Program-made: the position numbers and the translations under genes
Shown: positions 1 to 64,000 of the stretch, one piece after another
Numbering within the stretch: position 1 is the stretch's first letter
How the letters are laid out: every line of letters starts with the position of its first letter
Source of the DNA: an uncultured bacterium
GTDB lineage: Bacteria; Omnitrophota; Omnitrophia; Omnitrophales; Abzuiibacteriaceae
Assembly: GCA_964387845.1 (NCBI GenBank)
Contig: CAYLXA010000010.1
Location: 32,001 to 96,000, forward strand
Direction: 5' to 3'
DNA: 64,000 nucleotides
Notes under the pieces: generated by a model
Databases searched by the model: none
Told to the model about the DNA's origin: nothing
Seen by the model: the letters and a program-made list of their open reading frames with translations, nothing else

Positions 1-318
1 TCCTTGTTGAACACGCGGCGCAATCACAGCGCGAAAACCGTATTGCGCAATCGCCCATACGGCATGCTCGCGGCTGGATCCGCAGCCGAAATTATTGCGC
101 GCGACTAAAATCTCCGCGCCTTTGAATCGCGGCTGATTGAGCACAAATTCGGGGTTCGGTTTTCCGTCCGGCAAATAGCGCCAATCAAAAAACAAACTCT
201 CGCCGAATCCGGTCCGCTTGATGGATTTTAAAAATTGTTTCGGAATGATCGCATCCGTATCGATGTTGGCGCGGTCAAGCGTCGCGATTAATCCTTTAAA
301 TGTTTTGAATGCTTCCAT
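1..318 (-). CDS. leuD: 3-isopropylmalate dehydratase small subunit LeuD, partial (runs off the 5' edge of the window)
   Basis: The reverse complement of 1-318 translates to [31 protein letters not shown]...[26 protein letters not shown], which carries canonical LeuD motifs. The ATG lies at 316-318. It is missing from the ORF track only because it is truncated by the window edge. Confidence 0.85.
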
Positions 319-441
319 TGTCAAATTTCAATATCAAATATCAAAATTCAAAATAATTTCAAATTTCTAAAATTCAAATAATTTTTATTGGAAAATTTGA
401 ATTTAGAATTTGTTTTGAGTTTTGAAATTTGAGATTTGAAT
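319..441. repeat. AT-rich intergenic region between leuC and leuD built from TCAAA(T/A) units on the left and TTGAA(T/A) units on the right, forming a long imperfect palindrome
   Basis: The left half (tcaaatttcaatatcaaatatcaaaattcaaaataatttcaaatttctaaaattcaaat) and the right half (ttgaatttagaatttgttttgagttttgaaatttgagatttgaattt) are approximate reverse complements of each other. Confidence 0.55.
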
Positions 442-1839
442 TTACCTCCAAGTTCTAATATCCACAAAATGTCCTTCAACCGCTGCGGCGGCGGCCATTT
501 CGGGGCTCACCAAATGGGTCCTGCCGCCTTTTCCTTGCCGGCCTTCGAAATTCCGGTTCGAAGTCGACGCTGCGCGCTCTCCGGGCTTTAATTGATCCGG
601 ATTCATCGCGAGACACATGCTGCAGCCCGATTGGCGCCATTCGCATCCCGCGGCTTTAAAAATTTCATGAAGTCTCTCGGATTCCGCCTGCTTCAACACC
701 TGTTGAGATCCCGGAACCACCAAAACGCGCACGCCTTTGGCGACTTTGCGGCCCTTTAAATATCGGGCGGCGTTTCTCAGGTCTTCAATGCGCGCATTTG
801 TGCAGCTTCCTATAAAGACCGTGTCCACCTTAATATCGGTAATCGGCGTTCCCGGTTTCAAACCCATATATTGAAGCGCAAATTCGACATCTTTTTTGTT
901 AATTCCAGGCACTTTATCCGGCTCCGGCACGCGACCCGAGACATCTGTCACCATTCCGGGGCTTGTGCCCCAGGTGACTTGCGGCGCAATCTGAGAAACA
1001 TCAATTACGAGCTCGCGGTCAAACTTAGCGCCCGAATCCGTCGGGAGTGTTTTCCAAAATTTGACTGACTTATCGAATTCCGCGCCTTTCGGCGCAAACG
1101 GCCTGTTGCCTGCGGCAATATATTGAAACGTTGTGTCATCCGGCGCAATCATACCGGCGCGTGCGCCGCCTTCGATGGACATATTGCAGATCGTCATACG
1201 CGCTTCCATGGATAACGAACGGATCGCAGCGCCCATATATTCCAAAACATAGCCCGTTCCACCGGCGGTTCCAATTTGGCCGATGAGTTTTAAAATCATA
1301 TCTTTAGAAGTCACGTTCGGCTTCAAACTGCCTTTAAACTCTACTTTGAAAGTTTTGGGCTTTTTTTGCGGCAAACATTGCGTTGCGAGTACGTGCTCCA
1401 CTTCCGACGTTCCGATGCCGAGCGCGAAAGTACCAAACGCGCCGTGCGTTGAGGTATGTGAATCGCCGCAAACAATCGTGAGGCCGGGCAGCGTGATCCC
1501 GAGCTCCGGGCCGATGATGTGCACAATTCCCTGCTCGTCGCTATTTAAATCGTAGAGTTTAATGCCAAACTCTTTGCAATTTTGCGTGAGGGCTTCGATT
1601 TGCGCCTTCGAGACGGCGTCTTTTATATTGAAGCGGTCCTCGGTGGGCACATTGTGGTCCATCGTCGCAAACGTCAGCTTTGGCTGGCGGACTTTGCGGT
1701 TTGACAGGCGGAGACCTTCAAATGCCTGAGGGCTTGTGACCTCATGGATCAGATGGCGGTCGATATAAAGGATGCTGGTACCGTCCGGCAAGGTTTTTAC
1801 CAGATGATGGTCCCATATCTTTTCGAATAAGGTTTTCAT
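442..1839 (-). CDS. leuC: 3-isopropylmalate dehydratase large subunit LeuC
   Basis: The 465-aa product starts [14 protein letters not shown] and carries the aconitase-family Fe-S cluster motifs (GDSHT, GSCTNAR). This is a typical LeuC. Confidence 0.95.
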
Positions 1840-1891
1840 AGGGCGAGCATTATAGCGGGATTATCGCAAAATTGGAAGAGCCGCTCGCATT

Positions 1892-4800
1892 TTAGGCCGC
1901 TGTTAATTGGGCCCAAGCTGCGCGAAGTTCAGAACGTAAAGATTCGGCGATTTGGTCGACGCCAAAGCGTGTGGTCAATTGATCGGGTGATTCCAGGCGA
2001 GATTCAAACTGAACATTTCGGAGTTCAGAGCGCAATTGATCCGCAAAATGCTCGTCTTTACCTTCCACACCATAAAGCACGAATTTAATATTATTTCCGG
2101 TGATTCCTTTGAGAACGGTTGTCGCATTTGTTCGTGTCACAATGTTCACAGAGTGGTTTGCATTATCATCTCTGAAGAAATGATTTTTCAAGAACGATGC
2201 CTGCATTTGTGTGCCGCCGAAGATAACAACAGGCCCTGATTTTCTCATGACCGTTGCTCCGGCATACGCAATCGGCAGATTTTCCAACATGCCCGGTGCG
2301 ACACCATAAACAATGATTGTTTGATTATCATCGGTTTCAATTGCTTCGCTTTGTCCAGCTGTTAAAGAAACTGCTTCTTGAATTGAAGAATGAGGCAAAG
2401 TCGCATACGCTTCTTCAAATTGATTCGCCGAATTTGCCGCCCGGCCCTTAATTTCCGGCGCAATAACACTTTCCCAAGTTAAAGATTCAAATGAAACGTC
2501 AGATATATTATTTTCCTGATTTATAACGCGTAACTCGGACGAAGGCGGGATTACCAGCTTCGCCAAAGCAGCGCTTTTCGGGTCAGAAAAGCGCAATTTC
2601 GATCGACTTGAACGCCTCCTTTTTTCGCGACTAACACCTGTCTCTGTCTTTAAACGGCGCTGATGGCCACCTCTCGGAAAAACTTTTTTATTATAGGTGG
2701 GCGGCTCTTTTGTCCTAGAAAGTTTTCTATCTGGCCTTGGCTTGCCGCGATGGCTAAGCGCTCCGTAGTTTTGCCAATCATCAAGAACTCCGACTTTCGA
2801 ACCGCGGCGTCCTTGCACAAATTTGTAAATATTGCCCTTGCCATCAATATAAACAAATCTCAAGTCCCATCCATTTATAACTCTATAAACACGATCTGGA
2901 AGGCCATCTCCATCCAATTCAATCAATCTCCATTTGTGCCGGCTGTTTTCCTGAACATATACTTCAATTCTGCCAAATATTTGATGATTAAAATGATGGT
3001 AACCAATCGCTTTAAGCGGCTCCCATTGTCCATATTCATCAGGCTGATTATTCTTGACCCAAACTTCATCTGCAAAGAATTTTTCCCGCAAATTGACAAG
3101 CCTCAGATTTCCTGTGAAACCTGATTCAATAGTGCGATTGGTTTGATAGGCAGCCTGGGCAATCCATGCCATAATTACCTTTGCAATTTTTTGTTTGGAC
3201 CATTTATGATAGTAGTTAGCTGAGAAATTATCGAATGGCTTGAATTGACTTGTGATCAGTTTGTTTGAATCGAGATAAAAGCCTACAGAACCTGTACTTT
3301 CATATCCGTAACCCTCATCAAAACCGACTAGAATTTGATAATTTTGTCTACCTGCGCGAACAATCTGCAACAATACCGGATCTCGCGGAGAATAAGGATT
3401 ATTTAGTTTAACGGTATATGTTTTCCATTTTGGATTATCAAAATTTGGAATAAAATCTGCGTTCGACTTCGCGCGCAATTCGGACTTTGCGTCATCGGGA
3501 CGCGAATGATTGGCCATAGGTGCTTTTTCTACAATTTTATTATCACTATTTTCTATATTGACAGGGCCCCGTTTATTTGATATAAGAAAGTCCTCTTCGC
3601 GCACAAACTGAAAAGGAGAATTAAGAATGGTAGAACGTGAATTCACCGCAAGAGAAGTCGGTGCGCTTGTTGAATCTTTCCGGAATGACATTTCCGCCAT
3701 TGCAGAAGGCGTTAGCGGGTTGGCTGTCCGAATGGATCGGGTAGAAGCCAGACTCGCAGTGGTAGAGGTTAAATTAACGTCTGTTGAAGACGCTGTTCGC
3801 GTGGCGGTTCCCAACCACGAATCCCGCATCACCAAACTAGAATCCAAAGTTTTCGGCCGCTGATTATCTTTGCGCAGCTCGGACTTCAGAGAGGCGATTC
3901 CAAAAAACAATGCCTGGCCCTGTTCATTTTTAATTGTTTTCATCACTTGCAGACCACCATCAATAAACTTTTGAAAAATGGTTTCTGGCATTCGATGGTC
4001 TGCCCTGATTCGGCCCGTTGGACTATCCCAAGCTCCCTCAAGCTGATTATAAAAAGTTGTGGCAAAAATTCCTTTTGGTTTAAGAATACGCCTAATGCTT
4101 CGCGCGGCCCGGCTGGCCCGCTCAGTAGACCAGATTTCGATTCCAGGCTTCAATTGAAGAATGGGCATCCCCTCTTCCCTGACATAATCCCACACTGCTT
4201 CATCATCTAAATTACGGTAATGTTGCTTTGTTTCAGCGTGATTGGTAATCAATGCCCAATATAAAACCGAAGAAGCAATGATTAAATCAAATTGCTGGTC
4301 AGCAAATTGACTTAAATCCAAAATATCTGCCTGAACCGCACTCGCCCCGAACCGTTCTTTCGCAAATTGAACCGCATTCTCGTCGATATCAGCCACAATA
4401 ACATCAGCCCCTTTTTGCCGAAGCCATTCAAGGATACTTCCGTCTCTGGCAGTTCCAATTTCAAGCACCCGCTTGCCTTTCCAATAATCCTTTTTCAAAC
4501 TGTCGATTTCTCTCAATCCATGCAAAATGAGTGGTGCTGTACCGCTAGAAATCATTACATCTTCTTCGCCGCGCAGCTCGGCTCTGGCTTTCCGATTAAT
4601 ATCTGACCCGGGCACTTCATTGTGAGCCGGAGCGGACTTCGCGGCGCCTTGGTTCTCTTGCAAATCAATCGATGACATGAAAATATCCCGCCGCGATGTG
4701 ACATAGCCGGCAACATGCATGGTAGACCCTTCGACCGAAAGAGCGAGCGGCAAGTAGTCTTTGGGAAAGTGAAGCAGGCCATTTTCAAATTGCGTTTGAT

Positions 4801-7800
4801 CAATTTGATTTGAGCGGCGGTCAAGTGCAACAATCGCTGAGCCCACTTCAGGATCTTCCCTATTTAACCGATGTGGTGCAACATGCAGGTATGCGGTATT
4901 TCCAAAAATAGAGTTCGGCCAATCTTGCGTAAAAAGTTGATAGGGTTTTTGATTGATCGTCACTTCTCCTAATAAATTGCCCGCTTGATAAACAAGCTCT
5001 CCTGTCTTGATATCCACAACACCTATACCGCTCAAAGGCGCATGCGAATCAAGAATTAAATGATCCTGATTCGAGCGTAAATATCTCACATATTGAAATA
5101 ATTTCGCATTACGTTCATAAACACCTTCTTTTAGTTTGTCAGTACGCAAATGACCGCTGACAGGATCCAAGGCATAAACTTTAGAGGAGCCCAATCCTGT
5201 GAAAAATAAAACGCCTTGAGTGAAGGTGATAAGCGGCGTTGAAACTATTTCATCGGGAAATACTTGCTTCAAATCGAGAACGCCTTTTTCAAATTTGGCA
5301 TGATCTGGCTTTCCGTCACTCATCCGAAACGCGTGAATATAAGCCTGGCCTTTCCGGGCTCTGTCATCAACCGGATGGACATCTGTCTTTCGATAATAAG
5401 CAGCATACAAAGTTTGTCCATCTTCGCTCACGGCCAACGAGTTAATCCGTGCTTCCGGGTCAATCTTTTTAACCTCGTCCGACAAATTTAAACGTCCGTT
5501 CGACCACTTTTCAGACATTAATGCTTTGCGATCTAAATCAACTGCTAAAATGTCACCCGTGAACGAAGTCAAAATGTAAGCCGCATTTCCTCTGGCCACC
5601 ATTTCACGAGGCATGTCCTGAGACGAGATATGAAAGAATCTCTCATTATTTTGCCGCAACTCGGAGCGGGTTTCGGGCTTCGCTTCCATTAGTTTTTTAA
5701 TTTGAGCGCGTGCTTCTGCAATCATTTGATCCGTAATTTCACCCTGCTCTTTGCCGAGCGCCCCCAAGATTTTCGAATCTAAATTGCTTTTTTGGCTGAG
5801 TTCTAAACTGTCATAACCGATGTCTTTTTTCAATTGAACGATCTTTTTATAATTAGAAAAGGTGCGAAGAAAATTAACAACCGGATCCAGCGAGACATGC
5901 TGCCCATCGTCAGTTGCATAAGATCCCAGCAAATCCAGAGTGGTTGTTGCAATCATCAATTCAATTGCCTGGTTAAATTGATCTTCGCCGCGGATGCCTG
6001 CCTGCTCAAATTCCTGCCTTAATTTCTCCAATTGTTGAGCACGATGAATCGAAAACGCAAAAATGTGATGTTTAATGATTAATTTCAAAAGCGCATTGCT
6101 TGAAACGTCCATTTCACCGAAGTGAATATGATTGTCACTTAACACGCGAAATGATTCGAGTTCATGGCCCGGAAATGAATGGTCTCCATTCTCTTTGAAC
6201 TGCATTTTGGTTTTCTTGCCGATATCATGAAGCACGATAAATGCTTCCAATATCGCGCGGTCTTTTGCATTCCAATCCTTAATCAGATTGATCGCATCTT
6301 TGGGCGCTGTAGTGTTTCGGTCAATTTGATTGAGTGCCGAGAGAATGGCTTGTAAATGGTCCTGAAGTTTAGCATTCTGGCCGCCTTCCCTATGAAACAG
6401 GCTGTGATAATGAGGCGTTTCCAAAAAATCCGCATATTGATCCGGAATGCCAGATAACTGTTTCACCAATTCATCCAATGCTGAAGCCGGCCCATACTGG
6501 CGCAGCTCGGAGCGCTGTTCTTTTATCCATTGCACCAAACGCCGATAGTCAGTAACGCGAAGCGACATGCGGGAATTTCCGGGATTCGGCGCTATGATAA
6601 ACTGGTCGGCGGTTCCTCGAACCTTTTGGTACACAAAGACGAGAAACATACCGTAAAACCCCTGTGATTCCGGAAGGCCCCGGGCAACCCAATCCGCTTC
6701 AAGAATTGACCTGAGGACATTTGCCTTGATGGTCAACTCGTCCGGTTCCTTGTTTGCATCTAATTGTGCGATGACGGATTGAAAATATTGCAGAACTACC
6801 GCGTTTCTCCGTTGACTTTGAAGATCATTCCCCAATCCTTCAAAAAGTTTTTGCGTAAAGCGCTGCGCATTACCCATTTGATTTAAATCACGGACCAATG
6901 CCCGATATTCGCGCCGGTAAGCAAGCCATTCGTCTTCCAAATGCATATCAACGGAGCGCACAACCTTCTTAAATGCTTCCGGACTTGTTATCAATGGCTC
7001 CATGTCTGATTTGCCATGCAATTGCTTAACAAAATCAATCAGATATTTCATGCCCTCATCTGCTTCTCTGGCCAATGCGGCATTGATCAAGTGCGTACCT
7101 TCATGGATCATGACATATTTAATAATCAGAGGTGGAAAATGAAGCGCGAAGTCACGATTGATAGTCACATGAGTCACGCTTCCGTCTAATGAAGTTTTTA
7201 TACGTGCATACGAATGCCTCTGCAAAGAGCTTAATAAAGTGTCATCGAGAACGGGATTTTTTTTAAATGCCTCGATAAATTTTAATGCTGTTTTTTGATC
7301 GTCTAGGTTTGAAATTTCGGAAGCAATTTTTTCAAGGCGGTCCACAACCGCTTGAATTTCAGGGAGAAATTCGGGAGTTCTGATCCACCGCAAGATAGGC
7401 CATGCAGCAAATAAAGCGGTTGTTCCTGCACCGATTATTATTTGCCTGCGGCTTGGCAGCCAAAATTTCTTAGCAGGCTCTTCGCTTTTTACTCCCTGAC
7501 GCCGCTCCTTATTTTTTCGTCCGTTCTCACTTGCGCGCAGCTCGGCGCGGGAATTTCCGCTTGGAAGCTTGATGTTAAATTCTGCGGCTGCGTGGGCCAG
7601 CGCACGGTCGCGGTGCTCTCCATACATCAAAGCTTCCCGATGATTGTTTAGGCCTTTTTTCTTCCGAATTCGCTTTGCTTTATGCACAGAAGCCCTGGTT
7701 GAGTACTTCAAAGAAAGCGGCGCTGCCGGAAGCTGAATGCCGAACCGTTTCGCAGCATTGTAAAGCGCCCTGTCCCGATGCTTGCCTCGGGTTAACTCGC

Positions 7801-10800
7801 GGGCATGACTTTTCCATTTCTTCTTCTCGCGTTTTTTTAACTCCCTGCGAACAGATCCTTCGGTTGGATACTCAAAGGGCACACCTCTTTTTCTTAATTC
7901 GGAACGATGATTAGAAACATGAACTTTTGAGCGAACGGGAAGCTGCTCTGATAAAACCGCTTCGAGCATTTGATCTTTAATCCACCAATGAATCGGGCCA
8001 TTTTGTTTTGTCCAATCACGAATCGCATAACCCACTTCCTTTTGAGCTCGAATAAATAAACTTTCCATATTCCCATTACCATTTTGTGCCCGCGCGATCT
8101 GCTCGGCGAGACCTCGATAAATTCTGGCCGGCTCGAACTGATTGCGCCCATTAGAAGATTGATTTTTCTGAAACGTCGAAACCGCTTCCTCAATGCCGAT
8201 ATGTGTCAACGCATTCTTGGCATTAAAAGATGCGGCGATTCGATCTATTTGCCTTTTCATTTTTCTAAAATATTTCTTCCACGAAACAAAAGCCGGTTTT
8301 TCTCCGGCGCGCCGGATATCGAGCCCCAGCAAGATGCGATTTTGAATCAATTCTCCTTCTGGAATTTGATCTAAATAAAGGCCGTATCGCCCCTCAAAAT
8401 TCTTTTCGTATTCAATTAATTCATCGCGCCAATCTTCAAGTTGTTTGGCATCAACGGCACCGATTAAATTTAGTTCATAAATCAGATGAAGAGCGCGGCC
8501 TGCAAGGCCCAACCACCTGACGGCGTGAAGTAATTCGGAAGATTGGGTGTGTTTTTTCGCTTTATTGAGCGAGCTTCGGATCTGAATTTTCAGAATTCTG
8601 GATTTTCTTTGGCGCCTGTCAAATTCTTCAAACTCATCTTGGCTCATAGTTGGCTCAATAATTAGTTTGGCATTTTTAAATAACTGCTTGAGCGCTCGAT
8701 CTTGATGCAAACCCCTCTCATCCGTCCATTGTTGCCATGTCTGCTCGGAGGATTTTGTCGGTGAAAGCGGCTTTCTATCCCGTCCGGCTTTCGTTATTTT
8801 AAGGTTTCCGGTCTCAGCCCAATAACCCAGCCGTTTTGCTTCAAGTTGAATCAGATATCGCTCGGTTCCCTCAAGCGGACCCGGAACAAATTTTTGAACA
8901 CCAACTAAACCACGGTCCGTCAGATAAGCACTATAAACAAAATCAACCAAATGGCCTTTTCGATCGGTCTTTGGATTGGTGCTATACAAATCGATCCGCT
9001 TTGTAAAAGTCCGGCCATCTTGCTTTTCTTGAACATTGCGAAACACCATGAAAAATCTTCGCGGCTTTTCCGGAGTACCTACGCCCGCCCACTTAGGCCG
9101 GAGCGGTATGAAAAACCTTGTGTTTTTTGGCTTTAAAAATATTCCTGTTTGATGGCGGTTATGGTTGTGGCTATGCGTTATGGTTTTTGGCTCAATGGGA
9201 AGCGGTTCCTCTCCCGTCTTGATCCACTGTTGTATGCGTCTTTGAAATTCTTCTTCATCTTTTAGAAATTGCTTGGTTTCCAAATCCACGTAAAACACGA
9301 CCTGATGCTCCGGTTTATTCGAAACTTTTCCGCGTGCGATTCTCCTCACCCGCCAATAAACATTCTGCTTGAATGAGAAAACGGTAATTTCTAGGTCATC
9401 CCGATTTGAAAAATATTGTGAGGGCAGATAGAGCCGGCGCATGTTTTTTGCTTTTGGTAAGGGGAAAAACACGGTATTGGCATATTTGCCTTTTCGGACA
9501 TGTTTTAAAACAGCCTCTTTCAAAATTCTAACGGCAGGAGGGCCGGATTCGCGTTGAAAAGTTAAATGAAAAAGTTCCTTGCGGACCTGTTCAAACTGAT
9601 CAGGAAAAATAATTCCTTGCTTAGGTTGAAAACCGGTTAACGCATCAAATTCGAGCGTTCCCACTGCAGGCCTGAAAGGAAGTAAATGAACCTGCATTTG
9701 CGGACGGCGTTTGTCATCCGCGGAATCCCGGGTCCATATGACGCGCGGTTCTCCGGTCGGATATTGAAAAAGAGCCCACTTAACCGGCACTTTTGCTTCA
9801 TGCAATTGGCCGTTTCGAAGATAAGAAAAGGATGTAATGAAAGGCGGTCGTCTTTTTTGTAGTCGCTGAAAAATACTATCCTGGTATGCATGAAGGCGCC
9901 GCGGGATCATAAAGCCGGAGGGTTGCGCCCGTTGGCCCATTAAAAAATCCCGTAAAAGCTGAGAACGCGAGCTATCGCGAACTTTGTTTGTGCGAAAATG
10001 GTCGGCCAATTCCATTTCCCGAATCAAAAACCGGTAACTCTCCTGAGGATCCACTTGAATTCCCAAACCTGCTTCGCCTCCGGTTGTGTTACCAATTTTC
10101 TGAGTTTGTGATGAAACATAAGAAATAAAACGGCCTTCCCCTGCCGCGGCCAATAATTTCTGTTCATCCCAATTGACCATGAATAAGCGCGGATCATCCG
10201 TTTTGAGGAGCGCTGAATGGCTTTCCGGTGACAGAAGCCAAGCACGCTCCAAAAGATCTGCCCGATCTAATAGTGCCGCTGTTGAAATCCGGCCAAGGCG
10301 AATAAAATCTGAAACAGTTATCTGATGCGCAAATAACTGACTCTCACGATATTGGCGTTCTTCATTCGAAAGCGAAGCCAGATAAGGAAGCGCGTCTGTT
10401 TGAGAAAGATCTTCTTCCTTTGAAATACGGCGCGACGAAGATGGGCGTGGCTTCGGAACGATTTGCATTGTTTCGCTATTTTGACGCAGCTCGGAGCGGG
10501 ATTGAGACTGTTTTTGGCGAATTAATTTCACGGCTTCACGAACGCTAACACCCTTGCCTCGCATATCCATGTAATCAAATGCTAAATCTGCGTTTCCGTT
10601 GCTTAATTTCCAGGCAATAAACGCATTAATCACCGCATACGGATACATCCATCCTTGTCCTTTGTCTGTTAATGGATTCGGATCAAAGACACCGAAATTT
10701 TGCCGAGTCATTCCAATGGCATTTTCTTCTGCATATTCGTAAGCTTTATCGCCGGCTTCCCTGAGACTTCGGTCCAATTCTGCAGGCAATTGATCAACAT

Positions 10801-13800
10801 ACATCATCATTACTTCCCCGATACTGGTACCTTTATTGAAATTTCCTTTTACATATTTTTCAAAGAAAGATTGTTTTAATATATTGAGATCCCCTTTACT
10901 TTTTTGCAAGATTCTTAATGCGGCATAACCTTCGGCAAGTAACGCATCGTTATCAATATATTTCAAACCAGATCTAAGTTTTTTTCCAAATTTATGCGTC
11001 AATTCGTGAGCAATTAGAAGACGGAGTCCCCACCCAGAGCCCATGCGTTTTAATTCGTTAGGATTAATTCGAATTCCATAATCAAATCCCGTGGCAAGCG
11101 TGTCGGGAAGCATTGCCACAGCAGTCGGTTTATTTTTAATCCAGATTGTTACGCCGACAGCAGCCAGACCGATAGCAGCAAAACCAAATAAAAAATCACG
11201 ACGTGTTAGTTTTTGTTTCGATTTAGTTTTATTTTTTCTTTCTAAGAAATATTTGAGGGAAAATATTGAGAAAATTCCGCTCAACAATGATAAGAAAATG
11301 GATAAGAATGTTAGGTATGCTTTTGGCTGCTCGATTGCAACCCCTATTGAGTCTGTTAAACGATTAATCAATTCTTCTTTTTGTTGCACAGATAAATCAA
11401 CGGCGTAACGATTTATAAAAAACTCAACTTCTTCCCGTACAATTTTTCTCTGTTCTTGGTCTAATTGAAAAACAAACGGTTTGTTCGATTCGCGCAACTC
11501 GGAACGGGATTTTCTCAAATCTATGTCAAGTAAATGCTGCAAAGCTAATCTCACCTTCTCTTCTTCCATGCCATCCAACTCTTGAAGTTGCCGGTCTGTA
11601 AATGCTTGGATCAAGCGTGCCATGGCTATGGACCGTGTAGAAAATTGATGCAGGTAATCATCAACGATCTGTTTTTGTTTTGCGCTTACTTGTTCCATCG
11701 AAATTTCGTTACGAGGAGGAAGGTTAAATGGATTTGGCGAACTATCATTTTGATTTAAATCATCGTAAGCTTGCCACAGAGCTCCGTTCTTACCGTAAAA
11801 ATATTTGCCCCACAATTGCATTCTGATATCTGAAACTTCCTTCCATTCTTTGTCGGCATCATTGATATCGGTTTCAAAAACGTATGGCGCTTTTTCCTCA
11901 TTAATTCCAATCGACGCCTCAAGCGGACCAAAAATAAGCGCCCCAGATTCAGAATCGACAGTGTTAAGGCCTTCTTGAACATAGCCATGCAGGGTATGAT
12001 TCATGAGCCAATTGAAATAATCATGCACAACTTGATTAAATCTCTTCGCACTCATTGATCTTCCATTCCAATGCTCTGCGAGAAGCCTGTCAAAAGCGCT
12101 TTTCTCTCTCGACGCGCCATTTTCTATAGGTTCTGAACGCAGCTCGGCCCTTGAGCCGAGCGGGCTCAAGGACGGCTTCGGCATCGCAGCTCGTTGCGGC
12201 AAAGTCCGAGCCGCCCTTTGTTGCAGCAGTTCCGACTTCGAATCGGCTGGAGTCGAAGTACGGACAGTCCTCAACTCCGCTCGAGCTGAGGACTCAGCGT
12301 GGACGGGGTTTAAATTAGGTGCTTTTTTTACAATTTTATTATCGCTATTTTTTATATTGACAAAGCCCTGATTGTTTGATATAAAAAAAGTCCCTTCGCG
12401 CGCAAACTTTAGGAAAGAAGAGAAAATACGATGACCAAAATTCCAAAGCCCGGCTCCGAATATTCTGAAGAGCGTGAATTCCGCGTCATTTTGGAGCATC
12501 TTGAAAGCCAGTTCCGTACTTTTGGTGAGGGGATGAACCGGATGGAACAAAAACTTCAAAAACTGGACGGCATTGATCGCAGACTGACTAGCGTAGAAGA
12601 AGATGTTGGATTGATTAAGGTCAATCTTAAACAAATTAATATTGATCTTAGAGAAGTCAGAGGTGATATCATGGTTCTGAAAACTGACGTTAGAGTCTTG
12701 AAAAGCGCTTTCAAACCATTCACCGCCCAAGTTTCCGATCACGAGCACCGGATTTCCGCTCTTGAGCGTTCCCGTTAAACGCAATTCCGATCGACTTAAA
12801 GGTAGCTGCAATACCTTCGTGATATGATTTTCAACCCATGGCCATAATTCTTTTGTGATAGATTTGAAATAATCGGAAGAAACTTGATACGGGCGCGCGC
12901 CAAACTGGATCTGATTGGCCAAATCAACCAAATCTATTAAGTGCCGCGCATCGGCTCCGATGAGATAGAAAAGAAATAAGTATTCCTGGGCAATTGTCAA
13001 ACCACCTTTATTTTGCCGACTAATGACCAGGAATGCGTGATATCTCAAAGATTCTTCCAAGATCACCTCTGGATTCCCTTTTGAATCAAACAAGCGAGCT
13101 TGTTTGATCCTTTGATTGAACAATGCCGTGTTGCGCTTTTGCTTTAATGCGTTTTCTATAAACAACGGGTGATACAAATCTTGATTGTATGCCCAGTGCA
13201 GAAAACGGAATTGGCTGAAACTCTCGTAAAATTCGGATGAAATATTTTCAGCAGCTAATCTTGAGATATCGGATAAATGTTTAACTGCAAAATTGGGAAT
13301 TCCTGATTTTTGAGGCCACCTTCTTTCTCCTAACGGAATTTTCTGAAATTCTTGCATAACACCTTGTAATTCTGAAACATTTTTCGGCATCCAATTTTTT
13401 GATTTTGACAAATAATGAACCCCATAAGCTTCCCTGACAATGACAGATGCCAAGTTTTCAACAAAATAATCCTCGGCATATGGAAATTGGTTAATCAATT
13501 TCACGGAATCAAAAAAAGATTTCACGTTGATTTCTAAATCGATTTTTCCGTTCTCATCAATTGTTTTTTGAAAATGAATCCCCAAATTAGCTGCTTCCTG
13601 CGGCAGCAGTTTAGCCTGTTTGACTAATTCGGAGTAATTCTTAAGAATGTCAGTATTCGGATATCCTTTGGCAATTAACCAGTCGATTGTTTTTTGAATA
13701 GCGTTTTGAACACTTGCTAAATCGGCACGCGAAAGTTGAATCTCGTCCATCAGGGATTTATTTTGTTTAAAAGATTTTCGAACGGCGTAAATCGTACCTG

Positions 13801-14236
13801 CTATCAATGAACCGCTGACGGTTAAGCCTAGCCCATATTTAATAACGGTTCTTCGTGATAAATCCGTTCCTCCTTTTGTCTCTTTTGTTTTATCTTTTTC
13901 TTTTGTTCTCAGCTCGGACTTCTTTTGAGTATTTCGTATCTCGTGAAACGTATCTCGGTGCAGCGGCTCAGCGTGGTTTGCTTCGGGATTCGTGACCCGC
14001 GTATCGTGTTTCGCAACCGATTCACGATTCACGAACGACGATTCACTGGATTGATTTTGCACCAAACTTCTCAACTCGGAAAGTGCGGCGGGAGAATTGG
14101 CGGTGAGGCGCGGGACGTTCAGCGACGGAACGGAGGAAGCATAGGAATTAGGAATGGACGGAGATAGTCCGATGGTGTTCTGGATTGAAAAGCAGAAGAT
14201 GATCAGAATCGCGGTAATTTTAAGGTATTGCTTCAA
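1892..14236 (-). CDS. Giant (4114 aa) modular membrane-anchored polyprotein. It has an N-terminal signal peptide, several TM helices, a SAM-methyltransferase-like module, an HD-domain module, two HExxH zincin-like motifs and a propeller-like region, all separated by a recurring [RK][SA]ELR motif
   Basis: The reading frame stays open for 12,345 nt, which cannot happen by chance. The start is probably TTG at 14236, preceded by AGGAAA. The N-terminus MKQYLKITAILIIFCFSIQNTIG is signal-peptide-like. Motifs seen: VLEIGTARDG...DLIIASSVLYW (class I SAM-MTase), FIVLHDIGKK...HEL...KHH (HD), AHELTHKFG and IHEGTHLIN (HExxH). Seventeen [S/A]ELR motifs are spread through the protein. Confidence 0.75.
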   Translation of the reverse strand: MKQYLKITAILIIFCFSIQNTIGLSPSIPNSYASSVPSLNVPRLTANSPAALSELRSLVQNQSSESSFVNRESVAKHDTRVTNPEANHAEPLHRDTFHEIRNTQKKSELRTKEKDKTKETKGGTDLSRRTVIKYGLGLTVSGSLIAGTIYAVRKSFKQNKSLMDEIQLSRADLASVQNAIQKTIDWLIAKGYPNTDILKNYSELVKQAKLLPQEAANLGIHFQKTIDENGKIDLEINVKSFFDSVKLINQFPYAEDYFVENLASVIVREAYGVHYLSKSKNWMPKNVSELQGVMQEFQKIPLGERRWPQKSGIPNFAVKHLSDISRLAAENISSEFYESFSQFRFLHWAYNQDLYHPLFIENALKQKRNTALFNQRIKQARLFDSKGNPEVILEESLRYHAFLVISRQNKGGLTIAQEYLFLFYLIGADARHLIDLVDLANQIQFGARPYQVSSDYFKSITKELWPWVENHITKVLQLPLSRSELRLTGTLKSGNPVLVIGNLGGEWFESAFQDSNVSFQNHDITSDFSKININLFKIDLNQSNIFFYASQSAINAVQFLKFLFHPVHPLTKSTELAFKMLQNDAEFTLFRIFGAGLWNFGHRIFSSFLKFAREGTFFISNNQGFVNIKNSDNKIVKKAPNLNPVHAESSARAELRTVRTSTPADSKSELLQQRAARTLPQRAAMPKPSLSPLGSRAELRSEPIENGASREKSAFDRLLAEHWNGRSMSAKRFNQVVHDYFNWLMNHTLHGYVQEGLNTVDSESGALIFGPLEASIGINEEKAPYVFETDINDADKEWKEVSDIRMQLWGKYFYGKNGALWQAYDDLNQNDSSPNPFNLPPRNEISMEQVSAKQKQIVDDYLHQFSTRSIAMARLIQAFTDRQLQELDGMEEEKVRLALQHLLDIDLRKSRSELRESNKPFVFQLDQEQRKIVREEVEFFINRYAVDLSVQQKEELINRLTDSIGVAIEQPKAYLTFLSIFLSLLSGIFSIFSLKYFLERKNKTKSKQKLTRRDFLFGFAAIGLAAVGVTIWIKNKPTAVAMLPDTLATGFDYGIRINPNELKRMGSGWGLRLLIAHELTHKFGKKLRSGLKYIDNDALLAEGYAALRILQKSKGDLNILKQSFFEKYVKGNFNKGTSIGEVMMMYVDQLPAELDRSLREAGDKAYEYAEENAIGMTRQNFGVFDPNPLTDKGQGWMYPYAVINAFIAWKLSNGNADLAFDYMDMRGKGVSVREAVKLIRQKQSQSRSELRQNSETMQIVPKPRPSSSRRISKEEDLSQTDALPYLASLSNEERQYRESQLFAHQITVSDFIRLGRISTAALLDRADLLERAWLLSPESHSALLKTDDPRLFMVNWDEQKLLAAAGEGRFISYVSSQTQKIGNTTGGEAGLGIQVDPQESYRFLIREMELADHFRTNKVRDSSRSQLLRDFLMGQRAQPSGFMIPRRLHAYQDSIFQRLQKRRPPFITSFSYLRNGQLHEAKVPVKWALFQYPTGEPRVIWTRDSADDKRRPQMQVHLLPFRPAVGTLEFDALTGFQPKQGIIFPDQFEQVRKELFHLTFQRESGPPAVRILKEAVLKHVRKGKYANTVFFPLPKAKNMRRLYLPSQYFSNRDDLEITVFSFKQNVYWRVRRIARGKVSNKPEHQVVFYVDLETKQFLKDEEEFQRRIQQWIKTGEEPLPIEPKTITHSHNHNRHQTGIFLKPKNTRFFIPLRPKWAGVGTPEKPRRFFMVFRNVQEKQDGRTFTKRIDLYSTNPKTDRKGHLVDFVYSAYLTDRGLVGVQKFVPGPLEGTERYLIQLEAKRLGYWAETGNLKITKAGRDRKPLSPTKSSEQTWQQWTDERGLHQDRALKQLFKNAKLIIEPTMSQDEFEEFDRRQRKSRILKIQIRSSLNKAKKHTQSSELLHAVRWLGLAGRALHLIYELNLIGAVDAKQLEDWRDELIEYEKNFEGRYGLYLDQIPEGELIQNRILLGLDIRRAGEKPAFVSWKKYFRKMKRQIDRIAASFNAKNALTHIGIEEAVSTFQKNQSSNGRNQFEPARIYRGLAEQIARAQNGNGNMESLFIRAQKEVGYAIRDWTKQNGPIHWWIKDQMLEAVLSEQLPVRSKVHVSNHRSELRKRGVPFEYPTEGSVRRELKKREKKKWKSHARELTRGKHRDRALYNAAKRFGIQLPAAPLSLKYSTRASVHKAKRIRKKKGLNNHREALMYGEHRDRALAHAAAEFNIKLPSGNSRAELRASENGRKNKERRQGVKSEEPAKKFWLPSRRQIIIGAGTTALFAAWPILRWIRTPEFLPEIQAVVDRLEKIASEISNLDDQKTALKFIEAFKKNPVLDDTLLSSLQRHSYARIKTSLDGSVTHVTINRDFALHFPPLIIKYVMIHEGTHLINAALAREADEGMKYLIDFVKQLHGKSDMEPLITSPEAFKKVVRSVDMHLEDEWLAYRREYRALVRDLNQMGNAQRFTQKLFEGLGNDLQSQRRNAVVLQYFQSVIAQLDANKEPDELTIKANVLRSILEADWVARGLPESQGFYGMFLVFVYQKVRGTADQFIIAPNPGNSRMSLRVTDYRRLVQWIKEQRSELRQYGPASALDELVKQLSGIPDQYADFLETPHYHSLFHREGGQNAKLQDHLQAILSALNQIDRNTTAPKDAINLIKDWNAKDRAILEAFIVLHDIGKKTKMQFKENGDHSFPGHELESFRVLSDNHIHFGEMDVSSNALLKLIIKHHIFAFSIHRAQQLEKLRQEFEQAGIRGEDQFNQAIELMIATTTLDLLGSYATDDGQHVSLDPVVNFLRTFSNYKKIVQLKKDIGYDSLELSQKSNLDSKILGALGKEQGEITDQMIAEARAQIKKLMEAKPETRSELRQNNERFFHISSQDMPREMVARGNAAYILTSFTGDILAVDLDRKALMSEKWSNGRLNLSDEVKKIDPEARINSLAVSEDGQTLYAAYYRKTDVHPVDDRARKGQAYIHAFRMSDGKPDHAKFEKGVLDLKQVFPDEIVSTPLITFTQGVLFFTGLGSSKVYALDPVSGHLRTDKLKEGVYERNAKLFQYVRYLRSNQDHLILDSHAPLSGIGVVDIKTGELVYQAGNLLGEVTINQKPYQLFTQDWPNSIFGNTAYLHVAPHRLNREDPEVGSAIVALDRRSNQIDQTQFENGLLHFPKDYLPLALSVEGSTMHVAGYVTSRRDIFMSSIDLQENQGAAKSAPAHNEVPGSDINRKARAELRGEEDVMISSGTAPLILHGLREIDSLKKDYWKGKRVLEIGTARDGSILEWLRQKGADVIVADIDENAVQFAKERFGASAVQADILDLSQFADQQFDLIIASSVLYWALITNHAETKQHYRNLDDEAVWDYVREEGMPILQLKPGIEIWSTERASRAARSIRRILKPKGIFATTFYNQLEGAWDSPTGRIRADHRMPETIFQKFIDGGLQVMKTIKNEQGQALFFGIASLKSELRKDNQRPKTLDSSLVMRDSWLGTATRTASSTDVNLTSTTASLASTRSIRTANPLTPSAMAEMSFRKDSTSAPTSLAVNSRSTILNSPFQFVREEDFLISNKRGPVNIENSDNKIVEKAPMANHSRPDDAKSELRAKSNADFIPNFDNPKWKTYTVKLNNPYSPRDPVLLQIVRAGRQNYQILVGFDEGYGYESTGSVGFYLDSNKLITSQFKPFDNFSANYYHKWSKQKIAKVIMAWIAQAAYQTNRTIESGFTGNLRLVNLREKFFADEVWVKNNQPDEYGQWEPLKAIGYHHFNHQIFGRIEVYVQENSRHKWRLIELDGDGLPDRVYRVINGWDLRFVYIDGKGNIYKFVQGRRGSKVGVLDDWQNYGALSHRGKPRPDRKLSRTKEPPTYNKKVFPRGGHQRRLKTETGVSREKRRRSSRSKLRFSDPKSAALAKLVIPPSSELRVINQENNISDVSFESLTWESVIAPEIKGRAANSANQFEEAYATLPHSSIQEAVSLTAGQSEAIETDDNQTIIVYGVAPGMLENLPIAYAGATVMRKSGPVVIFGGTQMQASFLKNHFFRDDNANHSVNIVTRTNATTVLKGITGNNIKFVLYGVEGKDEHFADQLRSELRNVQFESRLESPDQLTTRFGVDQIAESLRSELRAAWAQLTAA
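3558..3586 (+). promoter_or_regulatory. Consensus sigma70 promoter (TTGACA, 17-nt spacer, TATAAG) driving the nested antisense small ORF A
   Basis: TTGACA lies at 3558-3563, the spacer gggccccgtttatttga is 17 nt, and TATAAG lies at 3581-3586. An AAGGAG RBS sits at 3612-3617 and the ATG at 3627. An AT-rich UP-like tract lies upstream. Confidence 0.55.
3627..3863 (+). CDS. Small ORF A (78 aa) nested antisense inside the giant gene; paralog of ORF B
   Basis: It has a perfect promoter and RBS. The protein MVEREFTAREVGALVESFRNDISAIAEGVSG...LTSVEDAV...NHESRITKLESKVFGR shares EREF, ESFR, LTSVE(D/E)D/A and HE.RI..LE with ORF B. The stop codon abuts an RSELR-encoding motif of the giant gene. Confidence 0.5.
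   Translation: MVEREFTAREVGALVESFRNDISAIAEGVSGLAVRMDRVEARLAVVEVKLTSVEDAVRVAVPNHESRITKLESKVFGR
4215..4540 (-). other. SAM-dependent methyltransferase-like module within the giant ORF
   Basis: Encodes GKRVLEIGTARDGSILEWLRQKGADVIVADIDENAVQFAKERFG...FDLIIASSVLYW, matching Rossmann motif I and post-I of class I methyltransferases. Confidence 0.6.
5900..6420 (-). other. HD-domain (metal-dependent phosphohydrolase) module within the giant ORF
   Basis: The H...HD...H...H pattern is present as LQDHLQA, FIVLHDIGKK, FPGHELES and KHHIF. Confidence 0.55.
7091..7115 (-). other. HExxH motif (IHEGTHLIN), candidate zincin metallopeptidase site in the giant ORF
   Basis: The motif is read directly from the translation. 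No further family assignment is possible without an HMM search. Confidence 0.4.
10988..11020 (-). other. HExxH motif (LLIAHELTHKFGKK), candidate zincin metallopeptidase site in the giant ORF
   Basis: The motif is read directly from the translation and resembles ImmA/IrrE- or SprT-like minimal zincins. Confidence 0.4.
12357..12385 (+). promoter_or_regulatory. Consensus sigma70 promoter (TTGACA, 17-nt spacer, TATAAA) driving the nested antisense small ORF B
   Basis: TTGACA lies at 12357-12362, the 17-nt spacer is aagccctgattgtttga, and TATAAA lies at 12380-12385. An AGGAAAGAAGAG RBS precedes the ATG at 12431. About 36 of 40 nt upstream are identical to copy A (tacaattttattatc[a/g]ctatttt[c/t]tatattgaca). 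Confidence 0.55.
12431..12778 (+). CDS. Small ORF B (115 aa) nested antisense inside the giant gene; paralog of ORF A
   Basis: The protein is MTKIPKPGSEYSEEREFRVILEHLESQFRTFGEGMNRMEQKL...LTSVEEDV...DHEHRISALERSR. It is coiled-coil-like and homologous to ORF A. The stop codon abuts an SELR-encoding motif on the opposite strand. Confidence 0.5.
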   Translation: MTKIPKPGSEYSEEREFRVILEHLESQFRTFGEGMNRMEQKLQKLDGIDRRLTSVEEDVGLIKVNLKQINIDLREVRGDIMVLKTDVRVLKSAFKPFTAQVSDHEHRISALERSR

Positions 14237-14333
14237 GCGAAGTTTCCTACTTTCTTAAGAAGTAGTAAAGTGTACCTTAAAATACCGGATATTTCAAATT
14301 TACGACCTAATAATTAAAAGTAACAGATAAAGT

Positions 14334-14609
14334 TTATCTGAAATCTTTATACTTATCATTCAGCGTTTTTTGGATATCTTTTACCTGCGCTTTTGCCTGC
14401 TCGCCCAACCCAATTTGGGTCTGAGTATAACCGCCGGTTAATTGATCAAACAGGCCTTGTGAGGCGGCCTGCTTTCCCTGCTTCGGATGTTTTTGTTCCT
14501 TCTTCCCGATCCACTGGTCTAAGTAGCCCATTTTCCCCGCGATTAAGAACATAATGATAATCAGCGCAATTAAAAGATTGATTAAATTGAACCCTTTTTC
14601 GTTTTTCAT
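14334..14609 (-). CDS. Small (91 aa) membrane or secreted protein with a prepilin-like N-terminal hydrophobic segment (atypical, Asn at +5)
   Basis: The internal start MKNEKGFNLINLLIALIIIMFLIAG is preceded by AAAAGGAGA. The longer 154-aa ORF version overlaps the upstream gene and was rejected. Confidence 0.45.
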   Translation of the reverse strand: MKNEKGFNLINLLIALIIIMFLIAGKMGYLDQWIGKKEQKHPKQGKQAASQGLFDQLTGGYTQTQIGLGEQAKAQVKDIQKTLNDKYKDFR

Positions 14610-14620
14610 GATGTCTCCTT

Positions 14621-15781
14621 TTAAGAAATCATTCTCAAAATTTGGGCACATAAAAGCCCGGCGTAAGTTCCGGCGATATTTCCCAAAATGCCGAGCAAGA
14701 GGCCAACAGGTGCAAGCTGCGGATGATAAACCGCCGCCACAATCGGCGCCGACACCGGCCCGCCGATATTCGCCTGGCTTGCGGCAGCGGCAAGGCACAT
14801 CGGCGATCTTGTGATCCGGGATGCGGCAACTAAAAATGCCGCATGAATCAAAACAATGAGAAATCCCGCCGCAATCAATATCGGCACTCCGCCGATTTCA
14901 TTCAAATTTGCTTTTGCGCCGATCGATGCCAAGACAAGATAAAGCAGCCCATAGCCGATTTTTGAGGCGCCGTAAGATTCTAATTTCCTCACACGCGTAA
15001 ACGAACCCAAAATGCCAATCGCGGTCGCGATTAAGATGGCCCAGGTCGTCACAGAAAATCCGGCGGTTACCGGAACCAACCGGGCCAAATAAATTGAGAT
15101 GATGAGGCCGATAAATGCGGTGCACAAAATTAATCCTGTTTTTTGCGCAGACAAGCGTACCCCCGCCCCTTTCGGAACCGTCCCTTTAGCTCCGAGCGAA
15201 ACAACCATTCTCTGATTTGATTGATTCCATTGGTCGTAGCGGTGCTGAAATGTTTGGAGCGCAATCAAAATAGCCATCCACGAATAAGCAACGACGATAT
15301 CGACAATCACCATCGGCAGAAAAATAGGATCCGGAACCTGAATTGCTTCTTTGACGGCAATCATGTTGGCGCTTCCGCCGGTCCAGGACCCGGAAAGCGC
15401 CGCAAAACCCATCCACGCATCAGTGCCGAGCCATGGCTTAAAAATCGTCACGACAATGAGCGTTCCGGCAAAAATTCCGGCACTTCCTGCGAACATCATG
15501 AAAAGCGCATACGGGCCTAATTTTAAAATGGCGGGAATATCAACACCAAGCAGAAGCAAAATCAAACTTGCCGGCAAAAGATAAGTTGAAATAGCCGAAT
15601 AAACAACGCTTTCCGACGGAATAATTCCCGCAGCGCTGAAAATCATCGGCAAAAAATAAATCCAGAAAACGGCGGGGAGAAAGCGGAAATATTTTGAAAA
15701 TTTTGGCTGAGACGACATTCGAAGAACTGATAACTCGATCGTGATTAAGGCAATCACAACGAGAATAGGATTTTGCATCAC
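14621..15781 (-). CDS. Polytopic integral membrane protein, DUF819-like putative transporter
   Basis: The 386-aa product has 10 or more predicted hydrophobic helices. It is translationally coupled to the upstream epimerase gene through a 4-nt overlap. Confidence 0.65.
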   Translation of the reverse strand: MMQNPILVVIALITIELSVLRMSSQPKFSKYFRFLPAVFWIYFLPMIFSAAGIIPSESVVYSAISTYLLPASLILLLLGVDIPAILKLGPYALFMMFAGSAGIFAGTLIVVTIFKPWLGTDAWMGFAALSGSWTGGSANMIAVKEAIQVPDPIFLPMVIVDIVVAYSWMAILIALQTFQHRYDQWNQSNQRMVVSLGAKGTVPKGAGVRLSAQKTGLILCTAFIGLIISIYLARLVPVTAGFSVTTWAILIATAIGILGSFTRVRKLESYGASKIGYGLLYLVLASIGAKANLNEIGGVPILIAAGFLIVLIHAAFLVAASRITRSPMCLAAAASQANIGGPVSAPIVAAVYHPQLAPVGLLLGILGNIAGTYAGLLCAQILRMIS

Positions 15782-16917
15782 GATGAGATTGTGTGCCTAA
15801 CGGGTTCGGTCCCGATTCCTGATTTAATTTTTTCTAAATCATACGTTCCGTCTTTACCCGCAAAATTTTTTGTCATGATTTTGTCTTTGATGAAAAACGG
15901 CGCATCCAGGTCCACAAAATCAAACCCGCCGAATCCGGCGGCAAAATGTGCCGCCGCGGTGGTCGCAAGCTCCGATTCCATCATTTGGCCGATCATGAGT
16001 TTTAAATTCGATTGCTTGGCCAGCCGAGCGGCCTCCAAGGCCTCCAGAAGGCCGAATTTCATGAATTTAATGTTAATCGCATTTGCCGCACGTTTTTTAA
16101 TCAGTTTTTTGACATCCGCAAGCGTGGAAACGGTCTCATCCGCAACAACCGTTAACTTGCCTTCGCGCGTTACCTTGGCAAGGCCTTCCCAATCATTCTT
16201 CGCAACCGGCTGTTCGATTAAAACAGGTTCGATTTTAAATTTCCGGAGCGTTTTTAAGAAACGGATCGTTTCTTCGGCTGTCAATTTTGCGTTTGCATCC
16301 AAATAAATCACCGAATTTTTGATCACTTTCTTAATCCGTAAGGTTCTTTCAAGATCAAGCTCTTCCCCGGCCCCGATTTTGATTTTAAAAGTGCGAATCC
16401 CGCGTTTTAAAATATTTTTAGCCGATTTTTCGGCATCTTCCGCACTGCCGAGCACAATCGTCATCGCGGTCTTCAACTCTTTTGGTTTTGATCCGAAAAA
16501 TTTCCAGAACGGGATTTTCTGGCTGCGCGTCAATGCATCCAAAAGCGCCATTTCAAGCGCCGCCAGTGCAGCTTTGTTTTTGGCTAATTTTTCACGGGAT
16601 GAATTTGAAATATCCACACAGGTAGAAAAATCTCTCCCCGCAAGTTCTTGCGCAATTTGATTCAAATGGCCCAATGTTTCTTCGACGGTTTCGCCGGTAA
16701 TGTGCACTGCAACACCCGCTTCGCCATAGCCCGAAATTCCGTTGTCTAATTCAACGGAAAATAAAACATTGTCGAGGATATCGTGCTGGCCGAACGCAGT
16801 CCGGAAGGGCTGTGTGAGTTTAGCTTGAAGCGAAATTGCGGCAGCACTGACGATCGTGGCCCTCATTTTTATTGATCGATCTGAATAATTACTCATGGGA
16901 ATGAGGGCGGAGCTCAT
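15778..16917 (-). CDS. Enolase-superfamily enzyme, dipeptide epimerase or muconate cycloisomerase family
   Basis: KIKIG, LIEQP, VVADE and FMKFG..EA motifs of the mandelate racemase/MLE family are present. The real start is probably the ATG at 16866 (MRATIVSAAAISLQAKLTQPF...). Confidence 0.8.
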   Translation of the reverse strand: MSSALIPMSNYSDRSIKMRATIVSAAAISLQAKLTQPFRTAFGQHDILDNVLFSVELDNGISGYGEAGVAVHITGETVEETLGHLNQIAQELAGRDFSTCVDISNSSREKLAKNKAALAALEMALLDALTRSQKIPFWKFFGSKPKELKTAMTIVLGSAEDAEKSAKNILKRGIRTFKIKIGAGEELDLERTLRIKKVIKNSVIYLDANAKLTAEETIRFLKTLRKFKIEPVLIEQPVAKNDWEGLAKVTREGKLTVVADETVSTLADVKKLIKKRAANAINIKFMKFGLLEALEAARLAKQSNLKLMIGQMMESELATTAAAHFAAGFGGFDFVDLDAPFFIKDKIMTKNFAGKDGTYDLEKIKSGIGTEPVRHTISS

Positions 16918-16962
16918 TCTTTATAAAACAATTTGCTCCTCCAATGAAAATGAGACTCCGCA

Positions 16963-17532
16963 TCAAATATCCTTCGACGCGGTATAAATAATGCAGGTGA
17001 TGACAACCAGCGCCGAAAGAACAAGGCGAGCGACAACATGCTGATTAAACGCATACCCATGATGATCAAATTCCAATTGAACGGACTTTCCGTCAAACTG
17101 GATGGTCTCCGGTTTTTCCGATTCCATTTCAACTTCAATGCCGCCGGCCAAAACACCGTAATAAGTTTTGCCGATTCCGGTTCCTACAATTACCGCGATT
17201 AAAATAGCACCAAAGACCCAGGCATTAAGCACTTGCTTGCGCCGAACCTGGCGGGCTTGTTCTTCCAAAATCGCTTTGTCGGCCAGCGCGCGCGATGCAG
17301 CGGCGGTTTTGATGGCTTTTTCGCGGAACCAATTGACGTCTTCCAGCGTTTTGGCTTCGTCAACAAACTTAATAAATTCTTCAAGCCGCTCCCTCTTCAC
17401 TTCGTCCGTTTCAGTTTCGACAAACCGGTGGAATGCGGCTTTGGCTTCGGGAAGCGCGATTTCCTCTTGGGATTGGAACTCTTTTTTCCGGTCTCGGGCA
17501 AGCTTCTCTATATCAGAATCTTCGGGGTCCAT
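16963..17532 (-). CDS. Hypothetical protein with a charged coiled-coil N-terminal region and a C-terminal TM helix
   Basis: 189-aa ORF with the TM segment VFGAILIAVIVGTGIG. No recognisable family. Confidence 0.45.
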   Translation of the reverse strand: MDPEDSDIEKLARDRKKEFQSQEEIALPEAKAAFHRFVETETDEVKRERLEEFIKFVDEAKTLEDVNWFREKAIKTAAASRALADKAILEEQARQVRRKQVLNAWVFGAILIAVIVGTGIGKTYYGVLAGGIEVEMESEKPETIQFDGKSVQLEFDHHGYAFNQHVVARLVLSALVVITCIIYTASKDI

Positions 17533-17546
17533 ACACTACTTATCGG

Positions 17547-18242
17547 CTAGTGCGCTACTTTTTTCCAATCATCCAAAATTCGGCATTGGTGGCCGAATTT
17601 AATGATACGCGTCGCGATTTTCTCGATAAAGACAGGCTCGTGCGTCACAATCAGCATCGTGAGGCCGTCTTTGGCAAGGTCCGACATCACTTTGACGATT
17701 TCTTCCTTCATTTCGGGATCAAGACTGGAGGTCGGCTCATCAAACAGGACCGCTTTCGGATGCATGGCAAGCGCTCTTGCGATTCCGACGCGCTGCTGCT
17801 GGCCGCCTGAAAGTGATTGTGGATGTGCGGCTGCTTTTTGCTCCAAGCCGACGTGTTTAAGTAATTTCAGTGCATTTTCGCGGGCTTGCTCCGGATGTTC
17901 TTTCAATACTTGGATTGGACCGATCGTGAGATTTTCAAGCACTGTGAGATGCGGAAACAAATTAAAAAACTGAAACACAAATCCCAACCGCTCGCGGACC
18001 GATTTTATTTTTAGTTTTTCTTTGCGGACATCCATATCGGCATAAAGCTCGACATCGCCTACGCTCACCGTGCCCTGCTGAAATGGTTCTAAATATGTGA
18101 GGCAGCGCAGAAAAGTGCTTTTCCCGACACCGGACGGGCCTTTGAAAACGATGACGTCACCTTCATCCACCGTCAAATTTAAATCTTTGACGACCTCGTG
18201 ATTCCCGTAAAATTTGGAGAGATTCTTAACTTCGATGCGCAT
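17547..18242 (-). CDS. Amino-acid ABC transporter ATP-binding protein (GlnQ/HisP-like)
   Basis: Walker A GPSGVGKST, signature LSGGQQQRVGIARAL and Walker B VLFDEPTSSLD are all present. Confidence 0.9.
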   Translation of the reverse strand: MRIEVKNLSKFYGNHEVVKDLNLTVDEGDVIVFKGPSGVGKSTFLRCLTYLEPFQQGTVSVGDVELYADMDVRKEKLKIKSVRERLGFVFQFFNLFPHLTVLENLTIGPIQVLKEHPEQARENALKLLKHVGLEQKAAAHPQSLSGGQQQRVGIARALAMHPKAVLFDEPTSSLDPEMKEEIVKVMSDLAKDGLTMLIVTHEPVFIEKIATRIIKFGHQCRILDDWKKVAH

Positions 18243-19692
18243 TCTGCCTCCTCTCCAACGAACGAGACCAAAGTGACAGCGGAAAACTCATCAGAAAATA
18301 TAAAAGCGCGGTCAGCAATCCAAGTTCCAGAAAGCGGTAAGTGGTTGTCGCGGCCTGTGAATATGCGCGCGTGAGTTCCGTTACAGTGATGATCGAAACA
18401 AGCGATGTGTCTTTGAAAAGCGCGATAAAATCATTGGTGCTGGGCGGCAGCGAAATCCGGAATGCCTGCGGGACAATAATAAAGCGCAAACTTTGCCGGG
18501 TATTCATACCGAGCGATCTTGCGGCCTCATCCTGGCCCTTAGGAACGGATAAAAGCCCCGCACGATAGATTTCAGCCTCGTAAGCCGCATAATTAAGCCC
18601 CAGGCCCAGCAGGGCTGCCACAAAGGCATTCAGCTGAATCCCCAAATTCGGGAGCCCATAATAGAGCAAATAAAGCTGAATCAAAAGTGGCGTTCCGCGA
18701 ATTACCTCTATATAGGCATTACAAAAATAACGGACTGGTTTTACGCCGTACACTTTTCCGATACAAAGCAAAAATCCCACAAAAACCGCGAGCGCCATCG
18801 AAAACACCGACAAAACAACGGTCACCGCAGCGCCTTTTAAAATGAGCGGGATGAATCGCGAAATGGAATGAGTTTCGCTCAGACGTTTTGAATCGGGCAC
18901 AGTGCTTTGTTTTAATTTCTCCTGATTCGCCGTCCACATGTTCCATTTCTTGTAAATGGCTTCGAGCTCTCCGGATTCGATTAAGCTATGCAAAGCTTCA
19001 TTCATTTTTTCTCTCAAAATCGGAGAATCTTTTCGGATACCGCCCGCGTAAATTCCTTCGCTTATCGGTTCGCCGACATTTTGGAGAGCAGGATTTGGCG
19101 TTACATAAAACGCTGCAATCGGCACATCCATCAAAACCGCATCAATGCGGCCGATTTCGAGATCTTTGTACGCTTCCACAGGCGACGGATACGGAACGAC
19201 CGTGATTTTTCTTTCTTCTTCCAAAATATTTTGCGCGAGTGATGCAGAAAGTGTTCCGGCTTTTTTCCCGTGAAGCGCCTCAAGCGTATTTAAATCGGAA
19301 TTTTCTTTGCGGGTTGAGATTTGTTCGGAGAAATAATAATAAGGAATGGTGAAATCGACGGATTCTTGGCGGTCTTTCGTGATTTCTAAGCCGTTAAAGG
19401 CAATGTCGAAATCGTTCCTGAGGAGCGCAGGCACCAATTGATCCCACGGAAGCTTGACCAGTTTGGACTGAACACTCAACTTCTGCGCAACCGCCTCCAT
19501 GATCTCAACTTCGAAGCCGATGATTTTTTCCGGATTTTTGACGTCCGGAAAAACAAATGGCGCGCCGCCTGCATCATCCGCGCCCCAGCGAAGTTCGCCG
19601 GTTCGTTCGACGCGGTCCCAGGCCTCATCTGCCCGGAGAGACGGGATCTGCAAAAAAAAGAGGAGAAAAACCGGCCAAATCCATTTTTTCAT
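18226..19692 (-). CDS. Fused periplasmic amino-acid-binding domain plus ABC permease (His/Glu/Gln/Arg/opine family)
   Basis: An N-terminal signal peptide and SBP-like domain are followed by 5-6 TM helices carrying the EAA-type loop GLNYAAYEAEIYRAG. Confidence 0.85.
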   Translation of the reverse strand: MKKWIWPVFLLFFLQIPSLRADEAWDRVERTGELRWGADDAGGAPFVFPDVKNPEKIIGFEVEIMEAVAQKLSVQSKLVKLPWDQLVPALLRNDFDIAFNGLEITKDRQESVDFTIPYYYFSEQISTRKENSDLNTLEALHGKKAGTLSASLAQNILEEERKITVVPYPSPVEAYKDLEIGRIDAVLMDVPIAAFYVTPNPALQNVGEPISEGIYAGGIRKDSPILREKMNEALHSLIESGELEAIYKKWNMWTANQEKLKQSTVPDSKRLSETHSISRFIPLILKGAAVTVVLSVFSMALAVFVGFLLCIGKVYGVKPVRYFCNAYIEVIRGTPLLIQLYLLYYGLPNLGIQLNAFVAALLGLGLNYAAYEAEIYRAGLLSVPKGQDEAARSLGMNTRQSLRFIIVPQAFRISLPPSTNDFIALFKDTSLVSIITVTELTRAYSQAATTTYRFLELGLLTALLYFLMSFPLSLWSRSLERRQNAHRS

Positions 19693-19701
19693 GGGGGAAT
19701 G

Positions 19702-20436
19702 TTAATATTTTACGGTCAGTAAAGTCAAGCCATGCGCAGGCGCTGTCGGGCCGATGTGGCGGCGGTCTTTAGCTTTCAAAATTTCTTCAAACTGTTTCAC
19801 GCTCAATTTTCCGGTTCCGACCATGATGAGTGTACCGACAAAATTCCGGACCATATTGTATAGAAAGCCGTTTCCTTCCACGAGAAAACGGATCTCATAA
19901 TCATGTTGAATGATGCTGAATTGCTTAATCGTGCGGACAGAATCGCGGCCGTCAGCTTTTGCCTGAAACGACCTGAAATCGTGTTTTCCGACAATTAATT
20001 TTGCGGCTTTTTTCATGGCCGTCACATCCAAAGGATGCGGAAAATGATAGTGTGTCAGGCGTTTTAAAGCAGAGCGGCTGGAGCGGTTCCAAATCAAATA
20101 CTGATAAACTTTCGTTTTGGCTGAGAAGCGCGCCGAAAAACCGGCCGGCATTTCCTGGACAAACTCAGCCGATAAATCCGGCGGCAAATACGTGTTGAGT
20201 GCGCGGTGAATATTGTAGACAGGAATTTCTGAATTGGTTTTAAAATTAACGACTTGGCCTTTGGCGTGAACGCCGGCATCCGTGCGTCCGCTGGCAGCCG
20301 AAATTTTCAGGGATTTCTTGAAAATTTGCTTCAAAGCTTTTTCGAGTTCGGATTGAACCGTGCGCCGCCCGGGCTGTTTCTGAAAACCCGAAAATTTGGC
20401 GCCATCATACTCGAGGATAAGCTTGATGTTTCGCAT
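19702..20436 (-). CDS. truA: tRNA pseudouridine(38-40) synthase TruA
   Basis: MRNIKLILEYDGAKFSGFQKQ...RTDAGVHAKGQVVNF shows typical TruA motifs, including the catalytic Asp in RTDAGVHA. Confidence 0.9.
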   Translation of the reverse strand: MRNIKLILEYDGAKFSGFQKQPGRRTVQSELEKALKQIFKKSLKISAASGRTDAGVHAKGQVVNFKTNSEIPVYNIHRALNTYLPPDLSAEFVQEMPAGFSARFSAKTKVYQYLIWNRSSRSALKRLTHYHFPHPLDVTAMKKAAKLIVGKHDFRSFQAKADGRDSVRTIKQFSIIQHDYEIRFLVEGNGFLYNMVRNFVGTLIMVGTGKLSVKQFEEILKAKDRRHIGPTAPAHGLTLLTVKY

Positions 20437-20488
20437 TTTTTGTGACTCGTGGTTCGCGAATCGTGAATCGATGCACGAATCACTAAGT

Positions 20489-21580
20489 TTATCGAATTAG
20501 GTATTCGGCGATTTGAACGGCATTGAGCGCGGCGCCTTTGCGGAGCTGATCACCCGCCACAAACATCGCGAGGCCGTTTGGATTGGACATGTCCTCGCGA
20601 ATCCGGCCGACCAAAACATCATCGCCGCCTGAAGCGTCAAAAGGCATCGGGAAGAGATTTTTTTCACGGTCGTCAACCAGCTTCACGCCTTTTGCTCTTT
20701 TTAGAATTTCACGCGCTTCATCCGGCGACATTTTCTTGGAGAATTCGAGAACGATGGATTCCGCATGCGCACGAAAAACCGGTACACGGATACAAGTCGG
20801 GCAAATTTGAATATCCGGAGCGTTCAAAATCTTCCGGGATTCTTCAACCACTTTATTTTCTTCTTCGTTGTAGCCGTTCGCAGCAACCTGTGTGTTGTGC
20901 GAAAAAAGATTAAACGCGATTTGATGCATGAATGCTTCACGCTTGAGCGCCTTTCCCTGCCGGACTTCTTTTGCGGCTGATTCGATATTTTCTAAAATAT
21001 CCGAATTTTTCTGAGACTTTACGCGCTGCAAGAACTCCTCGGTCTGCGTAAAAAGTTCGCGCATCGCATTTCCGCCCGCGCCGCTCGTGGATTGATAAGT
21101 CGACACCAAAATGCGCTTCACGGGATTTGCTTTGTGAAGCGGCGCTACGGCCATCAACATAATGATCGCTGAGCAATTGGGATTTGCGATGATTTGGCTT
21201 TTATATTTCTCAATATCGGAGCCGTTAATTTCGGGAACCACGAGCGGGATCTTGGGATCCATGCGGAAAGCACTCGTATTGTCCACAATCATACAGCCGG
21301 CTTTAATCGCATGAGGCGAAAATTGTTTGCTGACAGTTTTTCCGGGACTTGAAAGGATGATATCAATGCCTTCGTAACCTTTTGAATCCATCGGCAGTTC
21401 TTCGGCGGCGACTTTTTTGCCGTTAAAGTCGAGAGACACGCCTTTCGATTTGGAAGAACCGAAAATCCGCAAGTTATCGACCGGAAATTTGCGCTCTTCA
21501 AGAATGTGGCGAAGTTCCGAACCCACCGCGCCACGCGCACCGACAATGGCGACATTGTATTTTGATTTTTTCTTTAACAT
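20489..21580 (-). CDS. asd: Aspartate-semialdehyde dehydrogenase
   Basis: NVAIVGARGAVGSE (NAD-binding) and the NPNCSAIIM active-site Cys region are present. The ATG at 21580 (MLKKKSKYNVAIVGA) is preceded by GGAG. Confidence 0.9.
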   Translation of the reverse strand: MLKKKSKYNVAIVGARGAVGSELRHILEERKFPVDNLRIFGSSKSKGVSLDFNGKKVAAEELPMDSKGYEGIDIILSSPGKTVSKQFSPHAIKAGCMIVDNTSAFRMDPKIPLVVPEINGSDIEKYKSQIIANPNCSAIIMLMAVAPLHKANPVKRILVSTYQSTSGAGGNAMRELFTQTEEFLQRVKSQKNSDILENIESAAKEVRQGKALKREAFMHQIAFNLFSHNTQVAANGYNEEENKVVEESRKILNAPDIQICPTCIRVPVFRAHAESIVLEFSKKMSPDEAREILKRAKGVKLVDDREKNLFPMPFDASGGDDVLVGRIREDMSNPNGLAMFVAGDQLRKGAALNAVQIAEYLIR

Positions 21581-21592
21581 GATTTTAGAGCT

Positions 21593-21666
21593 CCAAGCTA
21601 CAAGCTGCATGCTACAAGCTGTACAATCTTCAAAAACTTGAAGCCTGAAGCTTGTAGCCTGTGGCG
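21593..21666. repeat. Palindromic intergenic repeat (CAAGCTACAAGCTGCA ... CTTGAAGCCTGAAGCTTGTAGCCTG) between leuB and asd; same family as 53138..53210
   Basis: The arms gctacaagctg and cagcttgtagc are inverted. The 3' arm is nearly identical to the reverse complement of gctacaagctgcaagcttcaggcttcaag at 53141-53170. Confidence 0.6.
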
Positions 21667-21667
21667 A

Positions 21668-22741
21668 TTATTTTGTTATTCGTTCACAAACCAATTTTCC
21701 CATTTCCTGACAACCAACCAGTTTCATTCCTTCACTAAAAATATCTGCGGTGCGGTAACCGTCGTCTAAAACTTTCTTCACAGCCGCTTCAACGTGAAGT
21801 GCCAAATCATTCAAGTCAAATGAATATCGGAGCATCATCGCGCACGACAAAATCGTCGCGAGCGGATTGGCTTTGTCTTTACCGGCAATATCCGGCGCAG
21901 AGCCATGAACCGGCTCATAAAGCGCGTGATGATCACCGATGCTGGCTGACGCGAGCATGCCGATTGAGCCGGTGAGCATGGATGCTTCGTCGCTCAAAAT
22001 ATCGCCGAAGAGATTCGTGGTCACGATCACGTCGAATTGTTTGGGATCGCGGACAAGCTGCATCGCGCAATTGTCCACATACATGTGTGACAACTGGACA
22101 TCCGGAAACCGTTTTCCGAGCTGCATGACGACTTTGCGCCAAAGTGCGCTTGATTCTAAAACGTTTGCTTTGTCGACGGAACAAACTTTGCGTTTGCGTT
22201 TGCGCGCAAGCTGAAATGCTCTTTGCGCAATCCGTTCAATCTCCGAAGTGGAATATACTTCGGTATTGAATCCTTTTTCCGAACCGTCTGAATTTTTCTC
22301 GATTCCTTTCGGCTTTCCAAAATAAATGCCGCCTGTGAGTTCGCGCACAACCATGATATCGGTTCCGCGCACCACATCCGGCTTCAAAGTAGAAGCAGAA
22401 ATCAGGCTGTCGTAAATCATCGCCGGGCGGAGATTGGCGTAAAGCCCGAGTCCGCTGCGGATACCGAGAAGGCCCGCTTCGGGCTTTTTATCGTGTTCCA
22501 AATTTTCCCATTTAGGGCCGCCGACCGCACCGAGCAAAACGGCGTCTAAATCTTTCGCCACTTTTAAAGTTTCATCCGGCAAAGGAATTCCAAACTGATC
22601 GATCGCAACACCGCCGATCAAAGCTTCCTTGAATTCGAAGTTCAGGTGAAACGTTGAAGCCACATGCTTCAAAATTTTCACGCCAACTTGTACGACTTCT
22701 GGCCCGATTCCATCGCCCGGGAGAGCAAGCACTTTATACAT
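21668..22741 (-). CDS. leuB: 3-isopropylmalate dehydrogenase
   Basis: [17 protein letters not shown]... and the [20 protein letters not shown] signature identify it. Confidence 0.95.
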
Positions 22742-22742
22742 A

Positions 22743-22772
22743 GGGGTAAGGATTAAGGGGTAAGGGATAAGC
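22743..22772. repeat. Left inverted repeat (GGGGTAAGGATTAAGGGGTAAGGGATAAG) flanking the four-helix-bundle gene
   Basis: It is the reverse complement partner of 23176-23212 (cttaatccttacccctgaatccttaatccttaatcc). Confidence 0.6.
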
Positions 22773-23121
22773 TTTTGCGAAGTCCGGAAAGCATTCTTCC
22801 GATTTCGTTACAGTAGTTAATAAGCATTTCATAATGTTCATGATCAACATAATTTAAATCCCTGCTTAAAAGTAATAAATATTTGGTTTCTTCAAGTGAA
22901 GAATTCGACAAATTCAGAAAATGCAAATAATCTTTTGTACTTTTTCGTTTTTGTCCTTCTACAATGTTTGTGGCAATCGAAACTGTGCTTCTTCGTATTT
23001 GAGAAATAATTCCAAATTTTTCATCATTTGGAAAACGTTTCGTTAACTTATAAATTTCTAAAATTAAAGTGTGAGATTTTTGCCAAACTTTTAAATCTTG
23101 AAATGTTTCTATCCTATACAT
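22753..23121 (-). CDS. Four-helix-bundle protein (23S rRNA intervening-sequence protein family, TIGR02436/PF05635)
   Basis: The product [56 protein letters not shown] matches this family very closely. Confidence 0.85.
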
Positions 23122-23169
23122 ACACCCTCCATGAATTTTATTTGTTATTCGTGGAGGGAAATTGTTTTA

Positions 23170-23967
23170 CTACTTAATCCTTACCCCTGAATCCTTAATC
23201 CTTAATCCTTCTTGTGGGCTCGAGGCAACCGCGTAATCCTTAATAGGAATGCGGCCCGCCCAATAAGCCTTGCGGCCCGCAGAAACAGCTTCCTTCATGG
23301 CTTCTGCCATCAAAACCGGATTATCCGCGCAAGCGATTGCGGTATTCATCAAAACGCCGTCGGCGCCGAGCTCCATACAAACAGCCGCATCCGATGCGGT
23401 ACCAACACCGGCATCCACGATGACCGGAACCGACACAGCTTCTTTAATAAATTGAATGTTCAGGCGATTTTGGATTCCGCGGCCCGAACCAATCGGTGCC
23501 GCAAGAGGCATGACACACGCAGCGCCGGCTTCTTCCAATTTTTTCGCCACAACCAAATCATCCGTTGTGTAAGGCATCACCGTAAAACCCTCCTGAACTA
23601 AAATTTTTGTCGCTTCCAGAAGTGAAACCACGTCCGGCAAAAGTGTTTTTTTATCGCCAATCACTTCGAGTTTAACCAAATCACCAAACCCTGCAGCGCG
23701 CGCAAGCCGTGCGATCCTCAGAGCATCTTCTGTGTTATAAGCACCCGCCGTGTTCGGCAGGATTAAATATTTGCCCCGATCAATATAGTCTAAAAACGAT
23801 TTTTCGGCTTTGTTGCCAAGCGGAACGCGACCGATCGCGACCGTCACCATATCGCAGCCGGATGCTTCAAGCGATTGCGTCATATCATCAAACGTGCGGT
23901 ACTTGCCGCTGCCCGTGATGAGCCGTGATTTCAAAGTATATTTTCCGATTTTCAATTCATCGTTCAT
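23170..23967 (-). CDS. thiG: Thiazole synthase ThiG
   Basis: [29 protein letters not shown]...TVAIGRV follows the ThiG TIM-barrel pattern. The last ~10 codons (..[10 protein letters not shown]) are encoded by the inverted-repeat sequence. Confidence 0.9.
23176..23212. repeat. Right inverted repeat flanking the four-helix-bundle gene; overlaps the thiG 3' end
   Basis: AATCCTTA/GGGGTAAGG units inverted relative to 22743-22772. Confidence 0.6.
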
Positions 23968-25424
23968 TTCACACCAATCGATTTCCGTTCCACTTTTTGA
24001 TAAAGATCAACATACTTTTGTGCGCTGGTATGCCACGAAAAATCCTCTTTCAAGCCGTTTGCCATTAAAACCGACCACTGTTTTTGATCTTTGTAAAGTC
24101 TCGCCGCGCGGTGCATGGTCTGCAACAAAGCGTCCGGCGTGTAATCTGAAAATGAAAAGCCGTTTCCCTGCCCAGTTTTCGGGTCAAACTCAGAGACCGT
24201 ATCCGCAAGCCCGCCGACTTCGCGCACAAGAGGCACAGTTCCGTATCGAAATGAAATCATTTGCCCGAGCCCGCACGGTTCAAACCTGGACGGCAATAAA
24301 AATACATCGCAGCCGGCATAAATCCGCTTTGAAAGCGCAACATCAAAAGTAATATTGGATCGTATTGAGCCGGCATAGCGCTCTGAAACGCGGCGAAGAC
24401 GCTCCTGATAAGTCTCATCACCCGAACCAAGCAAAATAAGCTGCCAGCCTTCGCGCGCAATTTCTTCCAGAATCGGCTCCAAAAGATCGACGCCCTTTTG
24501 ATCCGTCAGCCGGCCCACAAATCCAAAAAGAGGCGCTTTTGAATCCTGTGCCAATCCGCTTTCTTTTTGGAGCGCGGTTTTGCAAGCTGACTTTTTCGCA
24601 ATTGATTTCGCATCAAAATTTTGCGCGATTTCCGGATCGTGCGCAGGGTCCCAGTCCGACAAATTGATGCCATTCAGGATCCCGTACAAATCATTTTTCC
24701 GTTCCGCCAAAACGCCTTCCATGCCGCAGCCGAATTCTTTTGTCTGAATTTCCTGGGCATAGCGTTCGCTGACGGTCGTCAAAACATCCGAATAAACGAG
24801 TCCGCCTTTCATAAAGCTAAGCTTTCCGTAAAATTCCAAACGGTCGTGCCGGAATTCATCCCACGAAATCCCGGTAGTTGAAATCGAGTCCGGCGGAAAA
24901 TTTCCCTGATACGCTAGATTGTGAATCGTAAAAACAGTTTTTGTGTTCGAGAAAAAGGGGTCTGCGCGGTACAGCGTTTTCAAAAACACCGGAACCAAAC
25001 CGCTTTGCCAGTCGTTGCAATGAATAATGTCCGGCCGGATTTTCAACTTTTTCATGGCCTCGAGCGACGCGCGCTCGAAAAACGCAAAACGTTTGTCGTT
25101 GTCCGGATAATCACCTTTGGGCGTCCCGTAAAGACCATCCCTATCAAAAAACGAAGGCTCATCAATCAAAAATACGTTGATTTGATCGAAGCGGGCCGAA
25201 AACACGCGGCCGGTTTCAACATCCGAACCCAGCGGAATGTGCAAAGGCTCATAAACTAATTTGAAGGGATGTTTCTGCTCCGAAATAATTTTATACTTGG
25301 GCAAAAAAACCGATACCGAGTGGCCGAGCTTTGCAATTTCGTGCGGTAAAGTTCCACCGATATCGCCTAACCCGCCCGTTTTGGCGAACGGCGTCATTTC
25401 TGAAACAACAAAGACAATTTCCAC
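23964..25424 (-). CDS. glgA: Glycogen (starch) synthase GlgA
   Basis: [27 protein letters not shown]... carries the KTGGL motif of the GT5 family. Confidence 0.9.
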
Positions 25425-25519
25425 AGTTTTTCCTAATAACGATTGATGATAATGGGTTAACCGGTTAGTTCTTTAAAACGATGCGGTGAAGTTTCCAAAG
25501 CGGCTATATCAAACGCAAC

Positions 25520-25834
25520 TTATCGAACCTCGATAACGCAATTCCATGTACCAAAGTTGTTCGGAACAAATTCGGTCGATTTCGGATCGTTTTCCCAATT
25601 GCCGTCTACCAAGAACCGGTATTCATAACGGCCCGGTTTCAAATTTAAAACCAGTTTCCAATGCCCGTCGGCACCCCTCTTCAATTTGGCTTTCGACGAA
25701 TCCCAATTGTTAAATTCGCCTGCAATACAAACTTCGCCGGCAAACGGCGCATAAAATTCAAAGCTGACGGATTTTCCTAAGCTTTTATCATTCGATGAGT
25801 TACGACTATTTTTAACAGCAGTCCGGGTTGCCAT
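25520..25834 (-). CDS. CBM48 / glycogen-binding (E-set, isoamylase N-terminal-like) domain protein
   Basis: VSFEFYAPFAGEVCIAGEFNNWD...HWKLVLNLKPGRYEYRFLVDGNWENDP is the canonical AMPK-beta/CBM48 fold signature. Confidence 0.7.
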   Translation of the reverse strand: MATRTAVKNSRNSSNDKSLGKSVSFEFYAPFAGEVCIAGEFNNWDSSKAKLKRGADGHWKLVLNLKPGRYEYRFLVDGNWENDPKSTEFVPNNFGTWNCVIEVR

Positions 25835-25929
25835 AGGTACCTCCTGGTTTCAACAAAAGTTGAAGGCAGTATAGGACAATTTTTTGGAAGGTTCAAGGGC
25901 TATGAAGCAGCGGCGAATTTAAGAATAAA

Positions 25930-26826
25930 TCAGCGTTTTTCGACTTGTCCAATAAAGGATTTGAGATTTTCTTTGAAGGCGAGGTCAGACTCTACCGACT
26001 CCAGGCGCCTTAATTCGGATAAAAAATGAATAGCGGCATCCCCGGCTAAATTCAAGCCTTGAAGCGCTGTTTGGCGGAGCGCGATTGTATTTCTAGAGTC
26101 TTGGACTATTTTGATTAAATCCTGCGGATAATCGGGGATGCGGAGATAAACGCCTTTCATGACCATAAATCTCCTGAAATCGGAATTTTCAGACTGATTT
26201 AAAATCACGCTTTGATAAAGCTTGTGAATTTCTTCCGTTGCAACCCTGGTTTCTAAATAACCAATACATGCTCTCCGCATTACTATGGATTCATTTTTAT
26301 TGGCCAGGATTTTGCGCGCTAAATTGAGCACCTCGTCTTTCAGATCCTCGGCAAATCCGATCCGCTCAAGACAAGCAAGGCGAAGTTCGTCGGGTTCCGA
26401 AGAATTCTGGATGATCCGGAATATGGAAAATGTAATTTCTTCAGGATTTGCTTTCCATAAAATCGAAAGCGCGGATTTCCTGAATGCAATATCTCCGGAA
26501 CCTTCCAAAGAATCCCGGAGCGACGTTAACATTTTTTTATCAGCACTCGCCAGAATTTTTTCTTCCAGGTATGCGCGGAATAGCTTGGCTTCGTCGGTTG
26601 CTTTATCGATCTTTAGAGCTTCAAGGACAGCAGCCCGTCGCTCATCGGTCAAATCCGCCAATAATTCATCAATAACGGTTTTGCGCTTTTCAAGCAATGC
26701 ATCGTTGTTGTGGAGAATATACAGAAGCTGCTCTTCGGACATCTCTTCTTTGGCATGAGCAGAATGATTGAATGGCAGAATGCCGACCGCGCCGATAACC
26801 AAAAACAGCAATAAGATTCTTTTCAT
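25930..26826 (-). CDS. Hypothetical secreted protein (signal peptide, helical-repeat-like), last gene of the minor pilin cluster
   Basis: Signal peptide MKRILLLFLVIGAVGILPFNHSAHA. It is coupled to the upstream gene by a 1-nt overlap. Confidence 0.45.
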   Translation of the reverse strand: MKRILLLFLVIGAVGILPFNHSAHAKEEMSEEQLLYILHNNDALLEKRKTVIDELLADLTDERRAAVLEALKIDKATDEAKLFRAYLEEKILASADKKMLTSLRDSLEGSGDIAFRKSALSILWKANPEEITFSIFRIIQNSSEPDELRLACLERIGFAEDLKDEVLNLARKILANKNESIVMRRACIGYLETRVATEEIHKLYQSVILNQSENSDFRRFMVMKGVYLRIPDYPQDLIKIVQDSRNTIALRQTALQGLNLAGDAAIHFLSELRRLESVESDLAFKENLKSFIGQVEKR

Positions 26827-27938
26827 TATCCGAGACGGCCTGCTGTATTTTTATTATCGATCCAATTTTTAACCGTAACAGTTTGCAAACCGCCACCGCC
26901 GCCTATCGCAGGAAGATTCCTTAAAATATCCGGAGAATACCGGATTTTGGTAAATTCACTTTCGGTCGGTGTAAAGTCAATGCCGCCGATGATCCAACCG
27001 GTATTGGTATCAACGCTCACCAACCCGCCGGTTACGGAAGATGCTTTTTGAAAAATGCAGTTGTTGCAAATCACCAGGCCTTTAAAATGCCCCGCCAGAT
27101 GAACCCATGAATCATGGCTGGTATTATCGACGATTAAAATTCCTGTTCCCGGGTTTGCACTGGTTCCCAAATCAATGCTCGCAACCGGAAAAAGAACGTT
27201 GCCGGACGACGTTGGCGTGTAATAGTAAATTTGATTATTTAAAACACTGGAAGGCGCAGACGTTGATTTGTAGCTGTTTAGAGCCGTGGAATCGCTTGGG
27301 AGGCCCATCACGGCATTCACCGATTGCGTGTCGGCCAAGTCTTGCCCTGTCAACAGCAACTTCGCTGCGGGATTTACCGGCTGGCTCGGGGCAATTCCGT
27401 TACCGCCTACTTTCGGTAGCACAAGCCCGTCAAAAGAAGGATCTGAGCCATAAGCCATTCCGTATGTTCCCGGATTTCCGGTTAAACTTCCGGATGTATT
27501 ATGTTCACGGCCATCGGAAAGAAGACCTGCCAAAAGCATTAATTGGCTTGCACCGGTCATGCTGGCCTTGACTCCGGGAGGCAGCGATTGTCCGATATTA
27601 ACCACCGCTGTCGTGGTTCGTGTCGTGCCGCCATAAGTGCCGGTCGCCGTAATCTTCTTGGTGCTGGCGTCATACAACGCAGAATAAGTACCATTGCCGA
27701 GAGATGTGGAAGAAATGGCGGCGGTATTATTTAATTTCAGCTCCGCAATTTTCCTGTCAAGCGCTGCCTCTGCCAAATAAAACGCCTGAAGCTCGGAAAC
27801 AGACGTCAGTGAATTTCTGGCCTCAACACTCGTTGCCGCATAGGAACTGCTAATAAGAACAGCCAACCCGAAAATAATAAAACAAACCCAAAGCAAGGCC
27901 ATTCCTTTCTCGTTAGTTTGATTAATAAGTCGTTTCAT
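26826..27938 (-). CDS. PilX-like type IV pilus minor pilin or assembly protein
   Basis: The N-terminus MKRLINQTNEKGMALLWVCFIIFGLAVLISS...AFYLAEAALD resembles the PilX N-terminal domain. Confidence 0.5.
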   Translation of the reverse strand: MKRLINQTNEKGMALLWVCFIIFGLAVLISSSYAATSVEARNSLTSVSELQAFYLAEAALDRKIAELKLNNTAAISSTSLGNGTYSALYDASTKKITATGTYGGTTRTTTAVVNIGQSLPPGVKASMTGASQLMLLAGLLSDGREHNTSGSLTGNPGTYGMAYGSDPSFDGLVLPKVGGNGIAPSQPVNPAAKLLLTGQDLADTQSVNAVMGLPSDSTALNSYKSTSAPSSVLNNQIYYYTPTSSGNVLFPVASIDLGTSANPGTGILIVDNTSHDSWVHLAGHFKGLVICNNCIFQKASSVTGGLVSVDTNTGWIIGGIDFTPTESEFTKIRYSPDILRNLPAIGGGGGLQTVTVKNWIDNKNTAGRLG

Positions 27939-27963
27939 GTTTTTAATCCTTTCTCCTCACAAT

Positions 27964-28524
27964 TTATTTATTTCTCAATGAAATTCGAGATGATAAAGAC
28001 TGAGTGCTCGTCGCCACAGTAACTAAAACATAAGCTGCGTTTGTTTGCGAAAATGAAGCCGACGTGATCGACCTTCCGATCACCGCCGAAGTCACAGGAC
28101 TCATCACGCTCGGAATTTGATAGCGCGTAATGGTTTGTGCAACCGAATCGTAAATGTATTTGATTGTCTTATAGGTGGTTGACGTACCCACGGTTGATTC
28201 CGGAACCTTGAATGATAGAGTCGGCGGAGATACAAGAATGCAGACACCGTTCTGAGGATTGTCTACATTGCTGCAGCCGTCGATTCCCTGCCGGGCTTCC
28301 CTTAAATCGCGTTTCACAAACGCGAGCGCGGTGCGAAGATGGTTGCGTTCCACGATATTGGCATTGCTTTGATCAAAAAGGGTTTGCGTCGATTGTATGG
28401 AATTAAAAACAAAAATAGTCGTAATCATCAAAAGAGACATCGTAAAAATCATTTCCAAAATCGAAAATCCCTTTTGTGATCCGATCCAATTTTTATGAAT
28501 GTTTTGATTTTTCATTCTTTCCAT
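27964..28524 (-). CDS. Type IV minor pilin (PilW-like) with a prepilin N-terminal methylation motif
   Basis: KGFSILEMIFTMSLLMI carries G-F-S-I-L-E, with Glu at +5. Confidence 0.65.
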   Translation of the reverse strand: MERMKNQNIHKNWIGSQKGFSILEMIFTMSLLMITTIFVFNSIQSTQTLFDQSNANIVERNHLRTALAFVKRDLREARQGIDGCSNVDNPQNGVCILVSPPTLSFKVPESTVGTSTTYKTIKYIYDSVAQTITRYQIPSVMSPVTSAVIGRSITSASFSQTNAAYVLVTVATSTQSLSSRISLRNK

Positions 28525-28526
28525 TC

Positions 28527-28943
28527 TTATGCCCGCTGCGTCACCAGACTATAAAGCCTGAAAGTCCGCGCCGCACCTTTCTCACTCCAATTGATAGTCA
28601 CTAAAACTTGTAAAGGATCCGTGCCGGTTCCGGCCGGAAATGTCACGCTGACGGATTGGCTTGGAAGTCCCGAAAACGTTTGCCCGGAAACCCAACTGGT
28701 CCAATACGTTGAATCGCTTGCCGAATTACTTCCGGTCAAGCCGTTTGCATTTGCAATGCGCCGAACTTCTTCCATCGTTCTTTCGGCATCATTAGCAGCC
28801 GTAATTTTATTCTGCGCGAACGAGCTTAAACTTGCTGCATACTGAAAGCTGGCGCCGACAGCGGCAATTACAACCGTAATCAAAGTAATAGCGAGTAAAA
28901 TTTCAACAACCGTAAAACCAGATTTTTGATTGCGGTAATTCAT
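28527..28943 (-). CDS. Type IV pilin or pseudopilin (PilV-like) with a prepilin N-terminal methylation motif
   Basis: MNYRNQKSGFTVVEILLAITLITVVIAAVG carries G-F-T-V-V-E. Confidence 0.7.
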   Translation of the reverse strand: MNYRNQKSGFTVVEILLAITLITVVIAAVGASFQYAASLSSFAQNKITAANDAERTMEEVRRIANANGLTGSNSASDSTYWTSWVSGQTFSGLPSQSVSVTFPAGTGTDPLQVLVTINWSEKGAARTFRLYSLVTQRA

Positions 28944-29152
28944 GGCCTTTAAAGTTACGGCTCCTTTCTTAAAATTTTAAATATGCTGAAAATAACTCAA
29001 AACACATCTTCTAAATTCAACCTCTATAATTAAATTTTCCTATGCTGATTTTAGGTTTACAAGGGGCCAAAATAACCTAAAAAACTATCTTAAAAGCTTT
29101 AAAAAGTAGCCCATCCTTTCAGGTAAAGTTTATTGCATTTAAGGATAAAAAC

Positions 29153-29770
29153 TTGTACACTGGGTTCGCTTCTTTAATCAGGAGGTTGGGCGTGCTTGAG
29201 ATGGTTCTGGAAGAAAATTATCCGAAGACAATGACCACTAAAGACGGGAAATCCATTACCGTCAGACCGGTTACTCAAGAAGACGAGCAAGCCCTCATCA
29301 CGTTTTTCAGTGAGTTCCCCGCTGAAGAAGTTGCTTACCTCATTCATGATGTCAGAAACCCCAAAGTCATCCGCCAGTGGCTAAAGAGTCTCGATTACGA
29401 ACGGGCCCTTCCGCTTGTCGCAATTTATGAAGGAAAAATTATTGGGGATGCGGTGCTCAATCAAGACGCCCGGGGATGGCAAACGCATGTCGGCCATGTG
29501 GCAACTTTTACTCATCCCAATTACCGCGGCATCGGCCTCGCCAGGCTGCTTGTAGGAGAAATCATCGAAATCGGCATGCATTGCGGATTGGTCAAACTGG
29601 ATGCAGAGTTTATGGGAGAGCAAGGAAAACCGATGTCTGCATTTCAAGAAATGGGTTTCGTGCCGACCGCAACTTTGCCGGGGCATGTTCAGGATATCAA
29701 GGGCAATTTTCACGACCTTGTGATCCTGGTTTACGATTTGCGTTCCGAAGAACGTTACGCTGCTGATTAA
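29153..29770 (+). CDS. GNAT family N-acetyltransferase
   Basis: The acetyl-CoA binding motif YRGIGLARLLV is present. The real start may be the internal Met at about 29198. Confidence 0.65.
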   Translation: MYTGFASLIRRLGVLEMVLEENYPKTMTTKDGKSITVRPVTQEDEQALITFFSEFPAEEVAYLIHDVRNPKVIRQWLKSLDYERALPLVAIYEGKIIGDAVLNQDARGWQTHVGHVATFTHPNYRGIGLARLLVGEIIEIGMHCGLVKLDAEFMGEQGKPMSAFQEMGFVPTATLPGHVQDIKGNFHDLVILVYDLRSEERYAAD

Positions 29771-29803
29771 TTTTTAAAAGGGGTTCTTCTCTCAGATTTT
29801 GCC

Positions 29804-31405
29804 ATGCCGAACGCACTCCCCCTGATTGCTGACCGCGAATGGGAAGTTTTTATCATCGGCGGCGGCATCAACGGATGCGCCATCGCACGCGATTCAGTCC
29901 TCCGCGGTTTTAAGACCGCACTCGTCGAACGGAATGATTTCGCTTCCCAAACTTCAAGCCGTACCACCAAACTCATTCATGGCGGCATCCGCTATCTCGA
30001 ACAAATGGAGTTTGGTCTCGTTTACGAATGTCTCCATGAACGCACAATTCTCATGACGATCGCACCGCACTTGGTGCGTCCGCTTCCATTCTTAATTCCG
30101 GTGATGAAAAGCGACCGCTATCCCCTGCCGTTTGTCCAATTCGGAACCTGGCTTTACGCGATGCTGGCCGGCCGCGATCAAATCAAACCCAAAGAAAATT
30201 TCTCATCAAAAAACCTTTTAAGCCGGTATCCGTTTCTGGACAAATCAAAACTAAAAGGTGCGGTCCGGTATTTTGATGCGCAAATGGATGACATCCGGCT
30301 TTGCCTTGAAACCGCATTATCCGCCCAAATGGAAGGCGCTGCGATTGCCAATCACGTTGAAGTCACCCGGATCGGAATCCGGAAAGACGGAAAATTCGAC
30401 ATCACAATGGAAGATACGCTTACGCGTGATCAAGCAAAGGCCCGCGCAGTTAAAATCATCAATGCCGCAGGCCCTTGGGCAGACCGGATGCTTTCGATTT
30501 TAGAACCCCGCCACAAACCTTTGCTTCATTTGAGCAAAGGCGTGCATTTGATTACCAAGAAAAAAATCTCCGATGATGCCATTTTGCTTTTATCAAGCGA
30601 CAACCGTGTCATTTTCATTATCCCCTGGCATGATAAATCCTTAATCGGAACAACCGATACCGAATTTCGCGGCTTGCCGGAAGATGCTGTAGCTACCGAA
30701 GATGACATTTCATTTTTATTGGATGAGGTAAAGCGGATCGGGCCTGATTTGAACATCAGCCGGCGGGATATTGTTACTACCTTTGCCGGTGTACGGCCGA
30801 TTGCCGTGGGGAGCGCTAAAAATACGGCAAAATTAAGCAGGCGCCATGTGATCCGGGAACTGCCTCCTGGATTTTTCTCGATCGCCGGCGGAAAATATAC
30901 GACACACCGCTTGCTTGCACAGGAAGTTTGCGATTTGCTTGAAAAGTCCCTGAAAAAATCAAAGCGTCTGTGCAAAACTGCCGAAATGCCGCTCCTCGGA
31001 AGTTTTGACCTGCCTTACGAGGAAGCCAATTTTCACATTCCAAATGATATCTCCGGGCTCAATCGGAATACGCTGGAACATTTGATCCAAATTTACGGGC
31101 GCCAAATCAGGCATGTGGTTGCCGTTGCAAACCGCAGCCAAAATTTACAGAAACCATTCTGCGCGCATCATGCCATAATCGGTGCACAAGTCATTTATGC
31201 CATTGAGCATGAGCTTGCACAAACTTTAGCGGATGTCTGCGTGAGAAGGCTCCGGCTTGACCAAACCGCCTGCCGCGGACTTGATTGTGTCAGAAAAGTA
31301 GCCGATTTGATGTCAGACCGGCTCCGTTGGTCACCTGCCAAGAAAGAAACGGAAGTAGCCCACTATTTGGATTGGGTTAAATTAAACACGCAATTCGTGG
31401 TTTAG
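29804..31405 (+). CDS. glpD: FAD-dependent glycerol-3-phosphate dehydrogenase (GlpD/GlpA family)
   Basis: FAD motif FIIGGGINGCAIARD, plus the TTKLIHGGIRYLEQ and DAO/DAO_C domain pattern. Confidence 0.9.
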   Translation: MPNALPLIADREWEVFIIGGGINGCAIARDSVLRGFKTALVERNDFASQTSSRTTKLIHGGIRYLEQMEFGLVYECLHERTILMTIAPHLVRPLPFLIPVMKSDRYPLPFVQFGTWLYAMLAGRDQIKPKENFSSKNLLSRYPFLDKSKLKGAVRYFDAQMDDIRLCLETALSAQMEGAAIANHVEVTRIGIRKDGKFDITMEDTLTRDQAKARAVKIINAAGPWADRMLSILEPRHKPLLHLSKGVHLITKKKISDDAILLLSSDNRVIFIIPWHDKSLIGTTDTEFRGLPEDAVATEDDISFLLDEVKRIGPDLNISRRDIVTTFAGVRPIAVGSAKNTAKLSRRHVIRELPPGFFSIAGGKYTTHRLLAQEVCDLLEKSLKKSKRLCKTAEMPLLGSFDLPYEEANFHIPNDISGLNRNTLEHLIQIYGRQIRHVVAVANRSQNLQKPFCAHHAIIGAQVIYAIEHELAQTLADVCVRRLRLDQTACRGLDCVRKVADLMSDRLRWSPAKKETEVAHYLDWVKLNTQFVV

Positions 31406-32089
31406 TCAATTTTTCGATACGTAGGCCAAAAATTGCTCGGCGTTTTCCAGATTGGGCAACAAAAAATCAGGGTTGAGCATCTTCAACTGTTCTACGGAAA
31501 GCGAACCGGTTGCAACTCCGATGGCATGAAGTCCGAGCGCTTTGGCGCAAGCCATGTCGGCTTGAGCGTCCCCAACTAGAAAAATATTCTTCTTTTCAAT
31601 CGGTTTTCCGAATGATTGAAGGCCGCGTTCAAGTGCTTTTTCGGTCATTTGAAGCCGGTCATGAGAATCACTGCCGTAGCCGCCGAAAGAAAAAAAGTGA
31701 TCAATTTTTCCGCGCTTCAATTTTCGAATCGCCGTCTCCTTGTAATTTCCGGTCGCGATACCCAAATGATATTTTTCCTGCGACAACATGCTCAGAAGTT
31801 TCTCGACTCCCAGCAACAACTTGAAATGAACAACCTGTTCAAACATATCGTTAAAATATTGAATATAGCGCTTGGTCACTTCGGTTTTCTCAGAATCTTC
31901 GAGCTTCCGGCCCAGTGCCGACTGCGCAAGATCGTGAATGATGAGGCAGTCTGTTTTTCCGTGCGGATCATAATTTCCCCAGACATTGTCGATTTGGAAC
32001 ATTTCCTGAAAAATCCGGTTAAACGCGATTCGACCGATGCCGCCTGCCAGTAGCAATGTGCCGTCGATATCGAAAATAATGATTTTCAT
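31406..32089 (-). CDS. HAD-superfamily hydrolase (phosphoglycolate phosphatase-like)
   Basis: MKIIIFDIDGTLL (motif I DxDGT), motif II GIATGN and motif IV GDAQAD are present. Confidence 0.85.
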   Translation of the reverse strand: MKIIIFDIDGTLLLAGGIGRIAFNRIFQEMFQIDNVWGNYDPHGKTDCLIIHDLAQSALGRKLEDSEKTEVTKRYIQYFNDMFEQVVHFKLLLGVEKLLSMLSQEKYHLGIATGNYKETAIRKLKRGKIDHFFSFGGYGSDSHDRLQMTEKALERGLQSFGKPIEKKNIFLVGDAQADMACAKALGLHAIGVATGSLSVEQLKMLNPDFLLPNLENAEQFLAYVSKN

Positions 32090-32092
32090 CGG

Positions 32093-33265
32093 TTAAGCCA
32101 AAAAACTATAAGCCGGTAAATTGTCTCCGATCAGCGGAAGCGCGTATTCGCCAAATGCTTTGGTGACAAAATTTCCCTCACGATTGATAAACCGATCCGG
32201 AAGCTTCTTTTCGGTAGCGGCCACGTGCTCCAGCGGAATTTGAGAATATAAAACGCGGTATGGCTTTGTTGAAACCCGCTCGATGGCAACCATGACACCC
32301 GAATAATCGGATCTTGCCAAGCGGACCGCGTGCCGGCCGCACTGAAAAGCTTCTTTTTGATCAATTTTCGAAATATACGGCATCGACATGCGCTGAAGGG
32401 TACCGGGTTTATCAAACCGAGCGCGAATCTTGAGTTTCTGGGCAATAAGTCCGCACAAATACTGCGCTGCGCCTTCGACATACACATGGCCGAATTTATC
32501 TTTTTTAACGGCTTGATTGGCAGAACCGATTCGCTTTCCGTTTTTGTCGCGGATAGTCTCCGAGATAACGATCAATGCATAACCAAATTTCTTATGAATT
32601 TTCCGGACATCTTGTATGAATTTCTTTTCATCAAACGCCCGCTCCGGAAAATACAAAAGATGTGGGCCATCCTCCGGCTTCTGTATGGCCAGCGTCGAAG
32701 CGGCCACGATCCAGCCCGAGTTTCTGCCCATCACTTCAATAATTTTGACCGGATCCGTCGTCCTTGCGGCACGCGTATCCACGGAAGCTTCCTGGGCAGC
32801 AATTGCAAAAAAACGCGCGACACTGCCGTAACCCGGCGCATGGTCCATGCCGGGCAAATCGTTATCAATCGTTTTAGGAATTGCAATGACTTGAAGGTCT
32901 TGCTCATCTGCGCGTGCCGTTTTCTCCAAGAGGAGCCCCGTTGCGGCCGAATCATTGCCACCGATTAAAAACAAGACGCTGATTTTCTTTTTACTCAACG
33001 TTCTAACAATGGCTCTTGCTTCTCTAACGTTTAATTTATGCCGGCAGGTTCCGAGCGCCGAAGACGGTGATTGCTTTAAATTTTGGATGGTTTTTTTCGG
33101 AAGATGCGTTAAATCAATCCAATCTGATTTTAAAAGCCCGAGGACACCAAATTTGACACCGTAAAGCTTTGAGAATTCCCTGCTCGATTCGATCACGCCC
33201 GCCAAACTTTGATTGATAACGGCTGTCGCGCCGCCGGACTGCAAAATAACCGCACGTTTTTTCAT
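32093..33265 (-). CDS. pfk: 6-phosphofructokinase (PFK-A family, ATP- or PPi-dependent)
   Basis: VILQSGGATAVIN, IGGNDSAATG and IEVMGRNSGWIVAAS are present. Confidence 0.85.
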   Translation of the reverse strand: MKKRAVILQSGGATAVINQSLAGVIESSREFSKLYGVKFGVLGLLKSDWIDLTHLPKKTIQNLKQSPSSALGTCRHKLNVREARAIVRTLSKKKISVLFLIGGNDSAATGLLLEKTARADEQDLQVIAIPKTIDNDLPGMDHAPGYGSVARFFAIAAQEASVDTRAARTTDPVKIIEVMGRNSGWIVAASTLAIQKPEDGPHLLYFPERAFDEKKFIQDVRKIHKKFGYALIVISETIRDKNGKRIGSANQAVKKDKFGHVYVEGAAQYLCGLIAQKLKIRARFDKPGTLQRMSMPYISKIDQKEAFQCGRHAVRLARSDYSGVMVAIERVSTKPYRVLYSQIPLEHVAATEKKLPDRFINREGNFVTKAFGEYALPLIGDNLPAYSFLA

Positions 33266-34038
33266 GATGAATGTTTCATTATAAATTGAATAGGCCGTTC
33301 GTAAAAATCCGGACCGGCTTGAAACGGCAGTTCATTATGTGTCCCGCCCCGAACCTCAAATAATTCTTTCGGCTGAGGCGCTGCTTCAAAAAGTTGTTTT
33401 CCCATTTCGAACGGACAGATTTCATCGTCGGTGCCGTGAACAATCAATAAAGGTGATTTCAATTTCGATACTTTTTCGTCGTTTCGCATTTGAAATCCCG
33501 AAAGCCATCCCGACGGAATGAAAGGATAATGCTTTTTTGCCATATCGGCAAGCGAAGTAAAGGGGGCTTCTAAAATTACCGCTTTGTATGCCGAATGAGA
33601 CGCAAGCTCTAAGATTGGGGCCGCGCCGATGGATTCGCCGTATAGAATAATATCCGAACTTTTAATTGTTTTTTCTTTTGTAAGCCAGTCAAGCCCCGAT
33701 TGCGCATCAGCATACAAGTCTTTTTCGCCCGTGATTTTTCCTTCACTTTTTCCGTAGCTGCGATAATCCAGCAAAAAAACCGAAAACCCGCGCTTGATCC
33801 ATTCTTCCGCTTTAAATAAGCGGTCCGCGATATTGCCCGCGTTGCCGTGTAAAAAGTAAACAACGCCTTTGGGCCCGGGCGCAGGCAAAAACCATCCGGA
33901 GATTTTAACATTGTCAGATGTCATAAGGAGAACCGTCTCCGACTTAAGGCCTAAATTCTCAGGCAAAACACCGTAGGATCCGGCCGGAAAGAAGATAAAC
34001 GATGCGATCATGATGTTCAGGAGTTGTGCGATATTCAT
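33262..34038 (-). CDS. Alpha/beta hydrolase (S9/S33-like)
   Basis: HGNAGN, the GESIGAAP nucleophile elbow and VHGTDDEICP are present. Confidence 0.85.
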   Translation of the reverse strand: MNIAQLLNIMIASFIFFPAGSYGVLPENLGLKSETVLLMTSDNVKISGWFLPAPGPKGVVYFLHGNAGNIADRLFKAEEWIKRGFSVFLLDYRSYGKSEGKITGEKDLYADAQSGLDWLTKEKTIKSSDIILYGESIGAAPILELASHSAYKAVILEAPFTSLADMAKKHYPFIPSGWLSGFQMRNDEKVSKLKSPLLIVHGTDDEICPFEMGKQLFEAAPQPKELFEVRGGTHNELPFQAGPDFYERPIQFIMKHSS

Positions 34039-34123
34039 TTAAAGTGACGGATATTATCGCACAAAACAAGGAAAGCGGAAAGAGTAAGCCCTTGTGCTGG
34101 CTTAATTGAGCTGCGTGAGAGCC

Positions 34124-34516
34124 TTAGGCAGATTTTCTGGTCGTCGCGAATCCTAAAAACCGGGAAACCAAAGTCGTTTCCACAGAAAATGCGGAATTGC
34201 GCCGAAGAGATTCAAAACTAGCGTCGGCCTTGGCTTGTACGTCACGATTCAGCATATCGCTCAAAGCCGGCAGCATATCGTCCGCACGCGCCTCAACCGA
34301 AATTGATTTTGTCCGAATCTCCTCAATTTCATACTTCGCTGATTCAGGCTGTAATGCTTCGGTTGTAATATTGATGCCGGCCGAATGAGAAGCGCCCGGC
34401 AAAATAATCTGCGGATTGAATACTTCGGCTTCGTGAATCGGCTGAGCAAACATAGGCTGGCCGAATATAAAGACACATACCAATAAAATCTTAAGGAACT
34501 TAATCGGGTTTTTCAT
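34124..34516 (-). CDS. Hypothetical small secreted protein
   Basis: Signal peptide MKNPIKFLKILLVCVFIFGQPMFA. No recognisable family. Confidence 0.4.
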   Translation of the reverse strand: MKNPIKFLKILLVCVFIFGQPMFAQPIHEAEVFNPQIILPGASHSAGINITTEALQPESAKYEIEEIRTKSISVEARADDMLPALSDMLNRDVQAKADASFESLRRNSAFSVETTLVSRFLGFATTRKSA

Positions 34517-34968
34517 CTTCTCTTATCCTTTCTGGTTCTGCCCGAGCTCACTTCAAGCAAAGGCATAAGAGAAGAAACGGTGGGATTTATTTCAGCGTCT
34601 CTTTCAAAATGCCCCTCTGAGAATCTTTCGAAAAAGAATCTCTCAGAAGGGCTTTGAAAGAGTCCTTCTAAGAAGATTGGCAACCCAGCCTTCCTCACCC
34701 GTCCGTGTAGGAACCGTGGCTTTGCGTCACCGGATTACTCCCCCGCTAAACTGAATAGCGAGTCCGCCAAGATTTGTGGCGGAAGTTTTGCCTTTTTCAG
34801 ACCTCCTAAAATGTGAGCTTTCAACGAGCAACTTGCTTAATAAAAAGGTGCCCCATGACTTTTTTAATGTCAAGAGTAACACCCCTCTTTTTTCAATACA
34901 AAAGGGAGTTATTTTAACGCTTAAATATGTATGTAAGTCATTAATATATAATGACTTACATCAATTTA

Positions 34969-37900
34969 TTAGGAGAATAATGCGGGTTGTCTGCGAGTCG
35001 ACCACTGAGGAAAAAGAGGAGATAACAGTTGGCTGACATCAATTCCTAAGCCGGCAAATCCTGAAAAAACAGGCGGAACCGGCGGAATATTGGGAAAAAG
35101 GAGGTTTCCGTTAAAAAACACATTTCCGGAAGGCTCATTGGGGCCGCCTAAATCGAAATTCAGGTCGGTATTCGGATTCACTAATTCACCATTAATATCA
35201 CCGTCGATGCTAATCGATGTACCGCCGCCATCTTGGCCGCCTGCGATTGTGGTCAGAACCGCACCGTTATTAATATCAACATCGATGCCGTCACCGGTGA
35301 CGCCAATCGTACCGCCTGCTGTTATACTGGAATCGGATCCGGCCGTAATATTATTCGCTGCACCGTTTCCATCCAGGACATTTCCGGTTGTGGCTTCAAT
35401 CATCACACTGCCATTGCCGGCATTAATGGTTCCTAAAATAAGGTCACCTGTCGGCGTAATCACGCAAATATCGCCATTCGCAACGGATGAATTGGCATTG
35501 ATCGTCGCCCCATCGGCCTCCATGATGAAAATACCGCCGGTTTGGCTGATCGCGTTGATCGTATTCGCTGCGGTATTCATTTTATTGAGAAGTGTTCCGA
35601 CCGAATTTCCAAAAAATTCAATATTGCTGCTCGTAATCACCGTTCCGATATTTCCGTCATCAAAAACATTGCCTGCTTGCGCCGTAAAACTCGCTGAGTT
35701 GGTCGTGTTCACACTGCCGACGGTGATATCGCCCGCCGTTGTGGTCAATGAAAAATCAGAATAACCGTTGATGCCTGTTGCCGAAGAAGCGCCGCCTGCT
35801 GTTGCGGTGACTGAGCCATTGGTCAAAAAGTTAGCGCCCGTAAAATTCATCCCGTTCAAACTGTTCATCGCAATGTTGCCATTCGCCGTGCTTTGAGCCA
35901 CAAATGAATTCACATTAAAATCAATGTCGCCGTTTGCAAGTGCAGAACCAATATTCCCAAGCGCCGTCAAGGAAAGTGAATTTGCATTAATCCGCGTTGA
36001 TTGCACAAAATCATCCACGATATTTCCGCCGGATGCGGTCAATGTTACATCGCCGTTGCCGGCATTGATACTTTGCAACGCCGCATCACCCAGAACCATA
36101 TCGCCTGTGGCGCTATTAATATTGATATCGCCATTCGCAGCCGAAGAATCCAAACCTTGAATGGTGACCGCGTCTAATTCATCAATAAAAATACCGCCGT
36201 TATTTGCAGTAATGCTGAGCGTAGCTGCTGCTGTGTTAATTTTGTTAGCAAGTGTCCCAACGGCATCTCCGATTAATGTGATGAGCCCGCCTGTGATTCT
36301 GGTAGCGTTGTTGGCGTCATCCACCAAATTTCCAGCTGCCGCCGAAAGCACCACATCACCCAAGCCTGCGTTGATGGTTCCAATGGTTAAATTGCCGAGT
36401 GTTGAAACAACATCAATCGTGCCATTTGCAGCCGAAGAATTCATATTGTTCAAAGTTGCGCCATTGGATTCACGCAAGAAAATGCCGCCGGCGTTTGCGG
36501 TTGCGTTCAATGTTGCTGCCGTCGTATTAATTCTCGCCGCCAAAGTTCCGATTGCATTTCCGACAAGCGTAATCACGTTGCCGCTTAAATTAGAAGTAGC
36601 ATCTACCAGATTTCCCGCGAGCGCTGTTAAACCGATATTTCCGGCTGTCGTGATAGTGCCAAGATTTAGATCGCCGGTTGTGGACGTCACATTGATATCG
36701 CCGGAACCCGTTGTGGCACCGACGGTCGCTCCGTTGGATTCTGTGACGTTGATTTCGCCTGTGCCGGTTCCTGTGATGTTAAGAGTTGTGGCCGTGGTAT
36801 TAATCGCAGCGCCTGATTGACCCACGTCACCGTCCGCGCCGCCTGCAATTAAGTTCACAATCACACCTGCAACACTGGAAGCCACGCCACCCAATAAGTC
36901 ACCTGCCAAAGCTGTTAAAGTTACATTGCCGGTTGTGGAGATGGTTCCAAGCGTTAAATCACCGGTGGTTGTTCTGACATCAATATTGCCGGAACCTGTC
37001 GTGGCGCCGACTGTCGCTCCGTTCGACTCTGTTACGAAAATATCGCCTGTGCCCGCACCGGTTAAGTTTAACGTGCCGGCCGTGGTCATAATTCGTCTCG
37101 TAGAAGTTCCGACATCACCGTCCGCGCCGCCCGCTGCGAGATTGACTGTAGTGCCGGTTACGGATGAATCCGCGTTCGTGTCGGTCACATCGCCATTTGA
37201 AGCAGCTAACGTCACTGCATTCGTAGCGCTCACGGTCCCGACTTCGAGATCACCCGAAGTGGTTGTCATGGAAAAATTTGTGTAGCCGGTTGCGCCGGTA
37301 ATGGACGAAGCACCCTCGGTTGTAACTGTCACAGACCCGGCGGTAACAAAATCAGCGCCCGTTAAAGTCGCGCCGCCGCCTGCGATTCTCGCAAAAATAT
37401 CACCATTACCAGAACTTGTCAGCGCTCCGACATTAGTAGTGGATGTGATATCCACGTCGCCATTCGCAGCTGATGAACCGATATTACTGGACGCGGTCAT
37501 GTTCACAGTTGAAGCAGAAACCGCCGTCGCTTGATTTCCGTCATCTAAAATGTGCCCGGCGTTGGCATTAACCGTCACCGTGTTTTCGGCATTCACAGTG
37601 CCAAGCGTCACATTACCGGTGGTTGCCGTTAAATCGATATTGTTTGTGCCGGTCCCGGTGGCAGAAGCATTGACGACCGTTAAATCACCGGCAGCCGTAA
37701 TAATAATTGAATCATTTACGGCAGATGCGTTGTTAACCGTCAGCGCCTGATCATTGGTAACGATAATTCGCCCATTGGCAGCAGCTGCATTCAGGGAGTT
37801 TGCACTAAGGTCAATATCGCGATTGCCGGTCGTTTGTCCGATATCCACCGCCGCATTGAGCGTTACTTCGTCGCCCGTAATTCGGGTTGCATCATCGTTA

Positions 37901-40167
37901 TCATCCAGAATCGATCCGTTGGTTGAAGTAACCGACACATCCCCGTTTCCGGCATCCACAGCCCGGACTGTAATATTGCCGCGGCCTGAAATGGCAATAT
38001 CGCCATCGTTCGTTATGACAGATGAGTTATTCGCCATCGAGAAATTGCCGCTCGAATCATTATCGCTGTTGGCCGTCAGTGTAATATTTCCGCCTCCTGT
38101 ACTCTGAACGATGGTATTTGAGGAAATCGAAAGATTGTTGCCTGCCAGCAAATTAATGCTGCCGGCAACGGATTGCACATCACTGTTGACGTTGAGATTG
38201 TTGAATGCGTTCGCGGTGACGCCGCCGTTGCCCTGGACCAGTCCGGCTAATGTAATATTGTTAAAACTGGTAGACGCTCCGGTTCCGATCGTGATTTGAC
38301 TATTCGCGCCGGTTGCAGATACATTGCGAATTGTGGTATTACCGGAACCGTAAATTTCAACATCGCCGCCGGCCAAAATTCCGGAATTGTTCGCCATAGT
38401 GAATGTTCCGCTTCCGTCATTGTTTGCATCCGCGTTCAGCAAAACATTTCCGTTGGTGGATTCAATTTCATAAGCAACGCTTCCGTTGGAATTGTTGCTG
38501 ATTGAAATTCCGTCATTGGCCATGACTGTAATCCCGGCTGCAGCTGATAAATAAGGAACCGTGAGATTTCCGCCGTTAATGGTCACGCTGTCGAAAGCCC
38601 GGTTAGTTCCGACCCGGATTTGTCCGTTTGTCGAGCGCACTTCGCGTAAAGTTGCAGAAGCTGCGGATGACCCGTCAATGGTGATATCACCAAACGCCAA
38701 AAGCTTCGAACCATTGTTCATCGTAAAAACGCCGTCATCGTTTGTATTGTTCGCATCGGTGATAACGGTAATAGTTCCGCCAGTTGACTGGATTGTGACG
38801 TTGTTATTAATGATGATGCCGCCGGCTGAGGTAAGCAAAATGTCGCCAGCAATAATTTGATTGGTAGAGATGGTAATATTTGCGTCCGGATCAAAAATAA
38901 CGAGCCCGCCCGTGAAGCCATCCGCCACAACTTGCAGAACGGTACCGCCGACATGTAAATCGCCGCCGAAAGCCGACAGGTCGAGCGTCCCGCCGTTTCC
39001 GGTAATACCGCCCGAGATATCAATCAAAGCATCCTGCTGAAAATCAGTACTGCCATAAAGGGAATTGATATAGATATTGCCGCCTTGCGACAATTCGCCG
39101 ATTCCGCGGGATGAAACGAGAGAGCCGGAAAGTAAATAAGTTCCGTACAGTGAAACAATATCAATGTTGCCGGCCGTGCCGTAATCCAACGCATTGGCTG
39201 AAATAATTCCAGAATGCTCAATCGTGTCGGACAAAATATTGATTGAGCCTCCGTTCGGATTTTCTACCGAACCATCCGCAATAATGCTTCCGGAATTCAC
39301 AATCGCACCGTTGGCAACCAATTCGATAACGCCATTTTGATTTACAACGCTCGTTGCTTCAATGATGCCGGTGTTGTTTACAAGATAAGTAAAAAGATCA
39401 TTAACTGCCTCAGCTTGTAAAATAATTTTTCCGCCGTTTGCGCGAATCACGCCGGAATTCAGAATCGCATCTTCGGCATCGGTAATGGTAGAAGCCAGCT
39501 GCTCATCGACAACCAGATTGATCAAGCCCTGCGGATCAAACGTGAGCGTCAGTTTTTCGCCGCTTGCCATGACAATGGAACCAAGGTCCGCAATCACGCT
39601 GCCGGAATTAGCGACCGATCCGCCCAAAAGCACCACAAAACCGCCCGGTTGAGCCGTGATGGTTCCTTGATTGACCACACTGCCCGCCTGCGAACCGTTT
39701 TCAAAAATTAAACTGCCGGCCAGAAAATTTGAATTTGAAAGCGTGAGACTTGATGCAATAAAACCCGCAACATTGATGCTGGCGCCTGCGCCGATATGAA
39801 TGCCCGCCGGATTGACGAGAAAAACATAACCGTTTGAGAAAATGGAGCCAAAAATATTGGACGTCGCTCCGCTGATATCATTATTGAGGATAGAACCGCC
39901 CGCAATGGAGAAAAGAAATGAAAATGTTTGCCCGATGTCGATATTAAAACCGTTCCAATTGAGAATCGTGCCGTCCTGAACGTCCGTAAAAGAATATCCG
40001 GAACCGGTATCCGTGCAGCCGCCGTATCCACCGGTTACAACCGTAACGCCGTCGCAAGCAAAGGCAGAAAAAACCTGAAGGAAAACAAACAGGAAAATAG
40101 CGAGAAACGCAACGGGCTTGGAGCGCTTTCGTATTGTAATCAGCTTTCCTTGTCTCGGAAAATCCAT
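34969..40167 (-). CDS. Two-partner-secretion exoprotein TpsA (filamentous-haemagglutinin family) with an N-terminal TPS domain and a long beta-helical repeat region
   Basis: TPS domain: ...GTILNWNGFNIDIGQTFSFLF...NIFGSIFSNGYVFLVNPAGIHIG...FENGSQAGSVVNQGTIT. Start assigned to the ATG at 40167 (MDFPRQG...signal peptide, AGGAAAGAG RBS). The upstream ORF-track extension is the 5' leader. Confidence 0.85.
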   Translation of the reverse strand: MDFPRQGKLITIRKRSKPVAFLAIFLFVFLQVFSAFACDGVTVVTGGYGGCTDTGSGYSFTDVQDGTILNWNGFNIDIGQTFSFLFSIAGGSILNNDISGATSNIFGSIFSNGYVFLVNPAGIHIGAGASINVAGFIASSLTLSNSNFLAGSLIFENGSQAGSVVNQGTITAQPGGFVVLLGGSVANSGSVIADLGSIVMASGEKLTLTFDPQGLINLVVDEQLASTITDAEDAILNSGVIRANGGKIILQAEAVNDLFTYLVNNTGIIEATSVVNQNGVIELVANGAIVNSGSIIADGSVENPNGGSINILSDTIEHSGIISANALDYGTAGNIDIVSLYGTYLLSGSLVSSRGIGELSQGGNIYINSLYGSTDFQQDALIDISGGITGNGGTLDLSAFGGDLHVGGTVLQVVADGFTGGLVIFDPDANITISTNQIIAGDILLTSAGGIIINNNVTIQSTGGTITVITDANNTNDDGVFTMNNGSKLLAFGDITIDGSSAASATLREVRSTNGQIRVGTNRAFDSVTINGGNLTVPYLSAAAGITVMANDGISISNNSNGSVAYEIESTNGNVLLNADANNDGSGTFTMANNSGILAGGDVEIYGSGNTTIRNVSATGANSQITIGTGASTSFNNITLAGLVQGNGGVTANAFNNLNVNSDVQSVAGSINLLAGNNLSISSNTIVQSTGGGNITLTANSDNDSSGNFSMANNSSVITNDGDIAISGRGNITVRAVDAGNGDVSVTSTNGSILDDNDDATRITGDEVTLNAAVDIGQTTGNRDIDLSANSLNAAAANGRIIVTNDQALTVNNASAVNDSIIITAAGDLTVVNASATGTGTNNIDLTATTGNVTLGTVNAENTVTVNANAGHILDDGNQATAVSASTVNMTASSNIGSSAANGDVDITSTTNVGALTSSGNGDIFARIAGGGATLTGADFVTAGSVTVTTEGASSITGATGYTNFSMTTTSGDLEVGTVSATNAVTLAASNGDVTDTNADSSVTGTTVNLAAGGADGDVGTSTRRIMTTAGTLNLTGAGTGDIFVTESNGATVGATTGSGNIDVRTTTGDLTLGTISTTGNVTLTALAGDLLGGVASSVAGVIVNLIAGGADGDVGQSGAAINTTATTLNITGTGTGEINVTESNGATVGATTGSGDINVTSTTGDLNLGTITTAGNIGLTALAGNLVDATSNLSGNVITLVGNAIGTLAARINTTAATLNATANAGGIFLRESNGATLNNMNSSAANGTIDVVSTLGNLTIGTINAGLGDVVLSAAAGNLVDDANNATRITGGLITLIGDAVGTLANKINTAAATLSITANNGGIFIDELDAVTIQGLDSSAANGDININSATGDMVLGDAALQSINAGNGDVTLTASGGNIVDDFVQSTRINANSLSLTALGNIGSALANGDIDFNVNSFVAQSTANGNIAMNSLNGMNFTGANFLTNGSVTATAGGASSATGINGYSDFSLTTTAGDITVGSVNTTNSASFTAQAGNVFDDGNIGTVITSSNIEFFGNSVGTLLNKMNTAANTINAISQTGGIFIMEADGATINANSSVANGDICVITPTGDLILGTINAGNGSVMIEATTGNVLDGNGAANNITAGSDSSITAGGTIGVTGDGIDVDINNGAVLTTIAGGQDGGGTSISIDGDINGELVNPNTDLNFDLGGPNEPSGNVFFNGNLLFPNIPPVPPVFSGFAGLGIDVSQLLSPLFPQWSTRRQPALFS

Positions 40168-40185
40168 TAACACTCTTTCCTCTTG

Positions 40186-40215
40186 GATTTCCCTGAGTTC
40201 GGAAGCTGACTGCCA
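40186..40215 (-). promoter_or_regulatory. Conserved 5'-leader element of tpsA (TCAGCTTCCGAACTCAGGGAAATCC on the mRNA), copy 1
   Basis: Near-identical to 45449-45477 upstream of the second tpsA. It lies 20-50 nt upstream of the start codon. Confidence 0.45.
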
Positions 40216-40490
40216 TGACGGTTGCAACCGTTTTAGGCTCTTGAGTTTTGCCTCATTCTACGCTCAGTCGCTTACGCGCTGGGCTTCGAAGAGCTCTACG
40301 AAGCCAAGCCGCGAAGGACTTGGCGAAGTAGAGGCCTTACTCTTTCGAGTAATTTGCCTCCGCCATACAGCGTAGCGGATCCGCCACGCTTTGTGGCGGA
40401 CTTTCGTTCAGAGATAAGATGATAAAACTAAAAAAAATTTTACCATATTGAGAAGATATTGCAAAAATTAAGATAAAAAACAGATAAAAC

Positions 40491-42194
40491 TTACCGCTTT
40501 GAATCAGTTAAGGCGGATTTTAATTCAGATTGGGCTTTTAAGCATTTGTCGCCCACGCAAGACGGCCAAACAGGCCTATCCGATCGCGAAAGGCTTAAAT
40601 GATCAAGGTAAAATGTTCCCAATTTCGGGTTTGTACTTCTTTCTAACTTCAAAGTAAACTCGGGCGATTCGCCGGGCTGCAGCTCTCCTGAAACCGGTAC
40701 CTCATAAAGCTGCCATGCAGTGGCAACATTTTTCGCAATCACAGGATGAGCGACCAGCGTTGCGCCCCTCCATTCAACTTTTAATTCCTTCGGGAAAGGC
40801 TGGGATGATCCCTTTAAATAGAACTTTAAGGTTTTGAAATCATTCGGATCAATGGCCGCAATTTCAAAAGTTTTCGGATTGATGCTGACCGTTACTTGGC
40901 AAACCGGTTTCTGTTTCGACTCAAGGTCGTAATCAATTTTTAAAGATTTTCCCCGAGGATCATTAAGCGCATCGCCACGGCTGAAAGCATAAGAGCATTC
41001 GCCATATGACTTAACCGAATAAAACTCGCTTGGCCGGCTGTTCGAAATCTTCTGAGGAGAAATGTTTTGATTAAAATCAGCCAAAACGAAATCTTCTATT
41101 AATTCGCAAGTTTGCGAACAATCTCCGGCAAATTCAGCCCGGTATTGACAAATCTCGTCGCCAATACCCAAACATTCATCTTGGTACAAACACTCTGTTC
41201 CGTCATCGCAAAACGAGCCGTTGTCGCATTCTTCCCCTTCATCTTCCACATTATCGCCGCAGCAAGATGGCTGCCCGGACGGATCGCAATCGCTGCAATC
41301 GGGCAAGCAAGTTTGTGCACAAATATAACCCTCACTGCTTGCGCAACCGATATCTCCGTTCACATCGCAAACTTCATCTCCGGTGATTTGACCATCTCCG
41401 CAGAAATTGGACGTCACACATTCACAGCCCGCACATACGTCCCCGCCTGTGCAATCACCGTCGGCTTCACATTCTTCACCCGGATCGACAATTCCGTTTC
41501 CGCAAATTCCCGTCGGAACACAGCTTCCTGACGGATTGCATGCTTGGTTAGGACCGCATTGAATGCAAATCGGATTTGCGCCGCATTGAGTGGCAGTATT
41601 TGTACACCCAAAACTTTCATTGCAAATATCTTCCGTACACGAAATCCCGTCATCACAAAGCGTATGATTCGGCGCATATTGGCATCCGTTCACCGGGTCG
41701 CAGGAATCTACCGTGCAGGCAAATGTGTCATCACAATCGAGAGGCATGCCTGCGGTGCAGGTACCGGCCTGGCAGGCTTCATCACCGTTGCAAACCGTGC
41801 CGTCGGCGCAGGAAGTGCCGTTTGAAACGGGCGCATGCGTACAGTTACCAGCGTTACACGCATCCGTTGTGCATGGATTGTTGTCATCACAGCCACCGGG
41901 ACATGGCGCGGCGCATACGTTCGCCCAAAATTGAATATCGAGCCCGTTAACGGCGCCGTCTACATTTAGATCGGCTGAACAAAATTCTTGCGGTGACGGA
42001 GGCGGCGGAAACCCGAGTAAAATGTTGATGAAAAGATTGAAATCGTCCTGGCCTTCGGCGGGTTCGATTGTGCCGTCATTATCGATATCGCAGAGTGTGC
42101 AAGCGACGCCGGCATGAGCAGGAAGAGAGCATGAAAATAGAACTGTAAAGAAAAACGTGGAAATGATTAAAAGAAGCTTAGACTTGCGAATCAC
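40491..42194 (-). CDS. Secreted cysteine-rich repeat protein (Myxococcus-type CGDG..GEECD repeats; dockerin/EF-hand-like DxDxDG segment) encoded between the two tpsA genes
   Basis: Signal peptide, DIDNDGTIEPAEGQDDF, and repeats CGNGIVDPGEECEADGDC, CGDGQITGDEVCDVNGD and CCGDNVEDEGEECDNGSFCDDG. There is a C-terminal non-Cys domain of about 200 aa. Confidence 0.75.
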   Translation of the reverse strand: MIRKSKLLLIISTFFFTVLFSCSLPAHAGVACTLCDIDNDGTIEPAEGQDDFNLFINILLGFPPPPSPQEFCSADLNVDGAVNGLDIQFWANVCAAPCPGGCDDNNPCTTDACNAGNCTHAPVSNGTSCADGTVCNGDEACQAGTCTAGMPLDCDDTFACTVDSCDPVNGCQYAPNHTLCDDGISCTEDICNESFGCTNTATQCGANPICIQCGPNQACNPSGSCVPTGICGNGIVDPGEECEADGDCTGGDVCAGCECVTSNFCGDGQITGDEVCDVNGDIGCASSEGYICAQTCLPDCSDCDPSGQPSCCGDNVEDEGEECDNGSFCDDGTECLYQDECLGIGDEICQYRAEFAGDCSQTCELIEDFVLADFNQNISPQKISNSRPSEFYSVKSYGECSYAFSRGDALNDPRGKSLKIDYDLESKQKPVCQVTVSINPKTFEIAAIDPNDFKTLKFYLKGSSQPFPKELKVEWRGATLVAHPVIAKNVATAWQLYEVPVSGELQPGESPEFTLKLERSTNPKLGTFYLDHLSLSRSDRPVWPSCVGDKCLKAQSELKSALTDSKR

Positions 42195-42464
42195 TACTGT
42201 GAGATTTCCCTTCAGAAATGACGTTAAGCGGTATTATAGCTAAAATATTAAGCAATTTCAAATGATTTTAGCTATTTGTGTGAGTTTAGGTGTTGATTAG
42301 TATTGGATTTCATCTAAAAAGTGAGGGGGGATTAACCAACGAAGAGAAACTTGATGCCCTGCTTACAATCAGCGCTCGGGTTGATACGGGCGGCAAAGAT
42401 AATACTTTGCGCGCCCGAATCTCCTGAGTTCCTATTCTTTTTTCAAACCAGTCTCTCAAATTAA

Positions 42465-45425
42465 TTAGAAGATTCCGAGAGACGGGCCGTGTCCTTGCTG
42501 TCCTGTTGCGGGCAAAACAAACAAAGCATTCAACAGATCAGTTGGTGTAATACCCGCCGCTAATAATTGAGCTAACGTTGTAAGGCCGCCTGTAGCGGTT
42601 GTAGTCACAACAACTGCATCGATCGGGAAAAGCTTAATACCGTTGAAGAAAACGGTTCCGGGAGGCGTTGTCAAGACATCCGGATCGCCAAAATTAAGAT
42701 TGGCACTAGGGTCTTCAACTTCGCCATTGATAACACCTTCTAAATTAATCGAGGTATCATCAGCATCCGTACCGCCTGCGCGGACAGTTAGCGTTGCGTC
42801 ATTTGTAATGTTGACATCGATTCCGTCAGCGGTAACGCCGATTGTACCGGCGGCTTCTAAGGTCGAATCCGCTCCAGCTACCACATTAACCGCAGCTCCA
42901 TTTGCATCCAAAATACTGCCGGTTAACGCATTGATAAATACCGAACCCGCCGTAGAAATCAAGCCAAGCAGCCAGTCACCGGTTGTAGATGTAACATTGA
43001 TGTTGCCGGAATCTGTTATTGCATTCAGGTTCGCTCCATCTGCCTCTACGATATTGACTTCACCGGTTCCAGTACCTGTAATGTTGAGCGTATCGGCTGT
43101 CGTGTTAATAGCAGCGCCAGCCTGTCCGACATCTCCATCCGCACCACCTGCAATTAAATTCACGATAGTACCCGTCACACTCGAAGCAACACCGCCCAAA
43201 AGGTCGCCTGCAAGCGCCATAAGCGTAACATTGCCCGTTGCCGCAATTGTGCCTAACGTCCAATCACCTGTTGTGGTAGTGGCATTAATATCGTTTGCAG
43301 CTGTTGCATCCAATATCGCACCATTCGATTCCGTAACAAAGATTGATCCCAATGTTGAAACAAGGTTCAAAGTGCTAGCCATTGTATTAATCATCAAATC
43401 GCCTAGCCCCCCAACATTTCCATTTGCTGTCAGAATCACGGTGCTGGCTGAGATCAAAGACCCTGCGGTGCCTAAAATGCTGCCGCCGAAGGCATTCAAT
43501 TCAATATGATTGGCCAACGCATAACCGATCAGCAAATCACCGGTAATAACATTGCCCAAGATGCTGCCGGGAGCTTCTGCATTCAAGATAACGCTGTCTA
43601 ATTCATTAAAGATGATGGAGCCGGTGTTCACTATGAAGTAAAGCACATCGGCAGCCGTATTGATGATTGCATCACCCACGCCGCCGATATCATTGCCGGC
43701 CGATAGAATCACGGTGCTGGCTGAGATCAAAGACCCTGCGGTGCCTAAAATGCTGCCGCCGAAGGCCGCTAACTCAACTGTTCCATTTCCCGCGTTCATT
43801 GTGCCGACGTTAATGTTTCCAGAATTTGACAAGACTCCAATCATTCCATTATTTGAGGACGTATCAATGTTCGTGATAGTCGCGTTATTTGTAGTAATGA
43901 ACACATTGCCGCCGCTCACAATATCGCTACCGGCAGCTTGGACAAAATCTCCTGAGTTGTCGGCATCAACGTCCGTATTGATATTCAGAACACTGCCAGT
44001 GTCCGCTGTAATATCTGCATTGACCGTAACGCCTTCATTTGCCGTAATGGCAACATTGCCAAAAACCTGCAGGTCGCTCAATAATGAAACCCCGCCATCG
44101 GCAAAAATACTGGAGCCATCATTCATAACAAATGAACCTGCGCCGCTGCTATCGGCATCTGCCTGAAACGCTGCGCTTCCGCCTGTCACATTGACACTTG
44201 CACCAGCATTAAAAATAAGGTCGTTATTAGCAAAAAAGTTTTGATCTCCGGCAAAATTATTAACACCGTCAAAAATAATGTCGTCACCGGCGCCTAATTC
44301 AAAATCGCCTCCGCCGGAGCCTGTGCGAGCATGCACATCTGACCGCAGCCCACGGACAGAAATTGACCCGTTGTCTAAATAGATGTTATTCGCAAAAATT
44401 CCGCCATAACCGGCAAGCCCGCCTTCCAAGGCATCTGCCAGAATACTGCCGGAATGCGCAACAGTTTGCCCTTCAATGCGGAGATAGCCAGCATCTGCAT
44501 TTTCAACGCTGCCGCTCACATTCAAAACTCCCGAATTATGAACAGCGCCACCATTACCAATAAGCTCGATCACACCGTTTCTAACAACCACGCTGACGGC
44601 TTCGATAATGCCTGTGTTATTGACAAGCTGAGTAAAAATATTTCCCACAGTCTCGGCCCGCAACAGGACTTTTCCGCCATCGGCTTTAATGAGACCTGCG
44701 TTAGCAACCGCGACTTCGCTTTCATTATTAATGGTTGAAACAAGCGCTTCAGGAATAGAGAGATTGATGAGGCCGTTCGGATCAAATGTAATCGTCGCAG
44801 TTTCACCGCTGGCAAGAACCACAGACCCTAATTCAGCGACAATGCTTCCCATATTGGCTACGGAGCTGCCCAAGAGGACAACAAAACCGCCCGGCTGAGC
44901 CACAATATGGCCTTCATTAATAACACTTCCGGCTTGAGAACCATTTTCGAAGGTGTAATTTCCGGAGAGGAAGTTTGCTGTAGAAATACTAAGTGTTGAG
45001 GCAACCAGGCCGGCCACATCGATATTGGCCATTGACCCTATGTTAATGCCGGCTGGATTAACGATAAATACAAAGCCGTTTGAGAATAAATTTCCGAATA
45101 TATTGGAAGCTACACCGCCGGTCACGTTATTTAAAACCGAACCGCCGGCAATATTAAACCAAAAGTTAAAGGTTTGTCCCAAATCAATATTGAATTGATC
45201 CCAATTAAAAACCGTTCCATCTTGAAGCCCGTTAAATGTACAACCCGAAGCATCGCAGCTATAGCTATCATAACCACCCGCTTCAACCTCCGGCGGCACA
45301 ACATCGTCCGCATACAAAGGAATTACTTGAAAACAAAAAAGGGCAAATGAAAGGACAAGGGAAAGAACTTTGAAATATTTGGAAACCCGAATGGAGTTAA
45401 GCGTTACAACTTTTGGAAGCTGCAT
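42465..45425 (-). CDS. Two-partner-secretion exoprotein TpsA paralog (TPS domain plus beta-helical repeats)
   Basis: TPS domain: GTVFNWDQFNIDLGQTFNFWF...NIFGNLFSNGFVFIVNPAGINIG...FENGSQAGSVINEGHIV. The C-terminal tail is homologous to the other TpsA (..VFFNG..LFP..). Confidence 0.85.
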   Translation of the reverse strand: MQLPKVVTLNSIRVSKYFKVLSLVLSFALFCFQVIPLYADDVVPPEVEAGGYDSYSCDASGCTFNGLQDGTVFNWDQFNIDLGQTFNFWFNIAGGSVLNNVTGGVASNIFGNLFSNGFVFIVNPAGINIGSMANIDVAGLVASTLSISTANFLSGNYTFENGSQAGSVINEGHIVAQPGGFVVLLGSSVANMGSIVAELGSVVLASGETATITFDPNGLINLSIPEALVSTINNESEVAVANAGLIKADGGKVLLRAETVGNIFTQLVNNTGIIEAVSVVVRNGVIELIGNGGAVHNSGVLNVSGSVENADAGYLRIEGQTVAHSGSILADALEGGLAGYGGIFANNIYLDNGSISVRGLRSDVHARTGSGGGDFELGAGDDIIFDGVNNFAGDQNFFANNDLIFNAGASVNVTGGSAAFQADADSSGAGSFVMNDGSSIFADGGVSLLSDLQVFGNVAITANEGVTVNADITADTGSVLNINTDVDADNSGDFVQAAGSDIVSGGNVFITTNNATITNIDTSSNNGMIGVLSNSGNINVGTMNAGNGTVELAAFGGSILGTAGSLISASTVILSAGNDIGGVGDAIINTAADVLYFIVNTGSIIFNELDSVILNAEAPGSILGNVITGDLLIGYALANHIELNAFGGSILGTAGSLISASTVILTANGNVGGLGDLMINTMASTLNLVSTLGSIFVTESNGAILDATAANDINATTTTGDWTLGTIAATGNVTLMALAGDLLGGVASSVTGTIVNLIAGGADGDVGQAGAAINTTADTLNITGTGTGEVNIVEADGANLNAITDSGNINVTSTTGDWLLGLISTAGSVFINALTGSILDANGAAVNVVAGADSTLEAAGTIGVTADGIDVNITNDATLTVRAGGTDADDTSINLEGVINGEVEDPSANLNFGDPDVLTTPPGTVFFNGIKLFPIDAVVVTTTATGGLTTLAQLLAAGITPTDLLNALFVLPATGQQGHGPSLGIF

Positions 45426-45448
45426 GGAACACCTCTATCTTTAAATTG

Positions 45449-45477
45449 GTTTTCCCTGATTCGGGAGCTGATGATCT
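45449..45477 (-). promoter_or_regulatory. Conserved 5'-leader element of tpsA, copy 2
   Basis: ggttttccctgattcgggagctgatgatc versus ggatttccctgagttcggaagctgactgc at 40186-40215. Confidence 0.45.
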
Positions 45478-45698
45478 GAATGAAAATGAAAATTTCGATT
45501 GCAGACTCTTGAGCTTTGCTTCTCACCTACTTGACATTGATCAATTTGGCAAGCGCCATTTCGTCAGAGATAGGTTGAGCATATCATTTTGAATTATTGT
45601 GTCAACGCTTTTTTCGGTCAATTTTGAACAATATTTGGCTTGCGTGCTAATTTAGGCCGAAAGAGTCCCAAACCGCTCCCGCGGCTAAAAGCTGGAAG

Positions 45699-47426
45699 CT
45701 AATAATTTACCTGAAGACCGAAATGAATACGGCTCGCACTGCCTTCTGATGATTTTCCGCCAACCGGAATACCCCAATCGATACGGCCTTGCAAATTGCG
45801 GGCAATGTTCACTCGAATACCGCCTCCCACGCTCGTCATACGCTGACTTGAATCTTCATTCTCAAACGGATCAATCACAAATGCTTTTCCAAAATCAACA
45901 AACGCAACTCCGCGAACGATATCTCGGATTGCCATTTTTGTGATTGGGCATTTTAAATCTTTGGGAATGAAATACGGAGGAACGCGGACTTCAAGAGAGC
46001 CTTGAAATCCGTAATCGCCGAGATATTCGCCTTCCGGATATCCGCGGACAGTGTCATATCCGCCTATGCGGAATTGTTGAGCCGGTATCAAACGGTGCGG
46101 TGTCAATTGAAAACTGGTTCGGCCAACCGCCTGAATTCCGTTCCAAATATTCTGAAGGCGGCCGATAGAAGCGTTGTATTGCCAAAAATAGCCGTCGGCT
46201 TCACGCCTGCTGGCATTCGGGTCATTGTTATCCAAACCACCCATGAAACCCCCAAAAGCGACTTGGACGTTATTTGAAAAAATGCTCCTGCCCCATCGAT
46301 CGTTTTCAATAAAGTTAGGGCCAAAACGAAAAACACGTAAATCATCTTTGGCAACCGGAATGCCCTGCACTAAAGTTCGAATGCGCTTGTAATCAAAGCC
46401 GGTTGTAAATTCTCCCTGCACATATTTGGAATGGAGAAAAGGCATAATTAACGTGGGTCCGAACACAACCGCGCGGCCGGCAGCCGCCAGCGGTTTTAGA
46501 TCCTTGCCCAACTCAACTTCAACACGGCTAAAGTCAAATGTCAAAATATCGCCGCGCGCATTTAAAGGAACCTGATAACTGCTTGAAACACCGATAAAAT
46601 CTCTCCGCTCCGAAATTTCAACTCTGCTGGACAACTGGTCATCAAATCCCAGCAAATTTGTCGCAGTGGCCGTTGCAGATTGCCGAAAACGCCCGGTCGA
46701 AACCGTTCCTAAATTATTAAAACCATATCCGGCGTGAAACGGAAACTTTTCTTCTACTTTGAGAATAATATCCGTTGTTTCGGGCTTTTCTCCCGGCTCC
46801 AGCACAACCCGCACAATTCTGTCCGGATTTGCATTTAGTGCCGTCAAATATCTTTCAAGATTTTGATAGCGTAAAATGTCGCCTTCACGAACATTAAAAC
46901 GCCTTCTGACCAAACTCTCACGCGTGTATTTAAGGCCTTCGATTTTAATCAAACCGACTTTTGCTTCATGAATTTGAATGCGCACTTGCCCGTCTTCGAG
47001 TTTTTGCGGCGGAACAATCGCTCGAGTCGTGACATAGCCGCGAGTGCGGTAATGGGCCGTAATGTCTAAAGCAAGCTCTTTTAATTTTTGAAGATTGGTT
47101 GATTGATTTTCATAGGGACGCTTAAACTCATCGATAACGTCTTGAGGGAAAACGGTTCCGCCATCAACGCGGATAGACGTAATCGGAAATTCGGTATCCG
47201 GAAGGCCGGCCCCTTCTTCTTCAACGTATTTATTCTCAATTTCGGGCAGCGCAATTTCTTCCAAACGCTTGTACTGCGGCTGTTCGCGGAATTTTTCAGC
47301 AAGCACGCCCGCCTGTTCCGAAGCCGGAACAGATTCATCGGCAGCATAAACAGAGGTTGTTAGAACACCAAGAAGAAGAAAATAAAATATTGCAAATTTA
47401 ATTAATGAATTTCCGCGGGCTGACAC
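45699..47426 (-). CDS. TpsB outer-membrane transporter (ShlB/FhaC/HecB family: POTRA plus 16-strand barrel)
   Basis: Signal peptide, POTRA-like region (ITSIRVDGGTVFPQDVIDEF...) and a C-terminal beta-barrel with alternating hydrophobic residues. It sits adjacent to the tpsA genes. Confidence 0.8.
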   Translation of the reverse strand: MSARGNSLIKFAIFYFLLLGVLTTSVYAADESVPASEQAGVLAEKFREQPQYKRLEEIALPEIENKYVEEEGAGLPDTEFPITSIRVDGGTVFPQDVIDEFKRPYENQSTNLQKLKELALDITAHYRTRGYVTTRAIVPPQKLEDGQVRIQIHEAKVGLIKIEGLKYTRESLVRRRFNVREGDILRYQNLERYLTALNANPDRIVRVVLEPGEKPETTDIILKVEEKFPFHAGYGFNNLGTVSTGRFRQSATATATNLLGFDDQLSSRVEISERRDFIGVSSSYQVPLNARGDILTFDFSRVEVELGKDLKPLAAAGRAVVFGPTLIMPFLHSKYVQGEFTTGFDYKRIRTLVQGIPVAKDDLRVFRFGPNFIENDRWGRSIFSNNVQVAFGGFMGGLDNNDPNASRREADGYFWQYNASIGRLQNIWNGIQAVGRTSFQLTPHRLIPAQQFRIGGYDTVRGYPEGEYLGDYGFQGSLEVRVPPYFIPKDLKCPITKMAIRDIVRGVAFVDFGKAFVIDPFENEDSSQRMTSVGGGIRVNIARNLQGRIDWGIPVGGKSSEGSASRIHFGLQVNY

Positions 47427-47795
47427 GACCTCTCCCTCGTTAGACTTGTTATAAAGTGAGCCTGAGAATAGTGGTTATTTTATGCTTCGATAAATTTTTT
47501 GCAAGTACTTTCGAAATTTAATTTAAGGGGTTTGGTGCTATTAAGATCGGCAAAAGAGGCCTAAACATTAGGAGGTTACACGAAAGACAATAGAGAAGAA
47601 AGAAGGAAATAACCGACCGAAGTTAGAAAAGCCGGCTACGACTGTAACCGACCCCCGCCAGATAGGCGGAAAGGCAAAAGCCAGATTTCGAACCCAGTCG
47701 GAGAGTTTGTTTTCGAGTTGGGCTTGCCTTTTTCATAACTTCAAAGCCGTTGTTAAAGATCTAAAAAAACAAAATTAAAGCCTCTAAACGGTGAA

Positions 47796-47838
47796 AATCC
47801 CGCCCGCCACATATTCCGGCGGACGGGATTTTTAAATC
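47796..47838. terminator. GC-rich hairpin (AAATCCCGCCCGCC-loop-GGCGGACGGGATTT) followed by T/A runs; bidirectional rho-independent terminator candidate
   Basis: The stem and flanking U-runs are visible on both strands. It lies downstream of the small minus-strand ORF 47868..48008. Confidence 0.5.
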
Positions 47839-47867
47839 TACTTGTGGGTCAATCGATTCGGCTTATT

Positions 47868-48008
47868 TCACGCCGATTCGACGGTAGAGCAGCAATACAG
47901 CGCCGATTACAAAGAACGGCATGTAGCTAACCAGCGTTGTTCCAAAATGCAGCCCTACGATAATCCCCACCACAATACCTAGTGTTAAATGTTCGTCGAT
48001 CTTCATTT
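47868..48008 (-). CDS. Small (46 aa) hydrophobic protein
   Basis: MKIDEHLTLGIVVGIIVGLHFGTTLVSYMPFFVIGAVLLLYRRIGVK, preceded by a GGGGGTGAG RBS. It is below the ORF-track size cutoff. Confidence 0.3.
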
Positions 48009-48428
48009 TGCTCACCCCCTTAGAATTTCAGCTTCGGGCTCTCCTACTAAAACAGCCCGAGCCGACATCCTAAAGAACCAGGCCAGCCGCCGGCAGAACC
48101 GGTTTTTGGCCTACATAAAAGATAACTCAGTGAGAATTAATTGCAAGTTGAGTGCCCTTTTTCCAGATAAAAAAGACTTCCTTTTTTTAATAAAAAAAGT
48201 CAGGCCTTTTGAACTTTTAATTTTGTTAACACAGCACGATTTTTTTCTAACAACTTGGCATAAAAATTAGTCAGGATTTGAAAAATTGTGGTCGTTATTA
48301 TTATGGACTTGATTTGGAAAGCAGCTCTCTGATATTATTTTAGTCAGTCGCTGCATCCAAAGCGGCAAGTCTTTCTTAAAATTATTTGGGTCTTATTTTA
48401 GAAGCGAAGTTTTTGAAAGGAGAACGAA

Positions 48429-48740
48429 ATGCCTCACGTGATTACAGAAAAATGCTTAGGCGAACGTTACGCTTCTTGCGTTTCCGTATGCCCTGTCGAT
48501 TGCATTCACCCGGGAGATTATAAAAGCGAAGCTTTCATGATTATCGATCCCGAAACCTGCATCGATTGTGGTGCTTGCGTTCCGGAATGCCCGATCAATG
48601 CGATCGTGCCGTCTCCGGATGATGATCCCGCTTACGCGAAGATCAATGCAGAGTTAGCGGCTACCTATAAGAACAATCCGAAAGTTCCGGAACGTCCGCG
48701 CAACGATCCGCCGAAAAAACCAGGCAATAAGCTTTCATAA
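48429..48740 (+). CDS. fdxA: 7Fe-type ferredoxin (FdxA-like)
   Basis: C..C...CVSVCPVDCIH binds the 3Fe-4S/4Fe-4S cluster and CIDCGACVPECP the second cluster. An AGGAGA RBS is present. Confidence 0.9.
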   Translation: MPHVITEKCLGERYASCVSVCPVDCIHPGDYKSEAFMIIDPETCIDCGACVPECPINAIVPSPDDDPAYAKINAELAATYKNNPKVPERPRNDPPKKPGNKLS

Positions 48741-48747
48741 GTATTGA

Positions 48748-48790
48748 AAATACCCGGATGTCTTTAAGATATTCGGGTATTTTTATGCCT
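48748..48790 (+). terminator. Rho-independent terminator of fdxA
   Basis: A perfect 9-bp stem (aaatacccg / cgggtattt) is followed by TTTTAT. Confidence 0.6.
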
Positions 48791-48840
48791 AATTTCAGCT
48801 TTCCTTTAATCTGGAAATTGACTACAATCTTCTCCTCTTT

Positions 48841-49683
48841 ATGGCTCAGGGAAAATTACAAACAAAAGCAGCGCAAGGTATTTGGTTCTGGTTTAAGTGG
48901 ATCTTAGCTTCTATCGGAAGCTTCGTGATTTCCATCTTTTTCTGGGATTGGCTGCTCATTCAACGCCTCGGCAGCAATTTCAAAGACCCCAAAATAGCCA
49001 TTGCCTGGATCGCTGCCGTTTTCGGCACTTGGTTTGTTATTCTCATTTTGCTCATGGCTAAAAAGGAAAAAGTCATGGGCCATATGGATAATGACGATGA
49101 AGCCACAATCGGCTGGTGGCTGATTTGGATCGGATTTACGATCGGCTCCTTCTTTCTTGCAGTGTGGTTTTGGACCCCTTTCATTAAAGAACATTTCGGC
49201 AGCATCAAAGAATCCGGCACTTCCCTAATTTGGATTTTCGCCGTATTCGGCACCTGGCTGATCGCGCTCGTCCCGCTTATGATTTTCATGTACAAGAAAG
49301 TGGACCAAGCTTACGAAAAGGCGCGGATCCGGAAAGAGAAAACAGGCGAGCAAAAGCCGGGTGGACAATACCGGGACCCCGTAAAAATAAAAGCGATTTT
49401 AATAGAGCCTTCAAAGCGCGCGCTGCCGAAATCAATCGCAGCGCAATTGAAAGATGTGCCGCTCACGATTAAAAACGGCCATTTGGTAACCGCTGTTCTG
49501 AAGAACGGCAAACGAATTGAAAACGTGTTTGTGGCCGACCGGCACGAGGTTTTGGGAGTTTACGATCAAACTGAAATGCCGTTTGAAGTGAAAGACATCG
49601 CAACGCTCGAACCTACCGATTTGACAAACCCGCCCGATTTTACTCAAAAAGCTTGGCTTCGCTTGGATGGAAACGCGGCTTAA
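48841..49683 (+). CDS. Membrane protein with an internally duplicated Trp-rich 2-TM module and a C-terminal soluble domain
   Basis: WFWFKWILASIGSFVISIFFWDWLL...IAWIAAVFGTWFVILILLMAKK is repeated as GWWLIWIGFTIGSFFLAVWFWTPF...IWIFAVFGTWLIALVPLMIFMYKK. Confidence 0.55.
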   Translation: MAQGKLQTKAAQGIWFWFKWILASIGSFVISIFFWDWLLIQRLGSNFKDPKIAIAWIAAVFGTWFVILILLMAKKEKVMGHMDNDDEATIGWWLIWIGFTIGSFFLAVWFWTPFIKEHFGSIKESGTSLIWIFAVFGTWLIALVPLMIFMYKKVDQAYEKARIRKEKTGEQKPGGQYRDPVKIKAILIEPSKRALPKSIAAQLKDVPLTIKNGHLVTAVLKNGKRIENVFVADRHEVLGVYDQTEMPFEVKDIATLEPTDLTNPPDFTQKAWLRLDGNAA

Positions 49684-50048
49684 CGGGCCGGCGCAATATC
49701 CTGGACGGTTTTTTGATTGCAGACGCTTTTGAGGGTGAGTTCTGGAGCTTTTTGAATGCCTTCCGCGTAACCATACATCGGAATCGTATCCCACGGGCAA
49801 TTCTTCGCGCAAAGCGCACAGCCGATACAGCGCTCGATATCGACTTCGACCACCTGCTGAAATTGCGCGGCGCCCATTCCCGGTACAATTTCAATGCAAT
49901 CCACCGGACAAAAAATAATACACGCTTCACAGCCCGTGCAGCCGTTTTGATTGATGACCGCCAATTTGTTCGGCTCTCGTTTTCTCTCGGGTTTGCCGGA
50001 AATTAACGCCGGTCTCTCGCCTTTTCGAGCGGTATTTGTGGTCGCCAT
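49680..50048 (-). CDS. 4Fe-4S dicluster ferredoxin-domain protein
   Basis: Two cluster-binding motifs are present: CTGCEACIIFCPVDCI and CIGCALCAKNCPWDTI. Confidence 0.85.
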   Translation of the reverse strand: MATTNTARKGERPALISGKPERKREPNKLAVINQNGCTGCEACIIFCPVDCIEIVPGMGAAQFQQVVEVDIERCIGCALCAKNCPWDTIPMYGYAEGIQKAPELTLKSVCNQKTVQDIAPAR

Positions 50049-50078
50049 AATTTTCCTATTTGGGCAGTATTATATCTG

Positions 50079-51260
50079 TTATCGAATGATCGTCAAACTC
50101 GACGTATAGCCGTGAACGTGATTTCTATTATCGACCGGGCCGAATTCTCCATTAGCAAAAAACCCCGAGAGCGGGATCGGCCCCCGCATCGCCTGCACCA
50201 TTTTAGCGTCATGATCCAATTCGCCATACAAACCTTTTCCCCGCCCGCAGCAACTGACTAAAATCGCGCCTTCGGAAGTTTTGGATTTCCCCTGCTGTTT
50301 TAATTTTCCGAGAAGGATTTTTAAATCTTCTTTCGACGTTGCTGCGTCGCGAAGCTGAAATTGCAGAGTCTGGCCTGTTTCCAAAAGCGCACCGATAATC
50401 AAAGCACCGCTCGTTTCATCGATTCCCATAATATTGCGGATTAAGAAATCTCCGCGTTCAAAGTTGTACCGATTCTCATCCATCACAAGACCGACAAACA
50501 GCGAATGCTGCGCGAGCTGCTGATCATCGGGTAGCAGTGATTTAAATAAATCGCTTAAAACCTGGAGCGCCGGTTTTCCGGCCAATTCATAAAGGATATT
50601 GTTTTCAGATTTGGTGATAATCAGCGGCTCTCCGATCGGCCGGCAGCCTTGGGAAACCACGATCTCAAAATGGATATCGCCGGATAAAATAACACCCACT
50701 GCACCATCGGAAGCGATATCTGCATTTAAAGAAATCCAATTTTTTGCGCCTACCATTGCTCCGCTTGCTAATCCGCCCACCAAAGGCAAATTCTTGTAAC
50801 CTTCGTTGAAAAGTGTCAATAATTTACCGACGTCACAAGTCTGCGGATCCGCTAAGCAAATAAAATGAGGGTTGCTGGCGGGAACAATGTCGAAATATTC
50901 GACCAAATCCTTTCCCGATTCAAACGCTTCAAGTTGGTTTGCGGAAAGAGAAAACGGCATTACTTTGGCGCCGTCCAGATGCATGGCCATCACGGAAATG
51001 GCGGGTTCCATTTCGATTTCTTTTTTATCGCCTATGACACCACTGGAATTGCATGCGATCAAGCACTCCGCGGACGTCAGGCTTTTAAACATATCTAAGA
51101 GCGCTTTGGGTTCTGCGTGATAATGTTCGGAGAGAAACAAAACCGCAAGATCACAGCTCTTGCCTTTGAGATCGGTATTAACTTTGGAAGCCAAGAAACG
51201 GATGGCGTTGGAGCCATCCGTTTCTTGTGTAAATGCAGAAGAAAATAATTTTTTTCCCAT
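50079..51260 (-). CDS. FIST-domain signal-transduction protein (FIST_N plus FIST_C)
   Basis: N-terminal ..CDLAVLFLSEHY.. and C-terminal ..GFFANGEFGPVDNRNHVHGYTSSLTII match the FIST N/C patterns. Confidence 0.6.
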   Translation of the reverse strand: MGKKLFSSAFTQETDGSNAIRFLASKVNTDLKGKSCDLAVLFLSEHYHAEPKALLDMFKSLTSAECLIACNSSGVIGDKKEIEMEPAISVMAMHLDGAKVMPFSLSANQLEAFESGKDLVEYFDIVPASNPHFICLADPQTCDVGKLLTLFNEGYKNLPLVGGLASGAMVGAKNWISLNADIASDGAVGVILSGDIHFEIVVSQGCRPIGEPLIITKSENNILYELAGKPALQVLSDLFKSLLPDDQQLAQHSLFVGLVMDENRYNFERGDFLIRNIMGIDETSGALIIGALLETGQTLQFQLRDAATSKEDLKILLGKLKQQGKSKTSEGAILVSCCGRGKGLYGELDHDAKMVQAMRGPIPLSGFFANGEFGPVDNRNHVHGYTSSLTIIR

Positions 51261-51316
51261 GCGAGCATTATAACATGCCCGGAATGGGGACTTCTAGGCT
51301 TGGAATCGAGAACTTA

Positions 51317-51544
51317 TCAGCAGCAAGCGCCGGAATGCGCTAGCGAAATCTCGATTGATTTCCCTTTCTTCGCAAAGCTTACTTTTCCTTCGCGTGCCAG
51401 CCAACCCAAAGCTTGATTGTACAGAGCTGCGTCGGAAATTTTTGCGCTTTTTTGAAGAGACGAAGTCGAGGCAGTTCCGCTTTGTTCTAAAGCTTGATAA
51501 ATCTTGCCCGCTGCTTCACCGATGTAGTAATTTTGGTCGCTCAT
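51317..51544 (-). CDS. Small winged-helix protein (DUF2582-like)
   Basis: IGEAAGKIYQALEQSGTASTSSLQK...ALGWLAREGKV matches the family pattern. Confidence 0.5.
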   Translation of the reverse strand: MSDQNYYIGEAAGKIYQALEQSGTASTSSLQKSAKISDAALYNQALGWLAREGKVSFAKKGKSIEISLAHSGACC

Positions 51545-51733
51545 GATTGATCTCCTTGCTTTGCTGTCATGATACAGCTAGGGTTGATGAAAGCTGTGAC
51601 TTGGGTCACTAATATTGCAGAATATTACGCTCAAAATCAACTTCAATGATTTGGATCAGCTAAAATTTTTTTCTCATCCACTGCTCACTTTTGTGGGAGA
51701 TAATAATTTTATCTTGTTATATAATAACCACTT

Positions 51734-52972
51734 ATGAAAAATTCGGCTTCGCTTTCCACTGTTTTCCTGGTGGTCATGATAGACCTGATGGGATTTGGAA
51801 TCGTCCTGCCGCTCTTGGCCTTTTATGGAACAGAATTTAAAGCCACGGCCGTTCAGATCGGGCTCCTCTACAGCATTTATTCATTCGCTCAATTAATCTT
51901 TTCGCCCATTTGGGGCAGCCTTTCGGACAGGTTTGGGAGGCGGCCCATCATGCTATTAAGCACTTTCGGATCTATTATTTCTTACGTTATATTCGGATTT
52001 GCAAATTCGCTGTGGATTCTTTTCGCATCACGCTTGATCGCAGGCATCATGGGCGGCAACATTTCAACCGCACAAGCTTACGTCGCTGATGTGACAACGC
52101 ACGATGAGCGCGCGAAAGGTATGGGTTTAATCGGCGCCGCATTCGGCATCGGTTTTGTGATGGGACCGGCCATCGCCACACTATTGATCCATCCTTCTTT
52201 TCTAAATTTCGCGCATATTCCGTTCGAGAACCGTTTCTCCATCCCGGGATTTTTTGCAGCGGCGTTGTCCTTCATTAGTTTTTTGTGTGTTCTATTTAAA
52301 TTGCCCGAAACGGTAAAATCAGGCGGACTGACGCCGGACAATGAGCGCATTGTCAGGCCGGGAATTTTCTCAAAATCGTTTTGGGAAGCGGTTTTTAATC
52401 AAACAAAATCCGGAGCCTCCGGTCTATTTGCAATGCTGATACTATCCGTTTTCCTGCTTTCCTTCTCACAAGCCAACTTGTACAGCGCTTTCCCGTTGTT
52501 TTGCAAAGATTTGCTTGGCCTCAATGCCGAGAAAGTCGGAATGTTTTTCGTTTATCTTGGCATGATCGCTGTTTTGATCCAGGGGATTTTTATGAAATCA
52601 TTGTCGCAAAAATTTGGCGAGCGAAATTTATTTCTCACAGGCAGTATTTTGATGCCCGCAGGGCTCTTTTTGATACCCTTTGCCCATTCGACAGCCATTT
52701 TGATGCTCTTTTTATGTTTAATGGCGGTTGGAAGCAGTTTGTGCGGCCCTACTTTGAACAGTTTGATCTCCAAAGAAGCGGATCCGTCAAAAGTAGGCGC
52801 CACAATGGGTGTTTCACAGGGCATTGCAAGCTTGGGCCGGGCAATCGGGCCCACATGGGGAGGATTTTTATACGCGCTTCACTATCATCTGCCGTTTGCA
52901 GTTACCGCGATTGTTTTATCGGCCACCATTTGGGTCGGATTAAAACTTCGTTCGCGGACACCTTCTCTTTAA
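51734..52972 (+). CDS. MFS transporter (drug:H+ antiporter-like)
   Basis: Twelve TM segments, with the MFS motif A GRRPIML between TM2 and TM3. Confidence 0.9.
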   Translation: MKNSASLSTVFLVVMIDLMGFGIVLPLLAFYGTEFKATAVQIGLLYSIYSFAQLIFSPIWGSLSDRFGRRPIMLLSTFGSIISYVIFGFANSLWILFASRLIAGIMGGNISTAQAYVADVTTHDERAKGMGLIGAAFGIGFVMGPAIATLLIHPSFLNFAHIPFENRFSIPGFFAAALSFISFLCVLFKLPETVKSGGLTPDNERIVRPGIFSKSFWEAVFNQTKSGASGLFAMLILSVFLLSFSQANLYSAFPLFCKDLLGLNAEKVGMFFVYLGMIAVLIQGIFMKSLSQKFGERNLFLTGSILMPAGLFLIPFAHSTAILMLFLCLMAVGSSLCGPTLNSLISKEADPSKVGATMGVSQGIASLGRAIGPTWGGFLYALHYHLPFAVTAIVLSATIWVGLKLRSRTPSL

Positions 52973-53157
52973 TTCTTCGCCAGAATCCAACCGATTAGAA
53001 AAATGAATCCGGATCCCAGAAATAAAGTAAGCGCTATCTTTTCACTGTGCAAAAATTCTCCGGCAAAGATAGCAGAAGGCATCACAATCAGGGCGGCTAA
53101 CTGCAGCAAACGCCCTATATAGTAAGATAACTTCTGCATACAAGCTACAAGCTGCAA
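52969..53157 (-). CDS. Small hydrophobic protein (start probably at the internal MQKLSYY)
   Basis: 62-aa ORF with two predicted TM helices. Its first codons lie inside the palindromic repeat. Confidence 0.35.
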   Translation of the reverse strand: MQLVACMQKLSYYIGRLLQLAALIVMPSAIFAGEFLHSEKIALTLFLGSGFIFLIGWILAKN

Positions 53158-53210
53158 GCTTCAGGCTTCAAGATTCCAACCTGCGGCTTGTGGCCTGCAG
53201 CTTGAAGCCG
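53138..53210. repeat. Palindromic intergenic repeat of the same family as 21593..21666
   Basis: tacaagctacaagctgcaagcttcaggcttcaag...cttgtggcctgcagcttgaagc, with inverted arms around an approximately 14-nt loop. Confidence 0.6.
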
Positions 53211-53479
53211 CGTTGTTTGGTTTTTCTATAATTGAGGAATAATACGGCGGCGAAACTTCCGATGATCAAGAACGGAATCGAGATCATAAACAAAACACTC
53301 CAATTAAAGCCCACCGATGTCCATATTTCTTTTAACTTACCGACCGCTTCTTTGCAGGCTGGGCACGCGTAGGCGCTTTCAGAAAACAGAGGACAGAGAA
53401 CAGAGAACAGAAAAATCCGGAATGTACGTTCACTCTGTGCTCTGCGCTCTGTGCTCTGTACTCTTAGTTGTTTCTGCAT
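53168..53479 (-). CDS. Small membrane protein with a CPAC motif; the annotated N-terminus is encoded by a long hairpin, so the true start is uncertain
   Basis: C-terminal part ...AYACPACKEAVGKLKEIWTSVGFNWSVLFMISIPFLIIGSFAAVLFLNYRK. The N-terminal 30 codons correspond to the repeat hairpin 53382-53465. Confidence 0.3.
   Translation of the reverse strand: MQKQLRVQSTERRAQSERTFRIFLFSVLCPLFSESAYACPACKEAVGKLKEIWTSVGFNWSVLFMISIPFLIIGSFAAVLFLNYRKTKQRGFKLQATSRRLES
53382..53465 (-). terminator. Long imperfect hairpin built from heptad repeats (ACAGAGA x3 versus CTCTGTG x3) followed by a U-run on the minus strand; probable terminator of the oxidase operon
   Basis: The 5' arm cagaggacagagaacagagaacag pairs with the 3' arm ctctgtgctctgcgctctgtgctctgtactc. 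The minus-strand transcript continues with UUUUCU. It lies 15-100 nt downstream of the DUF420 stop. Confidence 0.5.
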
Positions 53480-53480
53480 A

Positions 53481-53894
53481 TCACATCCTGTACAGCATCC
53501 AATAAATCACAACGCCCGTGATAGACACATAAAGCCAGACCGGAAACGCGATTTTAGCAATTTTCACGTGCTTTTCAAACCTGCTCTTGAGTGCTTGATA
53601 TAAAGATGCGATTGCAAGCGGCGGAACAAATACGGCTAAAACTGTATGCGAAATCAGAATCGTAAAATAAACCGGCCGGATCCAGCCCTGATGCGGAAAT
53701 GGTGTGCTTCCGTGATGAAAATGGTAATAAAGATAAGAAATCAGGAAAAGTGTGGACGTTACCATGGCAAAACACATGCAGAGCGCGTGTCCCGTCCATG
53801 CCCTTTGCTTGATCATGATAAAGCCCAGCACAATTAAAAGTGCACTGGTCGTATTGAGCCCTGCGTTTAATGCCGGGAGCGCCTCTAGATTCAT
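53481..53894 (-). CDS. DUF420 family membrane protein (cytochrome-oxidase-associated)
   Basis: Four TM helices with the conserved His-rich loop YYHFHHG. It sits in the usual position next to SCO1 and cox genes. Confidence 0.8.
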   Translation of the reverse strand: MNLEALPALNAGLNTTSALLIVLGFIMIKQRAWTGHALCMCFAMVTSTLFLISYLYYHFHHGSTPFPHQGWIRPVYFTILISHTVLAVFVPPLAIASLYQALKSRFEKHVKIAKIAFPVWLYVSITGVVIYWMLYRM

Positions 53895-54469
53895 AGGGAT
53901 TGTGCCTCGCTAAGAAGTTCTTTCATTTTACCGGGTTCCGTACTGTCAAAAAAACCCCGGATATTGCCTTCCCGGTCAACCAGCACAAACCGGCTGCTAT
54001 GCATAACAGGTTCAGCGCCCTGTTTTAAATCTTCGTCGCTTGCATCCTGAACGCCCAGCATAAATCCGCCCGAAACAAGTTCCCAGATTTTTGACTTGTC
54101 ACCCGTCAGAAAAACCCAGCGGCTTTCATCTGCGCGATATTTTTTCGCATAATCCGATAAAACTTGCGGCGTATCATAATCCGGATCCACACTGAACGAT
54201 ACAAACCGTACATCCGTTCCCTTCAAGTCATCCTGCAAATTCATCATCTGCCCGCTCATTAAGGGGCACATGCCTTGGCAGCGCGTGAAAATAAAATTGG
54301 CAATCCAAACTTTGCCTGTGAGAGAGTCGGATGAAAAAACATTGCTGCTTTGATCAATTAATTGAAAGTGCGGCGCTTTTCCGTAAAAAGATTGCCCGGA
54401 TTCTGCCAAAGCAATCGACGGGCTTAAAATCGGGAAAAGCAAAAAGGATAGAATGAGAATAAGTTTCAT
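53891..54469 (-). CDS. SCO1/SenC copper chaperone for cytochrome oxidase
   Basis: Thioredoxin-like fold with the CxxxCP motif FIFTRCQGMCP and a downstream His. Confidence 0.9.
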   Translation of the reverse strand: MKLILILSFLLFPILSPSIALAESGQSFYGKAPHFQLIDQSSNVFSSDSLTGKVWIANFIFTRCQGMCPLMSGQMMNLQDDLKGTDVRFVSFSVDPDYDTPQVLSDYAKKYRADESRWVFLTGDKSKIWELVSGGFMLGVQDASDEDLKQGAEPVMHSSRFVLVDREGNIRGFFDSTEPGKMKELLSEAQSL

Positions 54470-54478
54470 TAGAAAAAT

Positions 54479-55387
54479 TTATTTTAAAATGGCCGCTAAT
54501 GCGGAACGGATGTCGGGATATTGAAATTGAAATCCGGAAGCCTGTGTCTTTTTCGGTAAAACTTTCGCGCTTCCAAGCAGTAAAACAGACATTTCTCCAA
54601 GTAAGATTTTGAGCACAAATTCGGGAACCGGCATCAAGCACGGGCGGCTCAATACTTGCGCCAGCACCATAGAAAACGCTTTATTGGTAACCGGCTGAGG
54701 CGCCGTTCCGTTCAAAGCGCCGCTGACGCGTTCATTGGCGATTGAAAATTCAATTAATCTCACCAGATCGTCCCGATGAATCCAGCTCATCCACTGATTG
54801 CCGGATCCGAGCCAGCCGCCTGCGAAAAATTTAAACGGCGGCAGCATTTTCTGAAGTGCCCCACCGTCTTTTCCCAGCACAATTCCGATCCTGATTTTAA
54901 CCACACGAACGCCGAAATCCTGAACACGGATTGCGTGCGCTTCCCAGGCCTTGCAAGCACCTGCTAAAAAATCGGCTCCTGAGTTTGAATCTTCACTGAG
55001 CTCCTCATTTCCGCGCTCTCCATAAATACCGATTGCGGATGCATTGACCAAAACCCGCGGCTTGCGCTTGGCCCTTTCAATTGAGTGAGCGATGGTTTTA
55101 GTGGCATTCACCCGGCTGGTCAGAATTTTTTCTTTTTGCAATTTTGACCAACGCTTCCCCACAATCGGTTCTCCGGCAAGATTGATCACCGCGTCTGAGC
55201 CGTCAATTTCACGGATAATTTGATTGTCGATATCGGGATTCCAGACAACATGGCGGATTTTGCCGTGAATTTGGCCGGGCTTTGCGGTGCGGCGTGATAG
55301 AACAGTCAGGTCGTGCCCCTGCTTCATCAAGGAATTGACGAGAGCACGGCCTATAAAACCGGTGGCGCCGGTAATGACGATTCTCAT
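54479..55387 (-). CDS. TIGR01777 (YfcH-like) NAD-dependent epimerase/dehydratase-family protein with DUF1731
   Basis: MRIVITGATGFIGRALVNSL... and the C-terminal DUF1731 region. Confidence 0.85.
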   Translation of the reverse strand: MRIVITGATGFIGRALVNSLMKQGHDLTVLSRRTAKPGQIHGKIRHVVWNPDIDNQIIREIDGSDAVINLAGEPIVGKRWSKLQKEKILTSRVNATKTIAHSIERAKRKPRVLVNASAIGIYGERGNEELSEDSNSGADFLAGACKAWEAHAIRVQDFGVRVVKIRIGIVLGKDGGALQKMLPPFKFFAGGWLGSGNQWMSWIHRDDLVRLIEFSIANERVSGALNGTAPQPVTNKAFSMVLAQVLSRPCLMPVPEFVLKILLGEMSVLLLGSAKVLPKKTQASGFQFQYPDIRSALAAILK

Positions 55388-55677
55388 TTTATGAGTGGCT
55401 GCTTATCGAAAAGAACTAGAATGGTTAAAATACAGGCGAGAAAAAGCGGAAATACAACGATGAAGTAAATAATCAGCTTCTCAAATTTCAGATGCATATA
55501 GTAAAGTGCAACGAGCGCGGCTTTTACGATGGCGAGAAAAATTAATAAAAGCATAATTATAATTTTCGCGACCGGCAGCTGAGCGGTAAAAATTTCAAGT
55601 ATCGTTAGAATAAACAAACTCCAGAAAACCGCCGCATAATTGGGCTGCTTGTGGGCTGCTGCTTCTGTTTCGCTCAC
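55384..55677 (-). CDS. coxD: Cytochrome c oxidase subunit IV (prokaryotic COX4 family)
   Basis: 97-aa, 3-TM protein (...YAAVFWSLFILTILEIFTA..) positioned after coxC. Confidence 0.75.
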   Translation of the reverse strand: MSETEAAAHKQPNYAAVFWSLFILTILEIFTAQLPVAKIIIMLLLIFLAIVKAALVALYYMHLKFEKLIIYFIVVFPLFLACILTILVLFDKQPLIK

Positions 55678-55688
55678 TTTTTCTCTCC

Positions 55689-56279
55689 TTACACCAAATA
55701 CAAAATGGTAAACAAAATAATCCAGACCAAATCAACAAAATGCCAGTAAAGGCCGGCGAGTTCCACGCCTGCGTACTCTTCCGGCGTATATTTTCCGTAT
55801 AAACTTTTAATAAAAATAACGGCCAGCCAAACAACGCCTGCAAAAACGTGCGCGCCGTGAAAACCGGTCAGCGTAAAGAAACAGGATCCGAAAATGCTGG
55901 ATGAAATCGTAAATTCTTTATGATGAATGAGTTCCTGGTATTCGTGATACTGAATCGCCAAAAAGAGTGACCCAAGAAGAACCGTCAGAAAAAGCCCGAC
56001 ATGGAGACCTTCTTTATAACCACGCTGAATGCTCGCAAGCCCCATCACGAGCGTCATGCTGCTGCAAATCAAGATAAACGTATTAAAACCGGTTAACGGA
56101 ATATTAAGAACTGTAGCAGGATCCGGCCATGAGGCCATATTCTGAAACCGGAGCACGATATAAGCACCGATAAGCCCCGTGAAAAACATGATTTCGGAAG
56201 CCAGAAACAGCCAAATGGCGAACTTGCGCGAATCGACGCCGATTCCGCCCGTGTGTGAAGGTGTGTGGGTCTGTTCCAT
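55689..56279 (-). CDS. coxC: Cytochrome c oxidase subunit III
   Basis: A typical COX3 with its conserved His/Glu TM pattern (...FLASEIMFF..GFHGAHV..). Confidence 0.9.
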   Translation of the reverse strand: MEQTHTPSHTGGIGVDSRKFAIWLFLASEIMFFTGLIGAYIVLRFQNMASWPDPATVLNIPLTGFNTFILICSSMTLVMGLASIQRGYKEGLHVGLFLTVLLGSLFLAIQYHEYQELIHHKEFTISSSIFGSCFFTLTGFHGAHVFAGVVWLAVIFIKSLYGKYTPEEYAGVELAGLYWHFVDLVWIILFTILYLV

Positions 56280-56280
56280 A

Positions 56281-57186
56281 TTAAAATCCGGTTCCTTTAT
56301 CGCCTACCATTAAAATAAAAACAAGTGTCAAATACGCGACCGATGCGCGCAGGACGTAACGCGCGCGCTCATCCAGATTCGGAAGCGCGTAAATAATCAC
56401 AGCCGCAAAACAAATCCCGAGCAAAAAGACACCGAAAAAGTAAACGCTGCCCGTCATTCCGAAAATAGTCGGCAAGAGGCTTACGCATAAAAGCGCGCTC
56501 ATATTAAGCACCATTTGCCGGCCCACTATTTTACCGTCCGGGTCCAAAACCGCAAGTGTCGGAAATCCGGCGCGCGCATAATCGGCTTTGTACATCCAGT
56601 CGATCGCAAGAAAGTGCGGGACCTGCCAGAAGAAAATAATTAAAAAAAGCGACAATGCTTGGATGTTGAACTCCCCGCCTGCGGCCGACCAACCGATTAA
56701 AGGCGGCAGCGCTCCTGGAATCGCACCCGCGAAAGTCGCAAGTGACGTCCGTTTTTTAAGCGGTGTATAGACCAACAAATAACTAAGCGACGTCAGCGCC
56801 GCAAAAACCGCGCTTTGCGGATTAACGGAGAAAAAAAGATAGGCAATTCCGGCAAAAGTTGCCGTCAATCCGAAAATGAGGCCCTGGACGGGCATGAGCC
56901 TGCCGGCTGCAACCGGCCGGTTCCGGGTCCGGATCATTTTTGCATCCGCTTCGTGTTCCATCACTTGATTGAGTGCCATCGCACCCGCTCCGACAAACGC
57001 CGTTGCTAAAATAACGCCAAAATACGAAAGAAACGAAATATTTCTTGCGGCCAAATAAAACCCAACGGATGCGCTGAGCAAGACAAGCGATAAAAGCCTG
57101 GGCTTCGCAAGCTCTAGATAATCCTGAATCGTTCCGGAGCGCAAAAATGCCTTCGGCAACGCGACAGATTCTGAATGGTGGTTCAT
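56281..57186 (-). CDS. ctaB: Protoheme IX farnesyltransferase (heme O synthase)
   Basis: UbiA prenyltransferase family with 8-9 TM segments and conserved Asp-rich loops. Confidence 0.9.
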   Translation of the reverse strand: MNHHSESVALPKAFLRSGTIQDYLELAKPRLLSLVLLSASVGFYLAARNISFLSYFGVILATAFVGAGAMALNQVMEHEADAKMIRTRNRPVAAGRLMPVQGLIFGLTATFAGIAYLFFSVNPQSAVFAALTSLSYLLVYTPLKKRTSLATFAGAIPGALPPLIGWSAAGGEFNIQALSLFLIIFFWQVPHFLAIDWMYKADYARAGFPTLAVLDPDGKIVGRQMVLNMSALLCVSLLPTIFGMTGSVYFFGVFLLGICFAAVIIYALPNLDERARYVLRASVAYLTLVFILMVGDKGTGF

Positions 57187-58049
57187 GCGATATTTGCCTT
57201 CTGGAATTTATAAATCCGGAGCACCAAAAATACGCCCGTTCCAAGCAGTAAAGCGCCGAGCGTTTGGTGGCTCGTTACGAAAAACAGGCGGCCAAACGAA
57301 GGCTGAATGGTTTCCGGTAAAATCATCGTGTAAATAAAAGAACCCATGCCGAGTGAAATTTGAATCAAAGAAATTAATCCGAGAAAAACCGCCGGATAAA
57401 TCAGCTTTTTCTCTGAAAAGTTCCTGAGCGCATATGCCGCAAGCGCTACCACATGAAAAATGACCAAAAATGCGCCCGCAATATGCGGAACCAATACAAT
57501 TCGATGATCGGTATGGCGCACTGTCGCTCCCAAAATCAATTGCAGATAAATAAGAGCAATGGTCAGCAGTGCTAATTTTTTAAAAACGGGCAGTTCAGAC
57601 AAACTTCCCGAAAATTCATTTGACCATTCTTTGGAATAAAAATAAGCGATGGCGATCACCGTTGCAAAAAAAGTTTGCGCGAGGCACGCGTGTAAAATAG
57701 AAATCGGCGCAGGAAGCAAAAACATAACCGTAAGGCCTCCCAAAATTCCCTGAGCAACCACCATACCGAGCGCGGCAATTCCAAGGTGCCTGAGCCAGCG
57801 CCGCTTTTCGGTGATTCCGCACCAAATCGTAAAAACAAGCGTCATAAAACCGACTAGGCTTGCAATCATCCGATGGCCATGCTCGTAAAATATACCGCCC
57901 ACCATCGGCGGCATCCATTGTCCGTAAGAGAGCGGCCAATCCGGAACCGCGAGGCCGGAGCCGGTGCTCGTCACCATTCCGCCTGCGATGATCAGGAAAA
58001 ATGTCACGGCTGCCAATAATTTTGTATATCTCGCCAACCAAATATTCAT
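57183..58049 (-). CDS. ctaA: Heme A synthase (COX15/CtaA)
   Basis: Eight TM helices with conserved His pairs. The start is assigned to the ATG at 58049 (MNIWLARYTKLL). The 53-codon upstream extension in the ORF track overlaps coxA and was rejected. Confidence 0.85.
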   Translation of the reverse strand: MNIWLARYTKLLAAVTFFLIIAGGMVTSTGSGLAVPDWPLSYGQWMPPMVGGIFYEHGHRMIASLVGFMTLVFTIWCGITEKRRWLRHLGIAALGMVVAQGILGGLTVMFLLPAPISILHACLAQTFFATVIAIAYFYSKEWSNEFSGSLSELPVFKKLALLTIALIYLQLILGATVRHTDHRIVLVPHIAGAFLVIFHVVALAAYALRNFSEKKLIYPAVFLGLISLIQISLGMGSFIYTMILPETIQPSFGRLFFVTSHQTLGALLLGTGVFLVLRIYKFQKANIA

Positions 58050-58050
58050 A

Positions 58051-59733
58051 CTAATTCGGGTCTGCCTGTGCGTGCCAATCTTTTGAGCGGCCGGGTTCGC
58101 TGTATTCATAAGGGCCGCGGTAAACCGTCGGAACCTTCTCAAAATTACCGTGCGGCGGCGGCGAAGGCGCTGTCCACTCGAGCGTATTGGCTTCCCACGG
58201 ATTTGCATCGACTTTCTCGCCCCAAAATAAACTTTTGATTAAATTCACGAGCATGACGATTTGGGAAACGCCGAGTAAAAACGCGCTGATCGTAATAAAC
58301 ACATTAATCGGCTGCATGTGCTGGATGTGCACATACTGCATCGGATCATAAATCCGGCGCATGTGGCCGCCGACACCCAAAATATGCATCGGAAAAAATG
58401 TGCAGTTGAAGAAAATAAACGTCAAAGCAAAATGAATTTTCCCGAGTTTTTCACTCATCCTGCGGCCGAACATTTTCGGAAACCAATAATAAATTCCGGC
58501 AAACGCGGCAAACATGCTGCCGCCGAATAAAACATAGTGGATGTGGCCAACGATAAAGTAAGTGTCGTGAATGAACATATCGACCGCGGTGGACGCCATA
58601 AAAATGCCGCTCAAGCCGCCGATCACGAACATCGAAACAAACGCGATCGCATTCAGCATTGGGGTCGTAAACCGGAGCGTCCCCCGCCACATCGTCCCGA
58701 GCCAGTTAAACGTTTTAATCGCCGACGGAACCGCAATTAACATCGTTGAAAGCATAAACGTAGTCCCGATTGCCGGATTCATGCCGCTTTGAAACATGTG
58801 ATGGCCCCACACGATAAATCCCAAAAACGCGATTGCCGTAATCGCATACACCATCGCTTTATAACCAAATATTGGTTTCCTGGAAAATGTCGACAGTACG
58901 TCCGATACAATTCCCATTCCCGGCAAAATCATGATGTACACCGCCGGATGCGAATAAAACCAGAACAAATGCTGCCATAAAATCGCATTCCCACCGCCCT
59001 CTGAGAGGAAAAAGTGCGTACCCATGGTGCGGTCAAAAAGAAGCATGATCATTGCAGCCGTCAAAACCGGCGTTGCGAGAAGCGATAAAATCGAGGTGAT
59101 AAAAATTGCCCAAGTCGTCAAAGGCATCCTAAAAAGTGTCATGCCAGGTGCGCGCATGTTAAGGATCGTCGTGATGTAATTCAGAGCGCCCATGATCGAA
59201 GACGTTCCGACTAAAATGACGCCGATGATCCAATAAGTTTGGCCGGAAGGTTCAATCGCACTGAGCGGCGGATAAGCAGTCCACCCCGAAGCACCTGCGC
59301 CTCCGGGAACAAAAAATCCTGCGAGCACCACAAAAGGCGCCGGCAAGAAAAACCAGTAAGAAAGCATGTTGAGGCGCGGAAACGCCATGTCGGGCGCCCC
59401 GACTTGCAGAGGAACCACGAAATTTCCGAAGGCGCCGACCAAAATCGGAATAATCGCGAAGAAAATCATGACGGATGCGTGAATCGTAAACAGCTGGTTA
59501 TAAAATTCGGGAAGCATAATGCCGCCTACCATCATGCTATCCGGGAACCAATCTCCCAAAATCGGCATGGGTTTTCCGGGATATGCCAGCTGCCATCTTA
59601 ATAGAAGCGCCAAAAGCCCGCCGACTAAAAAGAAGAAGAATGTGGTAAATAAAAACTGGATCCCGATCACTTTGTGATCGACCGAAAATACGTATTTTTT
59701 CCAAAAACTCATTTTATGCTGATCGTGACTCAT
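58051..59733 (-). CDS. coxA: Cytochrome c oxidase subunit I (heme-copper oxidase, A-type)
   Basis: 560 aa with all canonical heme a/a3-CuB His ligands, including GHPEVY-like and HHMF regions. Confidence 0.95.
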   Translation of the reverse strand: MSHDQHKMSFWKKYVFSVDHKVIGIQFLFTTFFFFLVGGLLALLLRWQLAYPGKPMPILGDWFPDSMMVGGIMLPEFYNQLFTIHASVMIFFAIIPILVGAFGNFVVPLQVGAPDMAFPRLNMLSYWFFLPAPFVVLAGFFVPGGAGASGWTAYPPLSAIEPSGQTYWIIGVILVGTSSIMGALNYITTILNMRAPGMTLFRMPLTTWAIFITSILSLLATPVLTAAMIMLLFDRTMGTHFFLSEGGGNAILWQHLFWFYSHPAVYIMILPGMGIVSDVLSTFSRKPIFGYKAMVYAITAIAFLGFIVWGHHMFQSGMNPAIGTTFMLSTMLIAVPSAIKTFNWLGTMWRGTLRFTTPMLNAIAFVSMFVIGGLSGIFMASTAVDMFIHDTYFIVGHIHYVLFGGSMFAAFAGIYYWFPKMFGRRMSEKLGKIHFALTFIFFNCTFFPMHILGVGGHMRRIYDPMQYVHIQHMQPINVFITISAFLLGVSQIVMLVNLIKSLFWGEKVDANPWEANTLEWTAPSPPPHGNFEKVPTVYRGPYEYSEPGRSKDWHAQADPN

Positions 59734-61220
59734 ACCGCGCCTCCATGCGCTGCTTCGTTAAGCCATGCTGTAAAACCTTCCGGCGAGTGAATCGTTAAAA
59801 ATCCGCGCATACGGTAATGCCCAAGTCCGCAAAACTCGGCGCAAGCGATTTCATATTTCCCCGTCCGCGTTGCCTCAAACCATACGTCAATCGCCATACC
59901 GGGCACAACGTCCTGCTTCAAACGAACTTCCGGCAAAAAGAAACTGTGCAGCACAGGATGATTGTTGTCTTTACCGATCGATGTCAGCCGAACACGCACC
60001 GGCTTTCCGACCGGAATATGAAGTTGATTGACAGTTTTAATATCATCCGAGGTTCCGAATTTTCCGTCAGCGCCGGGATAATTCACATTCCACGCAAATT
60101 GCTCGGCCTGAATTTCAACAGAAACAGAATCCTGCGGCGGTTCTTTTTTAAGATCCACCCAAATTACCTGGCTCCAAATCATCAGCACCACCAAAATAAT
60201 GGACGGAATAATCGTCCAAATCAGCTCCAAACGGTCGTTGCCGTGTGTATAAGTTGCCTTGGCGCCGGGCCTATCTCGGTATTTGAAAAGAAACATCACG
60301 AGTGCAATCTGCACGCCGAAAAAGACGACTCCGGTAATAACCAAGATCACATAAAATAATTGGTCAATCTTTGCGCCGTAGGTTGAAATATTTTCCGGAA
60401 GCCACCAACCTGTTTTTGCGCGCGGAAGGTCAGTTGCGGCAGAATCGTCGTAACGCTCGATCGGTTTCGGCTCTTCAGTCGTAATTTTAAGGCCGCTTGA
60501 TTCATCAACGATTTCTTTTGTACTGAACTGAAAATCAAGCTGCGCTTCGCCTGCGGCATCCACTTTGATTTTTCCGGTCTTGGTGCCGTAAACTTCATGC
60601 CACGCCTCAATCGTATATTCACCGGCCGGGACATTTTCCAGCTTAAAACTGCCGTCATCACCTGTAACGCTAAAAAACGGATGCTTTAAAGCGCCGACAT
60701 AGGCATTCATCCACGGATGCACATCGCACTTAAATTTGATCATGACTTCGGGGTTCGAAAATGTTTTCTCGAGCTTCATGCCCTGAAGCGGCATGCCGAG
60801 ATTAAATTCCGGGTTCAGCTTGCCCAATGCGTGAACGTTGTGGAGTGTTGCATCGCTATTCAGGATGGACAATTTCTGGCCGGTCTGGATACCTTGTACG
60901 TGCGGCTCATACCAACAGCCTTTTTGATCCAAAATAACGGGCTCGGAAGGAACCGGGAATTTTTCGTCTTTCAGGCCTTCTTTAACATAAACAAAAACAT
61001 TCTTGAGGGTTCCGTTTGAATTAATTTTGACTTTTTCCGCAATAAAACCGGAAGGATGCATGGATTTGCAGACGGGATCCGCGCCCATATCGACTTTTGG
61101 GTTGTCGGGCTGCGCGCCGTCAAAATTGGCTTTTCCCGTAATGGTTCCGGCTTGTGCGACGGAACAAAACAGGAACAAGCTTAAAAAGAAACTGGTTATT
61201 AATTTTGAATTTTTCATCAA
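59730..61220 (-). CDS. coxB: Cytochrome c oxidase subunit II fused to an N-terminal cupredoxin-like periplasmic domain (~235 aa)
   Basis: The C-terminal half has 2 TM helices and the CuA site H...CAEFCGLGHYRM. The N-terminal half, GTITGKANFDG...HNVH...KCDVHPWM, is a paralog of the upstream gene and carries blue-copper-like His/Cys/His/Met ligands. Confidence 0.9.
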   Translation of the reverse strand: MMKNSKLITSFFLSLFLFCSVAQAGTITGKANFDGAQPDNPKVDMGADPVCKSMHPSGFIAEKVKINSNGTLKNVFVYVKEGLKDEKFPVPSEPVILDQKGCWYEPHVQGIQTGQKLSILNSDATLHNVHALGKLNPEFNLGMPLQGMKLEKTFSNPEVMIKFKCDVHPWMNAYVGALKHPFFSVTGDDGSFKLENVPAGEYTIEAWHEVYGTKTGKIKVDAAGEAQLDFQFSTKEIVDESSGLKITTEEPKPIERYDDSAATDLPRAKTGWWLPENISTYGAKIDQLFYVILVITGVVFFGVQIALVMFLFKYRDRPGAKATYTHGNDRLELIWTIIPSIILVVLMIWSQVIWVDLKKEPPQDSVSVEIQAEQFAWNVNYPGADGKFGTSDDIKTVNQLHIPVGKPVRVRLTSIGKDNNHPVLHSFFLPEVRLKQDVVPGMAIDVWFEATRTGKYEIACAEFCGLGHYRMRGFLTIHSPEGFTAWLNEAAHGGAV

Positions 61221-61223
61221 ACT

Positions 61224-61919
61224 CTATGCGTTGTAAGCAAACTCGATTGAAACGGGCGCGTCATCCGCAACCGTTACTTTTTGCGTTTGCGTACCGTATT
61301 TTTCATGCCAGGCTTCAATCGTATATTCTCCCGCCGGCAAGTCTTTGATTTCGAAATTTCCGGAATCATCCGAGACGCCGAAAAACGGATGATTCAAAAT
61401 ACCGATAAACGCGCTCATCCAGGGATGAACGTCGCATTTTAATTTCACCATGATTTCCGGTGCTTCAAACTTTTTCTTCAGCTTCATGCCTTGAATCGGC
61501 ATGCCGAGATTGAACTGTTTGCTCTTCTCCGCCATTGAATGAACATTGTGGAGCGTCGGATCGCTGTTAAGAATTTCCAAACTCTGCCCAACTTGCATAC
61601 CAAAAACATGCGGATTGTACTGACATCCTTTTTGATCGATCGTCACGGTTTCAGCCGGCACCGGAAAAGTTTGCGTCCCGAGCCCCTCTTTGACATAAAC
61701 AAACACGTTTTTCAAGGTTCCGTTTGAATTAACGATAACGGTTTCAGCGCGCACAGGACCCGAGTGGGCTGCAACGCATGTCGGATCTGCCGACATTGAT
61801 AAAATTTCGTTTTCAGGCGCAGTGCCCGAAAATTTGACGGATCCCGAAATGGTTCCGGCAAAAACGCTCACAGGAAATAAGCAAATGGATAGAACTAAAA
61901 TGATTGTCTTCATAATCAA
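61224..61919 (-). CDS. Secreted cupredoxin-like protein (amicyanin-like C-x2-H-x2-M site) with an N-terminal carboxypeptidase-regulatory-like beta-sandwich
   Basis: Signal peptide; GTISGSVKFSG; HNVH ... KCDVHPWM. Roughly 60 percent identical to the N-terminal domain of CoxB. Confidence 0.7.
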   Translation of the reverse strand: MIMKTIILVLSICLFPVSVFAGTISGSVKFSGTAPENEILSMSADPTCVAAHSGPVRAETVIVNSNGTLKNVFVYVKEGLGTQTFPVPAETVTIDQKGCQYNPHVFGMQVGQSLEILNSDPTLHNVHSMAEKSKQFNLGMPIQGMKLKKKFEAPEIMVKLKCDVHPWMSAFIGILNHPFFGVSDDSGNFEIKDLPAGEYTIEAWHEKYGTQTQKVTVADDAPVSIEFAYNA

Positions 61920-61927
61920 ACCCCTTC

Positions 61928-64000
61928 TTATTTAAACGTTTCCTTGACCTTTGCCGCTTCTTCCGGCGTAAACACTCTCAAATATTCTTTGATCGCGTGA
62001 ATTTGTTTTATCGCGTCGCCATCCAGAATGTCAGTGACGGGCGTCTCACCGTCCGGGAAAAATCCGGGCATCATCGTCCCCGGCTGAATCGCTTGCGGAT
62101 CTTTCAGCCAATCTTCTACCCAATTAGGCTTAAGCCGGACATGCGCCATGGTCAAATCAGGCGCTAAAAATGAAGCCGACATCCCTTGAGTTTCGCCTTG
62201 GTGACATTGAATACACTTAAATTTTATGAAAAGTTCTCTACCCGCATCAATTGTTTTTTGGGAAGGTTTTAAAGAATCATCTTTTGAAAATGAGATTCTT
62301 TGGTGCGCCAAATTGTGAAAATATTGAACAACAATATCGGTTTCCTCATCATCAAAGCCAAATGTCGGCATTCTGTATTTAAGCCACGGCCGGATCGGCG
62401 TCGGCTCTTGTAAAAATTGATAGAGCCACTCTTCCTGCACTTTGGCACCTTGGCCGTCCAAAGTCGGCGGCGCGTTACCTTTATCTTCGAAAAGAGCTTG
62501 AACGCGGCCTTCAATTCCATCCAGCGTATGGCATCCCTGGCAATTGTATTTGGCAGCCAGGAAGCGGCCTTTTTCGACGGCTTGCTCCCTCAAATCCAGC
62601 TGTTTTTGCATCTCAAGCGGAATATGCTCTTCGCGCAAGCTCAGTAAGAAAGTGACGAGTGAATTGGCTTCTTCGTCCGTAAAATCAAACTGAGGCATCC
62701 GGAGTTTTTCGCTGAAAGTTTTGATTTTGCCTTCGTCAAAACCGCGCGGATGTTTCAGTTTTTGGAAAAACCACGCTTCGCGCGTTTTTTCGATATCCAC
62801 AAAACCAAAATCGAGTTTGCTGACTTCCTTTTGGCCCTGTTTCGTGAGCTCCGTTCCGATCGGCTTCATCGTTTCAAACCCCTTGATGTCGTGACAGCCG
62901 AAACAGCCTTGCTGCAGAATCATTTCGCGGCCGACAAATTCCAATTTGTCGCTTGTGGTCATCTTAGACATTTTCTCGCGGGCTTCCGAATGGCGCATCT
63001 TGCCCGTCAAATAATCCATTGCCAATAAATCCAAATCTTTGTCCGAGGTTTCGGGCAATGAAATCTTTTCAAACTCATGATTGCGGCTTTCAAGCAAGTA
63101 AGTCGTGATGTGAGACGCCTCTTCATCCGTCAGGCGCAAATTCGGCATCCGAGTATTTTCCATGTAATGCTTGGGATCTTTCAGCCATGTAAACAGCCAA
63201 TCAGCGCTCACTTTGCTGCCCATGTTGATTAATTCGGGGCCGTGGTCATTCACGTTTGAATTGTCAACATTATGACAGCCCAAACATCCGAGATCTTTCA
63301 CGAGCTGCTTGCCGACTTCAGCATTGCCTTTTTTGCGCGGCTTTTCAAGCGAGACCTCTTCCGAATGTTTCATCAAATATTCCGCAATACCTTGAATGCC
63401 GACGTTCGATTTCGCGCGGTTTTCCGGCTCCTGCATATTCTCTAAATGGAAAATCCGGGGCATCCAGGTTGACGGGCGGAAAGCTTTCGGATCCTGCAGC
63501 CATTTGGCAATCCAATCTTTCTCAAGCTTGCTTTTCACATTCAGAAGGCTTGGGCCCGCTTTCCATTGATTTTCAAATCCCTTCACCGTATGACAGCCGA
63601 AACAGCCGGCTTTCCGCGCCAAATCGCGGCCTTCGTTTAATTTGGGCGCTTCGGGGACATGGACAACATTGGTATGGCATTTTGTGCAGGAAGCTTCCGT
63701 ATGCTGCAGCGGGAGCATTTTCTTTTCCCACTTCTCGAGTTCATGCCAATGATATTTTTTCTCCCATTCTTTCTTTTGCTCTTCATTCTGCGGCGTGTGG
63801 GCCGTTGTCGTGAAAGTGAGCGAATGCCCGTTCCCGCCATGGCAAACCGTACAGCCGATTTTCTCAAGCGGATGCTTGGAGGATGACCCTAAAAACAAGT
63901 CGAGATTGGGATGGGTTGTGAAAGGCTGCGGTGCGTCTTCATACCCTTTCCGGTCAATCGCCAAATGGCAGGTCGTACAGCGGTCGACTTTGTTGGCTTT
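61928..64000 (-). CDS. Multiheme c-type cytochrome (at least 7-8 CxxCH), partial; the ORF is open to the window edge
   Basis: CxxCH motifs present: CTVCH, CTKCH, CFGCH, CLGCH, CFGCH, CQGCH and CIQCH. The reading frame reported by the ORF track has no stop before the window edge and its 5' extension carries a further CTTCH, so the gene is 5'-partial. The ORF-track 'M' at 63964 is a TTG, not necessarily the true start. Confidence 0.85.
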   Translation of the reverse strand, partial: KANKVDRCTTCHLAIDRKGYEDAPQPFTTHPNLDLFLGSSSKHPLEKIGCTVCHGGNGHSLTFTTTAHTPQNEEQKKEWEKKYHWHELEKWEKKMLPLQHTEASCTKCHTNVVHVPEAPKLNEGRDLARKAGCFGCHTVKGFENQWKAGPSLLNVKSKLEKDWIAKWLQDPKAFRPSTWMPRIFHLENMQEPENRAKSNVGIQGIAEYLMKHSEEVSLEKPRKKGNAEVGKQLVKDLGCLGCHNVDNSNVNDHGPELINMGSKVSADWLFTWLKDPKHYMENTRMPNLRLTDEEASHITTYLLESRNHEFEKISLPETSDKDLDLLAMDYLTGKMRHSEAREKMSKMTTSDKLEFVGREMILQQGCFGCHDIKGFETMKPIGTELTKQGQKEVSKLDFGFVDIEKTREAWFFQKLKHPRGFDEGKIKTFSEKLRMPQFDFTDEEANSLVTFLLSLREEHIPLEMQKQLDLREQAVEKGRFLAAKYNCQGCHTLDGIEGRVQALFEDKGNAPPTLDGQGAKVQEEWLYQFLQEPTPIRPWLKYRMPTFGFDDEETDIVVQYFHNLAHQRISFSKDDSLKPSQKTIDAGRELFIKFKCIQCHQGETQGMSASFLAPDLTMAHVRLKPNWVEDWLKDPQAIQPGTMMPGFFPDGETPVTDILDGDAIKQIHAIKEYLRVFTPEEAAKVKETFK

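Follow-up and report, generated by a model that had tools for sequence, protein, structure and literature searches.

An operon-embedded four-helix-bundle gene cassette with inverted heptamer-array termini, variably present among close Omnitrophota relatives

In the window, which is the whole stretch of 64 kb of DNA that was analysed, a four-helix-bundle (4HB) gene lies between thiG and leuB in a discrete, operon-embedded cassette, which ends in inverted tandem arrays and is present in some close relatives and absent from others. On balance, it is probably an intervening-sequence (IVS)-type, promoterless, selfish stem-loop cassette in a protein-coding operon, with the arms as its termini and probably as an RNase III-cleavable stem. 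The case is instructive because an IVS-type element is here not tied to rRNA; it is a stem-loop cassette within a biosynthetic operon, for which clean alleles with and without it exist and whose protein is constrained. To our knowledge, the nature of IVS elements and of their conserved ORF, as well as their route of spread, has been an open question since the early 1990s.

The minus strand carries, in order, glgA, thiG, a 122-aa ORF, leuB and asd (Table 1). The ORF matches PF05635 over its full length (E 7.7e-40; 135.8 bits, cut-off 33.8) and TIGR02436 (E 9e-38; 128.8 bits, cut-off 24). Among solved structures, XCC0516 is the best relative of its product (PDB 2GSC, five chains; E 1.2e-16), which no PADLOC defence model matched. 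An earlier note on this DNA had described a TIGR02436-type gene of 122 aa inside inverted repeats of about 30 bp between leuB and thiG, with the left repeat 2 nt from the leuB start; its coordinates proved correct within 1-3 nt, and we measured 1-2 nt from the leuB ATG to the 3' arm. Any native ribosome-binding region of leuB is replaced by the 3' arm. Between the 5' arm and the ATG of the 4HB gene lies a leader hairpin (-16.1 kcal/mol, z = -3.9), which is conserved in a paralogous cassette (L151) and present in the window's subclade only. The 4HB protein is under strong purifying selection, with a dN/dS of 0.085 (0.054/0.636) between the window and its orthologue in locus L150.

Table 1. Features of the thiG-leuB region and gene-less heptamer hairpins of the window
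Feature	Position	Strand	Basis or remark
glgA	23964-25424	-	Upstream of thiG
thiG	23170-23967	-	Native 3' end (last 5 codons and stop) swapped for arm-encoded sequence
Whole inserted cassette, 462 nt: 5' arm, leader, 4HB ORF, 3' arm	22745-23206	-	BLASTN breakpoints against empty-site relatives
5' arm, purine-rich, 5.4 tandem heptamers (AAGGATT / CAGGGGT units); codes for the new tail of ThiG and the stop codon region of thiG	23173-23210	-	Tandem Repeats Finder, inverted-repeat search, codon reading
Leader hairpin, anti-SD-like CCCTCC paired with the GGAGGG Shine-Dalgarno (23125-23130) of the 4HB gene	23125-23158	-	Inverted repeat and fold
122-aa four-helix-bundle (4HB) gene, PF05635 / TIGR02436, IVS-protein / Avd superfamily	22753-23121	-	Profile matches
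3' arm, pyrimidine-rich, 4.3 tandem heptamers; holds the final 6 codons (SLSLTP) and the stop codon of the 4HB ORF	22742-22771	-	Inverted-repeat search, Tandem Repeats Finder; ORF end falls within the arm
leuB	21668-22741	-	Begins directly after the 3' arm
Gene-less heptamer hairpin	310-445		Spacer
Gene-less heptamer hairpin	21589-21661		leuB-asd spacer
Gene-less heptamer hairpin	53139-53210		Spacer
Gene-less heptamer hairpin	53380-53464		Spacer

The two arms form an inverted repeat of 30 nt (22742-22771 and 23173-23202) that is 83% complementary, and Tandem Repeats Finder resolves both into period-7 arrays with the limits and copy numbers of Table 1. Read in gene orientation, the 5' arm runs AAGGATT, AAGGATT, AAGGATT, CAGGGGT, AAGGATT, AAG and overlaps the end of thiG. 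Arm complementarity stands at z = 8.6 against shuffled sequences, and in the predicted RNA the arms pair in both the MFE and the centroid folds (dG -109 kcal/mol, z = -4.8). The pattern AAGGRKTAAGG has four matches in the 64 kb, all of them within the two arms, where 0.08 would be expected; the same 64 kb holds no other AAGGATT-unit array and no second copy of the cassette. The possibility raised earlier, that the repeat is a common simple-sequence motif, is correct only in part: this genome is rich in heptamer arrays of one kind or another, yet these particular units are confined to the cassette.

Comparison with close relatives fixed the limits of the insertion. The glgA-thiG-leuB-asd synteny is kept in about 25 Omnitrophota genomes, none of which has a 4HB gene at the thiG-leuB junction. 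Empty sites also occur in closer relatives, L154-L158, whose ThiG is 95-98% identical to that of the window. Their ThiG ends in EGLSLKK*, with a spacer of 4 nt between thiG and leuB, and the site in L156, L157 and L154/L155 reads thiG ...CAGGAAGG TCTTTCCTTAAAGAAATAAy CCTATG leuB. When L156 was aligned with the window by BLASTN, homology ended at 23207 and resumed at 22744, and L157 and L154 gave the same limits. Because the close relatives have an empty site and homology breaks exactly there, positions 22745-23206 represent a 462-bp insertion, which took the place of the final 20 nt of thiG; the tail and stop codon of ThiG now come from the 5' arm. At the junctions GAAGG| and |CCTATG, the sole similarity consists of short microhomologies, AAGG at the left one and CCT at the right one; no direct repeat marks a target-site duplication, and 20 nt of the target were replaced. 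Comparing thiG C-termini and the leuB-thiG junction in insert-free relatives had been the check proposed in the earlier note, and it yielded these exact boundaries. The note had also assigned about 10 codons of the ThiG C-terminus to the repeat; judged by the empty sites, the last 11 codons derive from the arm. The Pfam match of ThiG, which has 265 residues, stops at residue 251.

Relatives at 67-80% ThiG identity had given another picture of this end, in which EGLRIK was native and seven residues had been added to it; the closer empty sites ending in EGLSLKK* ruled it out. The earlier note had further held that a ThiG with the same end and no 4HB gene beside it would speak against an insertion, and a distant relative, L005, does end in EGLRIKS* and has no cassette. 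Since the closest empty sites end in SLKK*, we judge this resemblance coincidental.

One other filled lineage was found, L150, which carries the same cassette at the same site. Its arm retains the TAA, so that ThiG ends in ...RIKD*, while in the window this TAA has become TCA, adding seven residues to ThiG and one mismatch to the stem. The earlier description of the element as recently inserted holds as far as the insertion goes; "recent" is true in a relative sense only, with the L150 cassette at the same site standing at a dS of 0.64. The flanks of the window are closest to the empty L156 (89.7% identity at the thiG 3' end, 97.6% at the leuB 5' end), with the resemblance extending to within about 30 nt of the cassette, and those of the filled L150 are just 84% identical, a comparison to be read with the fact that L150 and L156 are short metagenomic contigs that could be strain mosaics. 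Presence or absence of the cassette does not track the flanks; therefore, what was gained or lost did not extend beyond the element. This filled and empty pattern may reflect homing-like allele conversion, site-specific insertion that happened repeatedly, or an empty allele that took the place of a filled one.

For the stem-loop cassette that we favour, the following mode of action is the most likely. No promoter-like site was found on the gene strand with the consensus used, which may differ from Omnitrophota promoters, and the cassette would be read through from the glgA-thiG transcript. Within this RNA the arms are predicted to zip into a duplex of about 26-30 bp that encloses the whole ORF. 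By analogy with rRNA IVSs, RNase III would cut the duplex, free the cassette RNA and split the thiG and leuB cistrons. Ribosomes terminating in the arms (those of thiG in the 5' arm, those of the 4HB gene in the 3' arm) might open the stem and couple the translation of the next gene, a coupling that may matter for leuB because its own ribosome-binding region was replaced. The 4HB protein, for its part, may bind the arrays of its own cassette. Against the RNase III step counts the potential cost of severing an operon mRNA between two biosynthetic genes. The 4HB gene is the sole ORF of the cassette, which encodes no transposase and no other mobility enzyme.

In order to place the window cassette, we turned to the family, which was sampled in part through 80 metagenomic loci that encode 4HB relatives 42-65% identical to the query. 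Flank inverted-repeat scores of 12 or more were reached by 78% of 74 4HB genes and by 2% of 737 control ORFs from the same DNA, and a score of 15 by 65% and 0.5%, respectively. Period 7 accounts for 64 of 97 arrays, and period 8 marks one protein clade. In this 8-mer clade, copies in unrelated contexts share BLASTN homology that spans exactly from one outer arm end to the other, about 432 nt. Because the homology stops exactly there, the arms are the termini of a discrete element, and across the family they travel with the gene. The repeat unit follows the protein clade, being common within clades and different between them: arm complementarity was 18.7 for a cassette's own arms, 17.0 for arms crossed inside a clade and 7.8 for arms from different clades. 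Some orthologous sites show a concerted switch of unit in the two arms (L114/L090 vs L127), and several cassettes with different units can occur in one sample. The earlier idea of a cassette with terminal inverted repeats thus gains backing across the sampled family, with the amendment that the arms differ from classical transposon ends in being clade-specific tandem heptamer arrays, accompanied by neither a transposase nor a target-site duplication.

The placement of these cassettes is equally regular. Their orientation agrees with that of the upstream gene in 43 of 46 cases and with that of the downstream gene in 40 of 49. Counted from the upstream stop codon, the 5' arm begins after a median of 1 nt, and a median of 12 nt separates the 3' arm from the following start codon. 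The 5' arm has more G than C in 55 of 57 cassettes, and since an inverted repeat reads alike on both strands, the G-rich strands of both arrays always point inward in these. We also considered whether this polarity comes from the 5' arm acting as a Shine-Dalgarno array; by eye, only about half of the units contain an SD core, and the explanation was rejected as a general rule.

The arms were further inspected for traces of selection on an RNA helix. Orthologous cassettes gave no clean picture of strict compensatory change, since the register of a tandem array can move, and concerted change was seen at the level of units only. Arm mismatches of the G.U and A.C types numbered 55 and 61, which is no bias; there is therefore no sign that a sense-strand RNA helix is under selection. 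The arms could accordingly function as DNA, or as two separate arrays to which protein binds.

The latter thought leads to the strongest rival explanation, in which the arms are two opposed binding-site arrays, on RNA or DNA, for a pentameric 4HB protein, with a predicted one heptamer or so per subunit. The bound protein would autoregulate the cassette or, in analogy to a transposase on terminal repeats or TRAP on GAG repeats, form a nucleoprotein complex that propagates or maintains it. We regard this as possible but rather unlikely, and it is compatible with the mobile-cassette part of our preferred explanation. Several observations point toward it. The arrays have a median of 4.3 units and about 31 nt, with a sharp mode at 4-5 units whatever the unit sequence, and most Xanthomonas arrays likewise have 4 units; the solved homologues 2GSC and 2RLD both crystallise with five chains; unit sequence tracks protein clade; and the unbiased mismatches, the purifying selection on the protein and the strict inward polarity of the G-rich strand are all consistent with it. 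However, common descent of the whole cassette predicts the correlation of clade and unit equally well, and an arm of about 30 nt fits a two-turn RNase III substrate just as well. Moreover, the unrelated GxxExxY family (TIGR04256), whose PD-(D/E)XK-like protein is presumably not pentameric, shows the same build at 5 of 5 independent loci, where the units measure roughly 10 nt by eye. A scan of viral contigs found no GxxExxY cassettes, and PADLOC defence models had no match for this protein either.

A second rival reverses the order of events: the heptamer hairpin would be a pre-existing host intergenic element, REP- or terminator-like and common in Omnitrophota, and the 4HB gene would have landed or been retained in its loop, the arms being the target. 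Seven strong period-7 arrays in the window (and none at periods 5, 6 or 8-11), together with gene-less heptamer hairpins away from the cassette, agree with such a view, as do gene-less heptamer hairpins in the thiG-leuB spacer of the more distant relatives L008 and L020 and the fact that rRNA IVSs occupy hairpin loops (PMC4990558). Nevertheless, we consider it improbable, and for the window locus it is largely refuted, since the closest empty sites consist of a 4-nt spacer with no hairpin. AAGGATT-type units occur nowhere else in the window, the arms of the 8-mer clade fall inside the homology block common to copies in different contexts, and the gene-less hairpins do not obey the polarity rule of the cassette arms.

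That the 4HB gene is a DGR Avd or a DGR remnant, with the repeats as unrelated simple sequence, is very unlikely: the protein matches PF22296 bAvd (E 3e-12) and the NCBIfam Avd model NF033474 weakly, yet its 59.3 bits against the latter lie below the equivalog cut-off of 80, no reverse-transcriptase domain is found among the called genes within 6 kb on either side, the gene is wedged between thiG and leuB, and the arms are highly non-random throughout the family. The likeness to Avd, a four-helix-bundle pentamer whose binding partners are nucleic acid and reverse transcriptase, lies in the shared fold superfamily, and no template or variable repeats were found near the 4HB gene.

With the stem-loop cassette as the preferred explanation, its nearest known counterpart is the IVS of rRNA genes. 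In Leptospira, RNase III cutting of the rRNA IVS is proven, and the build is that of the Coxiella IVS. The IVS in the 23S rRNA of Coxiella burnetii is 428-444 nt long and regarded as a selfish element; a 28-bp stem formed by terminal inverted repeats holds an S23p (4HB) ORF in its loop, 2-3 tandem GACAGAT heptamers, whose copy number varies between strains, stand directly before the S23p ATG, and RNase III cleaves at the first repeat (PMC4990558). This literature bears out the tie that the earlier note drew between the 4HB family and rRNA intervening sequences. The window cassette resembles the Coxiella IVS in its PF05635 protein, in its size (462 nt), in having the ORF looped by a terminal-repeat stem of about 28 bp and in a 5' arm of tandem purine-rich heptamers just upstream of the ATG; both are held to be selfish or possibly mobile. 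They differ in three respects. The window cassette lies not in rRNA but in an operon, where it separates two protein-coding genes and has overwritten one of them at its 3' end; the Coxiella ORF is decaying and apparently not expressed, whereas that of the window has a dN/dS of 0.085; and RNase III processing is proven in Coxiella, while the window offers a predicted duplex. Rfam detected no rRNA in the window, rRNA context was found for 0 of 20 related loci checked, and around homologues without detected arms there was no rRNA, just two tRNAs. Because residence in rRNA, one of the defining features of an IVS, fails here, we place the window cassette beside the IVSs as a variant and not among them.

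Other mobile units share single traits with the cassette. It has the terminal inverted repeats of an IS element or MITE and lacks the transposase, the multiple copies (one copy in 64 kb) and the target-site duplication. As with integron cassettes, 4HB cassettes are promoterless single-ORF units, co-oriented with and presumably expressed from upstream transcription, in which the structure of the ends is conserved rather than their sequence. However, they have no attC at the 3' end, no integrase and no attI, their arms are symmetric on both sides, and they are scattered singly in housekeeping operons instead of being arrayed.

A second group of counterparts comprises heptanucleotide repeats. In Xanthomonas, (GGGAATC)n arrays mostly have 4 units, and within operons about 70 convergent pairs of them are listed; the gene for the crystallised 4HB protein XCC0516 (2GSC) has one such array across its start codon, and the study treats the arrays as G-quadruplex-forming simple repeats, with no tie to 4HB genes (PMC4692102). 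Like the cassette arms, these arrays and the GGGGAYT (STRR) arrays of Nostoc/Anabaena are intergenic, contain about 4 heptamers, lie near the end of the upstream gene and are often paired convergently in operons, the G-rich strand pointing inward. In contrast to the cassettes, most of their pairs are gene-less and 20-70 nt apart, and the unit is uniform per genome instead of specific to a protein clade. The literature that we covered, incompletely, contained no paper linking 4HB/IVS-protein genes in general to heptamer arrays; it held the one Coxiella case and the unconnected Xanthomonas repeat study. As far as we found, the general association of 4HB genes with inverted arrays, the second gene family and the link to heptanucleotide repeats have not been described.

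According to the above-described comparisons, the architecture is a rule for the sampled part of the family: inverted tandem arms of fixed polarity and about 4 units each, on a promoterless, co-oriented cassette that starts at the upstream stop codon. The GxxExxY family shares this build, and the gene of the crystallised Xanthomonas protein shares it at the 5' end. A wider proposal, which we offer tentatively and hold to be doubtful as a whole, is that 4HB (TIGR02436) and GxxExxY (TIGR04256) genes are the coding cores of widespread, unrecognised, promoterless mini-cassettes with inverted tandem arrays of 7-12-nt units, located in operon spacers and rRNA helices. Their gene-less derivatives would be the origin of bacterial heptanucleotide hairpins (Xanthomonas GGGAATC, cyanobacterial STRR, Omnitrophota), and a pentameric 4HB protein would read its own array at about one unit per subunit, driving homing-like spread or maintenance. 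It has thus become directly testable whether RNase III processes operon mRNAs, whether the pentamer binds its own heptamer array and whether such cassettes give rise to heptanucleotide repeats. For annotation, it follows that arms can rewrite the C-termini of neighbouring genes, as in ThiG.

The gene-less hairpins themselves invite comparison with RAYT / REPIN systems and MITEs, in which a small gene lies between inverted copies of a repeat that also forms gene-less hairpin doublets in spacers of the same genome. Such gene-less doublets are seen at the related loci L132 and L139. In the window, no array outside the cassette has the AAGGATT unit; the hairpins at 21589-21661 and 53139-53210 belong to one sequence family. 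Among the paired inverted arrays in 1.1 Mb of fetched DNA, spacing is mostly either 5-60 nt (gene-less) or about 340-550 nt (gene-containing). The differences from RAYT / REPIN are that the cassette has no HUH/Y1 transposase, its protein belonging to PF05635 and not to PF01797, and that its arms are tandem arrays of short units where a REP is a single palindrome. A true RAYT with REP flanks surfaced as a control match (L092). Separately, the hairpin in the leuB-asd spacer corresponds to an 86-nt insertion (21590-21675) that is missing from L156 and L157, with a 5-nt AAAAT repeat as a possible target-site duplication.

The four-helix-bundle cassettes, in which a PF05635/TIGR02436 gene lies between inverted arms of tandem short repeats, are strongly polarized. 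By comparing the base composition of the arms, we found that G exceeds C in the 5' arm of 55 of 57 cassettes (armed loci among L070-L151, the fetched relative and metagenomic loci, plus the window). Both arrays of a cassette thus have their G-rich strand facing the gene, a rule that some gene-less hairpins break. The paralogous cassette in L151 shares 65% amino acid identity and a CCCTCC...GGAGGG leader hairpin with that of the window, but its heptamers (TAAGTKR) are unlike the window's; its source sample, SRR15237813, is also the source of a contig matching the window. In L076, a purine-rich heptamer array precedes each of two tandem four-helix-bundle genes, and one complementary array follows the pair.

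Arms of this type also enclose genes of a second family. In all five independent loci examined, GxxExxY genes carry inverted tandem-repeat arms like those of the four-helix-bundle cassettes on both sides, with units of roughly 10 nt (ACGCGAAAC-like) and with the arms directly adjoining ATG and stop. Among the control ORFs, namely, other ORFs in the same fetched DNA scored for flanking inverted repeats, a RAYT-like gene in L092 ranked among the top matches; its REP-like flanks correspond to the known RAYT/REP arrangement.

Features of the window and of the fetched loci
Feature	Locus	Position	Strand	Remarks
GxxExxY genes	L129; L159/L161; L164; L166; L171/L173	1759-2154 (L129)		TIGR04256, PF13366 PD-(D/E)XK-like; about 130 aa
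IS200/RAYT-like Y1 transposase	L092	6955-7533		inverted REP-like CCTTCGGGACG on either side
Paralogous four-helix-bundle cassette	L151	4920-5400		between MoeB/ThiF-like and JAB-domain genes
Tandem four-helix-bundle genes	L076	2356-3223		second gene truncated or degenerate
Gene-less tandem-heptamer hairpins/arrays	window	310-445; 14018-14046; 20442-20480; 21589-21661; 53139-53210; 53380-53464		intergenic spacers
c-di-GMP-I riboswitch RF01051	window	34676-34802	-	42.6 bits; gathering score 35
Giant ORF	window	1892-14236	-	4114 aa
Giant ORF	window	34969-40227	-	1752 aa

Seven strong period-7 arrays were detected in the window, and none of period 5, 6 or 8-11. The gene-less hairpins and arrays differ in unit (TCAAAAT, CGATTCA, AGCTACA, CAGAGAA); hairpins 21589-21661 and 53139-53210 form one sequence family (column identity about 71%). 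The leuB-asd spacer hairpin (21590-21675) is an 86-nt insertion relative to the close relatives L156 and L157, in which 1 nt separates the leuB stop from the asd start; a third relative, L154, has an array there that differs from the window's. A possible 5-nt direct repeat, AAAAT, lies at the ends of this insertion.

Heptamer arrays also occur within coding sequence, in an E2-like lipoyl/E3-binding protein gene (L093, 1805-2258), where they encode 7-residue peptide repeats (PETLKPETLKP). In the thiG-leuB spacer of another Omnitrophota genome (L011, 6870-6992), a palindromic repeat of another kind, GTCATTGCGAGG ... CCTCGCAATGAC, is present in place of heptamer arrays.

Elsewhere in the window, the riboswitch lies upstream of a 130-aa ORF (34124-34516). 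The L154 counterpart of the 4114-aa gene encodes 4159 aa and immediately follows asd, whereas several additional genes (pseudouridine synthase, ABC transporter parts) intervene in the window.

What the first reader, a model, noticed from the sequence alone, without database searches (positions are those of the whole stretch)
34969..47426. Two-partner-secretion locus with tandem TpsA paralogs and an interposed Myxococcus-type cysteine-rich repeat protein
The gene order on the minus strand is tpsB (45699-47426), tpsA1 (986 aa), a Cys-rich secreted protein (567 aa), then tpsA2 (1752 aa). Both TpsA proteins have clear TPS domains, G/N/T-rich beta-helix repeats and homologous short C-terminal tails (..NFDLGGPNEPSGNVFFNGNLLFP.. 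versus ..NFGDPDVLTTPPGTVFFNGIKLFP..). There is no obvious CdiA-like toxin tip.

The Cys-rich protein combines a dockerin/EF-hand-like Asp-rich loop with CGDG..GEECD repeats and a C-terminal ~200-aa domain. Its position between the two exoproteins suggests it is a co-secreted or partner component. That arrangement has not been described for TPS systems.
Basis: partly seen in the sequence, partly recalled or inferred. Interest (0 to 1): 0.6.

Follow-up and report, generated by a model that had tools for sequence, protein, structure and literature searches.

The report
TPS adhesin locus with lectin-like neighbour
This is a real two-partner-secretion adhesin locus, probably from an uncultivated Omnitrophota bacterium, in which a cysteine-rich dockerin-plus-carbohydrate-binding-fold protein is a conserved neighbour of the long exoprotein gene, but nothing yet shows the two proteins work together.

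Summary
On the minus strand lie tpsB (POTRA_2 + ShlB barrel), tpsA1 (986 aa), a 567-aa Cys-rich gene and tpsA2. tpsA2 is 1732 aa from ATG 40167, not 1752 aa. Both TpsAs have TPS domains, homologous C-terminal tails and no toxin tip. They share at most 65-71% DNA identity. An independent assembly matches window 30491-43461 at 100%, so the paralogs are not an assembly artefact.

In three related lineages the order is tpsB-cys-tpsA2, so the Cys-rich gene is the older resident and tpsA1 is the addition.

In the window, three of the four are atypical or degenerate.

The parts
47863..48006 (-). orf47: small two-helix membrane peptide (MKIDEHLTLGIVVG...), conserved just upstream of tpsB
   Evidence: tblastn identity of 50-92% at the same position in L001, L033, L034, L036 and L037. 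Called as a 45-47-aa gene.
47706..47743 (-). tpsB leader: probable remnant of a c-di-GMP-I aptamer (weak)
   Evidence: The 5' part, GGCTTTGAAGTTATGAAAAAGGCAAGC, nearly matches the start of the riboswitch upstream of tpsB in L001, which passes Rfam gathering at 51 bits. The custom model gives only 10.8 bits, E 1.2.
45699..47426 (-). tpsB: FhaC/ShlB-type Omp85 transporter, 575 aa
   Evidence: POTRA_2, POTRA, ShlB and Omp85. VRGY at residue 460. Orthologs at 61-69% identity in syntenic loci.
45455..45572 (-). tpsA1 leader: diverged c-di-GMP-I-like element, with the P2 hairpin replaced by about 35 nt
   Evidence: Custom model R1: 17.9 bits, E 0.0085. Canonical riboswitches occupy the same tpsB|tpsA spacer in L033 (60.3 bits) and L037 (63.2 bits). 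No Rfam hit here at E<=1.
42465..45425 (-). tpsA1: 986-aa TpsA exoprotein, an old paralog and a lineage-specific addition
   Evidence: TPS domain and TIGR01901. 55% identity to TpsA2 over the first 360 aa, and a separate deep branch in the tree. Absent from L001, L002 and L036. Internal 273-nt-spaced repeat at 43432-43504 and 43705-43777.
42233..42261 (-). Conserved sigma70-like promoter of the Cys-rich gene (TTGAAA-17-TATAAT)
   Evidence: Best promoter match in the region, 11 of 12. The hexamers and the downstream ACCGCTTAACGT are conserved in L001, L002 and L036 within otherwise diverged spacers.
40491..42194 (-). Cys-rich gene, 567 aa: signal peptide, dockerin-like module (about residues 32-97), Cys-rich spacer (about 98-364), CBM11-like jelly roll (about 365-540), C-terminal helix
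40193..40412 (-). tpsA2 leader: split c-di-GMP-I-like aptamer. P2 hairpin at 40334-40355 and P3 half at 40193-40267, separated by an insert of about 70-80 nt predicted to form two hairpins, plus a further hairpin insertion at 40380-40400
   Evidence: Rfam RF01051 at 27.2 bits, below the gathering score of 35. R1 gives 27.1 bits (E 1e-5) and 13.9 bits. The same insert is in L002, while L001 is canonical at 59.2 bits. Folds.
34969..40167 (-). tpsA2: 1732-aa TpsA exoprotein, the conserved cargo of the locus
   Evidence: TPS domain and TIGR01901. 76% identity to the L001 TpsA and 81% to the L002 TpsA. The A2 clade is preceded by the cys gene in every locus where the upstream sequence is available.
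34675..34802 (-). c-di-GMP-I riboswitch aptamer with a 54-nt insertion, leader of orf130
   Evidence: RF01051 at 42.6 bits, above the gathering score of 35. R1 gives 39.6 bits, E 2e-9. Orthologous leaders in L001 and L034 pass RF03167.
34124..34516 (-). orf130: small secreted protein of unknown function, conserved downstream of tpsA
   Evidence: Signal-peptide-like N-terminus. 52% identity to the L001 ortholog and 31% to the L034 ortholog. No Pfam hit.

Best explanation
This is a chromosomal, FHA-type (non-toxin) two-partner-secretion adhesin locus, probably from an uncultivated Omnitrophota bacterium.

TpsB has two POTRA domains and an Omp85 barrel. It should export two paralogous beta-helical TpsA exoproteins, recognised through their N-terminal TPS domains. 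This export step is inferred from family membership.

The Cys-rich gene is a resident of the locus specific to this clade. It has its own promoter. It encodes a Sec-exported, disulfide-rich modular protein with three parts:
- a Ca-binding type-I dockerin-like module;
- a rod-like Cys-repeat spacer of variable length;
- a CBM11-like jelly-roll domain.

This is the build of a lectin-type adhesion or attachment protein. Its ancestral position is directly upstream of tpsA2 (tpsB-cys-tpsA2). tpsA1 was inserted later between tpsB and the cys promoter.

I infer that the protein works in the same adhesion process as TpsA2, as an accessory glycan-binding component. It is not a TpsB substrate.

tpsB, the tpsA genes and a downstream small secreted-protein gene carry c-di-GMP-I-type riboswitch leaders in this clade. 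The TPS part of the locus is therefore probably tuned by c-di-GMP. The Cys-rich gene is not preceded by such a leader.
For: **TPS membership**
-.

**No toxin tip, homologous tails**
-.

**The paralogs are real**
- At most 65-71% DNA identity.
- 100% match to an independent assembly over window 30491-43461.

**Conserved order tpsB-cys-tpsA2**
- L001: TpsB 67%, Cys-rich protein 50%, TpsA 76% identity.
- L002/L003.
- L036, where the contig ends inside cys, so only tpsB-cys is seen.
- The A2-clade TpsA always follows cys.
- L034 lacks both cys and a TPS-domain TpsA but keeps tpsB.

**Conserved cys promoter**
-.

**Domain assignment of the Cys-rich protein**
-.
- 42 invariant Cys.
- The repeat number varies between orthologs.

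**Riboswitch leaders**
-.

**Genomic context and taxonomy**
- Housekeeping flanks and even GC content argue against a recent island.
- Omnitrophota attribution: the only genome-collection hit spanning both the dockerin-like and the CBM-like regions (window residues 32-537) is a Ca. Omnitrophota MAG. Distant TpsB hits are named Ca. Omnitrophica.
- Non-cellulosomal dockerin and CBM-like folds have been proposed as adhesion modules in this phylum (PMC10066038; bioRxiv 10.1101/2023.11.21.568195).
Against: - The linkage is seen only in a narrow clade (TpsB at least 61% identical) that also shares flanking synteny. Conservation could therefore be simple inheritance.
- The cys gene has its own promoter and lacks the riboswitch leader of its neighbours.
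- Distant paralogs with the same architecture (P0185, P0186) are not next to TPS genes on their short contigs.
- TPS loci with about 40% TpsB identity have neither the gene nor the riboswitches.
- No cohesin-like partner was found in the window.
- The window protein itself does not reach any Pfam CBM model.
- The dockerin match is borderline.
- Three of the four leaders in the window are atypical or degenerate.
Confidence: 0.55

Rival explanations
1. Physical third component. The Cys-rich protein binds TpsA2. Either its dockerin-like module or its CBM-like domain docks onto the beta-helix or the conserved C-terminal tail. The result would be a composite adhesin with a lectin tip on a TpsA fibre, or a periplasmic or outer-membrane tether that retains the TpsA C-terminus.
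For: - The gene is invariably adjacent to A2-clade tpsA genes.
- L034 lacks both cys and a TPS-domain TpsA.
- Dockerin modules are protein-protein docking devices (established knowledge of cellulosomes).
- The TpsA C-terminal tail is conserved between the paralogs and survives even in the 249-aa remnant protein of L034.
Against: - There is no direct evidence of any kind.
- No cohesin-like region was detected in TpsA1 or TpsA2.
- The cys gene has a separate promoter without a riboswitch.
- Paralogs exist outside TPS loci.
- A complex prediction could not be run with the tools available.
Confidence: 0.18
2. Unrelated neighbour. The Cys-rich protein is an independent secreted glycan-binding or attachment protein. 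It sits in a variable surface-protein hotspot between orf280/ferredoxin and hydrolase/PFK, and it stays next to tpsA2 only through shared descent.
For: - It has its own conserved promoter.
- Paralogs P0185 and P0186 are in non-TPS contexts.
- The 27 other Cys-repeat loci have no TPS genes nearby.
- More distant TPS loci lack the gene.
- The content of the site varies between lineages.
Against: - The gene's position is kept while the spacers and the protein itself diverge to 49% identity.
- The tpsA1 insertion left the cys-tpsA2 pair intact.
- cys and TpsA are both absent in L034.
Confidence: 0.3
3. Assembly artefact. The two tpsA genes would be a mis-assembled or collapsed repeat of one gene, with the Cys-rich gene joined in chimerically.
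For: - An independent Logan contig ends inside tpsA1, at window 43461. That point lies within an internal repeat (73-nt copies spaced 273 nt apart), so the copy number of that repeat is uncertain.
Against: - tpsA1 and tpsA2 share at most 65-71% DNA identity, and only over two segments.
- Their N-termini are 55% identical, and tpsA1 branches outside the A2 clade.
- The Logan contig matches window 30491-43461 at 100%.
- The same cys-tpsA2 junction occurs in L001 and L002.
Confidence: 0.02
4. Contact-dependent inhibition (CdiBAI-like) or haemolysin-type TPS toxin system, with the Cys-rich protein or orf130 serving as the immunity or activation factor.
For: - The tpsB-tpsA organisation.
- A small ORF downstream of tpsA2.
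Against: - No PT-VENN motif or toxin domain.
- The C-terminal tails are conserved between paralogs and orthologs rather than polymorphic.
- orf130 has a signal peptide and its own riboswitch, so it does not look like a cytoplasmic immunity protein.
- The Cys-rich protein is exported.
Confidence: 0.03

Closest known systems
FHA/FhaC-type two-partner secretion adhesins (type Vb), e.g. Bordetella FhaB/FhaC
   Same: A TpsB with two POTRA domains, a ShlB barrel and VRGY. TpsAs with an N-terminal TPS (NPxG) domain, followed by a long G/N/T-rich repeat region and no toxin. In Bordetella, other adhesion genes (fimBCD) also lie between the TpsA and TpsB genes (my own knowledge).
   Different: There are two TpsA paralogs served by a single TpsB. 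The repeats do not match the Fil_haemagg Pfam models. The C-terminal tail is short and conserved. The interposed gene encodes a dockerin/Cys-rich/CBM-like protein rather than fimbrial machinery. The organism is from a PVC-group candidate phylum.
CdrA/CdrB of Pseudomonas aeruginosa (c-di-GMP-regulated TPS matrix adhesin)
   Same: A TPS adhesin whose expression is tied to c-di-GMP and whose function involves polysaccharide binding (my own knowledge; PMC4768041 appeared in the search).
   Different: CdrAB is regulated by transcription factors, not riboswitches. Here separate GEMM-I-type leaders precede tpsB, tpsA and orf130. The putative glycan-binding module is on a separate protein.
Non-cellulosomal dockerin plus CBM proteins; cellulosomal Lic26A-Cel5E (CBM11 + dockerin); Omnitrophota 'Dockerin-type' giant proteins
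   Same: A type-I dockerin-like duplicated Ca loop combined with a CBM11-like jelly roll. Dockerin and CBM-like folds have been proposed as attachment modules in Omnitrophota.
   Different: The protein is small (567 aa), has no catalytic domain and carries a 270-aa disulfide-rich spacer. No cohesin partner has been identified. It lies in a TPS locus.
Slime-mold (Dicty_CTDC, PF00526) and DUF4215/TIGR02232 cysteine-rich repeat proteins of Myxococcota and related groups
   Same: CxxxC-rich repeats. PF00526 is above its cutoff. Pairwise identity to PF13948 proteins is 35-37%.
   Different: There is no TIGR02232 or PF13948 HMM hit and no MYXO-CTERM. The dockerin and CBM11-like ends are unique to a tiny family. 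None of the other 27 repeat-protein loci examined has TPS genes.
c-di-GMP-I (GEMM-I, RF01051 / RF03167) riboswitches
   Same: Seven leaders in related loci and one in the window pass the Rfam gathering scores.
   Different: Several occur in one TPS locus. The window and L002 tpsA2 leaders carry an insert of about 80 nt, predicted to form two hairpins, between P2 and the GCAAA junction. The window tpsA1 and tpsB leaders are degenerate.

Membership tests
Two-partner secretion system (type Vb) | TpsB: POTRA domains plus a ShlB/FhaC Omp85 barrel with a conserved VRGY motif in loop L6 | tested here: met
   POTRA_2 78.8 bits, POTRA 41.7 bits, ShlB 71.7 bits, Omp85 33.8 bits. VRGY at residue 460.
Two-partner secretion system (type Vb) | TpsA: N-terminal TPS secretion domain (PF05860 / TIGR01901, NPxG motif) after a signal peptide | tested here: met
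   TpsA1: 77.5 and 53.1 bits. TpsA2: 64.4 and 43.1 bits. NPAG motif at residue 122-123 in TpsA1 and 118-119 in TpsA2.
Two-partner secretion system (type Vb) | TpsB-dependent export of the TpsA | not testable with these tools
   Needs heterologous co-expression and a secretion assay.
Two-partner secretion system (type Vb): the Cys-rich protein as a TpsB substrate | The substrate carries a TPS domain | tested here: not met
   No TPS or TIGR01901 hit in the Cys-rich protein. It has 52 mature Cys.
CDI (CdiBAI) systems | PT-VENN or an equivalent pretoxin boundary, a polymorphic C-terminal toxin and an adjacent immunity gene | tested here: not met
   No VENN motif and no toxin Pfam domain. The tails are conserved between paralogs and orthologs.
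Type I dockerin | Duplicated Ca-binding loop-helix (EF-hand-like) segment of about 60-70 aa | tested here: inconclusive
   Pfam Dockerin_1 at 22.8 bits against a cutoff of 22.9. Profile hit to dockerin structures, with 5nrk_B at E 0.0018 and several more at E 0.03-0.6. The AF2 model of this region has low confidence.
Type I dockerin | A cognate cohesin partner | tested here: not met
   No cohesin hit in any window protein scanned. The rest of the genome was not available.
TIGR02232 Myxococcus cysteine-rich repeat / PF13948 DUF4215 | HMM match | tested here: not met
   No NCBIfam hit at E<=10. No PF13948 hit at E<=0.01. Only pairwise similarity to PF13948 proteins.
Dicty_CTDC (PF00526) slime-mold repeat | HMM match above the gathering score | tested here: met
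   28.1 bits against a cutoff of 27, in two stretches. Most of the 377 homologs carry PF00526.
CBM11-like carbohydrate-binding module | Beta-jelly-roll fold superimposable on CBM11 | tested here: met
CBM11-like carbohydrate-binding module | Sequence-profile membership (PF03425) | tested here: not met
   The window domain hits no Pfam family. 8 of 22 domain-family members hit CBM_11. The family profile hits PDB CBM11 entries 2lro and 1v0a at E 0.006-0.007.
CBM11-like carbohydrate-binding module | Glycan binding | not testable with these tools
   Needs a glycan array or ITC on the recombinant domain.
c-di-GMP-I riboswitch (RF01051) | Covariance-model score at or above the gathering threshold | tested here: met
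   Window 34676-34802 at 42.6 bits against 35. Seven more in L001, L033, L034, L036 and L037. The window tpsA2 leader, at 27.2 bits, does not reach threshold.

The most novel reading that the evidence does not exclude
The dockerin/Cys-rich/CBM11-like protein is a true third structural component of a TPS adhesin. After Sec export and disulfide formation it would dock onto TpsA2, either on the beta-helix or on the conserved C-terminal tail. That would give the fibre a lectin head or tether it to the envelope. Expression of the TPS genes would be set gene by gene through c-di-GMP riboswitches. This would be a three-part, riboswitch-gated attachment device in ultra-small bacteria that may depend on host cells.
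Probability: 0.15. Interest if true: 0.7.

Novelty: new variant of a known kind. Interest (0 to 1): 0.42.

Why it matters
TPS systems are normally described as two proteins. Accessory proteins are known for only a few of them, for example glycosyltransferases, proteases and immunity proteins.

A conserved lectin-like dockerin protein sitting beside the exoprotein gene gives a concrete, testable candidate for how these bacteria attach to other cells or to glycans. Omnitrophota are uncultivated, very small, and thought to depend on hosts or prey.

Separate c-di-GMP riboswitch leaders on tpsB, tpsA and a downstream gene would be a compact example of a second messenger controlling a type V secretion system at the RNA level. 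I found no such case in the searchable literature.

If the gene is only a neighbour, the locus is an ordinary FHA-type TPS system in an unusual phylum.

Tried and rejected
**Searches that found little or nothing**
- A genome-contig scan with the TpsB alignment found nothing. The window's genome and its close relatives are apparently not among the GTDB representatives.
- The second genome scan, with the Cys-rich family alignment, gave one Omnitrophota MAG hit on a 3.5-kb contig. The other five loci (Planctomycetota and Phycisphaerae) matched only the dockerin-like module.
- The metagenome scan with the Cys-rich alignment returned only L005 (the same contig as L001) as a full-length relative. 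The other 27 loci share only the Cys repeats and have no TPS genes.
- The search for homologous proteins with the C-terminal-domain profile returned only two proteins. The exhaustive representative search was more useful, with 85 hits.
- Cluster look-up gave no names or accessions for the window proteins.
- Literature searches found nothing on TPS with a dockerin partner, on Omnitrophota TPS systems, or on a c-di-GMP riboswitch upstream of a TPS or haemagglutinin gene.

**Structure work**
- The full-length AF2 model of the Cys-rich protein was poor, with pLDDT 41. Only the C-terminal domain was usable.
- The dockerin and spacer regions remain unmodelled.
- The afdb50 fold library was unavailable.

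**Other dead ends**
- TIGR02232 and PF13948 membership was rejected.
- The slime-mold-repeat protein upstream of tpsB in L037 is not an ortholog of the Cys-rich gene, because it lacks the dockerin and CBM-like ends.
- A complex prediction of the Cys-rich protein with the TpsA tails could not be run. The tool predicts monomers only and refuses chimeric sequences.
- Spurious Rfam hits at E<=1 (mir-3524, SNORD47, ST7-OT4_3) were dismissed.

Full report
**1. The observation**

The minus strand carries four large ORFs at the coordinates given (translations).

- The 575-aa protein has POTRA_2, POTRA, ShlB and Omp85 domains. It also has the VRGY motif at residue 460.
- Both large G/N/T-rich proteins have a TPS secretion domain (PF05860) and the TIGR01901 NPxG domain. 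G+N+T+S+A is 51.5% and 57.6%.
- Neither has a VENN motif or any toxin domain.
- The 567-aa protein has 53 cysteines, a Dicty_CTDC match just above cutoff and a Dockerin_1 match just below cutoff.

One correction concerns the tpsA2 start. Orthologs begin MDFP..., and an independent gene call for the identical sequence in L004 gives 1732 aa. The upstream TTG lies inside a conserved leader element. The start is therefore ATG 40167, giving 1732 aa.

**2. Not an assembly artefact**

- tpsA1 and tpsA2 share only two DNA segments, at 65% and 71% identity.
- Over the first 360 residues they are 55% identical, and TpsA1 branches outside the clade that holds TpsA2 and its orthologs.
- No tandem arrays were found.
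- An independent Logan assembly of another run matches window 30491-43461 at 100%. That span covers the 3' end of tpsA1, the Cys-rich gene, tpsA2 and the downstream genes.
- The Logan contig stops inside a repeat internal to tpsA1, made of 73-nt copies spaced 273 nt apart. The copy number of that repeat is the only assembly uncertainty.

**3. Genomic context and organism**

The flanks are housekeeping genes. On one side are the alpha/beta hydrolase, PFK, HAD and GlpD-like genes. On the other are ferredoxin, a 280-aa membrane protein, FIST and MFS. Cytochrome oxidase, aconitase and others lie further out. GC content is even across the window.

The same flanks surround the locus in a 525-kb JGI contig, L001. 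This is a chromosomal, vertically inherited site.

The taxonomic evidence points to Omnitrophota:
- The only genome-collection hit spanning both the dockerin-like and the CBM-like regions of the Cys-rich protein (residues 32-537) is a Candidatus Omnitrophota MAG.
- Distant TpsB hits are named Ca. Omnitrophica.
- The window also holds a 4114-aa ORF with almost no recognisable domains, a trait reported for this phylum.

I treat Omnitrophota as probable, not proven.

**4. Is the Cys-rich gene part of homologous TPS loci?**

Among 5.8 billion proteins, only two relatives cover the full length: P0002 (62%) and P0003 (49%). The other hits share only the Cys repeats.

| Locus | TpsB identity to window | Arrangement |
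|---|---|---|
| L001 | 67% | tpsB - cys - tpsA (76% to TpsA2) - orf132 |
| L002/L003 | 67-68% (C-terminal fragment only) | end of tpsB - cys - tpsA (81% to TpsA2) |
| L036 | 61% | tpsB - cys, then the contig ends |
| L033 | 68% | tpsB - tpsA, then the contig ends |
| L037 | 65.5% | tpsB - tpsA, then the contig ends |
| L034 | 50% | syntenic; tpsB kept, no cys and no TPS-domain TpsA |

The conserved core is therefore tpsB-cys-tpsA2, and the window's tpsA1 is an addition.

In L033 and L037, both the TpsB and the TpsA group with the window's tpsB and tpsA1 side of the trees. They may share the window's four-gene layout.

In L034, a 249-aa repeat protein sits in place of TpsA. It retains a TpsA-like extreme C-terminus.

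TPS loci with about 40% TpsB identity have no such gene. Twenty-seven other slime-mold-repeat loci have no TPS genes nearby.

Two distant paralogs, P0185 and P0186, have the same dockerin/Cys-repeat/CBM-like build. They sit in non-TPS contexts on short contigs.

The linkage is nevertheless confined to one narrow, syntenic clade.

**5. What the Cys-rich protein is**

- **Signal peptide.** It is cleavable. The Cys at residue 22 is not conserved, so this is not a lipoprotein.
- **Residues ~32-97.** Two DxDxDG-type loops match type I dockerin structures. The best is 5nrk_B at E 0.0018, with several others weaker.
- **Residues ~98-364.** A Cys-rich spacer. It matches Dicty_CTDC and is 35-37% identical to PF13948 'cysteine-rich repeat' proteins. 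It gives no TIGR02232 or PF13948 HMM hit. The number of repeats differs between orthologs, as expected of a stalk.
- **Residues ~365-540.** This domain belongs to a small family with 85 representatives among 1.8 billion proteins, many of them ~200-aa proteins that consist of little more than this domain.
  - Eight of 22 members reach Pfam CBM_11.
  - The family profile hits the CBM11 structures 2lro and 1v0a at E 0.006-0.007.
  - With a 22-sequence alignment AF2 gives pLDDT 79.5 and pTM 0.76.
- **Rate of change.** The protein evolves faster than its neighbours: 50% identity to its L001 ortholog, against 67-97% for the other genes compared. It still keeps 42 invariant cysteines.

An anchoring module, a stalk and a lectin-like head together form the architecture of an attachment protein. 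Dockerin-like and CBM-like folds have been proposed as adhesion modules in Omnitrophota (PMC10066038; bioRxiv 10.1101/2023.11.21.568195).

**6. Regulation**

Rfam finds a c-di-GMP-I riboswitch at 34676-34802 (42.6 bits against a gathering score of 35). It lies between tpsA2 and a conserved 130-aa gene for a putative secreted protein.

Seven more riboswitches pass gathering in the related loci:
- upstream of tpsB in L001;
- in the cys|tpsA spacer in L001;
- in the tpsB|tpsA spacer in L033 and L037;
- upstream of the orf130 orthologs in L001 and L034, as the GGC variant model RF03167;
- upstream of a 227-aa ORF that precedes tpsB in L036.

In the window the other three leaders are homologous but atypical.
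- **tpsA2 leader.** It has a P2 hairpin (40334-40355) and a P3 half (40193-40267), separated by an insert of about 70-80 nt predicted to form two hairpins. The insert is shared with L002 and absent from L001.
- **tpsA1 leader** (45455-45572). It scores 17.9 bits with a clade-specific model.
- **tpsB leader.** It keeps only the first ~27 nt of the aptamer.

Whether these three still sense a ligand is unknown.

The Cys-rich gene has no such leader. It has its own sigma70-like promoter, TTGAAA-17-TATAAT, conserved in four lineages within otherwise diverged spacers. That alignment also shows that tpsA1 was inserted upstream of this promoter.

More distant TPS loci have no riboswitch.

**7. Mechanism**

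*Shown*
- Family membership of TpsB and both TpsAs.
- Absence of a toxin tip.
- The modular make-up of the Cys-rich protein.
- Conserved adjacency to tpsA2.
- An independent promoter for the Cys-rich gene.
- Riboswitch leaders on the TPS genes of the clade.

*Inferred*
- TpsB exports both TpsAs as beta-helical surface or released adhesins.
- c-di-GMP tunes tpsB, tpsA and orf130 through the leaders.
- The Cys-rich protein is exported by Sec, oxidised in the periplasm, and contributes glycan binding to the same attachment process.

It is very unlikely to pass through TpsB. It has no TPS domain, and TpsB channels take unfolded substrates (established knowledge of type Vb secretion).

A direct TpsA2-Cys-rich complex is possible but untested. 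I give it about 0.15-0.2. Pure neighbourhood by descent remains a serious rival at about 0.3.

**8. Comparison and novelty**

The locus is a member of the type Vb/TPS family, of the FHA-like adhesin kind. It is not a CDI system.

What departs from described systems:
- the conserved dockerin/Cys-rich/CBM11-like neighbour;
- two old TpsA paralogs served by one TpsB;
- multiple GEMM-I leaders within one TPS locus.

I found no paper describing a dockerin-type TPS partner or a c-di-GMP riboswitch on a TPS gene. Only open-access literature was searched.

Interposed adhesion genes in a TPS locus do have a precedent in Bordetella, where fimBCD lie between fhaB and fhaC (my own knowledge).

I rate it a new variant of a known kind, with interest 0.42.

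Noticed in passing
window 34675-34802 (-), with the hairpin at 34597-34664 (-): A c-di-GMP-I riboswitch aptamer (42.6 bits; gathering score 35) with a 54-nt insertion precedes the 130-aa gene. A strong stem-loop follows it, then CATTTTG, which could be a terminator-type expression platform. Rfam mislabels that hairpin as mir-3524. Orthologous leaders in L001 and L034 score best with the GGC variant model RF03167.
   Followed up: partly
window 40193-40412 (-); L002:2108-2285: The tpsA2 leader is a split GEMM-I-like aptamer. An insert of about 70-80 nt, predicted to form two hairpins, sits between the P2 hairpin and the GCAAAAC junction. The insert is conserved between the window and L002 and absent from the canonical L001 version. 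It is unknown whether the element still binds a ligand.
   Followed up: partly
window 45455-45572 (-) and 47706-47743 (-): The tpsA1 and tpsB leaders are diverged or degenerate homologs of riboswitches that are canonical at the same positions in L033, L037 and L001. This lineage may be losing, or rewiring, riboswitch control.
   Followed up: partly
window 34763-34783 and 40380-40400: Near-identical short hairpins (TCCGCCACAAAtCtTGGCGGA and TCCGCCACAAAGCGTGGCGGA on the minus strand) are inserted into two different riboswitch leaders. No further copy was found in the window with a 10-nt core search. This may be a small insertion element or a recruited structural module.
   Followed up: partly
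window 47863-48006 (-): A 47-aa predicted membrane peptide (MKIDEHLTLGIVVGIIVGLHFG...) is conserved at 50-92% identity immediately upstream of the tpsB leader in all related loci. That is more conserved than TpsB itself. Its function is unknown.
   Followed up: partly
window 34124-34516 (-): orf130 is a small protein with a signal peptide and no family match. It lies directly downstream of tpsA in the window and L001 and always has its own riboswitch. It is kept even in L034, which has lost TpsA.
   Followed up: partly
L034:8368-9117: In a syntenic relative, tpsB is followed by a 249-aa signal-peptide protein instead of cys and tpsA. That protein has DPVERFEL tandem repeats and an extreme C-terminus (SPLQAPWSERKRPNFVL) resembling the TpsA2 tail (SPLFPQWSTRRQPALFS). 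It may be a TpsA remnant, or a hint that the tail has a function of its own.
   Followed up: partly
window 43432-43504 and 43705-43777: tpsA1 has an internal direct repeat: 73-nt copies at 93% identity, spaced 273 nt (91 aa) apart. An independent assembly breaks exactly here, so the repeat copy number, and with it the TpsA1 length, may be underestimated.
   Followed up: yes
window 1892-14236 (-): A 4114-aa ORF whose only recognisable domain is a SAM-methyltransferase at about residues 3253-3400. Such domain-poor giant ORFs are typical of what has been reported for Omnitrophota.
   Followed up: no
L037:3-1499: In one relative, a different slime-mold-repeat protein is encoded upstream of the orf47-tpsB unit. 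It has Ig/cadherin-like regions and no dockerin or CBM-like ends. Cys-repeat surface proteins seem to gather around this site.
   Followed up: partly
L039:1-9838: A TPS locus with about 40% TpsB identity has a giant (>6300 aa) DUF5649-containing protein encoded upstream of tpsB and a CHASE2-guanylate cyclase next to it. It has no Cys-rich gene and no riboswitch.
   Followed up: no

Follow-up and report, generated by a model that had tools for sequence, protein, structure and literature searches.

A duplicated, putative type-1 copper module, secreted and fused to oxidase subunit II, as a candidate electron donor to CuA in an uncultured Omnitrophota bacterium

Introduction

In the caa3-type oxidases of Thermus, Rhodothermus and Bacillus, a cytochrome c domain is fused to the C-terminus of subunit II (COX2). 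In A2-type haem-copper oxidases helix VI of subunit I has a YS(H) motif instead of the conserved glutamate of the A1 type (GHPEV). Respiration reconstructions from genomes usually assume that cytochrome c donates to "cytochrome c oxidases". Blue-copper proteins also act as donors to terminal oxidases, namely sulfocyanin (SoxE, Sulfolobus SoxM), halocyanin, auracyanin, plastocyanin to cyanobacterial COX, and rusticyanin/AcoP in Acidithiobacillus (PMC4059628, PMC10804444).

Two further systems are relevant for comparison. PCuAC, a copper chaperone of CuA assembly, has a cupredoxin-like fold and the motif H(M)X10MX21HXM (PMC9145763), and PuuD is a membrane urate oxidase with a C-terminal cytochrome c (PMC4562309). 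The open full-text literature, to which the search was confined, contained nothing relevant on a cupredoxin-COX2 fusion or on the module family described here. A survey of the Omnitrophota scores only the presence of "cytochrome c oxidase", and a paper on AMD archaea mentions fusions and blue copper and describes no COX2 fusion. The "plastocyanins" of Caldithrix have been proposed as ACIII acceptors.

Results and Discussion

Organization of the oxidase operon

The window (the whole stretch of 64,000 nucleotides that was analysed) carries an oxidase operon with the following features:

61928..64000, minus strand: multihaem cytochrome c, C-terminal part of about 690 aa, truncated at the window end (Pfam Cytochrom_C x5, Cytochrome_C7, C554)
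61224..61919, minus strand: free-standing secreted module with putative copper site, 231 aa, signal peptide aa 1-21
59730..61220, minus strand: CoxB, 496 aa, with signal peptide, putative copper module, linker, two TM helices and CuA domain
58051..59733, minus strand: CoxA (subunit I), assigned to the A2 type (PF00115, E 3e-159; TIGR02891, 671.2 bits)
53481..58208, minus strand: rest of the operon, from the ORF list and Pfam, as itemized below
57183-58208, minus strand: CtaA, start uncertain
56281-57186, minus strand: CtaB
55689-56279, minus strand: CoxC
55384-55677, minus strand: CoxD
54479-55387, minus strand: NAD-epimerase/DUF1731
53891-54469, minus strand: SCO1
53481-53894, minus strand: DUF420

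The coxB and free-module ORFs lie exactly at the initially given coordinates, on the minus strand and separated by 3 nt, and coxA overlaps the coxB stop by 4 nt. The cytochrome ORF as listed contains seven CxxCH motifs, and one more, CTTCH, lies further upstream in that reading frame, short of the window end. From CtaA to DUF420 the gene order is identical in L001-L003. The syntenic relative L001 shows the full operon, which runs from Rieske and cytochrome b through the orthologous multihaem cytochrome c (951 aa) to the free module, and on to fused CoxB and CoxA.

The CoxA translation reads FWFYSHPAVYIMILPG, with YSHPAVY where A1 enzymes have GHPEV. It is assigned to the A2 type on this motif, following the established A1/A2 classification.

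The subunit II fusion

Five features were mapped within CoxB:

60522..61151, minus strand: N-terminal putative copper module, aa 24-233 (about 210 aa), 57% identical to the free module
60840-60842, minus strand: predicted ligand H127 of this module, invariant in 57 fused orthologues
60708-60728, minus strand: predicted ligand loop C165-x2-H168-x2-M171, invariant in 57 fused orthologues
60405..60521, minus strand: linker of about 39 aa (aa 234-272) from module to TM1, predicted flexible
59733..60404, minus strand: COX2 core with TM1 (aa 282-314), TM2 (aa 329-359) and CuA cupredoxin domain (Pfam, topology prediction)

Pfam placed COX2_TM at aa 275-350 and COX2 at aa 389-471, and the protein scored 161.4 bits against TIGR02866 (curated cut-off 147.7), which identifies it as a subunit II. 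The CuA motif, CAEFCGLGHYRM, spans aa 460-471 (59808-59843). Residues H425, C460, E462, C464, H468 and M471 are all present, and only E462 among them varies in alignment A5; judged from these residues the CuA site is intact. A scan for the haem c motifs CxxCH, CxxxCH and CxxxxCH was empty for CoxB, in keeping with the initial statement that it has no c-type haem domain. The fused class-I cytochrome c (CxxCH) of caa3-type subunit II is likewise absent from 43 COX2 genes neighbouring the module, none of which has CxxCH; their CuA motif is intact in 41, the other two being cut by contig ends.

In an AF2 model of full-length CoxB (pLDDT 83.5) the individual domains were confident, residues 240-260 fell to pLDDT 50-68, and at a pTM of 0.54 the module was not confidently docked on the CuA domain.

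Fold and domain make-up of the module

The two copies were initially described as about 60 percent identical; BLASTP gave 125/221 identities (57%) in a gapless alignment with an E value of 7e-95, far above chance. Each copy consists of a cupredoxin inserted in a split transthyretin-like (CarboxypepD_reg) beta-sandwich, located in the free module as follows:

aa 22-31 and 180-230 of the free module: split transthyretin-like sandwich, enclosing the cupredoxin at about aa 60-175

The Pfam CarboxypepD_reg match (profile positions 33-80 of 82) covers the C-terminal 50 residues, and what is missing from this sandwich is supplied by the N-terminal GTI(T/S)G strand. Since the parts of the sandwich lie at both ends of the module, the cupredoxin is read as an insertion in a split domain. 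The initial annotation had placed a carboxypeptidase-regulatory-like domain at the start; the similarity holds, through the GTI(T/S)G strand, but its confinement to the start does not, as the Pfam match lies at the other end. Membership of the PF13620 family is indicated by both the Pfam gathering score and the fold, and the inserted domain has a Greek-key cupredoxin beta-sandwich.

No Pfam or NCBIfam model covers the cupredoxin core of the family. Against PDB sequences a single module protein gave weak matches only (5fc9, E 0.065), significance being reached with the family profile (5fc9, E 6e-6; 9cck, E 4e-5; amicyanin, E 3e-4). Among PDB sequences, 5fc9 and a NirK-like protein of Nitrosopumilus (C-terminal domain) come closest. 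The module is not a member of the amicyanin family itself (Paracoccus; PDB 1aac), scoring 13.3 bits against TIGR02657 (cut-off 110.2), and methylamine dehydrogenase (mau) genes were found neither in the window nor in related loci. It also differs from the single-domain type-1 cupredoxins (amicyanin, plastocyanin, pseudoazurin, Nmar_1307/5fc9) in being embedded in a transthyretin-like sandwich and in having an extra N-terminal segment with the invariant cysteine pair C48/C99. In a fold search of the PDB no chain spanned both domains of the module (best TMq 0.35).

The family alignment showed C48, C99, D120, E155, Y199 and H205 to be invariant. A second metal or haem site at the conserved stretches "DP.C...H" and "GC.Y.PH" was considered and rejected, because the histidines there vary whereas C48 and C99 do not; this pair is more simply read as a putative disulfide.

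The putative type-1 copper site

The motifs HNVH and KCDVHPWM occur in both the free module and CoxB. Profile alignment to amicyanin gave these positions in the free module:

61548-61550, minus strand: predicted first ligand, H124
61416..61436, minus strand: predicted ligand loop C162-D-V-H165-P-W-M168

In the HMM alignment H124, C162, H165 and M168 fall on amicyanin His53, Cys92, His95 and Met98, that is, on the type-1 set His...Cys-xn-His-xm-Met in its known register. The amicyanin-like site of the initial annotation therefore stands as to its four-ligand register. The predicted ligand in HNVH is its first histidine and not the second, which is not conserved across the family. Among 39 diverse family members the two histidines (H124, H165) never vary, and conservation is at least 90% for C162 and M168. 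The best reading of fold and ligand register is a type-1 copper site, which would bind copper and is predicted to be redox-active in the potential range of cytochrome c.

It would be highly improbable for the module to be a non-redox beta-sandwich, a structural cap or binding domain with vestigial ligand-like residues. Such a reading could appeal to the Pfam matches above or near threshold, all to CarboxypepD_reg-type sandwich families, and to the few members that have lost the Cys or the Met (P0291 and the first modules of P0253, P0306 and P0358). Against it, 94% of the representatives at 50% identity (140 of 149) retain the ligand pattern although members from different phyla are only 38-56% identical overall, and cupredoxin fold and ligand register agree with amicyanin.

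Distribution and gene linkage

The family comprises about 1,800 clusters at 50% identity (E<=1e-30) and spans more than ten phyla. Genomic loci were collected by a genome scan with a 19-sequence alignment, and all 80 are from MAGs, of Omnitrophota, Acidobacteriota, Bacteroidota, Ignavibacteria, Verrucomicrobiota, Chloroflexota, Myxococcota, Bdellovibrionota and others. In 74 of them the gene directly after the module, in the same orientation, is COX2, CoxA or CtaA/CtaB; an oxidase gene is absent nearby in the remaining six. In 31 of the 80 this next gene is not one for a structural oxidase subunit but ctaA, for haem A synthase. Most phyla have one module per operon. Lipoproteins with a low-complexity tether are frequent among the free members, a common trait of periplasmic carriers that are anchored to the membrane.

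Independent fusions and the age of the duplication

The module has been fused independently to the N-terminus of COX2, the C-terminus of COX2, oxidase subunit IV and PuuD, and these fusions fall in separate clades of an NJ tree. The N-terminal COX2 fusion is represented by about 70 clusters at 90% identity, from Omnitrophota. C-terminal fusions, at the position of the caa3 cytochrome c, were found in P0192-P0195, P0204, P0297 and P0404/5, the first six placing the module at exactly the caa3 position. In P0251 subunit IV is joined to the module through a 230-aa Pro/Ala/Glu linker, and in P0328 (Labilithrix) the module replaces the otherwise invariant C-terminal cytochrome c of PuuD. The latter is a different enzyme with the same logic, a one-electron carrier tethered to a membrane enzyme, and is relevant only as an independent substitution for cytochrome c.

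In the NJ tree, fused copies from across the Omnitrophota group in one clade and free copies in its sister, which indicates that both have been retained since an old duplication; a recent local duplication was rejected, as the copies are separate orthologue clades across the phylum. Another locus (L084) has one free and one fused module, as in the window, with the fusion at the C-terminus.

The frequent position of ctaA directly after the module would fit an assembly role equally well, the module then being an oxidase biogenesis factor, either a copper chaperone that supplies CuA or CuB, or in the periplasm a redox partner for CtaA. Like PCuAC and Sco1, the module is of a periplasmic type predicted to bind copper and is encoded near cox genes. 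We consider such a role rather improbable. The ligands of PCuAC are His and Met only and those of Sco are CxxxC plus His, whereas the module has His/Cys/His/Met in a C-x2-H-x2-M loop, the set of electron-transfer type-1 sites. Neither window protein matched PCuAC (PF04314) at E<=0.1, the module also gave no Sco match in Pfam at that threshold, and the operon encodes a separate SCO1. A permanent 1:1 fusion to subunit II or IV would be hard to explain for a chaperone, and PuuD, where the module takes the place of cytochrome c, is neither a copper nor a haem-a enzyme.

Proposed electron path

The module probably carries electrons by way of type-1 copper to the CuA site of an A2-type oxidase, and acts downstream of Rieske/cytochrome b and the multihaem cytochrome. 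The duplicated unit would be a periplasmic blue copper carrier, an amicyanin-like cupredoxin within a transthyretin-like beta-sandwich. The free copy would be secreted as a soluble protein, and the fused copy exported behind its signal peptide and held to TM1 of CoxB by the flexible linker of about 40 residues; signal peptide and tether together put the fused module and the CuA domain on one side of the membrane. Electrons would pass from quinol to Rieske/cytochrome b, to the membrane-associated multihaem cytochrome c encoded just upstream, to the copper module or modules and to CuA, and from there through haem a and haem a3-CuB to O2. The order free copy, fused copy, CuA is the one we infer. 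In this A2-type oxidase the tethered module would take over the job of the fused cytochrome c domain of the caa3 enzymes.

Delivery to CuA by blue-copper domains instead of cytochrome c, as initially suggested, is favoured by the amicyanin-aligned ligands, the oxidase linkage in 74 of 80 loci and the fusions at cytochrome c positions. The further suggestion that the upstream multihaem cytochrome feeds these domains fits the gene order of L001, and this cytochrome (61928..64000) is the presumed donor to the copper modules.

The modules may carry electrons along a route other than this linear one. For example, only the tethered copy might feed CuA while the free copy serves another partner, such as the second Rieske/cytochrome b cluster or a nitrite/NO enzyme, or the electrons might come from oxidation of a periplasmic substrate (Fe(II)-type, like rusticyanin). 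With one module per operon in most phyla, two in series are unnecessary; in L001 a second cluster of multihaem cytochrome, Rieske and cytochrome b genes lies 7 kb downstream; and the nearest PDB sequences include the NirK-like domain mentioned above. We nevertheless regard such wiring as unlikely. A multihaem cytochrome homologue lies directly upstream of the module in 21 loci from several phyla, the spacing of 3-8 nt between the genes for cytochrome, free module and CoxB in the window suggests that the three are co-translated, and no Cyc2-like or other substrate oxidase was found in the operon in the window or in L001.

Comparison with described donors and significance

The proposed linear path resembles that of the caa3 oxidases in that the donor would be covalently tethered to subunit II of an A-type oxidase (in the window an A2 type with the YSHP motif). 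It differs in that the tethered carrier would be a copper protein, with no haem c or CxxCH, and in that the window copy is N-terminal, before TM1. As with sulfocyanin, halocyanin, auracyanin and rusticyanin, a cupredoxin would replace or supplement cytochrome c on the way from a quinol-oxidising complex to a haem-copper oxidase, and the module shares with such donors that it is often membrane-tethered and is encoded in or beside the oxidase operon. Those donors are separate, single-domain proteins of other subfamilies, whereas the module forms a two-domain family of its own, which several lineages have covalently joined to oxidase subunits.

Tentatively, and at somewhat less than even odds, these operons may represent an unrecognised, widespread class of "cupredoxin-aa3" oxidases. 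In this class the obligate entry to CuA would be, in place of cytochrome c, a two-domain type-1 copper protein dedicated to this task, which could be free, anchored by a lipid, or part of subunit II (at either end) or of subunit IV. In Omnitrophota two such centres would act in series, within an operon-encoded assembly of Rieske/cytochrome b, multihaem cytochrome and oxidase. Enzymes of the complex III and complex IV types would then be connected chiefly by this carrier, which as yet has no name, in Acidobacteriota, Omnitrophota, Ignavibacteria and several further phyla with few cultured members.

If the module is a real donor, it would explain how the oxidase is fed in many uncultured aerobes with no obvious soluble cytochrome c, and it would constitute a copper-for-iron substitution in the respiratory chain with a bearing on metal economy. 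The fusions would then be natural covalent type-1-copper/CuA constructs in which copper-to-copper electron transfer could be studied. The independent N-terminal, C-terminal and subunit-IV fusions offer a clean test case for the evolution of tethered carriers. Family members are labelled "carboxypeptidase regulatory-like" or "plastocyanin" in the databases.

The oxidase operon and its duplicated module

The initial annotation had described a cupredoxin module present twice, once as a free-standing protein and once fused to the N-terminus of cytochrome oxidase subunit II (CoxB). BLASTP, profile matches and a motif scan showed both copies to be real and to lie at the coordinates given, and they belong to a tight operon with the following gene order:

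61928 to window end, minus strand: multihaem cytochrome c
61224-61919, minus strand: 231-aa ORF (free module)
59730-61220, minus strand: CoxB, 496 aa
58051-59733, minus strand: CoxA
then, minus strand: CtaA, CtaB, CoxC, CoxD, NAD-epimerase-like gene, SCO1 and DUF420

The multihaem cytochrome, the 231-aa ORF and coxB are separated by 8 and 3 nt, while coxB and coxA overlap by 4 nt. At least eight CxxCH motifs were identified by motif scan in the part of the cytochrome within the window. The translation of CoxA contains YSHPAVY, the A2-type signature.

CoxB and the 231-aa protein share 125 of 221 residues (57%) with zero gaps (BLASTP, E 7e-95), and HNVH and KCDVHPWM are common to both. CoxB scored above the curated cut-off of the TIGR02866 CoxB model (161.4 vs 147.7 bits) and possesses Pfam COX2_TM and COX2 domains with the CuA motif CAEFCGLGHYRM. 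It had been noted to lack a c-type haem domain, and the motif scan agreed, with zero CxxCH at any spacing. The N-terminus is signal-peptide-like (hydrophobic stretch at residues 6-25, end AQA|GT), two transmembrane helices were located at 282-314 and 329-359, and the module and the CuA domain are both periplasmic after export. In the full-length model the CoxB domains were confident (mean pLDDT 83.5, pTM 0.54) and the linker, residues 240-260, was poorly defined (pLDDT 50-68). On the basis of the linker values and the pTM, the fused module looks like a domain on a flexible tether, and the model is not a reliable guide to docking.

Three further observations concern the operon. The listed CtaA ORF (57183-58208, minus strand) is 341 aa long, against 303 aa for its orthologues, and shares 158 nt with the end of coxA; translation probably begins at an internal Met. 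The NAD-dependent epimerase/DUF1731 (YfcH-like) gene (54479-55387, minus strand) lies between CoxD and SCO1, and in the same place in the related loci L001-L003. Past DUF420, a 103-aa ORF (53168-53479, minus strand) carries a CPAC motif and a hydrophobic helix at its C-terminus; a Pfam search gave no match, ORFs of 93-101 aa occupy the equivalent position in L001 and L003, and the product may be a small membrane protein handling thiol/copper.

Architecture and predicted copper site of the module

The Pfam CarboxypepD_reg match to the module is limited to residues 182-228 (profile positions 33-80 of 82), and the rest of the sandwich is supplied by the N-terminal strand GTISGSVKF (residues 22-31). 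The cupredoxin, with the preceding segment carrying an invariant Cys, is thus an insertion in a split domain. Foldseek supported the cupredoxin fold; no single PDB chain spanned both domains, the top query-normalised TM-score being 0.35. A profile built from 39 diverse members matched type-1 copper proteins by sequence, namely 5fc9 (E 6e-6), the C-terminal cupredoxin of 9cck (E 4e-5) and amicyanin (E 3e-4). H124, C162, H165 and M168 (numbering of the free module) aligned onto amicyanin His53, Cys92, His95 and Met98, its four copper ligands, and the profile alignment therefore bears out the amicyanin-like C-x2-H-x2-M site proposed earlier. The module was rejected as a true amicyanin (13.3 vs 110.2 bits on the curated model).

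Relatives are numerous. Among the 1.84 billion representatives (50% identity) searched, 14,215 proteins matched at E<=1e-3 and 1,802 reached E<=1e-30, and a word-indexed search gave at least 7,772 matches, mostly of about 230 aa. JGI labels them "plastocyanin", NCBI "carboxypeptidase regulatory-like domain-containing protein" or "hypothetical protein", and the cupredoxin core falls outside all Pfam and NCBIfam models. In many members a lipobox at the N-terminus leads into a low-complexity linker. Across the 39 aligned members, whose identity to the query is only 38-56%, residues C48, C99, P103, D120, H124, E155, H165, W167, G187, G197, Y199 and H205 are invariant, while N125, C162 and M168 are conserved in at least 90%. 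The His...Cys-x2-His-x2-Met pattern is kept in 140 of 149 representatives, and this ligand conservation contradicts the notion of a non-redox sandwich with a vestigial site, which we regard as extremely improbable.

The invariant pair C48 and C99 (alignment A3 of the family; window 61224-61919 and 60522-61151, minus strand) likely forms a disulfide joining the N-terminal helix to the cupredoxin. With regard to the invariant D120, E155, Y199 and H205, the last lies within a WHE motif of the sandwich domain and could be at the domain interface close to the predicted copper site. Four tandem two-module proteins (P0253, P0306, P0358 and P0238) have a degenerate first module (C..H.WE or C..H.WV, without HN), a pattern that suggests that the family includes copper-free or altered-ligand paralogues.

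Genomic context

P0123 (Candidatus Omnitrophica), a CoxB 73% identical to that of the window, is encoded in a fully syntenic locus (L001) which reaches beyond the window edge. Its gene order is HEAT-repeat protein, Rieske protein, cytochrome b (N part), cytochrome b (C part), 951-aa multihaem cytochrome c, 229-aa module, fused CoxB, CoxA, CtaA, CtaB, CoxC, CoxD, epimerase, SCO1 and DUF420. Since the cytochrome gene is cut by the window end, the Rieske/cytochrome b genes of its organism are assigned by synteny with L001. A second multihaem cytochrome, Rieske and cytochrome b cluster (L001 18580-21485) is situated 7 kb downstream of the oxidase operon, so that the lineage has two Rieske/cytochrome b complexes.

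Scanning one genome per species revealed at least 595 confirmed relatives, the best 80 of which were taken as loci. These were from Omnitrophota, Acidobacteriota (Thermoanaerobaculia, Vicinamibacterales), Bacteroidota, Rhodothermales, Ignavibacteria, Verrucomicrobiia, Chloroflexota, Planctomycetia, Myxococcales, Bdellovibrionota, Gemmatimonas, Marinimicrobia and others, all metagenome-assembled, with bin-level taxonomy that may err in places. Neighbouring genes were located by tblastn with the window's own proteins. In 74 of these best 80 loci a cox or cta gene follows the module on the same strand within 1.5 kb (COX2 in 20, CoxA in 22, CtaA in 31 and CtaB in one); upstream are a multihaem cytochrome homologue (21/80) and a Rieske protein (15/80). 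All 43 COX2 genes at these loci lack CxxCH, and the CuA motif is intact in 41, the remaining two being cut by contig ends.

The 31 loci with ctaA as the next gene would suit an assembly factor, either a copper chaperone or a redox partner of haem A synthase. This is nevertheless quite unlikely: the ligand set is of the electron-transfer type, a Pfam search found no PCuAC/Sco similarity, the operon has a separate SCO1, and the module occurs in stoichiometric fusions, one of them to PuuD.

Fusions to oxidase subunits and PuuD

The N-terminal COX2 fusion seen in the window is conserved in about 70 clusters at 90% identity, whose members are 54-95% identical and 468-557 aa long; all those with a source name are from Omnitrophica, and in 57 of them neither the type-1 nor the CuA ligands vary. 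In P0192-P0195, P0204/P0384, P0297 and P0404/P0405 the module is at the COX2 C-terminus behind an acidic/Pro-rich linker, the place of cytochrome c in caa3 oxidases. In one locus (L084) the C-terminally fused COX2 gene likewise follows a free module and a cytochrome c protein of 1,696 aa. In P0251 a linker of about 230 residues rich in Pro/Ala/Glu connects oxidase subunit IV with the module. P0328 and P0381 (annotated PuuD, Labilithrix) carry the module instead of the C-terminal cytochrome c, which the paper on PuuD reports to be invariant in the family (PMC4562309). CxxCH was absent by motif scan from every one of these fused proteins.

In a quick distance-based neighbour-joining tree, rough and without support values, the fused and free copies of Omnitrophota formed two sister clades, C-terminal fusions were placed in at least two other parts, and the two adjacent free copies of locus L071 appeared as a recent duplication. 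These placements indicate that fusion to oxidase subunits took place several times. By the same tree, the free/fused pair of the window represents a single old duplication, both copies having been retained since.

Proposed role

A covalently tethered donor has a precedent in the cytochrome c domain of caa3. It is also well established that blue-copper proteins feed terminal oxidases, as sulfocyanin, halocyanin, auracyanin, plastocyanin and rusticyanin do, and AcoP is a further such donor (PMC4059628, PMC10804444). Among A2 enzymes it is the caa3 oxidases that have been studied best, and hence the tethered copper module would be equivalent in function to the cytochrome c domain that they carry. 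Compared with these systems, the module differs in its two-domain architecture, in its very large family lacking a model and linked to oxidase operons, and in its covalent fusion to either end of subunit II or to subunit IV. No description of the family or fusion was found in the full-text literature searched, with subscription journals outside the search, and an earlier mention is possible.

The most economical reading is that the module functions as a type-1 copper one-electron carrier delivering electrons to CuA, which we consider probable on computational evidence. In the window organism electrons would pass from quinol to the Rieske/cytochrome b complex, whose genes synteny places just past the window end, then on to the multihaem cytochrome c, to the free and/or tethered module, and via CuA and haem a to haem a3-CuB. 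Action of the two copies in series is a weaker proposal, as one copy suffices in most phyla among the best 80 of at least 595 relatives. A carrier wired differently, for example with other donors or with the free copy serving another complex, is rather unlikely and would be compatible with delivery to CuA.

Other large ORFs

A giant 4,114-aa ORF (1892-14236, minus strand) has as its sole Pfam match a SAM-methyltransferase domain at aa 3253-3397; "big ORFs" are named as an Omnitrophota trait in a survey of the phylum (PMC10066038). Two other large proteins, of 1,752 aa (34969-40227, minus strand) and 986 aa (42465-45425, minus strand), have N-terminal TPS (two-partner secretion) domains and are likely to be secreted, as filamentous exoproteins or adhesins.
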